DNA of 64,000 nucleotides from Octopus vulgaris (Eukaryota): assembly GCA_951406725.2 (NCBI GenBank), contig OX597814.1, positions 61,380,001-61,444,000 of the forward strand. The letters are read 5' to 3'. Positions 1 to 64,000 of this stretch are shown here, one piece after another. The translations under genes and the position numbers were made by a program. The notes beneath the pieces were generated by a model. The model was not told the origin of the DNA and did not search any database. It worked only from the letters and a program-made list of their open reading frames with translations. Numbering within the stretch: the stretch's first letter is position 1; every line of letters begins with the position of its first letter.

Positions 1-74
1 CAGAGTGAGACAAATAGACAGATAGAGAGAGGTAGATAGACAGTTATAAGAAGCAACACACACACACACATGCA

Positions 75-149
75 TACACTCAAGTAATCATGAGTTTAAG
101 TACATTCAAGTAATCATGAGTTTAAGTACACTCAAGTAATCATGAGTTT
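75..149. repeat. 26-bp minisatellite, ~3 copies
   Basis: TACA(C/T)TCAAGTAATCATGAGTTTAAG at 75, 101 and 127. Confidence 0.9.
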
Positions 150-454
150 GTGGCTTCTAAAAACATTCAACATTGGCAATCTGGAAGTGATCTCTCATAG
201 CAAATTATGTTTTTTGATGATTACTAATAACCAGAAACCTTCTCCTTGGGACTCAGATTTTGAAAATCAAATCCGTTTTTGTTTGGGACACATTGTTTCA
301 GAACCTTTTGGTGACACACATATATACATATACACAAACATTCTTGTTTATATAGTAGATGACACTACAATAACTATTTTCAAAACATGAATATTGTATA
401 ATCTATTGTATGACTCTGGCACTTGAACATTATAATCAAAATTTGTTCAAAAGT

Positions 455-1860
455 TGGAATATTTTAAGCAAATGGTGAAATATTGCGACGAAATTTGTCA
501 TACAGAAAATGAAGGGTGTGCAACTAAAGTAGTAGGATTAGAAAGACAATGCATAAGAGCAGCATGGAAGAAAGAGAGCAAAGGAAGCTATGGTGGAGCA
601 TACTGTGGAAATTGGAGCCAGCTAGGTTGTATTTTTTTCAAAGAGCAGTGTATGATATGCTTCCATCCTTAGGATTAGATGATTGGGTGGAGTGACATTG
701 ATTATCATCAGCATGGAGATAATGCGTAATTAGTGTGTGTTCTGGTAGCTTACTAGTCAGTCCCAGCAGAATATGCTTGGTGGCATAACCAAGACTTGAG
801 TCCCCTTGTCAAGCAGTAAAACAACAATGCACCAGTATCAGCCTGGCTCTCTGTCAGTTATGGCAATGAGGGTTCCAGATGATTCAATCAACAGAACGGC
901 CTGCGCATGAAATTAACATGAAAGTGGCTGAGCACTCCACAGACATGTGTACCATTAATGTAATTCTCAGGGAGAGTCAGTATGACTGTGTGTGACAAGG
1001 CTGGCCTTTTTGAATTACAGGTATAACTCATTTTTTCCAGCTGAGTGGATTGGAGTAATGAGAAATAAAGTGCCTTGCTCAAGGACACAATGCACTGCCA
1101 GGAATTGAACTCACAATCTTACAATTGTGAGCCAAATACCCTAAATGCTAAGTCACATGCCTTCACAACAATGCAACTCAATATTAAGTTGCACCTTCCA
1201 CTCAGGTCAACTTTACCTTTCGTCCTTTCAGAGCTCAATAAAATAAGTGCCAGTTGATCATTGGATTGATGTAATCGACTTACCCATCACCCCAAATTGG
1301 TGGTCTTGTGCCAAAAATTTAAAACCAATATTAAGTTACACCTTGATGCTTTCCAAAAGGATAGCAAGACAGGACAATGCAAGAACATAAAAAAAAAAAA
1401 GAAATTTGAAATCCAGATTTCTGAATAGTAGTAATAACTGAAAAGTGCCAGAGGATTTGAAGGAAATGCTAGTATAACTAATATATTCTAATAATGAAGC
1501 AGCATACTGACATTATGGGATGATATGACTTGTGAATTGACAAAAGATATCCTGATTGTTGAGTTACTAAGTACACTGGAAGGCGATGTGAAAGTGGGCT
1601 CACAAAAGGAAGAGCCTAAAATATGAAGAACTTAGGGAATTGCATGTGGCATGAGAATAGCAATGTATAGTACTTCCTGTAAAAGTGGTATGTTGTAGTT
1701 TTGTAGCTAAATGTACAATGTCCTGTTTGATTAATATTGGATTTCAGAAGGGTGGCAGAGCAGTTTATTCTATGAATTGGAGATAGAAGCAGAAGCTGCT
1801 TTCTCATGAATGTAGCAGAGGCATATGAATGGAAGACCAAAGAGCTAAGAAAGCAGAGGT
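455..1860 (+). mobile_element. Degenerate HERO/NeSL-like non-LTR retrotransposon 3' fossil, interrupted by SINEs
   Basis: Frameshifted remnants resembling RKLWW..LW, RAVYDMLPS, YxWxHNQ, ILIVEL..., KRKSLKYEEL and LPVKVVCCSFVA (cf. FPVEVGCRGFV), typical of restriction-like-endonuclease elements. Confidence 0.55.
860..1165 (-). mobile_element. tRNA-derived SINE family C (related copies 19425-19710 +, 9300-9440 -, 44070-44200 -)
   Basis: Reverse complement has a tRNA-like head, a CCTTGAGCAAG core-like block and CCAATCCACTCAGCTG; closely matches 19425-19710. Confidence 0.7.
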
Positions 1861-2976
1861 AAGTAAAAGGAAGAGCAATGCTAAGAAAAAACTTCAGTAA
1901 ATAGCAAAGTATGTTTGAAGAGGTTACAGTTACACCATCTTATGTAGTAGCTGCATGGATGATGGAGGGATGAAGCATGATACAGTGTAGGTCAAAAGAA
2001 CCTGAACACTAATGTAGCTCAGTACCACTGGAAGGAACAAAAATGCTAGAAAGTGCCAAAATCATTATGATTTCCAATCAACAGCTGATGAATAGAGAAT
2101 GCTGCAATGCAAACTGTATGTTAGTAAGTTTTGTTTCTAATTTGGGCACAAGGCCAGCACATTTTGAGAGGAGGCTTTTTAGTTGATATTATCGAACTCA
2201 TTACTTGAGTGATATTTTATTTTTACTCAGCTACGGTGTTATATTAGCTATCAATAATGATATTCCCTCTGATTTTTCTGATTTTCAAACCTATTTATCT
2301 AATGTTTATTTATCGACAATGCCGTCCCCAGTCAAATTCCCTCACACCGCTTATTGTCACGTGTCCCTTGACCTCTCTCTCTCTATGTCCCCCCTTCCCA
2401 TAACCATCATCGCCATGGTTCTCTATGCCCCCCCCCCCTTCCCAAAACCATCATCGCCATACATAAAAGAGCGATCGCATTTATCGTTAACCCCACTCGC
2501 TTCAAAATATCTAAAGAATACGCACAGATCATGAATGGCTAAAAGTTAAGTGAATCGTCCAACCTCGCTACGACTACCTTCTTTCTTGCACTTATTCCTA
2601 TTCTTCAATTTCCATCTCATTGTATTGTCCCTCATTCTTTCAGTATTCCCTCATTACCCTGTCTAGCTCAAACATTTTTTTTTTTCGTTTAGACTTGTCT
2701 CCAGGTTCATAGCCACTCTGATTTTTCAATTTTTTGTTTAGTATTGTCTCCCGATTCATACAAACCCATTGCTAGCTCATACGATTAACAGAACCTCTTT
2801 ACTCAGCTACGGTGCACCCGCCCTCCCACCCCCACCACGCATGCCGGAAGTTCCTATTCTCTGCCATTCCGGGGTTGCTTCCCATGAAGACTGCAAATGC
2901 TCTCACCATCCCTACCCCTAGTCTCGACCTATGTAAGGTAATGTTCATACAGTGCAAAATATGAAAGGCTAGCGTT

Positions 2977-4137
2977 ATGCAGGTTGTACTGAAGGCTACT
3001 TTACTACTTCATTTCTTGCACATGAATTCTGCCAAATGCGAGCTTTCTTTTCAGGTACACGAAGCTACTGTCCACCGTCCCAGGGTCTCTAGAGCCCATG
3101 CCTTCCACACCCTCAGGGTTGGCACCCTCAACGTTGGCACTCTGAAAGGTAGGTCTGGTGAGATAGTCGAGATGCTTGAACGGAGATGTGTGGATATATG
3201 TTGCATGCAAGAAATAAGGTGGAGAGGAGGTTCAGCTAGGTTCCTCACAGGCAAGGAACGCAGGTACAAGATTTTCTGGGCAGGGAACACTGACGGGGTT
3301 GGTGGCGTGGGTATACTTATCGCTGAGAAATGGGTAGATAAAGTAATTGAGGTAATCAGAGTATGTGACAGAATACTTAAGATTAGATTAGTGCTTCATC
3401 ATAGTTTAGCAACCATTATATCAGCCTATGCTCCTCAGTCGGGGCTACCCGATGGACAGAAAGACCGATTCTATGACACTCTACTGCAGACTACCTCATT
3501 GACGAACGACAGAGACCTTATCTTTGTGGCTGATGACTTCAATGGTCACGTTGGACGACATGCTGGGGGCTTCCATGGCGTACATGGAGGCTATGGCTAT
3601 GGCTCCCGCAACGAGGAGGGAACCAGGCTGCTGGAGTTCTGCGATGCAAATAATCTTATGATTTGCAACACTAACTTCAGGAAACCTACCAGCCACCTAG
3701 TCACTTACCAATCGGGCCAACATACCAGCCAAATTGACTACATCCTTACAAGGCAAAGGGAGAGATGGCTGCTTATAAATGCCAAAACCTTCCCAGGTGA
3801 AGAATGTACCCCACAACATAGACTGGTAGTTAGTGACTTTAGGATCAGGACTAGGAGGACAACCAGAAGACGACAAATATGGAGAAGAAGGATCTGGAAG
3901 CTTAAAGATCCTGCAAATGGACAGAGATTTAGGGACATATTACTTGAAGCCTCTGACGAAGTAGAAGGGGATAGAGCATCACAGGGGGTAGAAGACAGCT
4001 GGACGTTTCTAAGGGACAACCTGCTGAGAGCCACTGACCAGATCTGTGGCTGGTGCAAAGTCCCCTCTCGACCTAGAATAACGTGGTGGTGGAACAATAT
4101 TGTAGACAGGGCTATTAGAGAAAAGAGACAGGCTTGA
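2977..4137 (+). pseudogene. RTE ORF, APE endonuclease part
   Basis: GTLNV, DICCMQEIRW, GVGILI, SAYAP, DDFNGH (GDFN mutated), QIDYIL, PQHRLV motifs; stop at the deletion junction. Confidence 0.9.
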
Positions 4138-4173
4138 AAGCAACTAATTAGAGAGAGAGTTAGTTTAGATGAG

Positions 4174-5508
4174 ATGCAGTTTGGGTTTGTGCCAGGGAAA
4201 AGTACTACTGATGCTATATTCCTGGTAAGGCAGCTGCAGGAGAAATACCTAGCCAAAGATAAGCCCCTGTACCTGGCTTTTGTTGACATGGAGAAAGCCT
4301 TCGACAGGGTCCCCCGATCCCTTATCTGGTGGGCAATGAGAAAACTAGGGATAGATGAATGGTTAGTGAGAGCTGTGCGGGCCATGTATAGGGACGCCGC
4401 TAGTAGGGTGAGGGTTGGAAATGAGTACAGTGAAGAATTCCGGGTAGAGGTAGGGGTCCACCAAGGCTCAGTACTCAGCCCCCTCCTATTTATCATAGTC
4501 CTCCAGGCAATAACGGAGGAATTCAAGACAGGATGCCCTTGGGAGCTCCTCTATGCTGATGACCTTGCTCTAATTGCTGAGTCGCTATCAGAACTGGAGG
4601 AGAAGTTTCAGGTGTGGAAACAAGGATTAGAATCGAAGGGCCTCAGAGTCAATCTAGCTAAAACCAAAGTCGTAATCAGTAGGAAGGTAGACAAATCACA
4701 AACACCTTCAGGTAGATGGCCCTGCTCGATCTGTAGAAAAGGTGTAGGTAGAAACTCTATAAGATGCACCAAGTGTAAGCTATGGACACATAAGAGATGC
4801 AGCAATGTCAAAGGAAGGCTAACTAGGAAGATGGTTTTTGTATGTGGCAGATGCTCAGGAACAATAAACACTGAAAATGCTCTGAGACCAACTTCCGTCA
4901 CTTTCCAGGGAGAAAAACTAGAAATAGTTGATAGTTTCCGTTACCTAGGTGACCAAGTCAGCAGCGGGGGCGGGTGTGCTGAAAGTGTAACTGCTAGAGT
5001 AAGAATAGCTTGGGCAAAGTTCAGAGAGCTCTTACCTCTGCTGGTGACAAAAGGCCTCTCGCACAGAGTGAAAGGCAGACTGTATGATGCGTGTGTACGA
5101 ACAGCCATGCTACATGGCAGTGAAACATGGGCCGTGACTGCTGAGGATATGCGTAAGCTCGCTAGAAATGAAGCCAGTATGCTCCGATGGATGTGTAATG
5201 CCGGTACTCACACTCGGCAGAGTGTAAGTACCTTGAGAGAAAAGCTGGACCTAAGAAGCATCAGTTGTGGTGTGCAGGAGAGACGTTTGCGCTGGTATGG
5301 TCATGTGGCGAGAATGGATGAAGATAGTTGTGTGAAAAAGTGCCACACCCTAGCGGTTGAGGGAACCTGTGGAAGAGGCAGACCCAGGAAAACCTGGGAC
5401 GAGGTGGTGAAGCACGACCTTCGAACTTTAGGTCTCACTGAGGAAATGACTAGAGACCGAGACCTCTGGAAGTGTGCTGTGCGCGAGAAGACCCGGCAGG
5501 ACAAGTGA
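4174..5508 (+). pseudogene. RTE ORF, reverse transcriptase part with inserted C4HC3 finger
   Basis: QFGF, AFVDMEKAFD, GVHQGSVLSPLLF, LYADD, FRYLG, RLRWYGHV, RGRPRKTW; RT N-terminus missing. Confidence 0.92.
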
Positions 5509-6077
5509 GTCCACAACCCGTAGCCTTCTACATGGGATGAAGCCAGCCTACGTATGCATACCTTCCATTCTTGGGACACAAAACTCTACTTGTGAAGACG
5601 TGTTGAGGCAAGTGAGGATCAGAATCGAAATCGATCAATGGAAATTGCGGATGTGCTACCAGTGCCGGTGGCATGTCGAAACTCTGCTTGTGAAGACCCA
5701 TTGAGGCAAGTGAGGATCAGAATCGAAATCGATCAATGGAAATTGCAGATGTGTTACCAGTGCCGGTGGCATGTAAGAGAACTTTCCGTTTCGCGACCGT
5801 TGCCAGCCCCACCTGGCGCTCGTGCCGGTGGCACATAAAAAGCACCATCCGTTCGTGGCCGTTTGCCAGCTCTGTCTGGCACCAGTGCGGGTGGCACGTA
5901 AAAAGCACCCACTACACTCATGGAGTGGTTGGCGTTAGGAAGGGCATCCAGCCGTAGAAACACTGCCAGATTTGACTGGGCCTGATGAAGCCTTCTGGCT
6001 TCACAGACCCCAGTAGAACCGTCCAACCCATGCTAGCATGGAAAACGGACGCTAAATGATGATGATGATGATGATGA

Positions 6078-7305
6078 CTGACACCAGAGGGATGGGAGGG
6101 AAAGTTGACTTTGACAGGATTTGGACTTGGAATGTAAAGATGGATGAAATGCTGCTAAGCATTTTATCTGAAATGCTAATGATTTTACCAGCTTGTTGCC
6201 TTAGTTTCAAATTATGGTAGAAAGCTAGCAAATTTAGTGGGAGAGGATGAGTTGATTATATTGATCCCAATACTTGACTGGTACTTGTTTTAAGAATGAA
6301 ATGAAAAGTCAGTCTCAGCAGCACTCGAACTCAGAATGTAAAGTCAGAAGAAATGCCACTAAGCATTTTGTCCAGCATGTTACCTATACTGTCAGGTCAA
6401 AGTCTCAATGATCATAACAATCCTTTTTACTATAGGCACAAAGCCTGAAATTTTGGGGCAGGGGTTTAGTTGATTACATCTACCCCAGTACTCAACTGGT
6501 ATTTAATTTATTGACCCCAAAAGGATGAAAGGTAAAGTTGACCTCAGCAGAATTTGAACTCAGAACATAGCGATGGGCAAAATACTGCTAAGTGTTCTAA
6601 CAATTCTACCAGCTTGCCGAATCCTTTCTACTATAGGCACAAGACCTGAAATATGGCAGTGAGGGGCTAATCGATTACATCAGCCACAGTGTTTCACTGA
6701 TATTTATCAACCTCAAAAGGATGAAAAGTAAAGTCAACTTCAGCTGAATTTGAACTCAGAATATAGCAACGGGTGAAATACTGCTAAGCATTTCACCCTG
6801 CATGCTAACAATTCTGCCAGCTTGCCACCTTATAATAATAATCCTTTCTACTATAGGCACAAGGCCTGAAATTTGGTGGGGACGGTACTAGTCAATTACT
6901 TTGACCCTAGAGTTTCACTGGGACTTAATTTATCGACCCCTGTGTTTCACTGGTATTTATCAACCCTAAAAGGATGAAAAGCAAACTTAACCGTGGCAGA
7001 ATTTGAACTCAGAATGTAGTAACGAGTGAAGTACTGCTAAGCATTTCGCCCAGCATGCTAGCGGTTTTGTCAGTCTGCCATCTTATAATAATGGTAATAA
7101 TGATCCTTTCTGAAATTTTGGTGGGAGAGGACTAGTCAATTACACCAACCCCAGTGCATAACTGGTACTAATTTTATCAACCCCAAAAAGGATAAAAGGC
7201 AATGTCGACCTTGGCAGAATTTGAACTCGGAATGTGAAGACAGATGAAATACTGCCAAGCATTTCACCCAGTGTACCCATAATTCTGCCAGCTCGCCACC
7301 TTATC
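6078..7305 (-). mobile_element. Head-to-tail cluster of ~6 tRNA-derived SINEs (family A, Meta/MESC-like central domain)
   Basis: ~200-bp units; minus strand shows A-box-like TGGCAGAAT, B-box GAGTTCAAAT and a GCCTTTCATCCTTT..AGTACCAG domain. Confidence 0.8.
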
Positions 7306-7422
7306 TAATAATAATGATAATATCTAGTGAACGATATTTCGAGATCTTGTGTGTCTTAAACTGGTTCAAAAAATAAATTTTGACTCTATATCTTCAGGAG
7401 GAGTTACCTCAATCCTTTATAT

Positions 7423-7558
7423 ATTAATAATAATAATGATGATAATAATAATAATGATAATAATAATAATAAGAATAATAAGAATAATAATAATAATAAG
7501 AAGAAGAAGAAGAAGAAGAAGAGAAAGAAGAAGAAGAACAACAACAACAACAACAATA
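7423..7558. repeat. Compound trinucleotide microsatellite (AAT)n(AAG)n(AAC)n
   Basis: Directly visible. Confidence 0.95.
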
Positions 7559-7559
7559 A

Positions 7560-8372
7560 ATGCCCTGATGCAGCACCAGGCAGTGGCTCTCATGGCTTCT
7601 GATCTTAACTGATTGGAAGTGTTATCATGTACATGTTTTGTCTTGGTATAAAAGATGGGCTACAGTAAATATTCTGCTCAATACCACAGATTTGCTTGTC
7701 AGTTGTTTGACCTTAACCAGCTGACCATGTCCTTTAGTGGCTGACGATATGTGCATCTCTGACCATGAGCAGAAGTAGTGAGGGGCATCATAGCCGTGTG
7801 CTGAAAGGAATTCTTGGAGGTTTGGATAATTCACCTTCGGAAACATGGGTGGTTCATTCAACATTCTTAAACAATCCTTATTCAGGGACCTTTTGAGTGG
7901 GATGGCCTACTCAACCAGAAGAAAATTCTAACTGGGCCACAGATTTGTTTGTCAGTTGTTTGACCTTAGCCACTTGAGCATGTCCCTTAGTGGCTTATGA
8001 TATGTGCATCTCTATTCATCATCAGCAGTAATGGGGGAGGATCATAGCTATGTGTTGAGAGGAATTCTTTGTGGTTTGAATAATTCACCTCTGGAAACAT
8101 GTTTCCAGAGGTGAATTATTCTTAAACAACCCTTATTCAGCAACCTTTTGAACAAGATGGGCTACTTGACATGAAGAAAATTCTAACTGGGCCCCCACCT
8201 GCAAGGTCATGTGCTGTTCATCTTGATATAAGATCACCATGTCACGCACATTTAGTTGTGATGCATGTGCCTGGTGTACCCTTATCAGACGGGTAGTCAG
8301 ATGGGCAAACTGGGCTTCATATAGTTTACCCTAGTGTCACTTTGATGGCATGCACTTCTCTCTCACTCAATA
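7560..8372. repeat. Unclassified interspersed repeat with ~253-bp internal tandem duplication
   Basis: 7684-7938 repeats at 7937-8193; flanked by trinucleotide tracts; no recognisable ORF. Confidence 0.65.
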
Positions 8373-8399
8373 ATGATGATGATGATGATTTTTTTAAAA

Positions 8400-9075
8400 A
8401 TTTTAATAATAACCTTTTCTTTTATTCCCACATGGGAAATGGATAAGGGAATATTACAGAAACAGGGTACAAAAAGAAAAAAAATCAGATGAATGAGAAG
8501 AAATTGTTATGGTATACAAATATGCGATAGAGCTCTCTTCATCCAAAGAAGAGAACTGCCATTTAGAGCTCATCAAGGAACCCCAGAGGTTCAGGATTAT
8601 ACTGACAATGAAGGATAAGTGCTTCTTTCTAAAGATGCATGTCAGAGTAGGCTCATTCACTTAGGCCAGCAAACCCTAGAGTGAGATTTTGGGGATTAGA
8701 AAGACAGTAGACAAATTTTCATGTTTAATTAAATTAAGAATGATGTTAAGCTTAATCAACATCATAGTGAAGAAGGAAGAATTAAATGAGTGTTAACTCT
8801 TTTGTATTCATATTAATAAAGTGGGGAAGACAAAAAAAATTTCTAGTAATTTTTTGAGTGAAGGGGCCAGATATTTGTCAGTTTGAGAACTGTTACCTCA
8901 AGGCATACACACTTCTCACCCACTTTTCAACTAATTCACTAGAGGACAGCATCTTCCTCTCCATTTTACCCTTCTTCTCCAAGTGGAACTTGAAAAAGTC
9001 AATGAAGGCTTGACCAAAGAGGAAAGTATCCCTCTTTTTGATCATGTCCACTATATCAGTAGACCTCAACCTTTT
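8400..9075 (-). mobile_element. Probable L1/Tx1-like LINE 3' fragment
   Basis: Minus-strand peptide FIDFFKFHLEKKGKMERKMLSSSELVEKW resembles Tx1-type ORF2 C-termini; weak similarity recalled from memory. Confidence 0.35.
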
Positions 9076-9992
9076 CTTTTTATCACAGACTAGTTTTATG
9101 CATGACAAAACAATAAAGTGCATAGATGTACTTTAATTATTACATATTTGATACATACATATCAGCTTCAAATTTTGACACAAGGCCAGCAATTTTGGGG
9201 GAGGGCACAAGATGATTACATTGACCCCAGTGTTTGACTGGTACTTATTTTATCAACCTCAGAAAGACGAAAGGCAAAGGCTGATACAGCTTAGCATCAA
9301 TGACATTACAACTCATTTCTACAGATGAGTGAACTGGAGCAATGTGAAATAAAGTGTCTTGCTCAAAAACACAACACACAACCCAGTCCAGGAATCGAAC
9401 TCACTACCTCATGATTGTGAGCCCACCTTCATATAAGACCATGCAGACTGCAATAGTCAATAAAATAAAATCTAAGGATTTATTTTTTCTGTACAGCCTG
9501 GTACTGGTCTACAACTCAGTGGAGATCCCTGCACAATGCAGTGTCTTAATTATAAACACCAGATAGAGAGAAAAACTGTCTACTTACTCCATCAGAGGAA
9601 GGTGGTGGGGCAATCTTCATGTAGGCAGTTAGCAGATGTCTTACTCATAACACTAGCTGCTCTACAGTAAAAGAACTCCTCTAATCACCAAAACTCGGAC
9701 ACTAAACAAATGCATTCAGAAGTTTCATAGTTCCACACACATCTCAGACAGACCTGGCTGATGGCATTTCTATTGTCTGTAGAGTTTATCACATACATAT
9801 AGACACACATATACATAGAGGACAGTTGCACATGAACCCAAGTAGCGCAATTATAGTTAATCAGAAATGTTTAATAACTGCTCACAGTGCACAAAAAAAC
9901 TCTCAACAGGTAAGTTAATATTATGACTTTATATCTATCTGAATTAGATGTACAAACCTTGATATATCACTATAAAAATATGAATATATTCA

Positions 9993-10420
9993 GGCAGGCA
10001 TGGCTGTGTGGTTAAAAAGCTCATTTGACAACCATGTGGTTTCAGGTTCAGTCCTACTGTGTAGCATCTTGAGTGTCTTCTCTTGTAGTACTGGTTCAAC
10101 CAACACCTTGTGAGTGAATTTGGTAGACAGAAACTGGGTGAAGCTTATATACATATATCACATACATATATGTGTGTGTGTGTGGGGGGGGTTGAATTGT
10201 TTGTCCCATCCACTCTTAGGTTAGTTATCCACATAACTAATCTAGCAGTTCAGCAAAAGAGATCAATAGAATAAACACATCATCATGTAACGTCTGTTTT
10301 CCATGCTGGTATGGCTTGGACGGTTTGACAGGAACTGGCCAGCCAGAGAGCTGAATAAGTACTGGGGTTGATTTGTTCAACTATACCCTTTATGGAACAA
10401 GTAAAAAATAAAAGATAAAC
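9993..10420 (+). mobile_element. tRNA/CORE-like SINE family B
   Basis: TGGCTGTGTGG A-box-like, GGTTCAGTCC B-box-like, TTTGGTAGAC.GAAACTG block, internal (TA/TG)n. Confidence 0.75.
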
Positions 10421-11279
10421 AGCAACATTATAGGCCCTTAGGTAAATCAGCACTGGGCCCTACAGTATTTATTTATTGACAGCAAGTCACAGCATACATA
10501 CGTTAAAATCGAGCTCCTAGACCCGTGAAGCCACCGGCAACTACCCAGTGTGTTCATTCCTTAAGACGGCACTGCTCACAAGACATCTAGATGTTTTGAT
10601 GACTTTTCACGTTTTCAGCTGCTGTTGAACTAAAAACAGTTACTTCTTTGTGCAGCTTTTGACAGGAATTCTTGGTACATAAATCGATCAGGAACGGACA
10701 AAAAAGAAAACAAATACTTCACATATCAACGAAAAATCATTACTGAATTAGAAAAGTAGTGAAAAATACCTTTAGAATGTTCTAGAGAGGGAAACAGAAG
10801 TTCGGGACTTTTTCCATACGTCAGGAATTGATAGACATACATGAACCTAGGCAGATCAATTTTATATTATCTAAGCGAAATATTTAATTAGTGCATAATG
10901 ACTCAATAAATGGAGGGTGCAACAATATATATATATAAATGTATAATTGAAAGCACGTTTAGGAAAAAAACTTTATATTCACTTTAAATTATCAAAATTG
11001 CACAATCTCTTGAAATATAGTGAACGCATACAAACTATATAAACAAGGTGTGAGAAGCAGGTAGAAAATTTAATTATAATACCAAACCAAATAATTAATT
11101 AACCTGCATGAATTAGTTTACTATCTTATATTTTGCTTTATTTTACTATCTAAACAAGTTGGTGAATGGATTTCTTTTTCTTTCTTCTCTTCATTAAATT
11201 TGCTAAGTAAATTAACATAATAATAATAGAAATAGGTGCAGCTTATGCGAAGAATCATGGAATAGAGGCTAAACTATCA

Positions 11280-12448
11280 GCATGTCAAGTAGTTAACCCG
11301 GTTTTAACTATTATGTCACTTATGTCCCTTCTGGACGATATAAATGTCCAAACTGTCCAACGAATCCCTGATCACGAGATATGTTATGGTCACCTAAATG
11401 TTGGAAATAAATCTTAAGGGGTTAAGTTCCCCGGAGAAGACAACGGGTAGATAATTAATAACACTAGTTCACCTTCGTCGGGACACTTTGACATAGCTGA
11501 AACAAAGTAAGTCCGGAAACGGATATACTTATAAATAATGGGAAATATTAAAGAGAAAAAAAAAGGTGGGTTAGAGGTATAAGATAAAGCGAGAACGTGA
11601 TATTCAAGTAAAGAAAGAAACGGGTAGGAGAGTAATTGTGGGACGAATGTAACGTAGGCTATGACGTCATGGCCGTCCCATCATGCTACAGTAGACAGAG
11701 AAGATACAATGGCTGCTGCAGACGTCTTGCCTCTTAGCACACATTGTCAATGGATCATTATGCTATCCGGACGATGTGATTGATCATCTGCGACTGTTTG
11801 TTTCTAGAGCGAAAGGGCCTATCTTCTGGTCAACTGACAACCATCTTAACTCGCCGATTTGCCTGTTTCTGTTGTAGAAAGGGCGGCCTGTTGTTTGAGT
11901 CGAGTTGGGAAGTCAAAATTTATGATAAGCTAGAAAATTAAGGTAGCCATGATCTAAGCGAGACATTGCGCTACTACCAACACGCAGCGGCTCTCGATAT
12001 ATATATATATAATATCTACTTTAAATCTCTTTACTGCGTCGTTTTCTCTTTCTTCCCTACTATATTTATCTATTCTATATAATTAAGTAAATTTACGTCA
12101 AATTTTATTTCATAAGTTTTGTTTTTTGTTTTTTTTTTGAAGCAAAAAAAAATCATCTTTGGATCAATTACCTGATTTATTCGCTTGAAAAAATCGAAAG
12201 ATTGGAGCTAAGAAACGACAGGGAGATTATAATATTTTAAGATATATATTTCTAAATATATATCGAGAAAGAATTTGATCATTGTTTATTTTTTTTTCTG
12301 TCTACCCTTTCTACTTATTTCTTAAGTTGGAAAGGAATCGTGATAAAGAGTTTGTGGGAGAGGCAAAAATTTCTGAGTAGTAATTACTAATAATAACAAC
12401 AACAATAAGTCTTCAAATAATCACTCAGTGAATACACCATCTGAAGCC
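11280..12448 (+). promoter_or_regulatory. Putative Khc promoter / 5' UTR region
   Basis: Repeat-poor, locally CpG-retaining stretch directly upstream of the ATG; TSS cannot be placed from sequence alone. Confidence 0.55.
11661..11670. promoter_or_regulatory. Consensus CRE (CREB/ATF) palindrome
   Basis: ATGACGTCAT, perfect 10-bp palindrome containing TGACGTCA, ~790 bp upstream of the Khc ATG. Confidence 0.55.
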
Positions 12449-12574
12449 ATGGATGCGTCGTCGGAGTGCAACATTAAAGTCATATGCCGTGTCCGACCCC
12501 TCAACGATGCCGAGGAAAGGGCTGGCAGTAAATTCATCCTCAAGTTCCCCACTGATGATTCTATTTCTATCGCC
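12449..12574 (+). CDS. Khc: Kinesin-1 heavy chain exon 1 (aa 1-42)
   Basis: GCCATGG start context; MDASSECNIKVICRVRPLNDAEERAGSKFILKFPTDDSISIA with kinesin RxRP motif; donor GTAAGT at 12575; phase 0. Confidence 0.97.
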
Positions 12575-12599
12575 GTAAGTAGCAATTTTCTTTAACATT

Positions 12600-12713
12600 G
12601 AATCCCATATATATATATCTATAATATATAGATATATATATAAAATCGTAGCCATTACTTCTGCGGTATTAAGCAGCATTATTATATACACATTAGAGCT
12701 ATGTGATTTGAGT

Positions 12714-12752
<39 letters not shown>

Positions 12753-13380
12753 ACATATATATATACATATATATGTGTGTGTGTGTATGTCAGTATTTGG
12801 TCATATATGCCTATGAATACGTGAAGAATGCGTACATATGGCATATTCGAATGTATGCTTATGATGTTTGTGTACAGTGTGTGTGCGTGTGTTGGAATGT
12901 ATATAGAGATGTGGATGTGTGTGTATATATATATATATAACGTAAATCTATATATATACACGCACATAAATCTGACTACATCAATCTGTATATATATATA
13001 TATGTGTGTGTATAATGTTGACATGTCTGTTTATACATATATGTGTGCGTACATATGTAGATAGAAATCTGTGGTATGTGTACATACATATGCGTGCATA
13101 AATCGATATATATATACATAAATCTATTCATATATATGTATATAATATATACATGTACACGTTTATATATATCGATATATATATATATATATATACACAT
13201 ACATACATACATACATATATATCCGCATATATGTGTGTATATGTGTATGCATAAATGTATATGTACATGGATGTATATGTATATACACGTGTATATATCT
13301 ATACAGTTGTGTGTATATATATTTGCATATACATGTACATATATGTGTGTGTGTGTACACATATTTATATATTTCATCTT
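12600..13380. repeat. (TA)n/(TG)n/(TATG)n low-complexity tract
   Basis: Directly visible; source of spurious YI/CV-rich ORFs. Confidence 0.95.
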
Positions 13381-13572
13381 TGAAATACTATTTATATGTC
13401 ACCTGGATTTTTTTTGTTTGTAGAAGAGAAAAGGTATAGAAAAAAAATAGGGGAATTTTATTTCTTATAAGAAATTCGAGTATTTTTATTCTCACGATTG
13501 CTTAGAATTTTGTTGGGTGCCTTCTTAACATAATTTATTCCATTAATCTTGTGTTATCGTCTGCCTGGTGTG

Positions 13573-13674
<102 letters not shown>

Positions 13675-14298
13675 TTAGTTTGAATAATCGCTACTTAAGA
13701 CTAATAAAATAAAATGGTCTTGTGTACTTAGTACATACTTCTCCATTTGTAAACAAAATCATTGAGATATGTGTGAATTAATATATGTATGGTGCATTAT
13801 GCGTATGTGTGTGTAAATGGATAGATGTATTATGCGTGGTCGTATGATATTTTGTGAACTCTCAATTCTAGATCTTTCTCTTTGCCCACTTTGTTTATCC
13901 ATTGCTTTATCGAAATATTCCTTTCATACATTCCTCTGAATCAACCTGTTACTTCCCTCCACACCCTCTTTTCGGTCGTTGCAGCGGCATCCACCCAGTC
14001 AAGGCGTATTGCATTTTGAGGTGGATGATGTCTACAACACAGCTAGATAGAGCTTGCTACTTTGGCAATTTCGATTTTTTAGGAGTGTGTTGGGAGTGAG
14101 GTGCGCTTTGTTAATTTGGACATTCATTCATTAAAAGTACTACAGTAAACGGTAAATGAATGGCAGGAAAGACGTATTTAATATATGTATACCTTTACCT
14201 TCGTTTATGACATGATTTTATTTACTAGTACCTCATATTTTATTATGTTATTACTATAGACAGGAATATGAAACACATTTCTTATTTTTCTTTACACT

Positions 14299-14387
<89 letters not shown>

Positions 14388-15289
14388 CATGAGTGTATTA
14401 TATAAAAGCCAGTAATATCTCCTCAGCGCTCTTTAGTTTACAGGAGAAAAAATATGCTAGATTTTATCGATTTTTGCCTTCAGCAAAAACTTCGATGCAT
14501 TTGCTATAGACTTCTACTGCCAAGCTTCATCATAATTTTTTTCCCCTTCATATATAAATATACTGCAGACTGTTGCTTTAACGGTTTCTACTGTAAGATG
14601 GAGACGATCTCTTCCATCGACTACTCGTTTGTTAACCTCTCCACTCGCTAGCTACTAAGCTTACAAATTCAACTGTACTACTATTCTATATCTACCATAC
14701 TACCTACCATGCATCTATTCTATGTAGCTAATTAGTATGAATGTCACCAGACATTGCTGCTGTTGCGGCTACTACTACTACTGCTGTAATTAAGTTTATT
14801 TTGCTGCTGCTGATCTATGTTCATCCTTGTTCACATCATTTATCTAAGAGAGGGAGTAAAAAAGAAAAAGAAATCAGTTTTCAGATTCCATTGTGTACTG
14901 ACGTTCTTTCTTATAAATTCTATGACCATTAAATAACTGTTGCTCATCCATTTTCTCCCTGGTAAATGAATGTTTAAAAAGACTGGAGCTATCTGAATGG
15001 AATGCTATATCGACCCCTCCCTACGAACTAGGTTACGTCATATATCTGACGCTTGATCTGAAGTATTTCTGCTTTAAATATGGACATTATAGTATATATA
15101 CTACTTAGTGTTAACATGGAAAATATGCCTTATGCAATTATCAATTTGTATCGGTAATAATTTAACTCATTGTTAGTCGTTTTTATGCGAGTTAACGCGT
15201 TCAACATTTTATGTTAAGAAGGTACGGGTACTTTAGATAATATCACTAACGATAATATTTATCATCAATATTATAATTATTTAAGACTG

Positions 15290-15480
15290 TGGATTGGCAG
15301 AATCGTTAAAGCAGGATAAAATGCTTTGTATTGTTTGTCTCGACACTACGCTCTAAGTTCAAATCCTGTCGAGGTCAACTTCCCCTTTCAGTAAAGTACC
15401 AGTGGTGTACTAGGGTCGATTTGATCATCTAAGCGCCTCCTCCCCACAAATCTGGCCTTGTGCCTATGTTAGAAATGATA
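15290..15480 (+). mobile_element. SINE family A copy
   Basis: TGGCAGAATCGTTA, GTTCAAATCC, GTACCAG, GGCCTTGTGCCTA. Confidence 0.7.
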
Positions 15481-18400
15481 ATTATTTATTAATTTCCATT
15501 CGTCAAAGTACAAGTTCAATTTTCATTAGTGGTGGAGATATAAATGAGTGCATCGATTTCAGTAAAGTGACTCGATCTATTACTCAGAACAATTTGTTGA
15601 CCTCTGAACAATGAAAGACAAAGCAAGGCTGAAAATAATAATGAAACGAGATCTTTGGGAGGTCTGCTTCTCTCAACAACAATTATAATGATGAATTCTT
15701 ATTGGCAAGACGACGCTTATATTTTTAGGGAGAGAAAACAAGTGAACGTGGCATTTATGCTTTTCCCAGGAGCATTAGCATCGTTAAAGCAATGTTTTCA
15801 ACTGGGAATTAAAACCCAGTTTTAGTTGTTGTTTAGCTCCAGATCAACCCTAATCAAGAAGACCTGTTATTATGAAAGGCATTCCGCCGTGTGCTCTTTT
15901 TAAAGAGGATAGGACGTCGTTTCAGGGAAATTTGACTGCTATCTCTAGCGTGTTGAATAACCACATAGAGGCTTCTAGTAAATTGCCTTCGTCGAAAATG
16001 CACTGTTGTGACACATTGTCCAAAATGATTTTATACAAGATGGGAGGAGAAAGTGGAAGATATGACAGTTCATGTGTTTTCAATTATATTTACTCTTTAA
16101 TGTTTATATTGAAATTATACTAGGCACATTTTTAATCGGACTAGTAAATAACTTGCATTTATATAATCGTGCTCAGCTACCCGCACGGTAGCTGCCATGT
16201 TCCGCATTATCATGAAAGCCGGAATCTTTTGGGACAGCATAATATCAAATTGATAATTATAATAAAATTATTTCTGACATGAGGGACAGATATTGATGAT
16301 TGTAATCAGATCATATATCAGATTTAGGACTATGTTGATACCTCTCTGAATTTTGTACTTTATTTTTGTAACAATAATATTACTCGAATCTTTGGAATAG
16401 CTAAATCCACTCTACTGCTACATTTTTTTTTAGTCGTAGCTATCTTAAAAGTCAAGAGCTGCTAGTCGGAGAAGCATTATTCAAAGATATAACAATACAG
16501 ACATGCGCAATTCATGGAGACAACCTAATTTTTCTGTTAAACACCAATAGTTTATTTTTGACTATGCCTTCCGTTCATTTGTTTGATTACGCTATTGTAA
16601 TCATGTTAAAAGTCGATCTTGCACTGTCTCTGCAGTAATAATCATCCATAGACGTAGCTACAAGTGTTCTAATAGACAGTAGATGAGATCAGCTTTCAGA
16701 AAGAAAGAAAGAAAAAAGGAATTCAACTCCAACTATGACTGCTGAAATTTATTGATCTCTTTTCCCCTTCCTCTAACAGTTATTATTATTTTTATTATTT
16801 TCAAGTAGTATTTATGTATCGGGCTTGTTGCCAGCCTTCTATGGTTAGATTTTGCGACTTAATAATATTACCATTCATACTGCTGTTTTGTTTCAATAGT
16901 TGAGTAATTATCATGTCTGAGTCATAACATTTTTTTTATCACATTGAATATTTTTATATTAGAAAATACGGTTTAATAACCGAGGTCTGTGAGTTTTTAG
17001 TTAAAAGATAATTAAAAATTAAATTAGTTTTAAGGAAATGTTCTTATACATTACCTTATTTAGTTATTTAGTTGTATACGCAAATAAGAGAACCTTGAAC
17101 AAAAATGTTCACTTATTTTTGTGTATTATACTTACTTTAAACTAACAGCCTTTGCAATGAGATTTTCTTTCAAATTTGTTAATGCAATAATTTATCATGC
17201 ACTAATTTATTGTTACTGAATTTGTTTCTACACTGTAATTCCATTTTAATTATTTAGTCGGAAAATTCAGGGTATAGGTGATGAAATTTTCTCGAATTTC
17301 TTTCGTTAAGTAGTTGTCAATAGAGAAATTGTCGTTAAATGTACCATGGAAATATATAGCTCTATCGCTAATATTTATTTTAATAATGATGAACTTAGTG
17401 ATGCTGATCTGGAAGTAGTTGGACGTAAATATATGTGGCAGCCATTTTAAAGTTACCAGTCGATCATAGAACATTCTCTGATCGATGTGTTTTCAGTTTA
17501 ATTTCAGAATTCGTGCATAATAAACAAATCTTTCTTTTTAATAACCAAAAGCTATTGGAAAATGTTTTGGTACCCTCAAATCAGATTTCTGGAACAGTGA
17601 TACTAACGTTGATATATTTATTTTACTTGGAAATTTTCCCCTTTAAATTTCATTAAAACTAGTTAATTGATTTTCGTTTTTTTCTTTTTGTCTACCAATA
17701 TATCGTTTAATGTCCTTTTCCATAAGTAAAATGACTGAATAGACTTAACGTAGTGCTTCCGAATCAATTTCGAGCAGACTCATAATTGAGGGCATTCTAG
17801 ATTTGTGACCGTCTCATCATTATTTCTCTCATAAGCCTTATAAGGACTATATTATTCAATTTGTTCCCCCGAATAGGGTGCGATTCGAGGGAGATTTACC
17901 TTCCACTACGTTAAGCGAACACAGTGGGTTAATAGGGATTTCTAACCTGAGCACAGGCCTACAGGTTTTTTTGTGAATGGGATTTAGTCGGTTATATCAA
18001 TTCCAGCCTTTGTCATTTTCTCAACCTCAATGGGATTTGAACTCAGAACGTAAAGTGATGCAAATATATAATCCGTAAAATATAGATGATATATGTACAG
18101 ATCTTCTTTATAACCATAGCGTTAATATTTGTTAAAAGGTCTAGGCATCATACATATTAAAACACGAACACAAAACATTATTTGATGTTTGAGTATAACG
18201 TGCCGTTTTCGCAAATTTAAGCTGTTAATCAATCAGCTTGTCTGGCGACTGCATAAGATTTTGTCTAAAACTGTATTGTGGTCAGCTTCTTTGTCATGGT
18301 AGTGTTTGTGTGGTGGTGGTGGGGGGAATGACACTTGGGATCCTTTAGGTGAGATGAAATGAGTTCAAATAAGAGTAATTTGCCACCTTTTTTTTTTTTT

Positions 18401-19424
18401 TTTTTAAGTAAAACAAAACAAATTATTTACACAATCTGAAGCCTTATTTTCCATTTCGCAAACTAACTTAGCTTCATCGACAGTATTGCAGATGTAAGAT
18501 ATATTGCAATAAATATTTTAAACAAATGAAAGAAAATTAGGGTCATCTATCAACCATGATATTTACAGGAAATCGAAGTAATTTTACATCAAGGAAAAGG
18601 AAATCCACGAAGTAAATTATTTCTGAACATTACTTCCGAATAACAAAATTACGACTACCAACATTTTAATGTTTCACTCAAATTCTTTCAAGTAATTGTT
18701 GAAAATTTGTCTAGATGCACCATTCTCCTTCATTTTTTTTTTTTTTGCATGGTACCAAAAGGACTCATTACTTTTTGTTTGTGCATGACAGTAAAATTAA
18801 CAAACTTTTTACTGTGGTTCTCAATAATATGATCAATTCCTTTCCAATATGTAACTGTTTTTGTCTTGTCCATTTTCAGTTTTCACTGAAACATTATCTC
18901 TACTCTAAAAATATATCTCATTAAGCAATTACTTTACTAATAGTGGCTTTTACAGGCAGACAAAAAAAATTAGTGAAACCATTTTATAACATTGCCAACA
19001 ATTTTTATTCACAACCTGGGCACATTTTGTTAATTTGCAATTATCTTGACATTTTTCCCCTATGATCCCTTTTGTGGCAAATTACACCTCTGTGCAGAAT
19101 TTTGGGTGTCTTTTAACAAAATGCACCAGTCAGTAATGTACGATGTATAAATAAGGTCTGAACTTTAATACAAAATTGTCTTGCTGGCAGTCAAGTTATT
19201 CATTACAATTGTGTAAAAACAAGGTTAAGTTTTCCAGGAGAATTTGCCTATATATGATGAACAGGTACATGTAGTAGTAAATAGATACAACAACGACCAG
19301 CAAAAATAATTGAAAACTAGTGTCCCTTGAGAAATTGAAAGCTAAATTGGAAAATTACCCAGGTGAAAGTGGAAACGTATGTTGCACTGCAACATTACCT
19401 TCATTTATATATCATCTTAAGTGA

Positions 19425-19710
19425 AGGCACATGGCTACATGGTTAAGGTATTTAGCTCATGATCGTAAGGTCATGAGTTCTATTCTTGGTGGTGCATTGT
19501 GTCCTTGCGCAAGATACCTTCATGTTACTCCAGTCCACTCAGCTGGTCAAAATGAGTTGTCCCTTGTCCTCATGCTGAATCTCCCTGAGAACTACATGAA
19601 GGGTGTGCATGTCTGTGGAGTGCTCAGTCACTTGCATGTTCATTTCATGAGCAGGCTGTTCTATTGATCAGATAAACTGGAACCCTTGTTGTCATAATCA
19701 GCAGTGCTAG
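19425..19710 (+). mobile_element. SINE family C copy
   Basis: tRNA-like head TGGCTACATGGTTA..GAGTTCTATTC; reverse complement of 860-1165. Confidence 0.7.
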
Positions 19711-21618
19711 TTATATCATCTTAAACAAGAGCAACAAAAGTTTTAGCAATTGGATTCTACTTCACCCTCCCATTTTAACACTAACCACAGCAAAATTTTA
19801 AAATACCTCCTTTTATAAACAAGTTGGCTGTGATGCCAACCTACCACAGCCATGAAACAACAATGTTCGGAAAAATGAAACTGGTGTGTTATACTATAAG
19901 AAATCATTTACATTCATGCGCTTGGCCTTCTTGAGTTATTTCTCTTAGCTCATTCTATTTTCTTTTTAATTATGCAAAAACAGATATTGCTAGGGATTAT
20001 TTACATTCTGTGTGGACCTCTTTCTAAACTGAATACATAAAATTCGTTAGCATGGAGAAACAACAAAACATTGCAAAACAGTTAAGAGGTATAGAAATGT
20101 TCTTTAAATCTGAGTCAGTCCTGATCAAGTAAACATATGATCAAAGATGTTCCCGACATGACCATCTGATTTTGATGCATAATGTATCTAGGACTACATT
20201 GTCCAATGTTTCCATTTTTCAAGGCAGTAGGGTGTGATTTGAAGAAGTTTAGTTTGTAATTATATAGTCAATCTTTTTGACTGCATGGCAGACTGGAGAT
20301 CAAATAAAAAGTTACTTGTGCACTTCACAAAAATAGCTTTAAAAAACTGTTTAGAAAATAATGTAGAAAACTATTGTGTAAGACACTCAAATCATGTAAA
20401 TATTTTAAAGTCTTAAGTTATGTGTTTAAAAATTTATGGCATCTTTACCCCTTGAAGCACATCAGTGTGCTGTTGCACCTAGGTTCACTCCTGTTCACCA
20501 TCTGTGTACCACTGTCACAGAAGCAATATTGTTCCTTGAAGATAAGGTGGCAAGCTGGCAAAATTGTTACTGCACCAAAAAAATGTTTAGCAGCATTTCT
20601 TCCGACTTTGCTTTGCCTTTCATCCTTTCAGGGTAGATAAAATAAGTACCAATTGAGCATTTATATGCTGGCAGTATTACATCCTTGCTACTGTCTGACC
20701 TTTCCTGAAAACTGCTGGCCTTGTGCCAAAATTTGAAACCAATATTCCTTGAAGATACATTGATTTGATGTCTTGGGTATCACAAGAAAAGAACTCTAGC
20801 AAAGACTTTATAATAATGACAATGGCAGTAGAAAAACTGTTAGAGCTTATATTTTTGATTAATTAGATAATAGGTTACTTAGCATCCATTTATGTATATT
20901 TGTATTTAGGCATGAAAGATTATTGCATTAAATCTGATTAAAATGTACTTTCCCTCTCATCTTATTTGTATTTTCTTTTTGACTTTATGCCGTTACTGCA
21001 TAGATATGAAGTAAAAAATAAATAAAAACATTGCTACTACATTTAAGCATGAAAATTTCTTTTCAAAAGTGTGTATGTGTGTGTGTGCATATGTTTTTCT
21101 GTCTCTCTCTCTCTGTATGAAATCGATGATTCACACTTTAAATTATTCAGTTCAAGCAATTTTCCTACTGAAGTTGAAGCTATTTAATATATAATGTATA
21201 CACACTGTATTTACTCATACAATGTAATCTCAGATGTAATGTGACTACTACCTTTTGTACCTAGAAGAAAATGATGTATATTTTAGCCCACCCCCTTTTT
21301 TACACTCATATAATTCTCCCACCAATTTTGATCCTGATATTTTGTATTAAGTTTGCCAAATTATTCACAAGTAATATCTTAAACAAGAATGTTGTTGACA
21401 GTGACTTCGAAGTTTTTACCAGCTAAACCATGCATATGTACACACACACAATTTATTGATGTGTGTTAGCTCCAGCTTGATCAATATAATTACAATTATA
21501 TGGACATAGTTTCAATTCTCAAGTTTTCTGCTTAATGGACATAATTATTATTAATAATAGTTATGTAGATCGTGGCAGAACACCTAACTGAATTACCTTG
21601 AAATATTTAGTTATTTTA

Positions 21619-21815
21619 AGGCGGTGAACTGGCAGTACCATTAGCATATCCAGGCAAAATGCTTTGTGGCATTTTGTCCATCTTTTATGTTCTGAGTTCA
21701 AATTCTGCCATTGTCAATGTTTCTTTTCATCCTTACAGTGTCAATAAAATAAGTACTAGTTGAGCACTGGGGTTGATGTAATCAACATACCTCTTCCCCT
21801 GAAATTGCTGGCCCT
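21619..21815 (+). mobile_element. SINE family A copy
   Basis: AGGCGGTGAACTGGCAG head, GAGTTCAAATTC B-box, central domain. Confidence 0.8.
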
Positions 21816-24501
21816 ATAAAGTTATCTCCATTTACATTCCAAATCCTGCTGTGGGAAGGTTATATTAGTATTCTTCTGTCCTAATTCAGTATGTAACATT
21901 CATTTGATTAAATCAGATCTATTACTCCCAAAATATGCAATTTTGTGCCAATGTTAGAAATAGTATTATCATGTGTAGGATGTAAAAATTATCCTGCTTT
22001 ACCTTGAGCTCTCAAATCTATAATGGAATTATAGGGGTGCCTTTATGACACAGTGTCTTTGATTTTTTAGATTTAGTGGAGCTCAGATTTAACAACTGCC
22101 AGTTTTGTTCTGAAGAGTAAGGAACAAAGAAAAAAGTGAGATAAAAGGTGACTCAGCCCTCAATGCATGACTGATATTTTATTAACTCTGTAAGAATGAA
22201 ATGTTAGGTTGACCTTGGTATGGTTTCAGCTCAGAATGTAGAGGGTTGGAACAATTATCACAGAGCAATCTATCCAATACTCAGACAACTCTGCATATTG
22301 GCTGCTTCTTTGTAAAAGTTGATAACATTGAACAGAGTGCATTGTGTTCTGTGTTCAAAATTTTGTCACAATTAAGTTTTTGCCTTTCATTCTTCTTGAG
22401 TTATTAATATTTTCAAATTACTTGAAAGTTCTTCCCTACTATTCCATATACAAATTTATGGCACTTCGTCAGTGTTAGAATTTGCTGTTATTTTACCTTC
22501 AGTTTGTATCCACACAACTACAATCTTGAATCAAGCATGGGAACCTGACCTCTAAAATATCGTTGGACTTCTTTGATTTGTTAGACAGTTGGTGGACAAT
22601 GATTTTTGCATTTTTTTTAGAGTTGATAGTGAGCATGATGTTAACAATTATATATTGTGCAGACTCTTTTGGAGGGCATAAGAATAACTTCCAGAATTGG
22701 CAATACTGCAGAAAGGCACTACAAGATAACAGGTGTTAGAACAACAAAGCTTGTCTGAAATAATTTGGCCTGATGAAACTGTTCTATATACATGCTTGTT
22801 GAGCGCCCACGACTTAGCAGCTGCCTACAAGTTTATGTCAAATAGTTATTGCATTGTGTGGGAAGAATCAAGTTGTCCAGCAGGTCCATCCTAAGGATTG
22901 TTTCTTCACCTTGCTTTTATAAGATATATTAACAGTTTTTTTGTCTTGTAGTTGTAGCAAAAGAAGAAGTGTGACAAATCAGTTTTTTCCCATTTGAAAC
23001 AAAACCTCATTGTCTTCCAGTGTCACTTCAAGTGTAAAGAGAAGGAGGAGAAAAAATTCTGACCTCAAATAAATCTTATGATAGGTTGGTAATAATGGTG
23101 GGTTTAATTGAAGCTGAATGTCTCAGCTTGGGTTTCATTTGCAAACTTGCAGCCCTAACCTTTGTGTTGAGAGCAGTTATGTTTAGTTGGGTTTCCTGAT
23201 GTTTCCCTATGTGATTGTCATCTTTTTGGGAGGTTATGTACCTTTTATTTGAAATAGTTATGTAATGTGATATGTATTTCACTGTCTCCCCCCCCCCCCC
23301 ATCATCCCCTTCTGTTTTTATGATTTTGTCAAGTGAGTGAACTCATTAGTTATGGAAGTGGGAGTTCACCTGGTCAGAAACATTCACCTTTATATTTCAA
23401 GTAAAAACCAACCTAACTGGTTTTAATTTACAAGTCAAAATTTTCTAACAAGTTTGGCTGGATAATAAGATATGTTGTGTGTATGCACACTTTTTGAAAG
23501 CATTGTTTCTTTTATTTTTGCTCATAGATTACCAGAACATTTTTGTTGTAAACAAAAAGATTTTTACTGAACTACCTTAATATGTACTATCTTTTGGCTA
23601 ATTTAGTTTGTATCACCATCAGTTTTTGTACATTTTCTTTATATGCTGGCAGTATTACATCCTTGCTACTGTCTGACCTTTCCTATATGTTTACATAAAA
23701 TGTACAATTTATTGTGCTGCTATTCTTAGCAAGCAAGTTCAACCCCATATCTTTAAGATGTCTTAGTCATTATTATCATTATTTTGCTGTTAAATAATGT
23801 AGTTTTCTTATATTTGATTTCATTCAGTAGTGTTGGAGAACAACAAAAAAAAAAGAGAGAGAGAGAGAGAGAAATAGCTTTTGAATACAACCAGTTGCCT
23901 TTGTGTATTTGTCTTGTTTCTTATAGGATTCTTAATTGCCCAACTTCCAGAATTCACTGATTGACTTTTTTTACTGCAATACAGAGATAAATTATATCTG
24001 ATATCATCTTGGTTACAGAGTACACATCTAGTATTTTGTTCCCTTACTCTGCCTAACCCCTTTACAGGAAAATAACTTACCTGATATCTACCAAATGTTT
24101 CTATATCTATTTATAAACACAGCTTCTGTATGAGATACAGGAGTGGACAAGCATTCATTTGCCAAGGCTCCACATTTAGTATTCTGCAAAGGAATTTAAT
24201 ATGGAATATCATGCAGACAATTTAAAAGCTCACTGGTGGGGTGGGGGTTAGTGTATTGTGGTAATGAAATGAAATAATGTTCTCTTTTCCTAAGAATTTT
24301 CTAATTGATTAGCATTCACTTACACCATTTGAAAAGAAATTGCTCTGCAGTTGTTTATTTCATGGAGTAACTGATGCATTATATAAAAGTCATGGTGGTG
24401 ATCGAAATTGTCCAAAAATTTTGTCTGCTACATGTAAAGAATACTTTGTTCATTGAAATTCTTATTGCTAGAGCATTTTTATTTTATTATTCATTTATTT
24501 G

Positions 24502-24729
24502 AATGTGGTGAGCTGGCAGAATCGTTAGCATGCTGGACAAAATGCTTAATGACATTTCTTCTGGTTCTTTACCTTCTGGATTAAAATTCCACAGAGGGCG
24601 ACTTTGTGTTTTATCCTTTCAGAATCCATAAAATGAGTACCAGTTGAGCACTGGTACCAATGTAATGAACCATCACCACCACCAGAAAAAAAAAAAAAAA
24701 TTACTGCCGTAGCACTAAAATTAAAAAGC
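24502..24729 (+). mobile_element. SINE family A copy with 16-bp TSD
   Basis: ATTATTCATTTATTTG at 24486-24501 and 24730-24745. Confidence 0.8.
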
Positions 24730-25071
24730 ATTATTCATTTATTTGTAAAAGTGAAATGAGTATAAATCAGGCTCACTGACATTTGTATGGAAATAGAAAT
24801 ACAGTTATTTCAGTATTTAATTAAAAATCAAAGGTCCCTTGAAACATGTTAAGATTAATGTTGAGGTGTGTCTACATAAATGTGAATGCTGCATTTGTTC
24901 ACTTGTGTCTGTGCACGTGTGTGTGATCTAAAAATTAAGTTGCAGTTTTTTTTTATGATTATTTTTGTATATTAAAATTACTGAAAGCAACGCTCATAAA
25001 CCACTTCACAGCAAAGCATTGAAGAAAAGGAGTGAATGGCATTAATAGCACAAAAGCTCTATGTGTGTGTG

Positions 25072-25146
<75 letters not shown>

Positions 25147-25769
25147 GATGGCAATAAAATTATTGACAAAAAAAATTGAATAAAATATCATGAGAAAGTA
25201 ATAAATGAATTATAATGAAATGAAATGCAGTAAATGAGATGACAACAAAGAAGCTAAAACACATGAGATATTAATAAAAGAAGAAATATATATATTAAAA
25301 TGAAGAGAGCCTGCCAACATTAAGTAAGGTACTTGTTAACCTTGAATTTAAAAGATGGTCATAGTTAGCAGGAGAACAATACATATCATTCCTCTATTTA
25401 GCTATGCTTTGTGCATGGAACTTGTCCACGATATATCTAGGAAGCACAGATGCTTTCCCTAAATTTGGCAAACTGAGTTTTGGTGGAAAATTTTCAGACT
25501 GCTGCAATAGTACAGTAAAAATTATACATTATCTACAATAGACTGTTTCCCAAAGCCCAGTGGATAAATAGTTGTCGTTTGCTCATTGATCAATATAGTA
25601 AGATATTGATTAGTTCATAAGACTAGTCTTTCAGCTGAAATGTCATGTGAAATGTAAAATAAGGTTATATGTATATATCGAAATATCTGCGTTCACACTT
25701 GCTGTTGTATATGCATGTTTATATTTGTATGTATATGTAATTATATACATGTCTATTAACTTATCTAAA

Positions 25770-25776
25770 TGCGTGT

Positions 25777-25809
<33 letters not shown>

Positions 25810-25854
25810 TATACAAATATATGTATTTACAAATTTATTTAAATATTTATATAA

Positions 25855-25910
<56 letters not shown>

Positions 25911-25970
25911 CGCACGTGTATATATGTGTATAAATATGCATGTATATGTGTACATATATGCGTGTATATA

Positions 25971-26020
<50 letters not shown>

Positions 26021-26115
26021 TATATATATATGTCTATATATATGTATATATACATGGATATGTATATATATATATAGATATTTGTGTGTGTATGCATGTA
26101 TTTGTGCGTATGTGT
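25770..26115. repeat. (CA)n/(TA)n/(TG)n low-complexity tract
   Basis: Directly visible. Confidence 0.95.
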
Positions 26116-26611
26116 GATTGTGCAACCTGTGACTATATTGCATGATCTGAGATTGCTAGAGTGGGTGAAAGAGAAGAGGGGGATCATACATAAGCAAAAT
26201 GCCAGTTAAAATATTTTAAAGTACAGTCGTGTAGATTTTTTTTTTTAGGTGATTTTTGAAGAGTCGTCTCGTTTCCTTCCTAGATTGGTATCATTAATGT
26301 AGCTGATATTTAATTTCAGTGTATTGTGTTTGATTTATATTAGTAAAATGTAATATTAGCTTCTCATACAGTTTTCCCCAACAGATATTAACTTGTACTA
26401 GAAACATATATGAGAGTTGACAGAGAAAGCCCATTCAGCACATGCTGCAATTCTGCTGTCTAGAAGAAACTTTCAATTCAATAGATGATCACATATGAAG
26501 CTTATATTTGGGCAGTGTGGCTTGAGGTTCCTATACTATACACACTGTCGACAGTAATTGCAATGATGTAATTTTACCAAAGTTTTCATAAGCTACTGTG
26601 TGTGTGTATAT

Positions 26612-27001
26612 ATTTTATTCTTTTACTTGTTTCAGTCATTTGACTGTGGCCATGCTGGAGCACCACCTTTAGACGAACAAATTGATCCCAGGACTTATTC
26701 TTTATAAATTTAGTACTTATTCTATCAGTCTGTTTTACTGAACCACTAAGTTATGGGGACATAAACACACCAAAATCAGTTGACAAGCGATAGTTGGGGG
26801 ACAGACACAAACATACATATCTATACGATGTGCTTCTTTCAGTTTCCGTCTACCAAATCTACTCACAAGGCTTTAGTCAGCTCAAGGCTATAGTAGATGA
26901 CACTTTCCCAAGGTGCCATGCAATGGGACTGGACCTGAAACCATGTGATTGGGAAGCAAGCTTCTTACAACACAGCCACACCTGCACCTATATATGTATA
27001 T

Positions 27002-27054
<53 letters not shown>

Positions 27055-27352
27055 TGTTTCAGTCATGAGACTGCAGCCATTTTGGGTCACTGCCTTGAAA
27101 TATTTTTAGCTGAATGAATTGACCCCAATACATTTTTTTCAAAGCCTGGTACTTATTTTATTGGCCTTTTTTGTTAAATTTCTAAGTTATGCAGTTGTAA
27201 ACACACATATACAATGGGATTCTTTCAGTTTCCATCTACCAAATCCACTCACAATGCTTTGGGTGGGCTGAAGCTATAGTAGAAAACACTTGCCCAAGAT
27301 GCCATGTGGTTGGGAACCAAGCTTCTTACCACACAGCCACACCTGCACCTAT
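26612..27352 (-). mobile_element. Two tandem SINE family B copies separated by (TA)n
   Basis: Both end in CACAGCCACACCTGCACCTA (reverse-complemented head); homologous to 36062-36430. Confidence 0.8.
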
Positions 27353-27474
27353 ACACACATACATATATATAGCCACATTTCCTGGAATAAAGAAGTGGGT
27401 AATATAGTCATATCTGCACATTTATGGAGCAAGTCTCACCAAACTTCATCATAGAAAGCTATAGAAACCCACTT

Positions 27475-27669
27475 TAATCCTTTAGCATTTAGATTACTCA
27501 AAAGTAATGCTTATTTATTCACATTGATTAGTCATGCCTTATCTTGTAGCTTTGAGATTTCAATGATGTGGTTGTTTATTTTTAGAATAATATTGTAGGG
27601 TAAGAGCTGGTCACTTAGAAGATTGATTATTTTAGCCAGATATGACCAGTTTAAATGCTAAAAGGTTAA
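27475..27669. mobile_element. piggyBac-like MITE family 2 (diverged)
   Basis: TTAA-TCCTTTAGCATTTA ... TAAATGCTAAAAGG-TTAA; homologous to 53203-53421 in reverse orientation. Confidence 0.7.
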
Positions 27670-28814
27670 CTAGGTAGTTTTGCATAGTTCTAAAATTTAT
27701 GCCTTCCTTTTCACTAACAACAATGTACTGCATAGTCCTGAGATTTAAAGAGGCATACATTGTTCTTCAATGTTCTTCCTCAGAAAAAAAAAAGGGTTTA
27801 TTATGTGCAGTTTGGATGTCAACACTATCCAAAAGAAGTCTTGAGCCTTATATTTTTGTATAATCTCCAACAAATCTGTTACAGTCACAACAGGAAAGAG
27901 GCTGCAGCATTAAACTCTCTCATTCACAAAATACTGAACAAAAAGCTTAAATGAAATACATCATAGTGGTGTCCCTGTATGACAACAACAAACAGGTTGA
28001 TACCAGCAAAATACTAAAAAGATATGCATGTATACCTAAAATGAATGAATGAGCAATGTATATGTATGATTTTGATAGTTAATGTAGATTTGTCGTACAG
28101 TTCAGGTACATATTGTTGAAATCCATTGTAGATTAAAATATTGCAAAATAAAGTATTTTGTAAATTAAAGATATCTTGCATATAAATAACTATATGTACT
28201 GTACTTCTTGTCTTGGAAGGAATGGTTTGTTGAAATTCAATTATGGGTAGTAGAACCTTTTTTGATTCTTATTTATCTTTGAAACACAAACAAAATTCCA
28301 TTCAAGTTATTGTTCTTTACGTTCTTCAGTAATTTAAGAAATAGATGGAAGCAGAATTTGTGACACTTGCAGATGAGTTTGGAAATAATCTAATGATATA
28401 AATGCGAAAACTAATTTCTATGTGTCACACTTAGACCCCCCCCTCTCACTATTCAATGACTCTCCTACTATTCCTCATGATGTGGTGAGAGTAATAGTAG
28501 GCATAGAGTGGTGAAGACAGAGAGAGAGAGAAAGACGAAGAAATTTAGGGAGAGTTGATGTTTTATTAAAGTTGTAGTGTTGATGGTGGCAGTGGGAGTA
28601 ATAAAGAGAGAAGGAGGGAGATGATGTACAAATTTGTTTAACCATGTCTCTTTGACAGAAATTCCTGTTGCTAACATACTGAACATTATCATTTTTGTTT
28701 TATTTTTTGCTTTCTTACACACACATAAAATACACTTTAATTGAAATGAAGTTTCCCCAAAATTAACTTATATAATAAATGTGAATGTCAGTGTGTCACA
28801 CTTTTTCAACTTTA

Positions 28815-29052
28815 ATAAGTCCTTTCTACTGGAAGTACGAGGCCTCAAATTTTTGGGGGAGGGATTAAGTCGATTACATTGATCCCAGTAAGTAAGATGG
28901 TACTAACTTTATCAATGCCAAAAGCATGAAACGCTAAGTCGACACAGCGGAATTCAAACTCAAAACCTAACGGCAGACGAAATACTGCTAAGCATTTTGC
29001 CTGGTGTGCTAACGATTCTGCCAGCTCGCTGCCTTAGTATAACATAATAATG
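28815..29052 (-). mobile_element. SINE family A copy with ~42-44-bp flanking direct repeat
   Basis: Direct repeats at 28771-28814 and 29053-29094. Confidence 0.8.
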
Positions 29053-30932
29053 TATAATAAATGTGAATGTCGGTGTGTCACACTTTCAACTTTACTCCTA
29101 GAGGCTGTAGCCCAACATACCATTTTGGAATCAGGCTAACTTCATGAGTAAATTAAAAACATTCCGGGCCGAATCCAAACCCACAATCCTGAAAGTTTGG
29201 ATTCCCAAGTTTTCATTACTGTGATTGTTTTTGATGATTTTTTTTTTTTAACATGGCTTTTAAGCTAGTATGAAATAAGCTGTGTTTTGGAATATTAACA
29301 CAATTGGCTTCCCTAGACATTCTTAAATGTAATAAAGAAAAAAAATCTTATGATTGTGATGATCATGTTGTTAGTAACATTAGTCAGCACTAACAAGTGG
29401 TTCATCAGCTTGAGTCATTGAAATTTGCAACATAATGGATTTGTATGTTTTGACTGTTTGACACTGGAAACGGATATGTTTCTGATTCAGAAGAGAAAAT
29501 TTAGTATCAATTTAATTGTTATATCTCAACATACGATAGAAAACTGTAGATTAAGTAAATAGATTATTTATTTTTTGATATCTCCATTGTTTTCTATCAT
29601 TGAAATTAGTATTTAATTATTTTTTTCTGGACCTCTGTGTTAAGTAGGCTTAAAATTTGTTTCTAGAAACTTGAATAGAGGATGGTAAGGGAAAAATATT
29701 TAGTAATAAACAAAACCAAATTTTTAAAAAGCTGTAATCTGGAAGATTATAAGGCTTCAGATCTAACCATAAATTGATTGTAATAATCTTTGAGAATAGT
29801 TTTGTTATAAATTATACTTGATTACTTTGAATATATTTTTTGAAACTTCAGAACTGTTTAGAATTTATGTCTTTAACTTCTATATTTTCAAATAAGTAAT
29901 TCTCAGATCATTCTCCTTATGTGAAAGTGAAACCACTAATTTTAAATTTTAAATCATAAAATGGAATAATTTCATTTTAATTTTTGTATATCTGCAAATA
30001 ATTACATAGTGTGGCATCCTAGAATAAGAAGGATTGACTTGTCACCACCTGTTTGTCTTTTTTGACTAAAATTAATCATTTAGATAATGATAGTTCTTAT
30101 CATTAGGAGTGTAGTTATAATTTATTAAAATCTTACTACATCAAGTATGTTATTGCTCACTTTACTATTAAGTTTCCATGCAGCAAGCATCCCTGGATAT
30201 TTTTTGCCAATCACTCCTTTTAAGTTATGTCACTCATAAGTTTTTTGTGGACACTAGCCTTGCAGTTATAGGTAATAAACATGGATTTGACCAGAGTTGT
30301 CACCATTTCTACATTTCTAATTCATGAATTTTAATTAAAATTTCAAGGTTGTCGTCCTAGCACTTTTAACCAGTATTATTAGTTTAAATACTGATTATTT
30401 TAATCATAACTAAGGGTGTCATTAAAATCTTATTGACTAATTATATTATGTATGCTGGTAGTGTACATTTCATTATTAAGAATGAAGATACTTGAAACAC
30501 TTTGTGTTTCTGGAAATTGATGTAACTATTTAAACAAAGTGCTAGATTGAAAACAGATTACCATATTTAACTTAATGACATTTTCTGGCTCTTTACAATT
30601 TTGAGTTCAAATGTCTTTGAGGTTGACTTTGCTTTTCATCCTTTGGGGGTCAAAATATCAGTGCTATTTTAGTGTGCAGTCTATCACTATATTTATAGTC
30701 TGTTGTGAAATATCCTGATCTGCATCATGGATTGGGGTTGAATTCACTCTACAGTGTAAATGGCCAGGTTGACCACATGCTAAAGTGGCAGTGAAAAATT
30801 ATCAGTTGCACACAGAGGTCAGTGTAATTGACTACTCCCACCTCTCAAAATTGTTGGCCTTGTGCAAAAATATTATTTCACTTATTTTATATGTTTAATA
30901 CATGGGCTAACTTGTGTGTAGATTTTTCTATA

Positions 30933-31144
30933 TATTTCTTTACTGCCCACAAGGGGCTAAACATAGAGGGGACAAACAAGTGGATTAAGTCGATTACATC
31001 GACCCCCAATGTGAAACTGGTACTTTATTTATCGACCTCCGAAAGGATGAAAGGCAAAGTCGACCTTGGCGGAATTTGAACTCAGAATGTAACGACAGAC
31101 GAAATACGGCTACACATTTCGCCCGGTGTGCTAACGTTTCTGCC
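30933..31144 (-). mobile_element. Young SINE family A variant with 13-bp TSD
   Basis: AGATTTTTCTATA at 30920-30932 and 31145-31157; CpGs retained. Confidence 0.85.
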
Positions 31145-32699
31145 AGATTTTTCTATAACCAACTGCTCCTCCTGTTTCCAAGTAAGGTAATATATCCCTT
31201 TCACTGGACTGTGTTTTCATGGAAGACTGGAAATAAATGACAGCACTGGTCTGACAATGACAGTTGCATACAACCATCATGTGATGTCAAGACAAGGAAA
31301 TAAACATGTACACATGCACACACACACACACACACACATACACATAGCAGGCTTCTTTCAGTTTCTCTCTACCAAATCCACTCACAAGGCTTTGATCAAC
31401 ACAGGGCTATTATAGAAGGCACTTTCCCAAAGTACCATGCAATGGAACTGAATGTGAAATGATTTTGTTGGGAAGCAAACTTTTTAACCACAGTCATACA
31501 TGCACTTACCATTTTTACACATAGTCAAAGCCATTGTTTCTAGAACTAGTTGTACTTCCAAGTCAGTTGTGAAATATAATTCCACCTATTTTGATCTGAT
31601 ATAGCTAAACATGACTTGGCATTACAGTGCTTATAGAAGTTTGATAACTTACCCACTGTCTCTAATTGTGTATTTATCAATGAAACCTTTTTTTAAACTA
31701 TCTTGCTCACATGATTTGATGCTGAAAGAGTTACCTTGAAGAAGATACTGCTGAGATACCCAGATCTAGACAGAAATAAAGCATCTTAAATTCTCTAGTG
31801 GGGTATTGCAATTCTAAATTGTCTTTTAAAAAAATCACTTCTGTTTGTTTTGTTTGCACTAGAATTCTATATTAAGTAACTATTAACAAACCAAGAAGCA
31901 TATGGGTAATTCCATGCTCAGAACTTTTCTCTTTTATATCAACCTCTTTCCCCATCCATTTTTAATTTTAAGTCTATTGCATACTAGAAGAGTTCCAGTG
32001 CACCCTGTGGTTGTTTTCATAAACTCATTTCTATGATTGCTTTGTTCTAGTTTTTAACTTTCAGCCTATTTATATTTAGTTATTTTAGAAATTGTGTGTG
32101 TGTGTGTGTGTGTGTACATATACACATGTTGGTGTATCTGTGCCATTGATAATTTTAAATAAAGATATTTTAATATAGTTTGCATGAAATAATTTCTGAA
32201 TTACATTTTTAAATTTCAATATTGAACTTTCCCTCGTTGCTTTCCAAACGTTACCCAGCACTCACAAACACACTCCCCACCCCTGCACTCGGCAGGTCTC
32301 ACACCGGTGAACTTATTTATTTTCTGAAAATGATATCAGTTACCATGTTAATATGTTTACATGTGTGTTTGTATATAAATGCATATATATATTTGTATGC
32401 ATGTGTGTCTTGATCTCCTGCTAGTTCCTTCCATTTGGATTACTTGATACTGGCGTACTCTATTGTTTTACTCATCAAATGTTCATATCAGCTCATCCTG
32501 GACCTAGACTTTGCTTCCACATTTAGAATTTCTGCTAATTCTTTAAAAATTTCAGTTATGAAAACTAGCTCATAAGCAAAGTGGAATTCCCATCTACAGC
32601 TGTTTTAACCTGGTGAATTATAAATAGGACAGGCTTTAAGAAAAGAGCTTTGATGGACACTTAGCTGTATGCTTATTCTTTTGCTAAACTCATTGCCAA

Positions 32700-33300
32700 C
32701 AGCATTTCTGTATATGGTTTATATGACTTGCGCACACCATTCATGTATACCTTGTTTTCTTAATCTCTACCCACCAACCAGATTACAATGCATGATACCC
32801 TATCAAAGGCTTTTCCAGATCGACAAACAGTAGGCATAATAGTTTGCTTTTTGCTAAAAACTTCTGTAGTTTTATCATTTGAAAGAAGGTATCGGTGATT
32901 CCTTGTCTTGGGACAGATCTGAGCTGCATATCATGTGGGCCAACTTCTTAACTAGTTGTATTATTACTCTTAGTTGTTTTTTGAAATAACTAAGCTATAA
33001 CTAGATAAACCAAGTTATAACTTGGTCTATCAGTCTTAATATCACTGTAATTGCTTTTTTTGAGAGAATTTTCTTTGCACCTGTAGCAGTTGATGAATGA
33101 TATTGCTATGCTAGTCCTGTACTACCTCTTGACTAAGTAGTGCATTTTCTACTTGGCCAACTATTTTCAACATCTTGACACCTATCCTGATGATCTGTCT
33201 GCTTTCCTTGCTTTCCTAATCTTAATGGTCTTTTTAACCATATAGCTGTCAATTTCAATAGCTGGTCTCCTCTTCACTCACTCTTTCCTAAGTATTCTCC
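32700..33300 (-). mobile_element. Old RTE-like LINE RT fragment
   Basis: Reverse complement aligns loosely to the RT region of the 2222-6077 element (FVDLEKAFD-like segment near 32800-32830). Confidence 0.55.
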
Positions 33301-33602
33301 TCAGCAACTTCTATTAACAGTATTTATATAATTCATTCATCTTAGTGTCAATGATGCTGAGCCCATTGCTGTTTTTACATATATATTCCACTCCCCCATT
33401 CCTTCAACATTTTGATTTATACTGACATACTGCTTTGCAATTGGGAACACCTAATGTTACAGACATTGATATCTCTGATACAAACATTTATATATGCTTT
33501 GAACAGTGGTTACCAGATAGTATACTATAGGGTATAGTTAAGTGCACCATGAAAATATAACTGAAACGCTAAATTCATTTAAATTGTGTGTGTATGTATG
33601 TA

Positions 33603-33636
<34 letters not shown>

Positions 33637-33652
33637 AACACAAATGGTATTT

Positions 33653-33746
33653 AAAATTTACAACAGCTGTTTCAGTAGTATTTTATTTATGCATTTGTAG
33701 AAGATTACATCATAACACATGAGCCACTATCATCAGGTAAAACTTT
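33653..33746 (-). ncRNA. Type-I minimal hammerhead ribozyme motif (antisense to Khc)
   Basis: Minus strand: aaagttttac-CTGATGA-t-agtgg...ctact-GAAA-C-AGCT-G-TT-gtaaatttt; helix I, II and III all formable; palindromic AGCT loop. Confidence 0.65.
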
Positions 33747-33877
33747 ATAGAGGTAAGATTTCAAACAATCAGATTACTTACATTGATTTGGATAAATCCA
33801 ATGTCAGTTGGATCAGTCCTGATTGATGGACTGACATTGGGTTTGTCCAGATCGATGTAAGAAATCTCACCTGTTTA

Positions 33878-33968
33878 AAATTTTATCTGATGATGGTGAA
33901 TAATGTTATGCTGTAATCTTCTATAACTGCATAAATAAAATTCTACTGAAACAGCTGTCGTTACCTTA
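33878..33968 (+). ncRNA. Type-I minimal hammerhead ribozyme motif (sense to Khc), helix I degraded
   Basis: CTGATGA at 33887-33893, GAAACAGCTGTC at 33948-33959, long helix II; poor helix I pairing. Confidence 0.5.
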
Positions 33969-34194
33969 AATACCATTTGTGGTTACTTTTTATACCTATA
34001 CTACATCAAGAAGCGACTCCAGAGTCAGATCTATGGTTTAAATTGGATTTGGGTTAGGGTCAGCAATATCCTACCAACACTCAAGTGTCTTCTGTGTTGT
34101 TTACCTCACTGTGAGCTGTGTTATCATACCTAGCCATTTCTGACATTCTGTGTGTTGGTGTGCTTAGATTCTAATGAATCGTTATAAGTAGATC

Positions 34195-34587
34195 ATATTC
34201 TTTTATTTGTTTCAGTCATTTGACTGCAGCCATGCTGGAGCACTGCCTTCAGTCAAACAAATTGACCTCAAGACTTATTCTTTGTAAGCCTAGTACTTAT
34301 TTGATTGGTCTCTTTTGCCAAACCACTAAGTTACAGGGACATAAACACACTAACATCAGTTATCAAGCAATGGTGGGGGGGGGGCAAACACAGACACATC
34401 AACACACACACACATATATATATATAAAACAAGCTTCTTTCAATTTCTGTTTACCAAATCCACTCGCAAGGCATTGGTTGGCCTGAGGCTATAGTAGACA
34501 CTAGCTCAAGGTGCCACACAGTGGGACTTAATCCGGAACCATATGATTGGTAAGCAAGCTACTTATCACACAGCCACTCCTGCGCCT
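34195..34587 (-). mobile_element. SINE family B copy
   Basis: Ends in CACAGCCACTCCTGCGCC; reverse complement of 36062-36430. Confidence 0.85.
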
Positions 34588-36061
34588 CTCTGTTGCTATA
34601 GTATTACATTTCAAAATGCAAATTGCTTCAGAATTATGATAAATTTATCCTTTAATTATCTTTTCTGTGGCATAGATGTCATAGTGAGAATATGTTATAT
34701 GGAAGTCAGTCATGACAGATCCTAAAAAGTTTATTTTAAATAAAAATAATATAGCCACTTAATTTTCAGACTGTATTCAGAAATATACATACATTATAGT
34801 TTGTATTTTGTCAGCAATTTCAAAAGAACATCTAAGCTGTTGCAGATCACATTTTTATGACAATAATGATTTAAATGAAATTTGCTTATAAACTGCAACA
34901 ACTTCTCTTTCTCTGTCCAACTGTCTGTGTCTCTCTCATAAACTGAAAGTGAGTGCTATTATGAAGAAAAGAGAATGCTATTAGTACTTGTTGGTTGTTA
35001 AGACATTGATATAAGATATATCAGATTAAAATAAATCTGAAATAAGATCTGATATGAGTCTAGGACATTTATCCTCCATGGACAATTACCCCTGAGGACT
35101 ACAGATGATGATTTAAAACTTCTTAAGATATATCACTACAAATCTAAAACTTTGACATTGTGTAAGTGTAAAAATAGTTAAACTATATATGAATGACAAC
35201 ATTGTGAATGTCTTATTTATTCAACTAGATTGTCTCTCTCAAGAAAATAGTCATGCTCATTAGTTTTAGTTTATTGTTTGTGTGTAAATGTGTAAACAAG
35301 AATAGCTGGAATGGTGTTCCCCATAGCTCTAAGATTTTAATTGTGCTGGTCCAGTAATATATAATGTTTGGAATCAATTTAATGAATTATTCAAATCACC
35401 AAATTACTTTCATGCTTTATTTAGAAATTGTAATAATTATTTAGTACAATAGATTTATGAGCTATTTTTCCCCTGACTGTTTTACAGTCTGCCTTTCTAC
35501 AGATGTATGGACATAATGATTTTGTTAGGGTAATTGCTTAGCCATGAACTGAAAAAGTGAAAAGCCATGAAATGTCATTCTGACAGACTTACTCATGCAA
35601 GCCATTTTTCCCCCCATTTTTTTTTCTACTTTAACAGTGATTCAACACAGTGATTGTGTAATAAAGTTTGAAGTCATGACTAGTCTAGAATGAGTTTTAA
35701 TTCGTAATTATAAAACATGAACATTATATTTTATGAAAACTATGCTAAGTTTATAAAAAAAAATTAATTCACTATTGGCATTAAAACTAGTTTAGCAACT
35801 GTTAGAAATATGTCTTATCTGTTCTTGTATCACTTATCTTCTTAGCAATATTAAAATTTAAGATTTTAGTTTTTATGGAAACTACATAATGTTAGATAAT
35901 CTAACATTCACGTAGCAACAGTGAATCATGGAGCTGCTACTTACATTACATAGCAGTTTGTAAATACTTATATTTAGTATTAAATAGGTGAGAAACAAAT
36001 TTCTAGGATATTCTGCTAGTTTATTTATATTAACAAAAATCTCTGAACAATTATCTTGATA

Positions 36062-36430
36062 TAGGCACAGGTGTGACTGTGTGGTAAGAAGCTTACTTCC
36101 CAACCACATGGTTTGGGGTTCAGTCCTACTGTGTGGCACCTTGGGCAAGTGTTTTCTACTATACCTTTGGGTCCACCAAAGCCTTGTGAATGGATTTGGT
36201 AGATGGAAAGTGAAAGAAGCCCATCATATATACATATATGTATGTGTGTGTTTCTTTGTGTCTGTATTTGTCCCTCACCACTGCTTGACAACTGGTGCTG
36301 GTGTATTTATGTCCTCCATAACTTAGCAATTTGGCAAAAGAGCCCAGTAGAATAAGTGCTAGGCTTTAAAAAAAATTAATCCTGAGGTTTTTGTTTGATT
36401 TAATAAAAAAAACCTTCCAATAAGTAAAAT
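36062..36430 (+). mobile_element. SINE family B copy
   Basis: GGCACAGGTGTGACTGTGTGG head, GGTTCAGTCC, CCTTGGGCAAGT CORE-like block. Confidence 0.85.
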
Positions 36431-37959
36431 GGCTCTAAAAGAATATATGATGCAATGACTAAATATGCTGTTAGATACACTTTTTTTCTTGTTCATTAAG
36501 AACTGGTTATTACTTGTAACTAATGAGAATTTCTTACTCTCTAGTAAGACATATGTCATTACTTATATGTCTAGTGGGGGTTTCTTCCTGTTTTAATAAG
36601 TTTCCTTGTTTCATAATTGTTATACCTTGCCATCCCCCTCACTCCATAAACTATTGCGAGGTGTGTCTAATAAATGAATACAGTCCATAAAACACATAAG
36701 AACATGGTTCTAATTATTTTTACTTTTTAAAGAATGCTTTTTTTCTATCTCTTGCACTTATTATATGCTAACTCTTTTGTTCTTTCTTTGTTTTCTTTCT
36801 AGTTTATTGATAATCCATCAGTTTTAAGTGTGTGTGTTTGTTTGTGTGTGTGTGTGTGTCTCATGTTACAGGTGGTGCAGAAACTAGCTTCACCAAGATC
36901 ATTGATGATCATTTGGTTTCTGCACATTGTAAAAGATTGAATGTTTTACAGTAGCTTACCTCTCACCACCTTATTCATCATCTGTAATCTTATGACAGTC
37001 AGTGAAAATGCTAATTAAGAAAGAATATGCTTGAATCTTTTAAATACAAGCATTTTATTAACCTAGAATGAATGTTCCATTTTTCTTCTGATCAGATGGT
37101 AGTACACATGACCTTTTACAGCACCTCCAAGATAGGTGTGGGATGTGGTGGAGGGGAAGATATCCTTAAACTGGAGACCTGGTCTGAAGGCTTGTCATAG
37201 AATAGGCTCTGCTAAAGGCATCTAAGGTGCAGGTGATGAATTAAGTAGGCAATGGTGGGTTTTAAATTCAGAACATAAGGATTTGGAATAAATATTGCAA
37301 GGTATCTGGTCTGATATTCTTGCAGTTCCTCTAATTCACCATCCTGGATTGGTAGCTTTGGGGATTTTTTATTGCCCCCACTCCCACCCCCCTCTCGAAG
37401 GGTGACTGCAGAGTCGACCTTGGTGGGATTTGAACTCAGAGTTCAGAGACACAGACCAAATACCATGAGGCATTCTATCTAATGCCCTAATAACATTGCT
37501 AATTCACTGCCTATTTAAGCAATAGCACAAATCCAGAGCAATGTTTGCAAGCTGCATCTGAAAGACCTCTGTTATGAAGCATTTTATTTGAGACTCTTTC
37601 TGCTCTCACTCTTTCATAAAAAGTATCGCAGTCTCAGGCGACATTCTATCTATATAAATCAGTGCAGCTACTACCTTCAGAATGCTACACACCCATATGG
37701 AACAACAACAAAATTTTGACACAAATATAAAGTCTGTTTGGCTTTCTTTGTGTGCAGGTATTCTCTATTCAGACATGTCTCAAAAATTATGACCATTAGC
37801 CTATTCTGTCCACCACTTGTGCTGAGTATGACAGGCTCTGTGTGTGTTAATGTGTAATGGATGTCTTTCAAAGAGTATATTCTAGTGGCATAACAGTTAT
37901 TAGTACTAAAAACAAAACTACTGTGATGTCCTAAAGTGCATTCTCAATAGTGAGAATTT

Positions 37960-39410
37960 ACAGAAAAACAAAACATGAAAACAAGTGTGTAAACAACAAA
38001 CAGATGTATTAGTTTAATGCTTGGGAAGTGAGAAAGTTTTTTCTGTTTCAAGCCTACATTCTTCGACAGAAAATAACACAGAAATAAACAGGGAGAGAAA
38101 ATAGGAAAAGGCTTAGTGGCTAGCAATCTATCATGTCGAATGCCAGACAGAGGGGTCACTCAGGAAAGCTAGGAAGAAGGGGAGATAATAAAGTAGTGGT
38201 GATCCCAAAATTAAGGTGCACGTGCGTGTGGAAGGGGGCTGGTGACATTGACTTGTGCGTGTGTGCATTTGTAGGTATGTGGATGATGGTGTAGGTGCTA
38301 GGAAGTGGTCAGTGCTTGTGTGGGTGCTGGGAAGTAGTCAGTGCTACTGTGTGCAGTGTGGTGTGGAGGAAGCAAGAGTGGGATCTAAGGGATGGGATGT
38401 ATAGGGATGATAGGGTTGGAATATGTAGGGGTGGGGTAACAAGGGAGAAGGTGGGTAGGAGTGAAGAGAGGAAATAGGTGCCAGAGCAAGAGAGGAGAGG
38501 TGGGTGGGAGGAGGAGAGAGAAGGAGGATTAGATGAAGAGGGGAGGAGAGTTGAGCCCATGTGGAACAAAGGAGCGAAGAGAGAAGATTAATCCCTGTTC
38601 ATGCAAAGACGGCAGTCCGGATGGCTCCTGTGCAAGGACAATCCAAATACAGACAGGTGTTGTAAAGAGTGACCGGTAGAGCAGAAATGGTACAAGACCG
38701 GGGTGTCGTTGCTGAGTCAGATGTCTCGGAGGTGTTCCGCAAACTGGTCAGCCAAGCAGTGTCCTGTTTAACCGATGTATAGCAAAGGACAGTCAGAGCA
38801 GGAGATGCATTAGATGACATTGCTAGAAGTGCAGGTGAAGGAGTCAGTGATATGATAGGGTCGATGATGGGTGCCTGTGAGGAGGGTAGTGTTGGAGAAG
38901 TAAGGGCAAGTGCAGTAGCGTGGGTGGGAGCAAGGGAACGAGCTGGGTTGGGAGATTGGGTGAGGGAAGAAGCTGTCGACCAAGAGGTCTCGTAGGTTGT
39001 AGGCTCGTTCGAAGGAGGAGAGGCGTGGTTAGGAAAGACGTGTGAAGTGGAGGGGTTGGACTGGAGTCACTGGAAGGCTCGGAAAATGGTGCATTAGAGA
39101 AGTGGGGTGGTAGGTGAGGGGAAATGGGAGCCGGGTGAGTGGGGAGAGAGCAGATGCACAGTCCACGGAATGTGCTCTGGCAAAGGCGGAGGGGATATCC
39201 ATGTAGGATGAAGTGGCAAGCCATAAGTTGAGACTGATTCCCAAAGTCATGGTTGTCACTGCAGAGCCTGCGTAGACAGAGGAATTGGGAATAGGTGATG
39301 GAGAGCTTGGTGTGTTTAGGGTGGGAGAAAGAGAAATTGAGGTATGAGTGTGAGTCTGTGTTTGTAGTGGATGGAGGGGAGGCGACTGAGGTGTTGGAAA
39401 TAGTGCAGAA
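37960..39410 (-). mobile_element. Penelope-like element (PLE), 5'-truncated and degenerate
   Basis: RT thumb TDSHSYLNFSFSHPKHTKLSITYSQFLCLRRLCS..HGYP, then GIY-YIG remnant FTCTSSNVI*CISCSDCPLLYIG*TG..FAEHLRDI with stops and frameshifts; pyrimidine-rich 3' region. Confidence 0.88.
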
Positions 39411-39673
39411 GTGGAGAACATGTTTGGCATCAATCAAAAAACCAAAGTGAATACAAATTTGGAGAGAGAATCTTGAACGTTCAGGCATGGGTTATAGAGT
39501 TATACTCATTTACTTATTGAAATGTGACAATTGCATAAATGTAAAAAAACCATATTGGTTACAAGGGAACTATATATATTATGTATGTATATATTCACTC
39601 TTATGTCAGTTTTTCCATACAAGCATATATTAGGTGAATATATTATTGAAGCAATGTTTTACCTCTAAATTCT

Positions 39674-39886
39674 TTAACTCTTTAGCATTCAGATTACTTT
39701 GTCAAAATGTAATGCTTAATTATTTATATAGATTTGAATCACTCATATTATCTTGTAGCTCTGAGATTTCAATGATATGGCTATATTTTTAGAATGACAT
39801 TTGAGAAGCCGGATCTGGTCGGTTTGGACATAAAACAGGCAGACTATTTTGGCTAGATATGGCTGGTGTAAATTTTAAAAGGCTAA
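39674..39886. mobile_element. piggyBac-like MITE family 2 (diverged)
   Basis: TTAACTCTTTAGCATTCAGATTAC...; homologous to 27475-27669 and 41089-41295. Confidence 0.65.
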
Positions 39887-39890
39887 TAAG

Positions 39891-40199
39891 CAGTGGTTCT
39901 CAGTTGGAGTCCATATAAGATTTTTGTGGGTCCATGCAACAAAATAGTAAATTGGGGATCCACAATAGTACTTTATGGGCACCCAAAAGAAATTTGCTTT
40001 AGATGTATGTATTGGTATTTATGGCAAGAAACAACTAGGCTACTTTCTCTAACTGTTTACATAGTAAACCAATAGGAATTTTTAAAGAAGTCTCTGTAAA
40101 ACTAGTTTTTAAACATTGAATGGCTATGGATAGGGGGATCCACCAGAATAAAATAGCAATCAAAGAGGTCCATAGATAAAAACTGTTTGAGAACTCCTA
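39891..40199. mobile_element. hAT-like MITE
   Basis: CAGTGGTTCTCA ... TGAGAACTCCT termini with internal GGGTCCA-like subterminal repeats; TSD not clear. Confidence 0.55.
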
Positions 40200-40594
40200 T
40201 GCTAAGGAAATGAAATAGAAAGAAGAATGGTTGTTTTCTGCTGTATTGCTGCTGAACAATGTATATTGACTGGTCTTGGTGTTCTCAGAAGCTTCTAAAT
40301 TGTCTCTCAACTTACTTGTAAAGAACAAACAAATCCCACTCAAATTACATGCTACTATCAACACCTTTCAACATAAATATGTTTGATTGAGGTCAACCTG
40401 ATTTAAATAACTCTCAAATTCTTTGAACCAACAAAAAAAAAAGAAAGACCTGTGCCATTGCTTGACCTGCTAGATATATTAACCAAATTTTCCAAAAAAT
40501 TACACTGTCATCGTAATATGGCAGGGTGTAAAGAACACATCAAAGTTAAATATTACACAAACTAGAAAATTATTCAGAGGGCAGGCTCTTTATA

Positions 40595-40647
<53 letters not shown>

Positions 40648-41088
40648 CAATTGTTACTCTATGTAAAAATTGGTTTGTAGCCATCAGAAAATGGATTTAA
40701 ACCTGAATAGAGGAAGAAAGAAAAGAATGAGTAAAAGTGTATGTGTGTGTGTGTGCGGAAATTGATATGCAGATATTAAATTTATAATCACAAAATTTGT
40801 TTTAATGGTAGTTAAATTGGTCTCCATAGTTTAGCATAATTTGAAGTTTCTGGCATTAAAAGTGATATCTAGAAAAGGGAGCATGTGTACTTCTTTTCAT
40901 ACAATAGATTATTGCCATTTATTTTCATTGAGATGGTGACCATGCTGGATCTGAACTTGGAACTATATTGTGCCACCTATAAAGTAGGGAATTCTTAATT
41001 TTGTACTTCATGTTTACTGAACATAGCAAATGAGAGAATAGCAAAGGTTTTTTTAAAATGCCTGCTGTTACTCTGTATTTGTATATTC

Positions 41089-41295
41089 TAACCCTTTAGC
41101 ATTCATTCATATTACTCTCTCTGTCAAATATAATGCTTATTTATACAAATTGTTTTAAATTAATCATGCATTATTGCGTAGCTTTGAGATTTTTTGTGAT
41201 TGTATATTTTTAAAATAAGGCTGTAAAGGCTAAATCAATCAGTTTGAACATAAAAACAGGTAGAATATTTGGGTTGGATATTGCTAAAGAGTTAA
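41089..41295. mobile_element. piggyBac-like MITE family 2 (diverged)
   Basis: TAACCCTTTAGCATT ... TGCTAAAGAGTTAA. Confidence 0.7.
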
Positions 41296-41608
41296 AGAGC
41301 CCTATCATGAGTAACTTAACTTCATAAGCTCTAGAGTGGTATTTATTATCCTTGTTAGCTCTAAGTTTGTCAGATTACTGACTTTAAAGAAGACAGAATT
41401 AATTTGGATATTGGTGAATATTATTTAAATTCTTTTGAGTTGTTTTGAGATTGTAATCCTCTAATATTTATTTGAAATTATTTGTAATACCTTTAGTACC
41501 TTAACTAAAAACTAAATAAATTCAGTCATGACTGCCCATTTGTATTTAAAACTGTGAAATAAAGTTATTCATTGGAAACTAATTTTTTGTATTTTTCTTC
41601 TTTTGTAG

Positions 41609-41696
41609 GGGAAAGTATTTGTATTTGACAAGGTTTTGAAGCCTAATGTATCACAAGAATATGTGTACAATGTTGGTGCTAAGCCCATTGTTGCTG
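41609..41696 (+). CDS. Khc: Kinesin-1 heavy chain exon 2 (aa 43-72)
   Basis: Polypyrimidine-TAG acceptor; GKVFVFDKVLKPNVSQEYVYNVGAKPIVA; donor GTAAGT; 88 nt. Confidence 0.97.
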
Positions 41697-42872
41697 GTAA
41701 GTAGAATAATCTTTTAAATGTATCCACTTTTAAAATAATGTCTAACCTTGTATTTAAAAAAATTTTTTTCAATGCACCCTTGCTTAGTTATCAAAGTGTT
41801 GATGTTAAGGTCCAGAGTTTAAGCATCACCTGTTCTTCATGCAAGTTGCATTATCAAATCTTTATCAGAACAAGACAAAATAATGACCAAGAGGTGGTTT
41901 TAGCTGATACATTTACAAGATTCCTATTTAATATTAAATTTATCAGTTAGTGAGAAATGCTGTTTCTTTTTAAATAGTCTTTGACAAGAAAGAGAAAGAA
42001 AGAAAGAAAATGTCTGAGAATGCTATTCTTAGGAAACATGCAGTTCAGAAGCTGAAGAGAAAGTTAATAAGTTGTATAGGCAATGTTAACAATGCAGTGT
42101 AATATCTTTCTTCCTGTATATTCATCATACAAGCTGCTCTTTCATAAAGAGAGAGAGAGAGAGATGTTTGGTTACCACTGAATTTTTACAATTTTCTTTT
42201 TCTTGCTGTTATACTTTCATCATAACTTCCTTTGGTTTTTATGAAGTGACTTAATAGAAACTATACAGCAAGCCATATTATGCAGTTTAGAGATTTCATT
42301 TTGTGACTATTCTTATTGCTAATTACTTTTACATTCTAACACCTCTGGATTAGTTTGTGAGGTATCCCATTTCTTTTTTAGTGGGGAATCCATTAACTTG
42401 AACTGATCGCATAGTATTAAATTTACACCCACTCCCTTCCTACATATCAAGCAAAGCAATTTTGGGATTTTATATTCTTGTTATTAATTATTACTTCATT
42501 CCTTGTCATGTTGACTCTTGCCTTTGGCAACTTTTTCTAAATATATGTCTCTATAGTTTTTCAATGCATTTCTGCAAAAATCCTGGTGGATTTGCAGATT
42601 GCCTAGTGGTCACGTTCAATTCTTGAACAAATATTTATAATTGGTGTTTCTGGTAGTTTCACTTGAAGTAGTTTTTATTTTTGTTCTACTTACGTTCCTC
42701 ACTTAACAACCTTTTAAAGTAATACTTCATAATTTTCTTTTTTACTATCACCATGCCTTGTTGTTATGAATGCACTTCTCTCCTGTTACATTCTGGTTCA
42801 TATGAACCTCTCTGCTAATGATTAAAGCTCTCCCAGTCATAAACAAGTAATTAAATCATAGCATCAGCTGTG

Positions 42873-43138
42873 TTAGCCCTTTCATTACCATATTTCTAGT
42901 GGAATAACACATTGTCTGTGTTCCAAATGATTTTTAAAATAATAAAGAATTTTAAAAGATTTAGCAAAATAATTAACCTTTTCAGTATTAAACTGATGAT
43001 TGGAACATGAGTTGACAAAAAGTTGTTACCTGAAATTATGATGGAAGGTTTTAATATAGATATAAATGCTATAAAACAAGCAGTTTTGTATCACAGAAAT
43101 AGAAGCAGTCTCAGACATGTTGGTATGAGAAAGATTGA
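42873..43138. mobile_element. piggyBac-like MITE family 1 (diverged)
   Basis: TTAGCCCTTTCATTACC start; internal similarity to 52892-53112. Confidence 0.55.
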
Positions 43139-46100
43139 GCAGACTGATACTTCTCATATTAGTTCTGTATAATTAAGGGTTTTTGAGTGGGAGTGACCTT
43201 TTACTGATACCAGACAATTAATATATTTTCTTGGCTATCATTAAGTAATTCACATATTCTTGATAAACTTAAAATAAACATAGCAAGTTGGAAAACTTGT
43301 TTTACGTTATGCATTTGTAACATCTTAACAAACAAAAGAGCTTATGGGATGGGAGGAATGTTCTTTTAAATTTACAGACTGTTTTTCAGTATGAACATTT
43401 TTATTTCGTGTTTTTTTTTCAACTTTACGGAAAATATGCATAACAATACACTGCAAGGTTGAGTGGTTGACACTAGTCAAGAAATAAAGTACAAAATTAA
43501 AGATATGACTTTATTCATAACCACTTTCATAATTTCCTTAAGATGTTATCGTTGAATAAGTTATGTACTTATCATTAAGTAATTCAACATTACTTACATT
43601 TCACTACTTATATGTGCAAAATTAGCATTGTTTGATGTTCAGTAGAGTTGTATATGTGTATATATATATGTTTGTGTGTCTTGTCGTTCGTTTATATGTC
43701 CTCTTGTATAGGTCAGACAAATATGTTATTAACATAATAATTTACAGCTGGGTGCCCTTCCTAATGCTGTTATTCCACATAGCTTCAGCAGTATTAAGTG
43801 GGCTGAAAGTCAACATCAACTTATGTAAGATAGTGTGACACTGGCAAATGATGTAGGAGTTGAAATAATAATAGATGATGATGTAATTAGGCTGTGCTAG
43901 ACTCCCAGAGAACTAATCCTTCCTGCCTTGACACAGTTCATTAAGAGCAATATTCTTCCAACATATGTTGATGAGTATAATAAAACAGTTAAATCTATCA
44001 GAAAATTGGAGAACAAATTATATTTTGATTAATGAAGAGAAAAGCTGCACCAGGACAGTTGGAACTCCTTTTTAGCTGAGTAGACTGGGGCAACCAACGT
44101 GAAATGAAGTGCTTTGCTTAAGGATACAATTTACTGCCTAATCCAGGAATGGGACCAAAACATTGTGTTTGCGAACTGATCATATTAAAAACTAGGCCAT
44201 GCACCTTACTATATATTTGTATATAGATTTTTATATAGATTTGAGTTAAGAGTGGAAAAAAATATAACTACTTGTAGACATTCATTAAAACATTTGTCTA
44301 AAAACATCATACTTTTTTGTTTGTTTCCCACATTATACTCATATACACATACTTTATATATATAATTTATGGATCATAATTATATGGTAGCTTTTACAAT
44401 CATGGGGAGCTATATATCATTATGAGTGCTGGAAGACTGCTGATAACAACAGCAGGTTCAGAAACTGTTTAAAGAATGAAGATCTCAATAGAAATCCACT
44501 CTGAATCAAGTGCTTAGTAACCAGCCACACCTATGACTGTTATAATAGAGCCTGCTACTCTCACCTTAGCAAACACCAGTCATATTTGATGCTATTTCAT
44601 CAATAATGCAATGGTCATGGTCAGCCTTGGCAGAAGTATACTATGTATTGAACATTTATTCATATTATTGATTTGTTACCTTGTCACAAAACCAAACATT
44701 TGACAGGAAGAAGTATAATTTCCAGCAGTTGTCTTCTACAAAATAAAAAGTGTTCCCCAAAAATGTTGAATTTTAACTCAAGATAATTAAAGGTTGTTAG
44801 TGTGTGATCTACCATTTTTGCCACTTTATTACTAGTATTAGTCACAATGTGGAAGCTATACTTGTGACTAAAGAATTAGTCTCGGAGTTAAGTGTATGGA
44901 TTTGGGGCAGTTTGATTGAGAGTAAATTTGATCTAAAAGAATAAAAAAAAGTGTAGTGATGTTTTTGATATTAGAAGTCTAATGGAAATGAAAGAGGTTC
45001 AATTAGTAATAAAAAAAATAATAAGCCACAGACTTGTTTTATTGGGAAAATGTGAAATAATAAAAAAGTTGGTGAAAGATTGAGATAGTGTAAGAATCAT
45101 AAAGACAGTAATAGTAACAGAAGTGGTTTTTGTTGCCAACCACTCTTATATACATGATGAGATGATATACAAACAAGAATTTAATAATAGCAGTAATTTC
45201 TAGAATTGTTTGCTCTTAGAAGAAAGGTACATTGTGATAATTAACATTTTTGCTCTCCAGTATATTGGATTTGACATGAAAAGAAGTATGGCTATCAAAA
45301 GGGATATTTAATGAATTTATTTTAAAATTAATTTTTGTTCATAGTTGTAGATATGTTTCAATTCTGAGTAAGAAAATAGGTGACTAGCCCAAAAGCATAG
45401 GGAGGTTGAATATGTTGTTCCTTGTGTCCTCATTTTCTTTTTGTATTTAAGCTGAATATAATCTGTATTGCATATGATAGATCTAGAGTCTGTGGAAGTC
45501 ATGGATCCTGTCCATCCTCCAGATTAAAGCATTAAAAAAATTAAGTTCTATCTCTTATAGCTAACTTAACTTTTGTAGAAACAATTTCTCTTTTCATTCT
45601 CATTTGGGCTTCTTGAAATGTTTGTTTTAAAAAAATGTAGTAAGACTGGTACCTCAGTACCAAGCACTTCTAGAAAATACCTTAACAAAATTTAGAGGAC
45701 TGAAAATAATGTTATATGTAAAAAAATATAATCATGTCTACTATTAGCTAGCTCTGTTTTGAAAAATCTGTAGCTATCATCAAGTTCCCACCTTCAAGAA
45801 ACAGTATGGACATGTCTCAAAAATGGAATTAGAAAATTTCTGAAATATTGTTATTGACTAAATAGTACTAATTTTATCAACCCTAGAAGGATGAAAGGCA
45901 CAGTCATCCATGATAGGATTTGAACTCACAGTTTAATTAAATACCACAAGATATTTTATTATATTAGCCCGACCTTCCATCCACCTCATTAATTTTTTTT
46001 TTATCCTAATATTTGTTTGTAATGTAGATATTTGTTTGTAATAAGGCCAAAAGTTTGGCGAGGTGGGGGTGGATAATTGATTAAATCTACTTCTGTAGTT

Positions 46101-47939
46101 GATGAGCACTTTGTTTTATCAACCTCATAGTTAACCTCAGTTTGATTTGACAGCAAGGCATTTTTGCTCTATTGTTTCTGTCAATTCTCCATTTTTGTAT
46201 TAATGATAAATAATAAAAATAGAATAATTTTCCATTGCTCTCTATGCTACTGAGTGTGTGTGCTGGATTGTAGAATTTAATGATTTAATGCAAGGTATTC
46301 AAATGAGATGTTTCTATAGAAAAGTCAGTTTCTAAAATAATCATTTTTATCAATGATAGAAATAGTTCATGAATACTACCAAAAAAAAAAAAGTCATAAA
46401 ATTTTTTTTTGATTGTCATGATTGCTTGCTTTGCAATTTGTTTCCTACTTGTTTAGCACCTCCTTTATTGTACTCTGTTCATGTTATTTATTGATTATAT
46501 TTTTGTAGTTGTTATTACGAGAAGCATCTGTAGTAGTAGTAGTAGTAGTAGTAGACGACATGTTTTGAAATTGTTTGATAAAATTGGCAATATCTAAATC
46601 CTTTTTATTTGCTGCTGTTGTCTACCACTCTCTATGATTACTGCTTGTTTCTTACTGAAACCCTCATGACTCATCAAGCGTACTACACAACCTAGCAGAT
46701 GAATCACTGTTTGCTATACAAACACTAGTATTTTAGCGTAAGCTTTTCATTGCTATTATCAAGTTGATAATCCTGTTGCATTTCAATATATAGCCTTATT
46801 TTCTACTTGTTTATTTCTTTTTATCTGAAGATATTGAGAAAAAAATGGATTTTTTTTTTTGTTTTGCATATTATAATGACTACTACGATTACATTACTTT
46901 TCTTAGTAAAATATTATTATTATGAAAATGGCTGTGAGTAGTAGAATTAGAAATGATAATGACCAAGACGAAATGCCTTGTAGTATTGAGTTACAATCCA
47001 TTTCATCTTTTTTAAGTCCCAATAAACTCTTGGGGTTAATGAAATTGACTACACTTTCCTCCAACTATGTGGGTTTATGTGAGTTAGGAATGGATCTTTG
47101 GTTTTCGCTTGTGCCACATTTTTACTCTAAGGCCTTCTTTTAACTGCTTCTCTACATCACAAGATAAAATCAATTTTTTTTATTCTTTCTGGTATAATAT
47201 CAAAAATTTTAAAAAAATTACTATTAATATCAATATAAATTTTGTTAAGCTAATGCCTATCGTATTTCATTAGATGTATAGTTTAATGGATTACATGACT
47301 GTCATAATATATTTTAGCTTTACAAATATATTATGAATATTTTACTCTTATTCACAGTATACTTTGTCGAATATATTATATATTGTTGATGATGGTGACT
47401 GAATTCTGCATTATGTGGTTATATTATTTCTTTATAGATTTATATGATGCAATCCTTTTACTTAATATTGATGGCTCAGATATACATTTGTAGACTATGA
47501 TAATGCTTTAATCAAAGAACCTAATTAGTTTTTGTCAAGTTCTACACTAACTGTTCCAAGCCCCCAGTTGAACACATGAGGCACATAGTTACCCACATTA
47601 AAAGTTGATCATTTTTATAAGTATGAACAATATTATATGTTAGTACTTGATTACTAAATGGGTATGATTTTATCCAGACCATCACTGCCAATTGTTGGAT
47701 TTTCAATATGATAGATGTACCAGGTTTTATAAGAAACATTTTTGGCAGTTATTCTCAGCTGAAAGACAGCTAATAGAAATCATTATAGTTTTGTGGTTGG
47801 ATTTATGTCAAATGTTCTAGATCTTTTTAGTATTTTTGGTAGATTCTGATTTTTAGTAGTTGGAGCCAACTAAATTTTAGAGTGTTAACTTGATTTCTAT
47901 TGTCAGCTAATTTGGTAGTTGGAGTTACTGAAACCTAGT

Positions 47940-48370
47940 TACAAGGGTTTTAGGTGAATTGTTTCCAAGTTAAAATCCTGTTGAAATTAACTTTGCCTTT
48001 CATTCCTTTGGAGTTGATAAAACAAAGTACCAGTCAAAACTGGGGTCAGCAGTATTGACTAATACCCTCTCTTCAAAATTGCTGGCCTTGTACCACAATC
48101 ATCAGTGCATTGGATAAAATGCTTAGCAGCACTTCTTGCAGTTCTTTATATTCTGAGTTTTTGAAATAATTCAGGGCAGCAAGCTGGCAGAACCACTATC
48201 ACATTAGTGCATTGCTTCTGGTTCTTTATGTTCTGAGTTCAAATTTCACTGGGTTCAGCTTCATCTTTCATCTTATGGCTCATAAAATAAAGTTCTGGTC
48301 AAGTACTGAAGTTGATGTAATTGACTAAATTCCCTCTCTTCAAAATTAATGGTCTTTGACCTAAATTATA
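47940..48370 (+). mobile_element. Tandem SINE family A copies
   Basis: Repeated TTTGCCTTTCAT..GTACCAG and GAGTTCAAAT blocks. Confidence 0.7.
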
Positions 48371-51300
48371 TATCATTATCATTATTATGCATGATGTGAA
48401 ATACATTGAGAGCATTCTTTTTCCATAAAAAAAGTGATTGGGTGTTCCTGGGAAAAATGCTTACAAATATTCATGGTTAATAAGTGTTTTGTGAAAATAT
48501 TCTAATATTTACAGGCACTAGTAGTTACATTTTCTGGAATGTGACCATCTTCATAGATAAGTAATTTGTTAATGTCTTTGATTGCCTATTCTAGTTGTGC
48601 AGCTATGAATGGGATTATTAATATACTATTGCCATTTTTGTGGTGTAAGAATGATGTCAGGTTTATGTGCTGTCTAGTAAACAGTCTAAGCAGTGATGAT
48701 GAAAATAAAGCTGTGTACACCTATATTTAACACATTCATGTACACTCGATCATGGAAAGACCTTCACTGTGGTAACACCCTCAAGAAAAATTCTTCTTAT
48801 AGATAGTATGAAAACATAATAAGGTGAACTATGAATGATGTTATTCTGCATTATTACACTTCATCAGCTATAGATACTGAATCTGTCTCTCATAGCCCAC
48901 AAGAACTGCTGTTCTTACAGGTAAACAGCAAATAATAAATTTACTGGTGTGTGCAAAGCTCTGTTAAGCTAGAATTAAATACACTAACTTTTGTTTTGAG
49001 ATAGTTACCATTGCAAAGATTTTTTCTATAGTGTACATGAACATGTTAAATATAAATGTATTCAACTTTGGTATGGTGTATTTTGTGTATGACAAATATT
49101 GTTTTTGCTGCTCACGCAGGCTAGACTGAGTTTTTTTTATTAAAAATTTTTTTTATTTTATATGTTATGATATCACTCTGCAGAAGTGTTGGCCATGCCT
49201 TTCTGTCATCTGTCTCAATGATATGTTTGTTTTTGTAACAATGAGAACTATTTTACTGTTTGTGAAATCATTGTTATAAAAAGAAAACAAAGCAGATTTA
49301 CATGTGATTAAGAAATGTAGTAACATTGACAATTGCCTTCTTAAATTCTCCCATGATATTCTCAACCCTTTATATTCAAAAGCTAGCTATATATTGTGAT
49401 ATGTATGACATATTCTGTAATATCACATCTTTTTTTTGTAAAAATTCCTAGTGGTATATATTGTCTTGATCTGTTGTTATTTGCACAGTTGTACCATTGA
49501 TATTCAGGGCTATGGATTCATTTATATCACATTCTAAGCAATAGCACAGTTAATTTCTCTCCAGTATTTGCTTTAATTTCAGTTAGACCTCATATGATAA
49601 AAAAACAGTTTTTCTTTTGAAGCTGAAATGCAATATTGTAACTGAGATATATCTACTGTCTTACCTGATCTAAAGCTGTAAATATTGGTGGAAAATATGT
49701 GACTAGCTTGATATTGTTAACTAGTTTTTCTAATCTTCAGGATTCTAATCAGATTGTTGTTTCAGCTGCTGAGTTTCACAAATGTCTTAATCAGCCTACT
49801 TTTTTTTAAAGTACATTGTCACCATATTGACAACAGTGCTTTGATGTGTTTTCTGCAAAGAAAAAAAAAATTAATATACTTTACATTTATATTAACAAAA
49901 CAGGATTTTTTTTTCATCTAGTTTCAGCTCATGAGCTGTGGCCATGCTGGGGCACCACCATATATTAAATATATACACATTTAACATTTTTTTTGTTTTA
50001 CCCCATTCAATAAGTATTGCATACTGTACTGAAAAGTTTGGAAAATTTTGTTTTACAGAAATTTTATTTGTGACTAATGAGTTTGTATAATATATATATA
50101 TATATATACACATTATATTTTGTTGGCATTGTTTATTATATGTCATATATTTTCTTCTATATTAAAACTATTGCATAAATCACTGTTTGAATTGGGTGGA
50201 GTAGGCTCATGCCATCATTAATACATCTAGCTCATTTGATAAGCAGCATCGTTGCTCAATGGCATATTTTCAAGTTCTGTAAAATAATAATAATTAACAT
50301 TTAGAGTATATGGGAGTGGTGCTTGTTTGAAATGCAAGTGAAAAGTAATAATATATTGTATCTTAAGTAGACAGCTCCTCCCAAATTAGAAGAGTGAGTT
50401 TTCTTATGTAATTTTTAGCTTTGTTGTCGTGTTGAGTGCTTGGTCATTCTTGAGCAACATTATAATTAAGAGAGTATAGTTTTAATGATGATTAATAAGG
50501 TCATTAATGAGGAGGAAAAATAGGTTTTGAGAACTGATGGACCTGTGGGTGAGACTAAATACACAAGTTACATTAGTCGTTCTGAGTTTCACCTCTTTGT
50601 GTGCTTAAAATAGCATTCAAATCTTCCATAAATTACATCCTTTTGTTTTACAAAAGTACATATTAGATGATGTGTCTAGAAGAAAGACTTCAATTAAAAG
50701 CAACAGTATTAGTTCTTTTGCAAATCCCTAGTGGAGGAACTTGTTTATTTCTATAATGCTATAGTAACTGTAAATTTATTCATTCATCTGTGTGAAAATG
50801 TTGAATATAATCATTAGAAGGTTGTCATTGGTTTCCATTTTCCTACAGTTCCTTAATTTATATTCTTAGATAGCTACTTAAGGAACAGTTATTTTAAATC
50901 ATGAAACATTGGTCACGACTCTGGTTGTTGACTTTTGTGTGTGTGTACACATATGCATGAGTGTATCTATGTCCATCCTAATTATTTCCGGTTCAGAACA
51001 AATAACCCTGAACACCCTGGCAGTAAGCTCTTAACAGTTGGGTTAGTTATGAGTTATCACTATCTTAGTTTTTTGTTCACTATTTTGCTGTAAATATTCA
51101 TTTTCCAAAACCATTTCCTTATTAGATAATATTGTGCATTGCATAAGACACCTTAGTCTATTAACTTAACATATTCAGCTATATATAGGTGTTATGTTCA
51201 TGCAATGTTTATAGGAATTTATGCTAATATTGAAATTTCCAAGCTAATCCAGTGTTTATCAATAAAAGGAAAAACAAAAACAAATATATCAAATTAGCCA

Positions 51301-51768
51301 ACAGAAGACATTAACTACATAAACTGTGTCAAAGCCTTTATCATTCAACCTATTTTCTCCTGTATAAAATATGACTTTAACATTAGTATATATCATAATG
51401 TGCTTAATTACATGAATTATCTTTGAATAAACCCTCATCTTCTCAGAAAGAGAAAAATTAAAGCTAAAAATTTGTTAAATGCTTGTTAAATATAGGTTGG
51501 TGGTATGCTGAAATTGTAGCTCTACTTTGACATTTAGCCAGATAATTTAGCTACTGTTTGCTCTTCAGAAGATATGCTTCAAATATATTTAGCTTTCATT
51601 GCAATGAAGTTGGAATGGTTAAGCTATTAGAGAATAATGACTTGGCTTTAGAAGTTTTCTGTTTTTTTCTTCATATATTGTTGAAGATGTTATTTCATGT
51701 AAGTAAGAAATGATCTATGTAATAAAATATTTTTCATTTATTTGATTTATTCTTTTGTTTCTCTTTAA

Positions 51769-51912
<144 letters not shown>

Positions 51913-52891
51913 TAATAATTGAAATTTGTTAAAATAAGCAGATACATACACATTTGCAATGGTCTTCATAATTACAGGTGTGAAAGTAGGTATGGAAGAA
52001 AAAGGAAAACACGAGAAATGAACCTGAAAATGATACTTTGTCTAGTAGCTTATAAAACAAAGCGTTATAGGAAATAATTCTTTATAGAAATACCTATATA
52101 ATTAAGATAATGCAAGAAACCCTACAGATCTATAATATGTTGGATACCTTTACAATATAACTTTTCATGTTTTAGAAGCAACAAACTGATGAAAGACTTC
52201 AAAAAATTATGAATATAAATTTATATACATTCTTTCAAATGTTTGCTTTGACAAAGGTCTACTGCAACAAAAGTCTGCATATTAAAAGGGCACTTACAAC
52301 TATCTTGTAAACTTGAGAATAATGTCAATATTGATAGAAAGTATATCTTTATTCTGGCTTATGCCATGAAGGTATAATAACTTTATATGGTAGTGTATTT
52401 ATGCTAAAATTATATACAGTTCCATAAACAGATAATTATTAAAACTACTACTAATATTGAGTTCACAAACACATTCCAACACAAGAACATGGTTGAAACT
52501 TTGGCATCAAAATCTCCAGCATAGTTGTTTGAGGTTGAAATAGAAAATTATGTACTATTGTGCAGATTTACTGCCCAGCAAATGCAAGACGAATTGTTCA
52601 TTTAAAGTCAGTGAGAAAGAGAATATGTACAGACAACTACTTCGAAACTTACTGTATCTTCAGTTAGATCATAAATTCATTTTGCAGTTGCATTTGATAA
52701 CATCAATGAGAGAGAGACTTTTGAAAAGTTAAGTTCAACTTTTGTTCTTTAGGTCTAGGTCCATCATAATGAAACGGACTTATAGTCAAAGACATTACAG
52801 TTGTGGCAAACTTGTCTTTCTCCCATATATAGTGTTTGGTTCTATATTATCTAGAGTCTCCTTTACTTAAGAAAGTAGTAAATTTTCTTAA

Positions 52892-53112
52892 CCCTTTCGT
52901 TACTGTATTTATTTTGAGATGCTCTGTGTTTCTTTCAATTATTTTAAATATAACAAAGAATTGAGTAAAATAACATAGTTATCATTCAGCAAGTATTATG
53001 AACATAAATTGTGACTAAGGTTTGGTGGTATATTTTAATGCAAAACTTATGAAAACAAGACATTTGTATTACAGAGCCAGAGCCGGTTTTGGCCGGGTTG
53101 GTAACGAAAGGG
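52892..53112. mobile_element. piggyBac-like MITE family 1, intact termini
   Basis: TTAA|CCCTTTCGTTAC ... GTAACGAAAGGG|TTAA: perfect 12-bp TIR and TTAA TSD. Confidence 0.9.
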
Positions 53113-53202
53113 TTAATTACAAATCAATACCTTTTGTATGATGAATTAAAAGATTCCTCTTGCAATAAAGTACATTTGTTGCAATACAGTATGTCATGTT
53201 AA

Positions 53203-53421
53203 CCCTTTAGTATTTAAACCGGCCATATCCGGCCAAAATATTTAATCTGTTTTATGTTCAAACTGACCAGATCCAGGCCCTCACACCTACCCTACAATGT
53301 TATTCTACATTAAGTAATTATACCATCAAGATCTTGAAGATATGAGATAATGCATGATTAATTCAAATCAATGGGAATCAATAAGCATTATGTTTGATAG
53401 AATAATCTGAACACTAAAGGG
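53203..53421. mobile_element. piggyBac-like MITE family 2, intact termini
   Basis: TTAA|CCCTTTAGT ... ACTAAAGGG|TTAA. Confidence 0.88.
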
Positions 53422-53682
53422 TTAAGATGAAGCAAGTGATTTAACATTTGTAGCCTTTGTAACTTTTATAGACCATAAGTGTAAATACACAAAACACACA
53501 CACTTGATGAGTTTTTTTCAGTTTCTATATACTAAATTCATCAAGAAGACATTAATTGGCCCATGATTATAATGGAAGAGACTTTCCCAAAGTGCTGCTT
53601 GGTGGAACATTTTAACTTTTTAACCACACAACCATACTTACATCTACACAGCAATGCTGTGTGTGTGTACACACACACACAC

Positions 53683-54833
53683 ATTCATCATAGTCCTCCA
53701 GGCAATAATAGAGGAATTCAAAACAGGCTGTTGATGACCTTGCTCTTATAGCTAAGTCACTACCAGAACTAGAGAAGAAGTTAACCTAGCAAAAACCAAA
53801 GTCTTAGTAAGTAGGAAGGCAGACAAATCACATATCCCTGCAGGTAGATGGCCCTGCTCGATCTGTAGAAAAGGCGTAGGTAGAAACTCCATAAGATGTA
53901 CTCAGTGTAAGCTATGGACACATATGAGGTGCAGCAATATCAAAGGAAAGTTAACCGGGAAGATAGTTTTGTGTGGCAGATGCACAGGGGCAATAAACAC
54001 TGAAGATGTGCAGAAAACAGTTTCCATCACATGTCACGGGGGAAAAACTAGAAGTAGTTGATTGCTTCCATTACCTAGGTGACCAAGTCAGTCGCAGGGG
54101 TGGATGCCCTGAGCGCATAGCTGCTAGAATAAGAATAGCAGGGTAAAGTTCAGAGAGCTCCTACCCCTGCTGGTAACAAAGGGCCTCTCGCTCAGAATGA
54201 AAGGTAGACTGTATGATGCCTTACTACATGGCAGTGAAACATGGGCTTTGACTGCTGAGGACATGCGTAGGCTTGAAAGAAATGAAGCTATTGTTCTCTG
54301 CTGGATGTGTAATGTCAGTGTGCATGCACGACTGAAAGAAAAGTTGCACATAAGCATTAGATGGAGTGTGCAACACAGACAACTGCACTGGTATAGTCAT
54401 GTGTTGCGTATGGATGATGACAGCTGTGTGAAGAAGTGTGATACCCTAATAGTGGAGGGAACCTGTGGAAAAGGTAAACCCAGGAAGACCTGGGATGAGG
54501 TGATGAAGCACGACCTTCGAATGTTGGGCCTTACAGAGGCAATGACAAGCAACCAAGACCTTTGGAGATATGCTGTTCTTGAGAAAATCTGGCAAGCCAA
54601 GTGAGATCATAGTTGTGGCCGATGCCAGTGCTACCTGACTGGCACCCGTACTGGTGGCATATAAAGAGCATCTACTACACTCTCGAAGTGGTTGGCAATA
54701 GGTAGGGCATCCAGCTGTAGAAACCTTGCCAAATCAGATTGGAGCCTGGTGCAGCCTCCTGGCTTGCCAGTCCTCAATCAAACCATCTAACCCATGCCAG
54801 CATAGAAAGCAGACGTTAAACAATAACGATGAT
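53683..54833 (+). mobile_element. 5'-truncated RTE LINE (same family as 2222-6077) in Khc intron 3
   Basis: Colinear with 4490-6060 including the C4HC3 finger, HGSETW and GKPRKTW, with frameshifts; shared 3' tail. Confidence 0.92.
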
Positions 54834-55765
54834 GTGTGTGTGTATAATTATATATTTGTGTGTGTGTATGTATATTATATGCAGTCTTGATAGATATAGT
54901 TATTTAAAAAGGAATCTAAGGAAGCAGAAGATGCACTGTTTCATATTCAAACTTGGAATTGGACTACTGATGGATTTAAATACACGCTTTTCTTTCTCCA
55001 CTTAGACCTTTTCTTCAGTATTCCTATTTTCATCCTTTAGCTCCACTTTCACCTCAATTTTTCCCACCACCACACATTTGCCCACCTCTCTCCCTCCTTT
55101 CATTTCTCTTTTCTTCTCCACCCTACATATATAAGCTCAAATAGTCTTGCAGTCCCTGTCAAGTGCAGTCAGTTTCTCAGACATGCAAGGTGTACAACTC
55201 TGCTGTCTTTCATTTATTTCCTTCCTGTCATCTTTACTCTCAAGCCTATGCCAAAACCATTAGATACTCCGCTCACTACAAAACACTCTTCCTTTTGTTT
55301 TGGACATCCAACTGTAAAAAAAACATACCAAAGTAGACAACATTTAGTGTAGTCTTCTGACTTGCCAGCTCTTACCAAACTGCCCAGCACATCATGCCAG
55401 TATGGAAAACGGACATTAAATGATGATAGACATACACACATACATGTGTATGTATGGCTATCTATGTGATAAACATACGTAAATATGTGTTTAGGCTCCT
55501 TTCACTTTCGTCTGCACAGCTATATGTATCGTATTTTGCCAAGTGTTATTAGAATCTATAGTAGAATAAGAAAAAAGTTCTGTAAAGTGGTTGCCATTAA
55601 GAAAGCTATCCAGTATCAGAAACCATGCCAAAACAGATATTGGAGCTCACTGCTATCTTCCATTGCATCCTGTCAAGCTATCCAACCCATGCCAGCATGA
55701 AAGAAGGATATTAAATGAATATGACGTGTATGTGTATATTGGGTGAGTGGATAGATATGTGTGTA

Positions 55766-55790
<25 letters not shown>

Positions 55791-55801
<11 letters not shown>

Positions 55802-56130
55802 CAGTTTTAGAGACAGAACCACCTTCAACTCAATCAACACTGAAAGATATATAAGAGGTAGGGGTAGTGAAAATTATTGAGGAATCCAGACCTGAAGATT
55901 GGGAGTATGTCAACCCGATTAAGTATTGAAACTAGATACCTGTTATCTAATCAATACTGGCGTACTTTCATGAAATACGTGTAGTCTTATAAATGGAAAA
56001 TACGGGATTCAGAATAGATATAGTTAGTATAAGATTTAATATTTTACATTTTATGGAGTGGTCGGGTATAAAATCATTCAGTGTTGATTGAGTTGAAGGT
56101 GGTTCTCTCTCTAAAACTACTTTTATATAT
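55791..56130. mobile_element. TIR-bounded ~340-bp element in (TA)n with internal hammerhead motif
   Basis: 42-bp inverted repeats 55803-55844 and 56077-56118 (1 mismatch), extending into TA tracts. Confidence 0.85.
55882..56010 (+). ncRNA. Type-I minimal hammerhead ribozyme motif (sense to Khc)
   Basis: agac-CTGAAGA (55892-55898), 13-bp helix II, GAAA-T-ACGT-G-TA (55972-55983), gtct; palindromic ACGT loop; U.U at the helix II base. Confidence 0.6.
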
Positions 56131-56940
56131 ACGAATTAAACATTTAGAGATGTTCATTGTAGTACATCTAATTTGAATGTCTTTTTCCAGTGTACTCGGA
56201 AGTAATATTCCCTAATAATTATAAAATAATGTGTGTGTGTTTCAGAATGTGTTGACCACTCATTATAGTTCATGTATTTTTTCATTACTTTTCCCACAAA
56301 GTGACCCCACTGCAAATAGCTATTTAGATAAAAGAAAAACATTATTACAGCTGCAATTTTTAGTCTAATTTGCATTGCCTGCATTTGTTGTTTGCATGCT
56401 CATAGAAGTTATAAATATTTATGCACATCACATCTACTGAAAAACATAAAGCATATTTTTATCTTAGTAATTAATGTATGTTTGTTTGTGTGTGTTTTGT
56501 ATAGGTAAGAAGTTCATTTCCCACCCACGTGGTTTCACATTATCCCATTGTGTCTCTCCTTCAGCAAGTGCCTACTCTAATCCTGGGCTAACCAAAGCCT
56601 TGTAAGTGGATTTGTTGGAAACTGAAAGAAACCCTTTGTATTCATTTGGTCTATTTCTGTTTTCCATCCTAGCATGGTTTAGATGTATCTATTACTGAGG
56701 CATTGTTTTACAGCTGGATCTCCTTCTTACTGCTCGCCCTTATAACCCTTACCTGATTTTCAAATAAGGGATCTCTTATTTTACATGTTTTCAAAAGCTT
56801 AAAGCAAACAGATAACTTACTGTCAGAAGTGACAGCAACAAGAGTGCTTGTTTCAAGTGACTTTCCTAGAGCAGAAATAAAAACAGATACACTGATGCAC
56901 ACACATAAAAAGATAGATAGATAGATATTGATACTCAGTA

Positions 56941-57150
56941 AGGTGGTGAGCTGGCAGAAATGTTAGCATGCCAGGCGAAATGCTTAACAATATTTCGACT
57001 GTCTTATGTTCTGAGTTCAAATTCCGTCATGGTCAACTTTGCCTTTCGTCCTTTCAGGGTTGATAAATTAAGTACCAGTTGCGTACTGGGGTCGATCTAA
57101 TCGACTGGCCCTTTCCCCAAAAATTTTAGGCTTCATACCTAGAACAGAAA
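56941..57150 (+). mobile_element. SINE family A copy with 18-bp TSD
   Basis: AGATATTG(A/G)TACTCAGTA at 56923-56940 and 57151-57168. Confidence 0.88.
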
Positions 57151-57918
57151 AGATATTGGTACTCAGTATTCATCAACATTTCTATTTAATGTTGTCTACT
57201 GTTGTGCATCTTCTGTTCCTCCTCGCACATGTTTTCTCAGTTGATCTGTCAGTATAGAATAACTATTTGGAAATCAAATTTGCAAAGTTTTGCAAATATA
57301 GATACATAAATTGCATCGATATGTATTGTGTCTTCATTGATTGTAGATTCCATTGGGAACTGTTTAGCTTGGAATGAGGATTGATCTGACCAATTTTAAT
57401 ATGTAATTATTTATCAGTATTCACTCAAGTTACTCTCCAAAGTTGCTGAGCATAAGTACTGGAAGATTATTTTTTTTAAAGTCATCAACCATATCTTGTT
57501 ATGTCAATGAGTTGTACCTTGCATATGTTAGCATTTTTATAGATAGTTATCTCCTTATTTACATTCTTAGTAGTTTGGAAAGAAGGAAGCAGATCATGAT
57601 GAACTTTCAAGTAATAATGAAACTAGTTAGATCAGCCTTCATTGTAAATTGTTTAAAAGGCCTTCGTGAGGCCTAATTTCACAGCCACATTAAATCCATA
57701 TGTACAGGGGCCTCTATATTTTTTACTTTGCCGAATGGATATTTCTGTAATAAAGACTCTATTTCTAGTATTTCAATTAAGTATTCAAATACAAAGTTCC
57801 TGCCAACTGCAGTTGGCTTATTAAAAATAGCTGTGAAAAAGTGGTTTATATGTTTAAACAAATTTGATTTTCTTTTGAATTTTATCAATTTATTATGTTC
57901 TTTCTTTGAAATTGTTAG

Positions 57919-58023
57919 GGTGTCCTTGGTAAACCCTCAATGCACGGTATCATTCCACGTATTGTGCAAGATATCTTTAATTACATTTATGGGATGGATG
58001 AGAACTTGGAATTTCATATCAAG
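57919..58023 (+). CDS. Khc: Kinesin-1 heavy chain exon 4 (aa 97-131)
   Basis: [35 protein letters not shown]; TAG acceptor, GTAAGA donor; 105 nt. Confidence 0.97.
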
Positions 58024-58690
58024 GTAAGATTCATTTCTCCTACTAATCTAGTTCATTTTGCTTATTAATCAATGTCCAGTCTCAAACTAGGCTTGTATTG
58101 TGAGTTGACGTCTGTTGTATCAGAAAAATGTTGACACACAAAGAATGCTTTTCTAAGCATGCAAGATAGAAGCTGATGTATTTCAGACTTGGTGAAAAAC
58201 CTATCAATATTTTTATGGCTTTTCATGCCATACTATTACTCTTTCAGTGTGCTTGACTTGCTGACTTTCTAATACTTTAATAGAACTCACTAAAGCCAAG
58301 TATTTTTTAATGTTATTAAATAATTTTCTCCAGTGTTTATATAAAGGCTCAGAGATGATTAAAATGATATATATCTAAGTGTTTATATTCTAATAGCTCA
58401 TGCTGAGTTATTTGACAAAAGTGGATACAATTAACTAACATAGCTAATTAAAGATATTGTTGTTACTATTTTCACATATTAGGAACTGTGCAAAATAATT
58501 CATCTTAAATTAATATTAATTATAATTTCCTTTATATAGTTTTCATGTATTTATTAAACCTATATCTATGAAACATTGATTTAAAAAGAGAGAACTCTTC
58601 CTGTTTACTTACAATAAAATTTACAATATTTATGAAATAATGTTTCTTGAATAATGTGTGTCTAATTTTTTTTTTCTTCATTATTTATAG

Positions 58691-58739
58691 ATTTCATATT
58701 ATGAAATTTATTTGGACAAAATCAGAGATCTGTTAGATG
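58691..58739 (+). CDS. Khc: Kinesin-1 heavy chain exon 5 (aa 132-148)
   Basis: ISYYEIYLDKIRDLLD; TAG acceptor, GTAAAT donor; 49 nt. Confidence 0.96.
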
Positions 58740-59139
58740 GTAAATATTAAATGAAAATTTTATATATATTTTGTTGGTGGTTAGATCCTGAGAATGGTTC
58801 CCTGACTTTTTGGAACTATTGTTTTGCTTTCATAATATCAAATGGTAAAATTTGTGTGATAGTACTCGTGTGTGTGTGTGTGTGTATTATGGATTCTTTT
58901 TCTTTCTTGATAATTTCTTAAGCCATTGGTTTTAGTTTATCATAAACAGTTTTTAATAAAAGAAATGAGTTTAACTTCTATTTTTCAATGAAATTTTAAT
59001 TAGTATTTACTAAAATCATTAATATTTTTTTAATTAAAAATCTTATTCATTAAAAAGGGTGACCCAATTCTTATAAGTTTCTTTGATTTCATCCATGGCT
59101 TGTATTTTCATACCTAAAGCTTATCATTTTCCATTTCAG

Positions 59140-59195
59140 TTACTAAAACTAACCTTTCTGTCCATGAAGACAAAAACCGTGTCCCATATGTTAAG
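59140..59195 (+). CDS. Khc: Kinesin-1 heavy chain exon 6 (aa 148-166)
   Basis: VTKTNLSVHEDKNRVPYVK; CAG acceptor, GTATGT donor; 56 nt. Confidence 0.96.
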
Positions 59196-59312
59196 GTATG
59201 TGAAAATTTATGCCAAAATTCTCATTTATCCAAATATTTTACCTATCTTATTGAAATTTATATTTTTATTGTATTTTCTAAATTTTGAAATTTATTATCT
59301 TTTGTTTTAAAG

Positions 59313-59400
59313 GGAGCAACAGAGAGATTTGTATCAAGCCCCGAAGAGGTTATGGAGGTCATAGATGAAGGCAAAAACAACAGACACGTAGCTGTGACAA
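59313..59400 (+). CDS. Khc: Kinesin-1 heavy chain exon 7 (aa 167-196)
   Basis: [29 protein letters not shown]; AAG acceptor, GTAAGT donor; 88 nt. Confidence 0.97.
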
Positions 59401-59828
59401 GTAAGTGTACTTACTTTTGAGAGAGCATTAATAGAATAATGATAACTTTTCAATGGATAATAATTCTTGTCATACCATCTGACATATGACTTATTACACC
59501 ATATATTAGATGTAGTAGGTTACATTCTTGTTATTGTTTTGTATATACATGATTAAGATCTTTTGATGGATTCATCTTTATCTGTTTCAACAAGTGTAAA
59601 TGGTTTGAAGAAAATGTTAGAATTCAGTTTTATAGTGAGCAAGTATTTTGTGGTGTATGTTTATGCATTAAATTATTTAATTATAACATTTCAAGAATTT
59701 GATGGTCTATTAAATATACTCCACTAATTATTTAAATTAGAAAACTTTAAATGATGTTATTAAATATTAATTATCTTATGTATTTTAAATTATTTAGATA
59801 TTGAATATCCTAATAAAAAAGAAATTAA

Positions 59829-60029
<201 letters not shown>

Positions 60030-60289
60030 TGAGCATTATGCAATTTCTTGCTGATTAACCTGCATAGATGATTTACTTATAGTGAGTAGATATTTGTCCT
60101 GTACAGTAACTCACGCTCTCCTTCAAATTGATATTACCTGAACAGGTGCACAGTATGCCACACATCAGTTGTTGAAGTGATTGCAGAGAGCGAAATGAAG
60201 TGTTTTACTCAAGAACATAATGCACCACCTGGTCCATGATCTTGCAATCTATGCATATATGCATATGAATTAAGTTTCTGCAACACCTT

Positions 60290-60625
60290 TTGAGTGCTAG
60301 GCCTCATGGAGGCAATGACAAATGACTGAGACCTTTGGCAATATACTGTGCTTGAGAAGGAAGATCCACCAAGCCAGGAGAAATTGTAATTGTGACAGAT
60401 ACTGGTATCACACAACTGGCACCAATGCTGGTGGCACATAAAAGCACTGATTACATTCCTGCAGTGGTTAGCATTAGGAAGGGCATCCAGCTGTAGAAAC
60501 CATGCCAAATCAGACTAAATTCTGATGAAGCAGCTCCCCCTCCCCTTCCCAGCTTACCAGCCCTAGTCACATCATCCAACCCATGCCAGCATGAACAAAT
60601 GGATGCTAAAGGATGATGATGATGC
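60290..60625 (+). mobile_element. RTE LINE 3' end fragment in intron 8
   Basis: Matches ORF end and 3' UTR (TTAGGAAGGGCATCCAGCTGTAGAAAC ... CCAACCCATGCCAGCATG, GAT tail). Confidence 0.8.
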
Positions 60626-60854
60626 CCGAAGAATTATAGGTAACCTTTGAGTATTATTTGCTAGAAAAACAGCTGACAATATTTAGAACTGTTATTTTAT
60701 TTACATTCTATAAGGCTCTCTCTAAATTTGTGTGTGGTGGGGTGGGGATAAACATTTGAACCTGTCAAAAATAGGAATGGCATGAAATGAACAGAACTTT
60801 TTATTCTTTTCTTTTTTTTGTTTTATAATTTAAGTTATTTTCTTGCTTTTGTAG

Positions 60855-61055
<201 letters not shown>

Positions 61056-61059
61056 TAAA

Positions 61060-61264
61060 ATGGCAAGCTGGCAGAATCATCAGCATGCCTAACAACATGC
61101 TTAGTGGAATTTTGTTCATCTTTACATTCTGAGTTCAAATTCTACCATGGTCAACTTTGCTTTTCATCCTTTCTGGGTTGATGAAATCAGTACAAGTTGA
61201 GTATTGGGGTTGACAAGCCCTGTCCTCCAAAATTTCAGCCCGTGTGCCTATAGTAGGAAGGATT
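61060..61264 (+). mobile_element. SINE family A copy in intron 9
   Basis: GCTGGCAGAATC head, GAGTTCAAATTC, central domain, TGTGCCTATAGTAG tail. Confidence 0.85.
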
Positions 61265-61586
61265 ATCAACAAAAATTTATTCAAGTAACCTATTAGTGTT
61301 GATACTTGTAATAGTCTCTTTTCTTTTCCTATCCATTCATGTTCAGAGGAGCATTTGCTGTATTTGTCGCTTATTGAATTCCATTGGTACAGTTAAAATG
61401 ATCAATTACCCTGTCACATAATGGAAGCTCTCCTCCAAATATTTATCACTTTTGACCCTCATCCTCATTACCAGTTTAATTAACTGTTTTTGAATTATTT
61501 CAAATGAATAAATTTTCAATGATTGTAAATCTCTCTTTTATTAATACATTTAAAAATGTTTTGCCTTGATCATCTGTTTCTCACAG

Positions 61587-61735
61587 AAATCACATGTACC
61601 ATACAGAGATAGTAAATTAACCAGAATTTTGCAAGAAAGTTTGGGTGGTAACGCCCGAACTACAATGGTTATCTGTTGCTCCCCTGCCTCTTATAATGAA
61701 TCTGAGACAAAATCCACTTTACTTTTTGGTCAAAG
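61587..61735 (+). CDS. Khc: Kinesin-1 heavy chain exon 10 (aa 273-322)
   Basis: [50 protein letters not shown]; CAG acceptor, GTAAGC donor; 149 nt. Confidence 0.98.
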
Positions 61736-63016
61736 GTAAGCAGATATTTACTTTTTTCTTTACCTTTTCTTTTTTTTTGTTTTTACAATTGTAACAATCT
61801 GTATTGATTATCAACTAGCTTTTAAACTTCTGAATATTAAGCATGGGAAAACATTTTTAAGTATAGTTGAAAAAAAATTGTACTAGTAATCACATTGATA
61901 TTGTTTGATGGTAAAGATATTGTTATAAAACTGGACCTACAAAAAGTACCTATTTGAATTCCAATATGTAGAAGAGGAATATCACAAGTTTAGTGAGGAT
62001 TAGTATTAATGTCAAAATATTTGTCACTGTTTAAAAAGATCAACTTTTTTTTTCATCTCTAAGATACTGACAGTTGTTATAGTTCTCCCATAAAAAGTAT
62101 TTGGTATATGAAAATTAGTTTATAACATTCATATGATTGTCTGATGTCCAGTTTTGAGATGTATCACAAGGCATTCAATACTTATAACTCCTCTCAAGGT
62201 ATAGGCTTACCTTAGATAGTTAATATTTTAGTGTGATTTTAAAACAATAATTTAGGTTTCATGTAACTGAATTTTGATGATTTAAAAAGAATAAACAGCT
62301 TCCTTGCCTCTAGAACCACAGAAACTCCCCTAAAATCTAAACAAATAAACTGAAATTATCATTTCTGAGGCCAAGTTATTTTTCACCCTTTTTTCTTTCT
62401 TCAAATCAGAATTAGACAAATTGATACTTTAGTGACTATTAGTCATCCAAACTGGTATTAGGGTATTTATAATCTGAGAGCTGAATTGATAAGGTGTCAG
62501 ATTTTAAACTTAAGAATCCACTGCTAATATCCCATCATGAGCACTAAACAATGTCTGATGGTTACAACACTTCTAAAACAAACATAAAAGTTTCCATACA
62601 CCGACTTCTAAATCTAAGCCTTCAGCTGGAAGCAATACAGGAATGCAACAGGTTACTTTACAATGCTGATTTTAAAATCTCTTTGTGAGTGTTGCTTTGA
62701 AAACAAGAAGATTTGCAAAGCTGACTTGCAGGAGATACATGCAAACAAATGAGTTACACATGCTATATAGAATTTTTATAATTCTCTTTATCTTTCAGTT
62801 GGCATAAAATTAAAATGCGGTATTAATCAATAAAAATAATGTTCTAATGTATATGTCACCAAACATTTGCAACACTTGATCAGATACATTTTCATTTTGC
62901 TTTCTCTGCTATCGATAATTGTTTAGTGTTGTAAATTCAAGTATTTACATGAATTATGTGATTATTATATATTTTATTTGCAAAATGTAATCTTGTATTT
63001 CTTGTGTGTTTGACAG

Positions 63017-63165
63017 AGCCAAGACAATCAAGAATGTTGTGTCTGTCAATGAAGAATTGACAGCTGATGAATGGAAGAGAAGATATGAGAAGGAAAAAGA
63101 AAAATGTACCAAATTGAAGGCTACATTGGCACGGTTAGAGAGTGAATTGCAGAAATGGAGAACTG
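63017..63165 (+). CDS. Khc: Kinesin-1 heavy chain exon 11 (aa 322-372, neck linker and neck coil); gene continues beyond window
   Basis: [50 protein letters not shown]; CAG acceptor, GTAAGA donor; 149 nt; reading frame consistent across all 11 exons. Confidence 0.97.
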
Positions 63166-64000
63166 GTAAGATACATTTTTGTAAAATTTTCTTCTGTTTT
63201 GACTTAGAAAATCTTCAGATAATATAAAATCTATTTTAAGAAAAATGTTCAATGATTTATTCAATCTTTATTTAGAATCTGTGTGTATTCATATGCACTT
63301 GCTTACTCAACCCATTTGATATTAACTTGTATGAGATCCTCTCTGTTCTATGATTGGGAGCTTCTTATTTTAAATTGCCCATCATTTTTACTAAAAACAT
63401 CAGCTTAATTATAACAAATTTAGTTATTTTATCAATCCCATCTAAATTCTTTGTTATAGACAGCAGATGAGATACAGAGATTCTCAGAATAGAACACACT
63501 TAGTAGCATTCATAAAATATAGGATTATGAAAATGTTCAGCCTTTTTACATTAGTAATAACCTAGAAGCGAGTTATTTCTATTTTCTTCTCTGTTAGCTT
63601 CAATTTTTGAAATGTTCATTTCTGTATTTCAAGCTTATACAGTGTATTTTGTCAGTTACATTGATAGAAGCATATATAAGATTTGAATTGTTCTGGTAGG
63701 ATATCTGTCTAATCACTTGCATAAATTACTAGAAGAATATAAAAAATGTTGCTCATTGATTGAAATATGGGTGTTTCCATGTCTTCTTTCATATTAAATT
63801 TGTTTCTCTGAAACTTGTTTACATTTAGAAGAAAAACATTGTCAAAAATCTAAGGTAATTAGAATCTATGTTGGCTTTGAATTCAGTTAACTAAAAAAAA
63901 TTGTCTTAATTTTAGAAAGGATACAAGTGATAAATTGGTAGCAATAATAAAACGATTAACTAAATTTTCTAAGGTTGAATTTTATCTTATTTTTGGTGTC

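Follow-up and report, generated by a model that had tools for sequence, protein, structure and literature searches.

A distal intronic complement to the N117 exon segment of octopus kinesin-1 as a candidate editing guide

Intron 1 of the octopus kinesin-1 heavy chain gene carries an exact 18-nt reverse complement of the exon 4 segment that encodes N117. Three further sense-strand complements to that segment are new here. By its length the 18-mer is about a 1-in-100 event per gene, and together with these three companions it is more than a single lucky match. Judged from the sequence, we tentatively read the intron-1 element (copy B) as a long-range editing guide for the N117 exon segment, with somewhat less than even confidence; a chance match is nearly as likely, the evidence being statistical only. 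The weights given below to four readings are matters of judgement, not computed posteriors.

An 18-nt complement 30 kb upstream of the N117 codon

A 23-exon model of the kinesin-1 gene was built from the window (the whole 64,000-nt stretch of DNA analysed here), neighbouring stretches and a homologue. Its translation is identical to the kinesin heavy chain record P0121, labelled Octopus vulgaris/sinensis. The following features, in window coordinates, bear on the predicted pairing:

12449..12574, + strand: coding exon 1 of the kinesin-1 heavy chain (gene model)
12575..41608, + strand: intron 1, 29,034 nt (gene model); pairing would require its persistence 16.4 kb past its own 3' splice site
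28159..28182, + strand: copy B, the intron-1 complement of exon 4 (exact 18-mer at 28163-28180; 23 bp with one bulge and one G:U)
41609..41696, + strand: exon 2 (gene model), looped out by the predicted pairing
51770..51843, + strand: exon 3, with S75 and Y77 (gene model), looped out by the predicted pairing
57919..58023, + strand: exon 4 of the kinesin-1 heavy chain, codons 97-131 (gene model)
57963..57985, + strand: exon-4 arm of the predicted helix (duplex prediction); codon N117 within it is AAT at 57979-57981

The 18-nt match claimed in the initial annotation is real: the reverse complement of 28163-28180 is identical to 57965-57982 in exon 4. The gene model confirms the exon 4 numbering and thereby places codon N117, as had been proposed, within the matched segment. 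RNAduplex reproduces the suggested extension to 23 bp with one bulged A and one G:U pair (exon 57963-57985 with intron 28159-28182), an AU-rich helix of -27.7 kcal/mol. The separation, given earlier as about 30 kb, comes to 29,785 nt between the arms. A polymerase that has passed the 3' splice site of intron 1 has another 16,357 nt to go before it reaches the exonic arm.

Copy B had been placed in non-repeat sequence, and rightly so: it gives a single match in the DNA search, shows no pile-up in the depth table and lies in no TRF array. The single match and the flat depth rule out that it is a repeat family. High-copy dispersed repeats at 27450-27705 and 28369-28900 bracket this single-copy stretch in the depth table. 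Throughout the 2.8-Gb genome the 18-mer has zero copies beyond these two places, and its backwards control has two. An Rfam family or miRNA precursor was likewise rejected, the only two matches being weak, far under the gathering threshold and outside copy B.

Complementarity, within the same transcript, to the strand around the target adenosine is a feature of an editing-complementary sequence (ECS), and copy B has it. In the predicted helix, the distances from A57979 and A57980 to the two ends would be 16-17 bp and 5-6 bp, and both adenosines would face U, not C. C is often found opposite edited adenosines. With a 5' U and a 5' A, respectively, the two are what we take to be acceptable ADAR targets.

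Match length and chance expectation

Frequent matches of this length in shuffled controls would have counted against the proposed ECS; they are rare. Exact exon-intron complements of at least 18 nt appeared in 9 of 1331 and in 15 of 1535 Markov-shuffled intron sets, or about 1% of null genes, and exon 4 alone yielded none in 1331 Markov nulls. Real sequence gave a similar picture, with none of 14 flanking blocks reaching 18 nt (longest 14-17) and antisense introns stopping at 13. Across the gene, in which 2,904 coding were compared with 59,588 intronic nt, the 18-mer is the only complement longer than 15 nt; direct, reversed and complemented controls reached 13, 15 and 14.

The closest rival, to which we give a substantial though minority weight, ascribes the intron-1 match to chance complementarity in AT-rich DNA and the degenerate copy beside it (copy A) to small-scale tandem duplication of an ordinary kind. 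Any editing of N117 would then depend on a local partner, either a 13-mer in intron 4 or an exonic hairpin. Such a length is reached by one null gene per 100 and a genome-wide scan covers thousands of genes, so many such matches are to be expected. Chance must, however, also cover the companions of copy B:

28127..28152, + strand: copy A, a degenerate complement beside copy B that resembles both copy B and exon 4
43495..43506, + strand: intron-2 complement of 57971-57982, exact over 12 nt
58445..58457, + strand: intron-4 complement of 57971-57983, exact over 13 nt; candidate conventional local ECS

Copy A corresponds to a weaker upstream complement in the initial annotation. It is real (-14.0 to -16.7 kcal/mol) but, since it resembles a tandem copy of copy B, it does not count as fully independent evidence. 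In alignment with exon 4 it beats all 6000 AT-matched intronic 60-mer controls, and its alignment with copy B is bettered by only 0.2% of controls, so that the sequence makes it a probable tandem relative of copy B. For a chance origin, two properties of copy A are awkward: an adjacent similar copy was found for just 12 of 5000 random intronic words, and copy A pairs with four exon bases (57960-57963) outside the reach of copy B.

Equally awkward are the two further exact matches of 12 and 13 nt. The core 12-mer AATTAAAGATAT has three sense-strand intronic sites in the gene (28163, 43495 and 58446) and none on the antisense strand of the gene's introns. With 1156 forward and 1184 reverse occurrences genome-wide, 0.025 copies are expected in these introns; the two extra copies have a p of 3e-4 to 9e-4, a value that holds for that one word, whose length was chosen post hoc. 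Any non-low-complexity exonic 12-mer with three intronic matches turned up in 7 of 1535 nulls, never alongside an 18-mer. The intron-4 13-mer sits 462 nt downstream, in the flanking-intron position that is typical of an ECS, and 13 nt over both N117 As was seen in one of 1490 control chunks; its complement energy of -18.4 was equalled by 6.8% of 497 control chunks. Altogether, the excess of complements to the N117 exon segment is hard to ascribe to chance.

A second recoded gene speaks for the chance reading. The cytoplasmic dynein heavy chain, in an approximate and incomplete model of 52 exon segments (9.9 kb; roughly four times the kinesin search space, with one false exon call that is a dispersed repeat left out of the count), showed no complement excess in the pairing orientation, its longest match of 16 being equalled in two of three controls. 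Four occurrences there of an A-rich 12-mer in a control orientation call for caution with the three-copy statistic. Na/K-ATPase was too compact for an informative comparison. Perfect long-range complements as a general class in these recoded genes were rejected, dynein heavy chain showing none.

We consider it improbable that copies A and B are a neutral relic: some 26 nt templated by exon 4 or its cDNA would have been inserted long ago in inverted orientation and later duplicated in tandem, and would have no function. A single event would account for both copies and their adjacency, and jointly they span 57960-57985 of the exon (26 bases), with differences peculiar to each copy. Yet the copies differ from one another by several events and from a relative (organism E) by only one base, which makes the pair old, and copy B would have needed to keep all 18 nt intact through that time in the absence of selection. 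Moreover, the outer flanks lack exon homology (1137/4000 and 760/4000 controls aligned as well), and the intron-2 and intron-4 copies would be left unexplained. The same flank comparison disposes of a longer decayed antisense copy of exon 4. A repeat-family origin of the copies in introns 1, 2 and 4 was also rejected, as their flanks align within or near the control range.

Pairing energy and local competitors

By pairing energy, copy B stands out less. Our test was modelled on PMC6724681, with seeded RNAduplex instead of RNAplex and over a wider search space than in that study, the available text of which accepts an ECS at a pairing energy p<=0.001 against shuffles. For copy B, 21 of 921 query shuffles matched the helix over the whole gene, so that in this second comparison with shuffled nulls the element proves mildly unusual, at p~0.02 and far above that threshold, a value that counts towards a chance match. 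The intron-4 candidate is likewise above it (297 of 921 shuffles within 2.5 kb). In a ranking of exon-intron duplexes across the gene, the copy B helix comes 19th. Over 323 nulls, the strongest duplex formed by exon 4 had a mean energy of -25.9 (sd 2.5), and every one of 13 whole-gene nulls had a best duplex stronger than the copy B helix. For the 31-nt N117 window itself, the best intronic duplex (-27.7) is stronger than that in any of the 15 real control blocks (mean -21.0, sd 2.3), and the N117 window ties for first among the first 116 exon windows scanned.

None of six other recoded regions (K67, S75/Y77, K166, K282, K368 and K479/483), whose positions we mapped from the kinesin recoding preprint (10.1101/2022.09.25.509396), had an outlying intronic partner. 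The exon-3 region with S75/Y77 (51780-51814) has fairly strong, imperfect intronic complements at 40651-40684 and, in the downstream neighbouring stretch, at ~70504-70550, both of -28.5 kcal/mol and at the edge of the control range.

Opening costs amount to 8-10 kcal/mol per arm. With these and a random-coil 30-kb loop included, the rough net energy is +1.1 kcal/mol at 37 C and -6.2 at 15 C, and physical pairing would, on this model, be marginal. The 18-mer sits between two small local hairpins, at 28141-28163 and 28177-28198, and its middle stays unpaired. On the exonic side, the 5' end of the long-range helix has a competitor in a hairpin at 57941-57968 (10 bp, 8-nt loop).

A nearer competitor is the intron-4 complement. 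Its region (58439-58463) is the dominant N117 partner in local folds at 37 C, where it captures the N117 As with pairing probabilities of 0.97-0.99 in three of three windows. This favours a local partner, as does the definition of intronic ECSs within flanking introns in the available text of PMC6724681. That partner is nevertheless weak by energy, as the shuffles above indicate, and leads in only one of three local windows at 15 C. In the widest 15 C local fold, the N117 segment is won by an intron-3 partner at 57401-57415. Copy B, for its part, lies neither in the edited exon nor in a flanking intron, exons 2 and 3 standing between intron 1 and exon 4; because of this position and its energy p above the threshold, we do not file it as an ECS, though it may work like one.

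Editing of N117 and conservation of copy B

The initial annotation rested on N117 being a recoded site in cephalopod kinesin-1. For squid and cuttlefish this stands, Asn117 being described as edited in both in the available text of 10.1101/2022.09.25.509396; that text is narrower than the premise, however, and gives the site for these two groups only. It also describes N117D/S/G as altering motility and as favoured by cold in squid. No octopus kinesin editing table was present in the supplements of PMC8382921 and PMC7192619 or in two of the three files of PMC9699675. The PMC4384741 supplement lists one squid editing site elsewhere in the kinesin gene. Among cephalopod protein-cluster members covering the site, the edited N117 variant was absent from all 12, and no edited variant was listed above 88% identity among shorter proteins.

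As to where and how editing might occur, the part of PMC7192619 available to us notes cytoplasmic editing in squid, and the corresponding part of PMC10278661 suggests that intronic sequence or accessory RNAs may explain squid sites without in vitro editing.

Twenty-four sequencing runs under five organism codes, none recorded as RNA, matched 28080-28240, and five were aligned; the lack of RNA records says nothing about expression. Of 624 positions around copy B, 36 are different in organism E (a 5.8% background), and 28030-28262 has 12 substitutions. The conservation proposed as a check on the element could be followed in this one relative, where 28156-28195 is free of changes; the p for 24 nt is 0.24, and that for the unchanged 40-nt run 0.09. 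An apparent 100-nt stretch of perfect conservation in organism E is contradicted by changes at 28149 and 28155. These (T28149G and A28155G) lie just upstream of the conserved run, the first breaking one flanking pair of copy A; the two together turn one local-hairpin pair into G-G and are not compensatory. On the intron side, which was compared, no compensatory change was seen at copy B in organism E. Conservation in one relative is consistent with function but uninformative. Beyond the DNA run, A-to-G changes at copy B were found in none of three contig sets guessed to be RNA, contigs being prone to drop minor variants.

Discussion

How might copy B act? If it is a guide, it would likely pair with exon 4 in nuclear RNA to form a 23-bp helix and hence an ADAR substrate. 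Intron 1, unspliced or lingering near the transcript, would still have to be present when exon 4 is made, and copy B would have to displace both the hairpin within exon 4 and the weaker partner in intron 4. ADAR could then deaminate A57979 and/or A57980, giving N117D/S/G. Editing would also be expected from this helix at A57973 (I115V) and among the intronic As of 28163-28180. Of the long-range ECS originally proposed, the geometry, the numbering and the excess of complements hold up; the recoding premise is narrower than stated, a nearer rival in intron 4 had been missed, and the second intron-1 complement is not independent.

The more far-reaching proposal would be that the octopus kinesin-1 editing guide, located 30 kb upstream in a non-adjacent intron, is one of four competing complements, and that N117 recoding is set by the lifetime of intron 1, or of an excised intron 1 that serves as a natural guide RNA. 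We regard this as possible but doubtful. If true, intron turnover and temperature would be coupled to motor recoding, and cis elements for coleoid recoding would have been sought in too small a window.

The nearest known arrangement is CaV1.3 exon 41 (PMC6101491), where an upstream intronic sequence is likewise complementary to a coding exon with recoding adenosines. According to the available text, however, that 40-bp imperfect duplex spans 3.7 kb, involves the directly preceding intron, is conserved in mammals and is proven by deletion, whereas the kinesin helix is a predicted 23 bp that would span 29.8 kb across two other exons. If validated, an ECS 30 kb away across two exons would act over about eight times the CaV1.3 distance and tie recoding to the order of intron removal. 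For comparison, the AJUBA ECS at 524 nt is termed long-range in the available part of PMC8041805. In ATE1 (PMC7797038, available text), as in kinesin, two short complementary segments of a single pre-mRNA, R2 and R5, lie about 30 kb from each other and have competing partners. The ATE1 pairing joins intron to intron, is deeply conserved, controls exon choice and has been validated with antisense oligonucleotides; that in kinesin joins intron to exon, has a proposed role in editing and draws its conservation from one close relative only.

The study of cephalopod kinesin-1 recoding (10.1101/2022.09.25.509396) concerns the same gene and residue, with the site taken from squid and cuttlefish; its main text, as available, has no match for 'intron' or 'secondary structure' that would point to a cis element. 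Neither an ECS for cephalopod kinesin nor one that skips exons from a non-adjacent intron came up in our search, which left out most of the subscription literature.

The ATE1 precedent, in which functional 30-kb pairing controls splicing, lends something to the reading we rate lowest and think unlikely, namely that the pairing is real but acts on splicing by holding intron 1 to exon 4, thereby setting the order of intron removal or favouring skipping or circularisation of exons 2-3: these exons total 162 nt and exon 4 begins in frame with exon 1, but the helix lies mid-exon and distant from the splice sites, circular RNAs are reportedly low-level in octopus (PMC9699675, available text), and the skipping would, from the translation, remove the P-loop. 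Joint skipping of exons 2 (41609-41696) and 3 (51770-51843) would keep the frame at that cost.

Returning to the guide reading, even if the far copy should prove to be a chance match, the analysis leaves a recoding site of characterised function with two precise, testable candidate partners, 28159-28182 and 58445-58457.

Two further features of the locus may be recorded. Intron 1 has one recursive-splice-like AG/GTGAG motif, at 18343, and its use would alter the removal of the intron. Upstream of the kinesin gene, 8078-8121 is a perfect 44-nt palindrome that is not a simple repeat.

Follow-up and report, generated by a model that had tools for sequence, protein, structure and literature searches.

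The DNA analyzed here, referred to throughout as the window, is a 64-kb stretch of the Octopus vulgaris genome which contains two coding exons of a kinesin-1 heavy chain gene. Coding exon 1 lies at 12449..12574 (+), where all 26 PDB matches are to kinesin heavy chain, kinesin-1 or chimeras thereof, and coding exon 2 at 41609..41696 (+), in frame and with GT/AG borders. Intron 1 of this forward-strand gene (12575-41608) holds the foldback structure which is the subject of this work, and its placement in Khc intron 1 by an earlier sequence-only reading is borne out by the two flanking exons. The left end of the structure adjoins a microsatellite of (GT)n followed by (TA)n (33590..33636). No reading frame of 100 aa or more was found over the element, no tRNA was found, and no second copy of its repeat was found within the 64-kb window. 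A broken, 5'-truncated Penelope-like remnant on the reverse strand (38530-39491, -), with motifs resembling an RT thumb, a cysteine linker and a GIY-YIG-like end spread over two frames, lies 4.5 kb from the foldback; we take it to be Neptune-like. A Pfam search of this remnant gave no matches, and it has no extended sequence match to the foldback repeat. Approximately 460 nt downstream of its stop codon there is a second, decayed hammerhead-like motif with a short stem II (~38035-38070, -), which is antisense to kinesin and belongs to a family other than that of the foldback. At 2965-5508 and 53756-54604 (both +) lie frames resembling the endonuclease and reverse transcriptase of a non-LTR retrotransposon, presumably RTE-like, one of them nearly whole and the other a fragment.

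The segment 33620-34000 folds into a hairpin with an MFE of -183.9 kcal/mol (z -21.05), a stability that none of 100 shuffles attained, and the ~340-bp imperfect palindrome described earlier is therefore confirmed. Among 21 sampled windows of 381 nt, two of which span the foldback, it was the strongest structure, the runner-up reaching -123.9 kcal/mol. The left arm (33639..33816, -) is an inverted, short repeat copy which stops ~22 nt beyond the cleavage triplet of the hammerhead motif described below. It meets the right arm, the mirrored portion of a forward repeat copy (33819..33981, +), at an inversion junction (33812..33823) composed of a near-spacerless palindrome with a 5-bp stem and a 2-nt loop at 33817-33818. 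When aligned to one another the arms mismatch at 23 of 160 positions and also differ by gaps, one of them of 15 nt; a hand calculation of the Jukes-Cantor distance gives ~0.16, or 0.08 per arm, which indicates that the insertion is old.

Both arms carry, facing outward from the centre, the core of a minimal type I hammerhead ribozyme. The antisense motif (33653..33745, -) has CUGAUGA at 33736-33730 (C3 at 33736), an extra U at 33729, GAAA from 33673, C-AGCU-G, and a GUU triplet ending at 33662; eight of the nine positions of its helix I are paired, with one U.U, just as had been claimed for it (~8 bp with one U.U mismatch), and its helix II has 5 bp, with A-U at 10.1/11.1 and a 56-nt spacer. 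The sense motif (33878..33968, +) has CUGAUGA at 33887-33893 (C3 at 33887), an extra U at 33894, GAAA from 33948 (G12), C-AGCU-G, and GUC ending at 33959, with a helix II of 4 bp and a 54-nt spacer. Its helix I is decayed: four substitutions break pairs and there is a 1-nt gap, so that only five of nine positions can pair and only two of these are adjacent to the core; the loss of helix I reported for this copy is thus real, also relative to the letters of the wider family (see below). The elements C3-U4-G5-A6-N7-G8-A9, G12-A13-A14, A15.1-U16.1 and H17 are all present in both arms, as are the extra nucleotide between A9 and 10.1 and the palindromic 15.2/16.2 pair with loop 3. The layout given in the sequence-only reading therefore holds for the CUGAUGA and GAAA-C-AGCU-G-UH cores of both arms, but what it called a ~55-nt helix II is a proximal helix of 4-5 bp followed by an interrupted extension and a loop, with a z of -2.6 in the sense and 0.0 in the antisense copy.

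Chance was assessed in several ways. A core pattern derived from the element itself matched twice in the window and in none of 100 shuffles. A more general descriptor (at least 4 bp in helix II, a palindromic helix III and up to 80 nt of spacer) finds both motifs in the window when helix I has at least 2 bp, against 0.013 matches per simulated 64-kb window in 150 simulations; with helix I set to at least 5 bp it finds the antisense motif, and no match in 150 simulated 64-kb sequences. The expected number of chance motifs is ~2e-5 per 180-nt arm, even if a 2-bp helix I is allowed. Identity of the arms at all 17 positions of the core and helix III has, taken alone, a P of 0.07. Both outward-facing cores are real and beyond chance. 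The covariance-model search suggested earlier returned no Rfam match at the gathering threshold in the window, nor was any hammerhead family among the 19 matches down to E 10. Scans with the core pattern of viral (0 and 6 matches) and metagenome contigs (17 matches) gave no match with both helices among the 23, which were discarded as chance rather than taken for relatives, and in blastn these public contigs gave no match with E below 0.01; a pair of 21-nt matches stood at E 0.045.

The distribution of the repeat was addressed by aligning contigs from four of 24 sequencing runs (X1, X8, X9, and X15, whose organism labels are A, C, D, and E), which are DNA-type or unlabelled, to positions 33270-34170 at 80% likeness. 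This gave 218-404 aligned contigs per run. Depth ratios are expressed relative to the left flank, which shows a single depth level, and were calculated for X1, X8, and X9 only, X15 being without cover of the left flank. In these three runs the summed homologous arm bins over the hammerhead module reach 48-133 times the flank depth, falling to 10-15 times near the centre, while the centre bin itself (33797-33827), like the junction it contains, is single-copy at 0.3-1.2 times. Both arms are thus members of a dispersed family of repeats; depth is not copy number, and the ratios are to be read only as an order of magnitude, of a hundred loci or more. Single contigs bridge the centre over 224 nt without differences in X8, over 147 nt with one difference in X9, and over 33648-33967 with 13 differences and six gaps in X15, which means that the insertion is common to those samples. 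To the right of the mirrored portion the repeat continues on one side only (33982..34170, +), at 6-45 times the flank depth and with coverage still present at the end of the stretch compared. This cover past 33983 makes the forward copy at least 350 nt long, so that 33981, previously taken as the right border of the element, is merely the end of the mirror. Contigs run from ~33930 as far as 34052 and join the continuation again at 34119-34121. Beyond it, 34196-34580 belongs to another dispersed repeat, which recurs elsewhere in the window (families D19, I1, I2, and I10) and may conceal the right end of the element.

Among the 21 joints listed for these contigs, nine (four of 15 and five of six) lead from the left arm across to the right side, staying on one strand, at points other than that of our locus. 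Five of the nine show intervening letters, and at least three clearly continue the family sequence (33755 to 33871, 33761 to 33932, and 33746 to 33975); two are supported by 21-27 letters. The best reading of these nine joints is that they come from further loci, each inverted at a point of its own. Taken together, the multi-copy arms, the single-copy centre, the extension of the right copy to at least 34170, and the different inversion points elsewhere identify the structure as a head-to-head insertion and not as a fixed foldback element. The special foldback element of the sequence-only reading is thus replaced by an inversion junction particular to one locus, of a kind already published for Penelope-like elements (PLEs).

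The contigs also provide an outline of the family hammerhead. Among the differences listed, the family letters at 33886, 33962, 33964, and 33965 restore the helix I that is missing in the sense arm, the last three of these in 1-4 contigs per run. Position 10.1, again among the differences listed, carries G in 15-26 contigs per run, as against A in the left arm, and either letter pairs with U11.1; one contig has G10.1-C11.1, and the changes at this pair are otherwise one-sided. At the free core position N7, 5-8 contigs per run have A among the same listed differences. Within loop II 19-29 contigs per run diverge from the alignment. At 33995-34022, 40-60 nt beyond the cleavage triplet, the family letters contain more A and C than the window copy. 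The reverse transcriptase of a PLE has been reported to initiate in an AC-rich stem-loop (PMC11167929, in the sections available), of which this stretch may, as only a hint, be reminiscent.

The agreement with the minimal hammerheads (min-HHRs) of PLEs is considerable. In the available text of Cervera and De la Pena (2014; PMC4209133) these are described with type I topology, CUGANGA followed by an extra nucleotide after A9, GAAA-N-palindrome-N-UH and a short AU-rich helix I, they occur dispersed and mostly as single copies, and an AGCU loop is given for D. willistoni, the loop found here. The earlier assignment to a minimal PLE-type hammerhead is upheld by two of these features, namely the extra nucleotide after A9 and the palindromic helix III. 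The same text reports dual min-HHRs on opposite strands 100-700 bp apart (C3 to C3 the present pair is separated by 150 nt) and a PLE that is truncated at its 5' end and bears a further motif on the other strand. The foldback differs from those min-HHRs: its stem II domain measures 54-56 nt, far more than in any of the published examples consulted, and exceeds the published descriptor of a stem of 3-7 bp with a loop 2 of 3-10 nt, and the window copies have G.U or A-U instead of G-C at 10.1-11.1.

The mode of insertion can likewise be compared to that of PLEs. In the available parts of Craig et al. (2021; PMC8557442), canonical and Naiad PLEs are shown with a 5'-truncated copy in inverted orientation at their 5' end, with a tail of 30-40 bp on one side only, and with (TA)n targets, the last a preference of Neptune and Naiad elements; the available parts of Frangieh et al. 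(2024; PMC11167929) describe a PLE protein that cuts and extends both strands and favours AT-rich sites. According to depth and joints the 5' truncation, the inverted copy abutting the 5' end of the forward copy, and a one-sided extension are all present at the foldback, and (TA)n is its neighbor. By analogy the (GT)n/(TA)n tract is likely to have been the insertion target, bearing in mind that the adjacency concerns this single locus and that (TA)n tracts are frequent across the window. Unlike the published pseudo-LTR insertions the foldback has no coding sequence, and its extension measures at least 190 nt as against 30-40 nt. None of 12 short family motifs matched the Naiad, Chlamys, and Hydra consensus sequences, octopus Naiads included, in the available supplement of Craig et al. 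(2021), where breaks every 70 letters may hide some matches; nor did family motifs match the available supplement of an O. vulgaris repeat paper (PMC13282606). An origin from Naiads, of which Naiad_Ovul and Naiad_Esco are (TA)n-targeting and marked HHR_half_core, was rejected on the same zero of 12 motifs, and the 3' end of Naiad_Obim differs by eye.

We consider it probable that the hairpin represents two head-to-head copies of a dispersed hammerhead repeat, likely the decayed non-coding end of a PLE (its pseudo-LTR or a non-autonomous derivative), inserted beside (TA)n and predicted to be inert. In the mechanism that we propose, a PLE enzyme with RT and GIY-YIG activities would have nicked AT-rich DNA beside (TA)n and copied RNA from both strands, or else a single cDNA would have folded back, and two 5'-truncated copies would have been joined at the short palindrome. 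For cleavage the motif of the parent RNA would need either a head-to-tail dimer or the help of protein, and helix I of the sense copy, already silent by geometry, would likely have been lost afterwards through drift. Of the non-autonomous PLE derivative tolerated because of ribozyme silencing that was suggested earlier, the minimal PLE-type hammerhead and the repeat family are retained and the silencing-based tolerance is not. The link to PLE reading frames that had been anticipated did not materialize, neither over the element, nor through the neighboring remnant, nor in the published consensus files. The foldback is accordingly filed as a likely PLE derivative and not as a member of any named family, because core, extra nucleotide, and palindrome agree with PLE hammerheads while the size of stem II does not and no parent frame was found.

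The prediction of inertness follows from the geometry of the locus. Each strand carries one core, which is transcribed after its own complement, so that the transcript would zip into a ~160-bp duplex and bury the core whichever strand is transcribed. Folding computations assign the core bases in the foldback a probability of being unpaired of 0.001 on both strands, in agreement with the earlier statement that the sense core is sequestered, and put the cost of the hammerhead fold inside the foldback at 85.5 (+) and 75.9 (-) kcal/mol. The two motifs are unable to dimerize with one another in one transcript. Even in isolated arms the monomer hammerhead fold is penalized relative to the arm's own ensemble, by 6.6 kcal/mol in the antisense arm and 13.6 kcal/mol in the other, and the isolated antisense arm is no more stable than its shuffles (z 0.39). 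As far as the available texts go, the single min-HHR tested showed no cleavage as a monomer (PMC4209133), and a PLE hammerhead cleaved only with protein and was dispensable for insertion in vitro (PMC11167929). On the basis of the folding model the foldback copy is probably an inert relic and not a ribozyme that was silenced to protect the gene.

The opposite view, that selection disabled the sense ribozyme to spare kinesin pre-mRNA while preserving the antisense copy or else the duplex (as an ADAR substrate, for instance), was the explanation first put forward for the tolerance of the element in the gene, and it seems to us quite improbable. It can draw on the decay of the sense helix I, where four or more changes in 18 positions have a P of 0.036 at the per-arm rate, on the sharing of the locus among the runs of organism labels A, C, D, and E, and on the observation that Xenopus retrozymes are rarer in introns than expected by size (10.64898/2026.07.22.740005, available text). 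The P for this decay rises to 0.16 at a 12% rate and to 0.25 at the arm-to-arm rate, however, the region was selected post hoc at one locus, and 42-44% of Xenopus retrozyme copies in the same available text are intronic. Moreover the sense core is intact and retains its GUC, and a hand count shows that the arm differences yield G.U pairs about equally on each strand (8 vs 6 of 23). With both cores buried on either strand there is little activity for selection to act against, and since sequestration is symmetric (0.001 for the antisense core too) and the decay is borderline with respect to drift, tolerance through silencing is unsupported.

Two alternatives concern the nature of the repeat itself. 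That it is a non-LTR retrozyme, built of tandem hammerhead units of 170-400 nt with a circular RNA intermediate, and that the locus holds inverted monomer fragments of it, we regard as unlikely. The foldback shares with animal non-LTR retrozymes its type I topology and the absence of coding sequence, its 1-bp helix III with palindromic tetraloop is of the style described for HHR_Amex1 of the axolotl (PMC7229834, available sections), and retrozymes have been argued, in the sections available, to come from PLE pseudo-LTRs (10.64898/2026.07.22.740005). Its copies stand head-to-head instead of head-to-tail, though; a head-to-tail tandem unit is absent at the locus and in the window, none of the 21 joints listed runs backward as a tandem junction would, and the forward copy extends for at least 350 nt without internal repetition. 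As a retrozyme would still be mobilized by a PLE, this alternative differs from the head-to-head PLE insertion that we favour chiefly in the form of the parent. Very improbable, and already largely refuted, is a chance hammerhead-like core in the inverted repeats of a MITE or foldback DNA transposon. Short, palindromic, and non-coding, the structure does resemble such a transposon, its palindrome being near-perfect, MITE-sized, and adjacent to TA dinucleotides. Against this, the centre is unique to the locus (single-copy in X1, X8, and X9), the inversion points differ among loci, one side of the repeat far exceeds its mirror, and a chance motif is expected at the ~2e-5 per 180-nt arm given above, with both helices in 0 of 23 pattern matches in public contigs.

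Hammerheads are not new to cephalopods, 235 Rfam hammerhead-1 loci being annotated in the giant squid (PMC6962438, sections available), and hammerhead stem length is in general naturally variable (PMC3088659, sections available). The arrangement of minimal hammerheads on opposite strands is already known; the new feature is the ~55-nt arm. In the openly accessible literature covered, we encountered neither this family nor any PLE-type hammerhead whose stem II domain reaches 55 nt. A tentative and somewhat doubtful extension would be that the family hammerhead works, that its ~55-nt bulged stem II, unseen by Rfam and by descriptors, makes it the first worked-out representative of a hidden class of retroelement hammerheads with long arms, and that the long arm docks the element's protein. 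Such a class might possibly include the "half-core" cases of Craig et al. (2021; PMC8557442), in which, in the available part of that article, core halves lie 35-50 nt apart in Naiads that are said to lack ribozymes. Should a hammerhead whose stem II domain has 55 nt prove to cleave, retroelement ribozymes would be undercounted by current searches, and the claim that some PLE clades lack ribozymes would need re-testing. The near-spacerless inversion junctions at variable points offer material on how PLEs complete their integration.

Some smaller features of the hairpin should be recorded. Its central stem (33781-33857, +) is fully paired by way of four U.G pairs and has a size like that of a pre-miRNA. 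The top Rfam match by E-value, mir-95, reaches 32.6 bits against a gathering threshold of 67.5, reflects this central hairpin only, and was rejected. Given its length, the duplex of ~160 bp within the kinesin intron may plausibly serve as a substrate for ADAR editing. Editing of the RNA intermediate by ADAR had been considered because all four differences in the central stem are A/G and was rejected; at 33793, the sole one of these positions with family data, the family letter is G, so that the left arm is the changed one, which fits ordinary deamination.

Follow-up and report, generated by a model that had tools for sequence, protein, structure and literature searches.

Candidate long-range editing guides in intron 1 of the kinesin-1 gene of Octopus vulgaris

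The kinesin-1 locus

The window, a stretch of 64,000 nucleotides of O. vulgaris DNA that was analysed as a whole, contains exons 1-11 of the kinesin-1 heavy chain gene on the + strand, while exons 12-23 follow in the neighbouring stretches downstream. The gene is AT-rich and extends over 52 kb, of which intron 1 takes up 29 kb and intron 2 another 10 kb. The protein matches the O. vulgaris and O. sinensis entries and differs from that of O. bimaculoides at residues 67 and 100. Three exons are considered in detail:

11679..12574, + strand, exon 1, with the ATG at 12449 and a 5'UTR of at least 770 nt by spliced RNA contigs
41609..41696, + strand, exon 2, with the K67 codon at 41681-41683; enclosed by the duplex between intron 1 and exon 3 described below
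51770..51843, + strand, exon 3, with the S75 adenosine at 51778, the Y77 adenosine at 51785 and the paired stretch at 51779-51806

A51778 is the first base of codon 75 (AGT), and A51785 is the second base of codon 77 (TAC). The joint between exons 1 and 2 is present in spliced RNA contigs from three of the four runs.

The window also holds several repeats. The segment 36258-36324 contains a 19-bp and a 14-bp complement of exon 7 (59347-59387) and belongs to an element that we take to be a copy of an octopus SINE. The segments 41085-41295 and 52888-53233 represent a high-copy element with inverted ends and thousands of matching contigs, presumably MITE-like, and an inverted copy of 52888-53116 lies 20 kb farther downstream. 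Long reading frames at 2965-5508 and a broken fragment at 53756-54604, in intron 3, resemble what we take to be the endonuclease and reverse transcriptase of a non-LTR retrotransposon.

Recoding of kinesin-1 in cephalopods

The codons of cephalopod kinesin-1 reported to be recoded are K67, S75, Y77, N117, K166, K281/282, K368, K479, and K483 (Rangan and Reck-Peterson, bioRxiv 10.1101/2022.09.25.509396). In the available text of that preprint, Y77C is given for O. bimaculoides, squid, and cuttlefish, S75G for squid variants only, and edits of N117 for squid and cuttlefish, and the only site listed for O. vulgaris is K281/282, with the proviso that the supplements may list species for each site. 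The Y77C and N117 variants alter the run length of kinesin and are preferred in the cold in squid (bioRxiv 10.1101/2022.09.25.509396). The earlier note on this DNA, which gave S75G and Y77C as recoding events of squid kinesin-1, was correct for squid, but in this source neither is listed for O. vulgaris.

Among the 15 protein cluster members listed (22 read), which were examined for edited residues in proteins derived from transcripts, C77 occurs only in the squid Swiss-Prot entry, which confirms the edit for squid only, and none carries G75 or a changed N117. No cephalopod fragment was present among the 120 shorter proteins listed. Rows for kinesin were absent from the supplements of PMC8382921, PMC9699675 (all but one file), PMC7192619, PMC9068888, and PMC6881472, and the supplement of PMC4384741 held one unrelated squid site. 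In a literature search, outside of which lay two Cell papers, no ECS of cephalopod kinesin-1 was named by any paper returned.

A complement of exon 3 in intron 1

The earlier note had proposed that a short stretch of intron 1, here called the box, acts as an ECS for S75 and Y77, with an A.C mismatch exactly at the S75 adenosine. All of the pairs that it listed are present in the sequence, and the duplex proved to be longer than described there. Its parts are:

40660..40684, + strand, box core; 13 bp plus 10 bp complementary to exon 3; candidate ECS for Y77 and S75
40685..40687, + strand, C opposite A51778 and two weak pairs; frayed in models
40715..40732, + strand, purine-rich extension of the box, of low complexity; pairs with the intron-2 pyrimidine tract
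51745..51762, + strand, pyrimidine tract of intron 2 with which 40715-40732 pairs; lies directly upstream of the exon-3 acceptor

Within the core, 40660-40672 pairs with 51806-51794 (13 bp, one U.G), and a 2x5 loop leads on to 10 bp between 40675-40684 and 51788-51779, of which the final U.G pair is absent from the earlier note. The Y77 adenosine lies inside this 23-bp duplex, and the S75 adenosine lies one base past its end. Measured against an ECS stem of at least 20 bp with bulges of at most 8 nt that holds the target adenosine, the pairing over Y77 has 23 bp and a 5x2 loop. The extension adds pairs between 40715-40732 and 51762-51745 at 17 of 18 positions, so that box and extension together reach about -47 to -48 kcal/mol with exon 3 and the tract.

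The box and exon 3 lie on the + strand of one transcription unit, 11.1 kb apart and on either side of exon 2; removal of intron 2 reduces this distance to about 1 kb. In a genome search the box was single-copy, and the only match elsewhere was one of 40 nt to its downstream flank. The box showed 0 differences over 107 nt in one of two other organisms, a comparison with no power to test its conservation because both are about 99% identical to the window throughout. RNA contigs covered the box in neither of two runs, which is uninformative since exon 2 was likewise uncovered in the same search and yet was found in the same runs by another search. A (TA)27 repeat occupies 40591-40644, 15 nt upstream of the box, and 40750-40764, 90 nt downstream of it, forms a second, G.U-rich complement of 15 bp to 51794-51808 that is a rival in folds.

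The mismatch at S75 requires a more cautious description. C40685 does stand opposite A51778 and by the letters is followed by one A-U and one G.U pair, but in folding models these two outer pairs do not form and A51778 is 79% unpaired, so that what had been described as a mismatch within the duplex appears to be a frayed helix end. If A51778 is read as G, the duplex becomes 4.5 kcal/mol stronger. In ADAR targets, an A.C mismatch inside a duplex, with helices on both sides, is favoured and is not required. As modelled, the mismatch is a weak argument for editing of S75. The S75 adenosine is in a UAG context and that of Y77 in a UAC context, and the established neighbour preferences of ADAR can account for the choice of these two adenosines without a mismatch.

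Rarity of the pairing and a second box over N117

Whether the pairing with exon 3 exceeds chance depends on the yardstick. A strict metric, chosen after the box duplex had been seen, counts two contiguous helices with at most one G.U each and a loop of at most 5. By this count the 23 bp of the box were reached in none of 200 shuffles and in none of 24 unrelated 50-kb blocks, the best of which had 19. Looser scores are less favourable. Under three alignment schemes the box was matched or beaten by 14-16 of 60 shuffles, and with the 5'UTR left out its alignment score was reached in 17-39 of 150 shuffled genes for the 41-nt core, in 83-150 of 150 for the whole of exon 3, and in 1-20 of 150 for tract plus exon. 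Overall, looser scores are equalled in 11-27% or more of the shuffles. By RNAduplex, again with the 5'UTR left out, the box ranked 12th of 2566 windows as a partner of the whole of exon 3. For the 41-nt core, likewise with the 5'UTR left out, it was the best partner in the gene, first of 5138 windows. With the extended target it ranked first of 2082 (-46.3, against an antisense best of -40.2).

The strict metric, run unchanged over the whole gene, found, independently of the site picked in the earlier note, a second two-helix duplex of 23 bp, which joins 57963-57990 in exon 4 to 28160-28182 in intron 1, 30 kb upstream. Its main helix is formed by:

28163..28182, + strand, second intron-1 box; 20-bp helix with exon 4, of which 18 are perfect Watson-Crick pairs; covers both adenosines of N117
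57963..57982, + strand, exon-4 partner of the second box; N117 codon at 57979-57981

No other single helix in the gene is as strong: it has 20 bp, whereas for exon 4 the best single helix seen in 25 shuffles, as in 24 real blocks, had 14. Under the three alignment schemes it was equalled in 0, 1, and 6 of 60 shuffles, so that it passed two of the three, and it is single-copy. In a tethered fold it kept 14 of its 20 pairs. The N117 box is more robust than the exon-3 box. The two intron-1 duplexes are nested (28163, then 40660, then exon 3, then exon 4), so they could form simultaneously.

Among the 1054 coding adenosines of the gene, just 19 lie in 23-bp duplexes, and all of these are in the S75/Y77 and N117 duplexes. 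Three exons of this gene have pairings of at least 22 bp, and more than one such exon occurred in none of the 24 real blocks. The strict scores at other published codons were 20 for K282, 19 for K166, and 18 each for K67 and K368. With Y77 excluded, five published codons sum to 98 (shuffles, 84.2+-2.7; 0/40), a value reached by none of the 24 real blocks (best 91), and permutation over random adenosines gave p values of 0.011-0.012. An out-of-sample test of K479, K483, and D515 that had been set beforehand failed: all three score 16, which is below the median, and 194, 197, and 175 of 200 shuffles, respectively, did as well. When these sites are added, the enrichment without Y77 has p values of 0.007-0.03, and it rests mostly on N117.

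Two further pairings were found in other introns:

53453..53553, + strand, intron-3 box; pairs with exon 8 (59874-59971) through three colinear helices, the central one of 22 bp
59280..59300, + strand, intron-6 stretch; 20-bp two-helix complement over K282 (61607-61629), of weak energy

The intron-3 box faces residues 206-237 of exon 8 and would predict editable adenosines around N216-K223; to our knowledge, no edit site has been reported there. The pairing of the intron-6 stretch with K282 did not form in a contiguous fold.

Guides or chance complements

Stretches of intron 1 thus complement exons exactly at codons that are recoded in related cephalopods, and for this reason they may well be long-range editing guides. 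The reading that we tentatively prefer is that 40660-40732 is one of a few ECSs in the 29-kb intron 1 that present Y77, S75, and N117 to ADAR. The analysis shows the complementarity, how it ranks within the gene, and that it coincides with codons that other coleoids recode, whereas we infer that intron 1 is removed late. The guides would fold back on the downstream exons while intron 1 is still attached. As long as intron 2 is in place, the exon-3 pyrimidine tract would be covered by the box as well, and splicing there would be delayed; once intron 2 has been removed, the box would lie about 1 kb from S75. Y77 would sit within the helix and S75 at its end, facing C, in which case editing of S75 would lengthen the helix.

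It is somewhat unlikely, though a serious alternative, that the boxes are chance matches in an AT-rich gene of 52 kb or inert inverted scraps of exons left by DNA repair. The loose scores given above, which are at chance level, are what such an origin would produce, as is the failure of the test of K479, K483, and D515. In addition, when a single 23-bp match is allowed for any of the 11 exons, it appears in 1 of 34 shuffles and 1 of 24 unrelated blocks. The extension is a low-complexity purine/pyrimidine pairing, and 60 unrelated 10-kb strands, scanned with a coarser step, reach -44.3 compared with -48 for the box. The N117 match has a blastn E value of 0.3 in the comparison of the gene with itself and includes a 10-nt palindrome. 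On the other hand, both of the best duplexes fall on published recoding codons, and the spacers between helices are unequal on the two sides (16 vs 30 nt for exon 3), unlike in a simple copy. The same blastn comparison gave no colinear intron-intron antisense matches such as would mark a decayed inverted duplication of the gene, and this origin was rejected. Its matches touching exons had no strand bias, five being on the minus and five on the plus strand.

Predicted structures formed by exons alone

A different possibility is that S75 and Y77 are edited after splicing on a structure made by exons alone, the intron box being idle or secondary. Two such structures are predicted in spliced mRNA. 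One of them involves a stretch of the 5'UTR:

12363..12406, + strand, 5'UTR stretch; in spliced mRNA predicted to bridge the exon 2/3 junction by a pairing of 36 bp that includes S75 and Y77

Its predicted partners are 41687-41696 and 51770-51803. The duplex covers S75 and Y77 with a P of 0.8-0.99 in all folds of spliced mRNA that include the UTR, with varied UTR lengths and temperatures, and no other stem in the 5' 700 nt is as long (36 bp, the next being 18). The stretch 12363-12406 occurs in spliced contigs running into exon 2 in three of four runs, and hence this partner is present in the mature mRNA. The other structure is a hairpin at the junction, in which 41671-41689 pairs with 41696 plus 51770-51787 (-11.8 kcal/mol), placing K67 opposite S75 and reaching Y77. 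It is possible only after removal of intron 2 and has a P of 0.78 at 20 C. Moreover, the K282R adenosine 61615, at a site that is listed for O. vulgaris, is predicted to face C60940 in a helix that spans the exon 9/10 junction once the mRNA is spliced. Editing of exonic structures also agrees with the editing of mature squid mRNAs in vitro (PMC7192619) and with the conservation of 100-200 nt of mRNA at coleoid sites (PMC8891338).

However, the significance of the UTR duplex is modest. An equally long stem over both sites was found in 5 of 237 shuffles, its energy was equalled in 4 of 300, 7 of 60, and 4 of 80 shuffles, and against the full UTR the S75/Y77 window of the coding sequence ranks just 5th of 63. 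Part of the helix is an AAT/AAC microsatellite. Because S75 and Y77 find a folding partner even without the UTR, such folds appear to be cheap. The contigs, which drop variants, contain no A-to-G changes in the UTR. Editing on exons alone is considered improbable as the main route. It does not exclude the intron box, since one would act before splicing and the other after it. In folds of spliced mRNA, K67 lies in an adjoining helix of exon 1. The UTR duplex encloses the region of the start codon, where an effect on translation is possible. There is also an antisense match to 12363-12408 just downstream of exon 13 (1809-1851 of the neighbouring stretch L003; blastn E 0.025), which may be driven by the microsatellite.

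In folding models, the prevailing partner varies with the stage of splicing. In tethered unspliced pieces, a setting that ignores 11-30 kb of competing RNA, the box takes exon 3 with a P of about 1 against the UTR, a stretch of intron 3, and a local hairpin. The intron-3 stretch (52580-52619, -25.8) and the local hairpin of the pyrimidine tract were both rejected as partners of exon 3, having been beaten by the intron-1 box in this fold. When the intermediate lacking intron 2 is folded as one contiguous piece, the box has two competitors, the second register at 40750-40764 and the junction hairpin. Pairing of Y77 with the box is then unstable and has a P of 0.36 at 37 C, whereas at 20 C the box is displaced from Y77 by the junction hairpin; with exon 4 joined, the P is 0.72 at 25 C.

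That the duplex serves splicing, masking the exon-3 pyrimidine tract and looping out exon 2 with editing only incidental, is very improbable: the extension does cover 51745-51762, directly upstream of the exon-3 acceptor, but most of the pairing of the N117 and exon-8 boxes is with the interior of exons, exon 1 is joined to exon 2 in all three covering runs, and skipping of the 88-nt exon 2 would shift the frame.

Comparison with known editing substrates

Intronic ECSs are known for ADAR recoding sites in GRIA2, GRIK2, and FLNB (Licht et al., 2019, PMC6724681). The proposed pairing of the intron-1 boxes is similar in that an exon adenosine would be matched with an intron stretch of the same pre-mRNA, so that editing must precede removal of the intron. 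In contrast, the ECSs of these genes lie in the adjacent upstream or downstream intron, whereas the candidate boxes are two or three introns upstream, at 11 and 30 kb, and pair across coding exons. Distal intronic ECSs have also been predicted in Drosophila (Ramaswami et al., 2015, PMC4573499) and human (Gabay et al., 2022, PMC8897444), and the latter study described partners up to 15 kb downstream that derive from inverted paralogs. The stem rule used there (at least 20 bp, bulges of at most 8 nt, holding the edited adenosine) also fits Y77 and N117. These searches reached no farther than 2.5 kb and 10 kb to either side, respectively, and both boxes lie beyond that. The Drosophila search further demanded conservation.

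The cephalopod substrates described so far are of another kind. The ADAR substrates of the squid K+ channel and Na+/K+ ATPase are exonic, and squid ADAR2 is cytoplasmic and edits mature mRNAs, as seen with mature squid mRNAs in vitro (Vallecillo-Viejo et al., 2020, PMC7192619). Around coleoid sites, 100-200 nt of mRNA are conserved (Moldovan et al., 2022, PMC8891338). These examples come from the same enzyme system and the same animals, fit the 5'UTR duplex and the junction hairpin, and, unlike the candidate intron-1 boxes, need no intron. Studies of cephalopod editing have mostly left introns aside, and rare effects over long range may escape them (Moldovan et al., 2022, PMC8891338). The available text on recoding of kinesin-1 treats the same gene and codons, describes no RNA structures, and contains the words 'intron' and 'dsRNA' 0 times (Rangan and Reck-Peterson, bioRxiv 10.1101/2022.09.25.509396). 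Overall, the intron-1 box would work like the ECSs of GRIA2 and GRIK2, but it is not filed here as a member of the intronic ECSs because it is not in an adjacent intron within a few kb, its mismatch is not internal, and it is a candidate with respect to editing, conservation, and necessity.

Conclusions

In conclusion, the proposal of an ECS acting over 11 kb gains from the second intron-1 box over N117 and from the enrichment at recoded codons without Y77. It loses from the weakness of the A.C mismatch and from the exonic structures that cover both sites. A bolder and rather doubtful extension is that intron 1 of coleoid kinesin-1 is an editing scaffold, whose nested guides would reach over 11 and 30 kb onto S75/Y77 and N117, the order of intron removal then setting which recoded variants are made.

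The structures that direct recoding in cephalopods, at tens of thousands of sites, are largely open, and work so far has been based on mRNA sequence and has passed over introns. The kinesin-1 gene offers named competing structures, namely two intron-1 boxes, a 5'UTR duplex, and a junction hairpin. Guides so far upstream, if real, would be out of reach of all standard ECS searches and might account for some of the recoding in cephalopods. Should the boxes hold, recoding and the order of splicing would be linked over tens of kilobases.

Follow-up and report, generated by a model that had tools for sequence, protein, structure and literature searches.

The inverted arms and their surroundings

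The window analyzed here is a stretch of 64,000 nucleotides of Octopus vulgaris DNA (contig OX597814.1, positions 61,380,001 to 61,444,000 of the forward strand). The element under study lies in an intron between an exon that ends in GKTHTME near 51840 and an exon that contains GIIPRIV near 57960. Judged by kinesin motifs, these flanking exons (near 51800 with the P-loop, near 57960 with GIIPRIV) are taken to encode kinesin-1 (Khc). The predicted hammerhead is on the sense strand of this kinesin-1 intron, in agreement with the earlier note. The inverted repeats of 42 bp described in that note are present as well, with 41 out of 42 positions identical between 55803-55844 and 56077-56118. When the arms are extended to 55796-55848 and 56073-56125, the identity is 49/53. 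The window contains the 28-mer core of the arms twice, while none of 100 shuffles contains it, and the 340-nt strand folds with a z-score of -10.8. The repeats had also been called terminal, which they are not, as the same repeat family goes on for approximately 100 bases to the right of the right arm (56131 to ~56225). Their proposed setting in (TA)n is correct for the left arm only: a long host (TA)n run is found there, while TATATATA on the right side is internal element sequence. A target-site duplication of the window insertion was sought, and none is readable in the (TA)n microsatellite. The features of the insertion are collected in Table 1.

Table 1. Features of the intronic insertion, in window coordinates.
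Feature	Position	Strand	Remarks
Host (TA)n microsatellite target	55770..55797	.	Target-site duplication not discernible
Short inverted arm (the left "TIR")	55796..55848	-	5'-truncated head-to-head copy of the element 3' end; ends at terminus 1 in host (TA)n
Inversion junction	55845..55848	.	Two arms overlapping by 1-4 nt; read from sequence; scored as 2 nt in the census of arms
Forward arm	55845..56131	+	5'-truncated 3' UTR/pseudo-LTR of a probable Hydra-type Penelope-like element, up to terminus 1
Predicted type I hammerhead	55882..56010	+	Core and helix pattern
Distal helix I of predicted hammerhead	55882-55887/56005-56010	+	GAATCC/GGATTC
Helix I of predicted hammerhead	55888-55891/55984-55987	+	AGAC/GTCT
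Core of predicted hammerhead	55892-55898	+	CTGAAGA
Helix II of predicted hammerhead	55900-55970	+	13 bp extended by two further stems; 73-nt insert at 55899-55971
GAAA of predicted hammerhead	55972-55975	+	Followed by T-ACGT-G (short helix III, loop ACGT)
Minority T (C in most of the family)	55976	+	Helix III C-G to U-G; self-complementary CACGTG broken
Predicted cut of hammerhead	after A55983	+	
Tail of the Penelope-like element	56132..56225	+	~100 nt; ends at terminus 2 after TTCCCTAAT (56208-56216); repeat-family matches

As RNA, both arms (55796-55848 and 56073-56125) would form a near-perfect duplex of ~53 bp within the kinesin intron, which is a possible substrate for A-to-I editing in a cephalopod. 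The contig of sequencing run X13, which was looked at for an empty site, ends at 56231. At position 56497, runs X4, X6 and X13 have contigs that are 15 letters longer than the window sequence. Two other regions of the window also resemble retroelements. On the plus strand, positions 2965-5505 contain two long open frames of 390 and 456 amino acids, which we presume to be a LINE-type endonuclease and reverse transcriptase (RT) of an RTE-like element. On the minus strand, a fragment with SHSYLNFSFSHPKHTK...YSQFL is present at 38847-39491; to our eye it resembles the RT thumb of another clade of Penelope-like elements (PLEs).

Copies, termini and the linked reading frame

With 55797-56125 as query, the genome of the window itself yielded 413 candidates, 40 of which were scored. 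The whole query is covered by the window only. All 39 other scored places start at query position 45-67, just past the left arm, and match up to position ~329 at 90-93%. The collection of genome-wide copies suggested in the earlier note thus yielded no scored copy besides the window in which the left arm is joined to the interior (0/39). An adjoining inverted arm does occur in 11 of these 39 places, each time with its own start point. A 24-mer over the left junction (at most 2 mismatches) has two genome matches, namely the window and a locus without family similarity; the 29-mer arm core has 225 (at most 1 mismatch). The arms are consequently not the ends of a MITE, since the junction is unique, the arm length is variable (see below) and the repeat continues past the right arm. 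In 10 out of 30 loci including the window (9/29 others), the forward arm runs into the tail, and with the tail as sole query all 40 scored matches are at 92-100%. The summed contig depth of four public runs remains at repeat level through 56217 and is at single-copy level after ~56230. Upstream, copies could be followed to points over 1.5 kb past the initial query. L005:661 was at one point suspected to be a fixed 5' boundary, a view that was rejected, as other copies extend more than 1.5 kb beyond it. One family copy (L010; G000:C4:24360168-24363447) lies, together with host flank, in a tandem duplication of 1434 bp.

A census of the fetched loci comprises 92 distinct arms. Their 5' starts are scattered, but their 3' ends are not: 47/92 end at terminus 1 (window 56131, in TA), 39/92 at terminus 2 (the tail end, ~56225) and 6/92 in between. 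Nineteen head-to-head pairs were found, with inverted arms of 57-556 nt and junctions ranging from -17 to +18 nt (overlaps or gaps). In 17 of these 19 two-armed insertions each terminus is used by one arm, i.e., one arm stops short of the tail and its partner runs to the tail end. The remaining two combine a partial tail with a full tail or, in the case of L025, were scored as terminus 1 twice, though one arm has a short tail stub. The mixed pairing has a one-sided binomial p of 7e-5 (17/18), to be read with the fact that 11 of the 19 pairs come from the tail query, which fixes one tailed arm; among the pairs found without this query, seven out of eight are mixed (p = 0.035, one-sided binomial). 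Motifs preceding both termini recur in families B and C and in a younger sister family (the window belongs to family A), and the sister family uses both termini (L130; L135, L138). In full-length copies of the sister family, the tail-equivalent sequence runs into the start of the open reading frame (ORF), which indicates that the tail represents 5' UTR sequence belonging to the next tandem unit. Terminus 2 is preceded by a conserved TTCCCTAAT in the window and at equivalent positions elsewhere. As we read it, this motif contains one reverse-complement TTAGGG unit, which may be due to chance or may echo the telomere-complementary ends of endonuclease-minus PLEs.

The copies are thus 5'-truncated, with an inverted head-to-head copy and a one-sided tail. 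Inverted 5'-truncated copies and one-sided tails of 30-40 bp are known for PLEs (PMC8557442 and PMC3846280, both in excerpt). With the general PLE architecture, as excerpted from PMC3846280 and PMC11167929, the family shares head-to-head arms, a tail on one arm only that consists of the sequence following the pseudo-LTR (pLTR), and AT-rich targets. Its tail is different in being about three times the published length and, judged from the sister family, in lying within the 5' UTR and ending before the ORF start.

The 10-kb stretches around copies contain a decayed ORF, in which an RT (GAPDSA, YRDD) is followed by a GIY-YIG-type domain. The autonomous partner, for which either a transposase or a PLE-type RT had been anticipated, is hence found by following the long copies, and they lead into an RT-GIY-YIG ORF. 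In L092, the ORF, the 3' UTR and the same hammerhead are found in one locus, broken up by other insertions. All inspected ORF copies of family A (including L091, L092 and L098) have stops or frameshifts, and the window copy has lost its ORF. Open frames of 821-841 amino acids are present in the younger sister family, and its 841-residue ORF of L131 has 68% identity to family copy L091 over residues 93-478. The structure model of L131 (pLDDT 80.9, 22 sequences) has telomerase RTs as its eight best structure matches, so that the linked single ORF probably encodes a telomerase-like RT as PLEs do. A GIY-YIG endonuclease after the RT is suggested by the motif VVYKC...YIG...R...H; the structure search of the L131 model did not confirm the GIY-YIG fold. 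At its cut-off, Pfam returned neither an RT nor a GIY-YIG family for any of seven proteins (three family fragments and four long ORFs), and a sequence search of the PDB gave 0 matches. [quoted passage not shown]

The motifs of the sister ORF include CTCRDKSNC (CxCX5C), CYLC (CxxC) and CRH (CxH), without CCHH and with the endonuclease at the C-terminus, and the ORF pieces of family A carry CNCRDKNNC, CILC and CKH. SDKT (DKT for DKG), YRDD and YIG are also present, and RWK occurs as KWK, a conservative change. The targets are (TA)n, as seen in the 3' flanks of 30 loci and at tail ends. The hallmarks of the Hydra clade are DKT, RWK, CxCX5C, the lack of CCHH, CxxC plus CxH, and (TA)n targets (PMC8557442, in excerpt). 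Membership of this clade is therefore the most likely assignment; it is based on these motifs and on visible likeness to supplement proteins, the tree of RTs holding no named Hydra reference. The Naiad clade has an N-terminal GIY-YIG domain and lacks a canonical hammerhead. It was first considered from motifs and was dropped, because here the endonuclease is C-terminal and a hammerhead is present. With the Hydra clade, including Hydra-1_Obim of Octopus bimaculoides (PMC8557442, in excerpt), the family has in common the order of RT and GIY-YIG, the DKT, CxCX5C, CxxC and CxH motifs without CCHH, and the (TA)n targets. It further shares the position of a type I hammerhead close to the 3' end, in which the base of helix II often has U.U, and the inverted 5'-truncated copy, which is noted there for Penelope-13_HM. 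On the other hand, RWK is replaced by KWK, Asn-rich inserts are present, the 3' UTR is longer, the element exceeds the typical length of less than 3 kb, and its tail measures ~100 nt. Judged by its protein and hammerhead sequences, the family is distinct from Hydra-1_Obim; it is a new member of the Hydra type, one whose hammerhead has a long stem and whose tail is long. A literature search of mostly open-access scope, which leaves Repbase and Dfam outside, found no paper that describes this family or a MITE bearing a hammerhead. Penelope-like families have been counted in Octopus vulgaris, and the main text of that study, in excerpt, mentions neither hammerheads nor Hydra (PMC13282606).

Besides family A, two young PLE families of Hydra type were observed, which have Asn-rich inserts and open frames of ~820-960 amino acids (L129-L135 and L139-L141). 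Some of their copies form near-identical tandem or inverted arrays, with 97-100% identity between copies. The first young family has a compact hammerhead (helix II of 16-17 nt) upstream of the ORF; in the second one, the patterns used found no hammerhead.

The hammerhead and its relatives

The core, the three helices, the GAAA and the predicted cut after 55983 are all located where the earlier note had placed them. It is the only hammerhead in 54297-57625 and was recognized from the pattern of its core and helices rather than through a covariance-model match; an Rfam scan of 54000-58000 yielded no hammerhead at E ≤ 1 and two weak mir-297 matches to TA repeats. That other copies might lack the core, named earlier as a finding that would speak against a ribozyme, is not the case, since CTGANGA is intact in 48 out of 57 family A copies. 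As far as can be judged from sequence, a type I hammerhead thus appears to reside in the pLTR, as expected for a PLE.

For comparison, 49 hammerheads were aligned, 29 of the 57 from family A and 20 of the 25 from family B. In this alignment 92% of the cells are paired, compared to 32-46% in slid controls, although the rows are related, which limits the test. The base of helix II is paired in 98%, with one double change from G-U to C-G that represents a single event between the two families. Core columns are conserved at 0.99 and other columns at 0.95, in rows that were chosen by similarity. From one lineage to another, helix I goes from AGAC/GTCT to CCAC/GTGG, and the helix III hexamer, judged from single copies, keeps its self-complementarity (CACGTG, CGCGCG, CGTACG or CAATTG). 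The insert forming helix II measures 73, 78, 76, 71 and 66 nt in lineages A to E, respectively, and 16 nt in the young sister, and folding z-scores range from -1.7 to -5.1. Besides the lineage of the window copy, at least four have a long helix II of differing sequence (L136, L149, L177, L184, L199 and L144). In a tree that is resolved only in part, several RT branches carry long helices II and the youngest one carries the short form; the long helix II may be ancestral in these elements. An accumulation of 5' breakpoints around the predicted cut was looked for and is unsupported, with four observed in an 11-nt interval versus 2.25 expected.

Two traits of the window copy had been interpreted as attenuation, namely U.U at the base of helix II and U-G in helix III. 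Neither reading is supported as a trait of the family. In 26 published rows of Hydra hammerheads, stem II has 3-7 bp with loops of 3-10 nt, and U.U occurs at its base in 14 (PMC8557442, in excerpt). The U.U is therefore ordinary, and it is the long stem that is unusual. The core search in the same source, as excerpted, allowed a spacer of 7-17 nt; helix II of lineages A to E takes up 66-78 nt. As for helix III, position 55976 is C in 14760/15050, 5665/5696, 1077/1086 and 852/862 of the family depth in four runs (~98-99%), such that the U-G pair represents decay in the window copy. Among 57 copies, the hexamer reads CACGTG in 26 and TACGTG in three, and is unparsed in nine. The minimal hammerheads of metazoan PLEs (PMC4209133, in excerpt) are likewise of type I, with a 4-bp helix I, a 2-bp helix III with a palindromic loop, an extra base before helix II and a predicted dimer-dependent cleavage. 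They differ in helix II, which here comprises 13 bp plus two more stems. The nearest long-stem precedent seen consists of the Selaginella PLE-X rows of ~53 nt, which are flagged as deviant (PMC8557442, in excerpt).

Origin of the insertion and predicted effect on the host transcript

Taken together, we are highly confident that this stretch is a decayed two-armed PLE insertion, most likely of the Hydra clade, in which a forward 3' end of 385 nt with hammerhead and tail stands head-to-head with a 53-nt inverted copy. Of the two origins offered in the earlier note, the PLE-derived element with inverted ends mimicking TIRs is the one borne out, by the RT-GIY-YIG partner, the variable arms and the unique left junction. 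The locus itself is likely an ordinary, inactive intronic insertion. It could have arisen through nicks that the endonuclease of the element made in both strands of an AT-rich target, the (TA)n run of the Khc intron. From each nick as primer, the element RNA would then have been reverse-transcribed, starting at one of two internal sites that lie ~100 nt from each other. Of the two cDNAs, one may have stopped after ~53 nt and the other after ~385 nt, and both may have been joined at a microhomology of 1-4 nt. An Anolis Poseidon element indeed uses two internal RT start sites in vitro and has both strands nicked (PMC11167929, in excerpt). A rival account of the inversion step is the antisense self-priming model proposed for PLE inversions (PMC3846280, in excerpt). 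The hammerhead is the usual pLTR ribozyme of the parent element, predicted to act as a dimer via the palindromic helix III or with the help of a protein. The lone window copy, with its palindrome broken, is predicted to leave the Khc pre-mRNA uncut.

The best surviving alternative, albeit very unlikely, accepts the same PLE origin and supposes that the host has retained the hammerhead, which would cut the Khc pre-mRNA at a low, regulated rate. Its sense orientation in the kinesin intron and its intact core would fit. So would one contig each from the runs of two other organisms, which bridges the tail end into the same flank by a borderline overlap, a weak sign that the insertion predates the split of these organisms. 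Against it, the active fold of the monomer exceeds the best fold by 8.9 kcal/mol in a 161-nt context and by 12.1 kcal/mol in contexts of 340-601 nt, compared to 0.5-6.1 kcal/mol in other natural copies, and fold prediction gives helix I a probability of ~0 in the window copy. With the palindrome broken, the helix III self-duplex has -6.5 kcal/mol versus -10.3 kcal/mol for a CACGTG copy. This energy by itself is no proof of inactivity, because that of the young sister is similarly weak (-5.8 to -6.4 kcal/mol). The window copy also has eight differences from the column majority over 131 nt, at the high end of the family span of 2-11. Finally, monomers of minimal PLE hammerheads did not cut (PMC4209133, in excerpt), and cleavage by a PLE hammerhead of this type needed the protein of the element (PMC11167929, in excerpt). 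A look through the RNA runs on record found none that contains the stretch. Given the costly active fold of the monomer, the broken palindrome and these published precedents, cleavage of the Khc pre-mRNA by the window copy is predicted to be negligible.

Slightly less probable again is a non-autonomous, retrozyme-like repeat that derives from a PLE pLTR and moves as a short unit mobilized in trans. The copies are for the most part short and non-coding, and animal retrozymes have been proposed to be non-autonomous PLE derivatives (bioRxiv 10.64898/2026.07.22.740005, in excerpt). However, a tandem fixed monomer would be expected, and neither a fixed short unit nor a hammerhead array is seen: the 5' ends lie at scattered points all the way from the 3' end into the ORF, and 54297-57625 contains a single hammerhead. 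A MITE with TIRs of 42-53 bp that captured a hammerhead and was spread by a DNA transposase, the other origin offered earlier, is barely credible: the shortness (~330 bp), the lack of coding sequence, the near-perfect inverted arms and the TA-rich site are MITE-like, but the two-armed unit is single-copy with a unique left junction, its repeats are neither terminal (the family extends 100 nt beyond the right arm) nor of fixed length (57-556 nt) nor copied as a unit, and long copies lead to an RT ORF.

As a single locus, this dead retroelement stump in an intron is of little weight; it is nonetheless a clear case of PLE inversions imitating MITEs in the annotation of transposable elements. A broader proposal, to which we give slightly less than even confidence, is that a cephalopod Hydra-type branch has a working hammerhead, whose helix II of 66-78 nt is missed by Rfam and the usual descriptors, and that its two-armed insertions follow a rule of one arm per start site. 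If so, some PLEs reported without a hammerhead may hide long-stem ones, and the one-arm rule would be evidence, at the level of the genome, for priming of both target strands from two different internal RNA sites per event. A long-helix-II hammerhead that covaries in five lineages would widen the descriptors used in hammerhead searches, and the two-terminus pairing (17/19), together with the young intact sister families that this genome also contains, lends itself to a natural test of the way in which the inverted ends of PLEs are formed.
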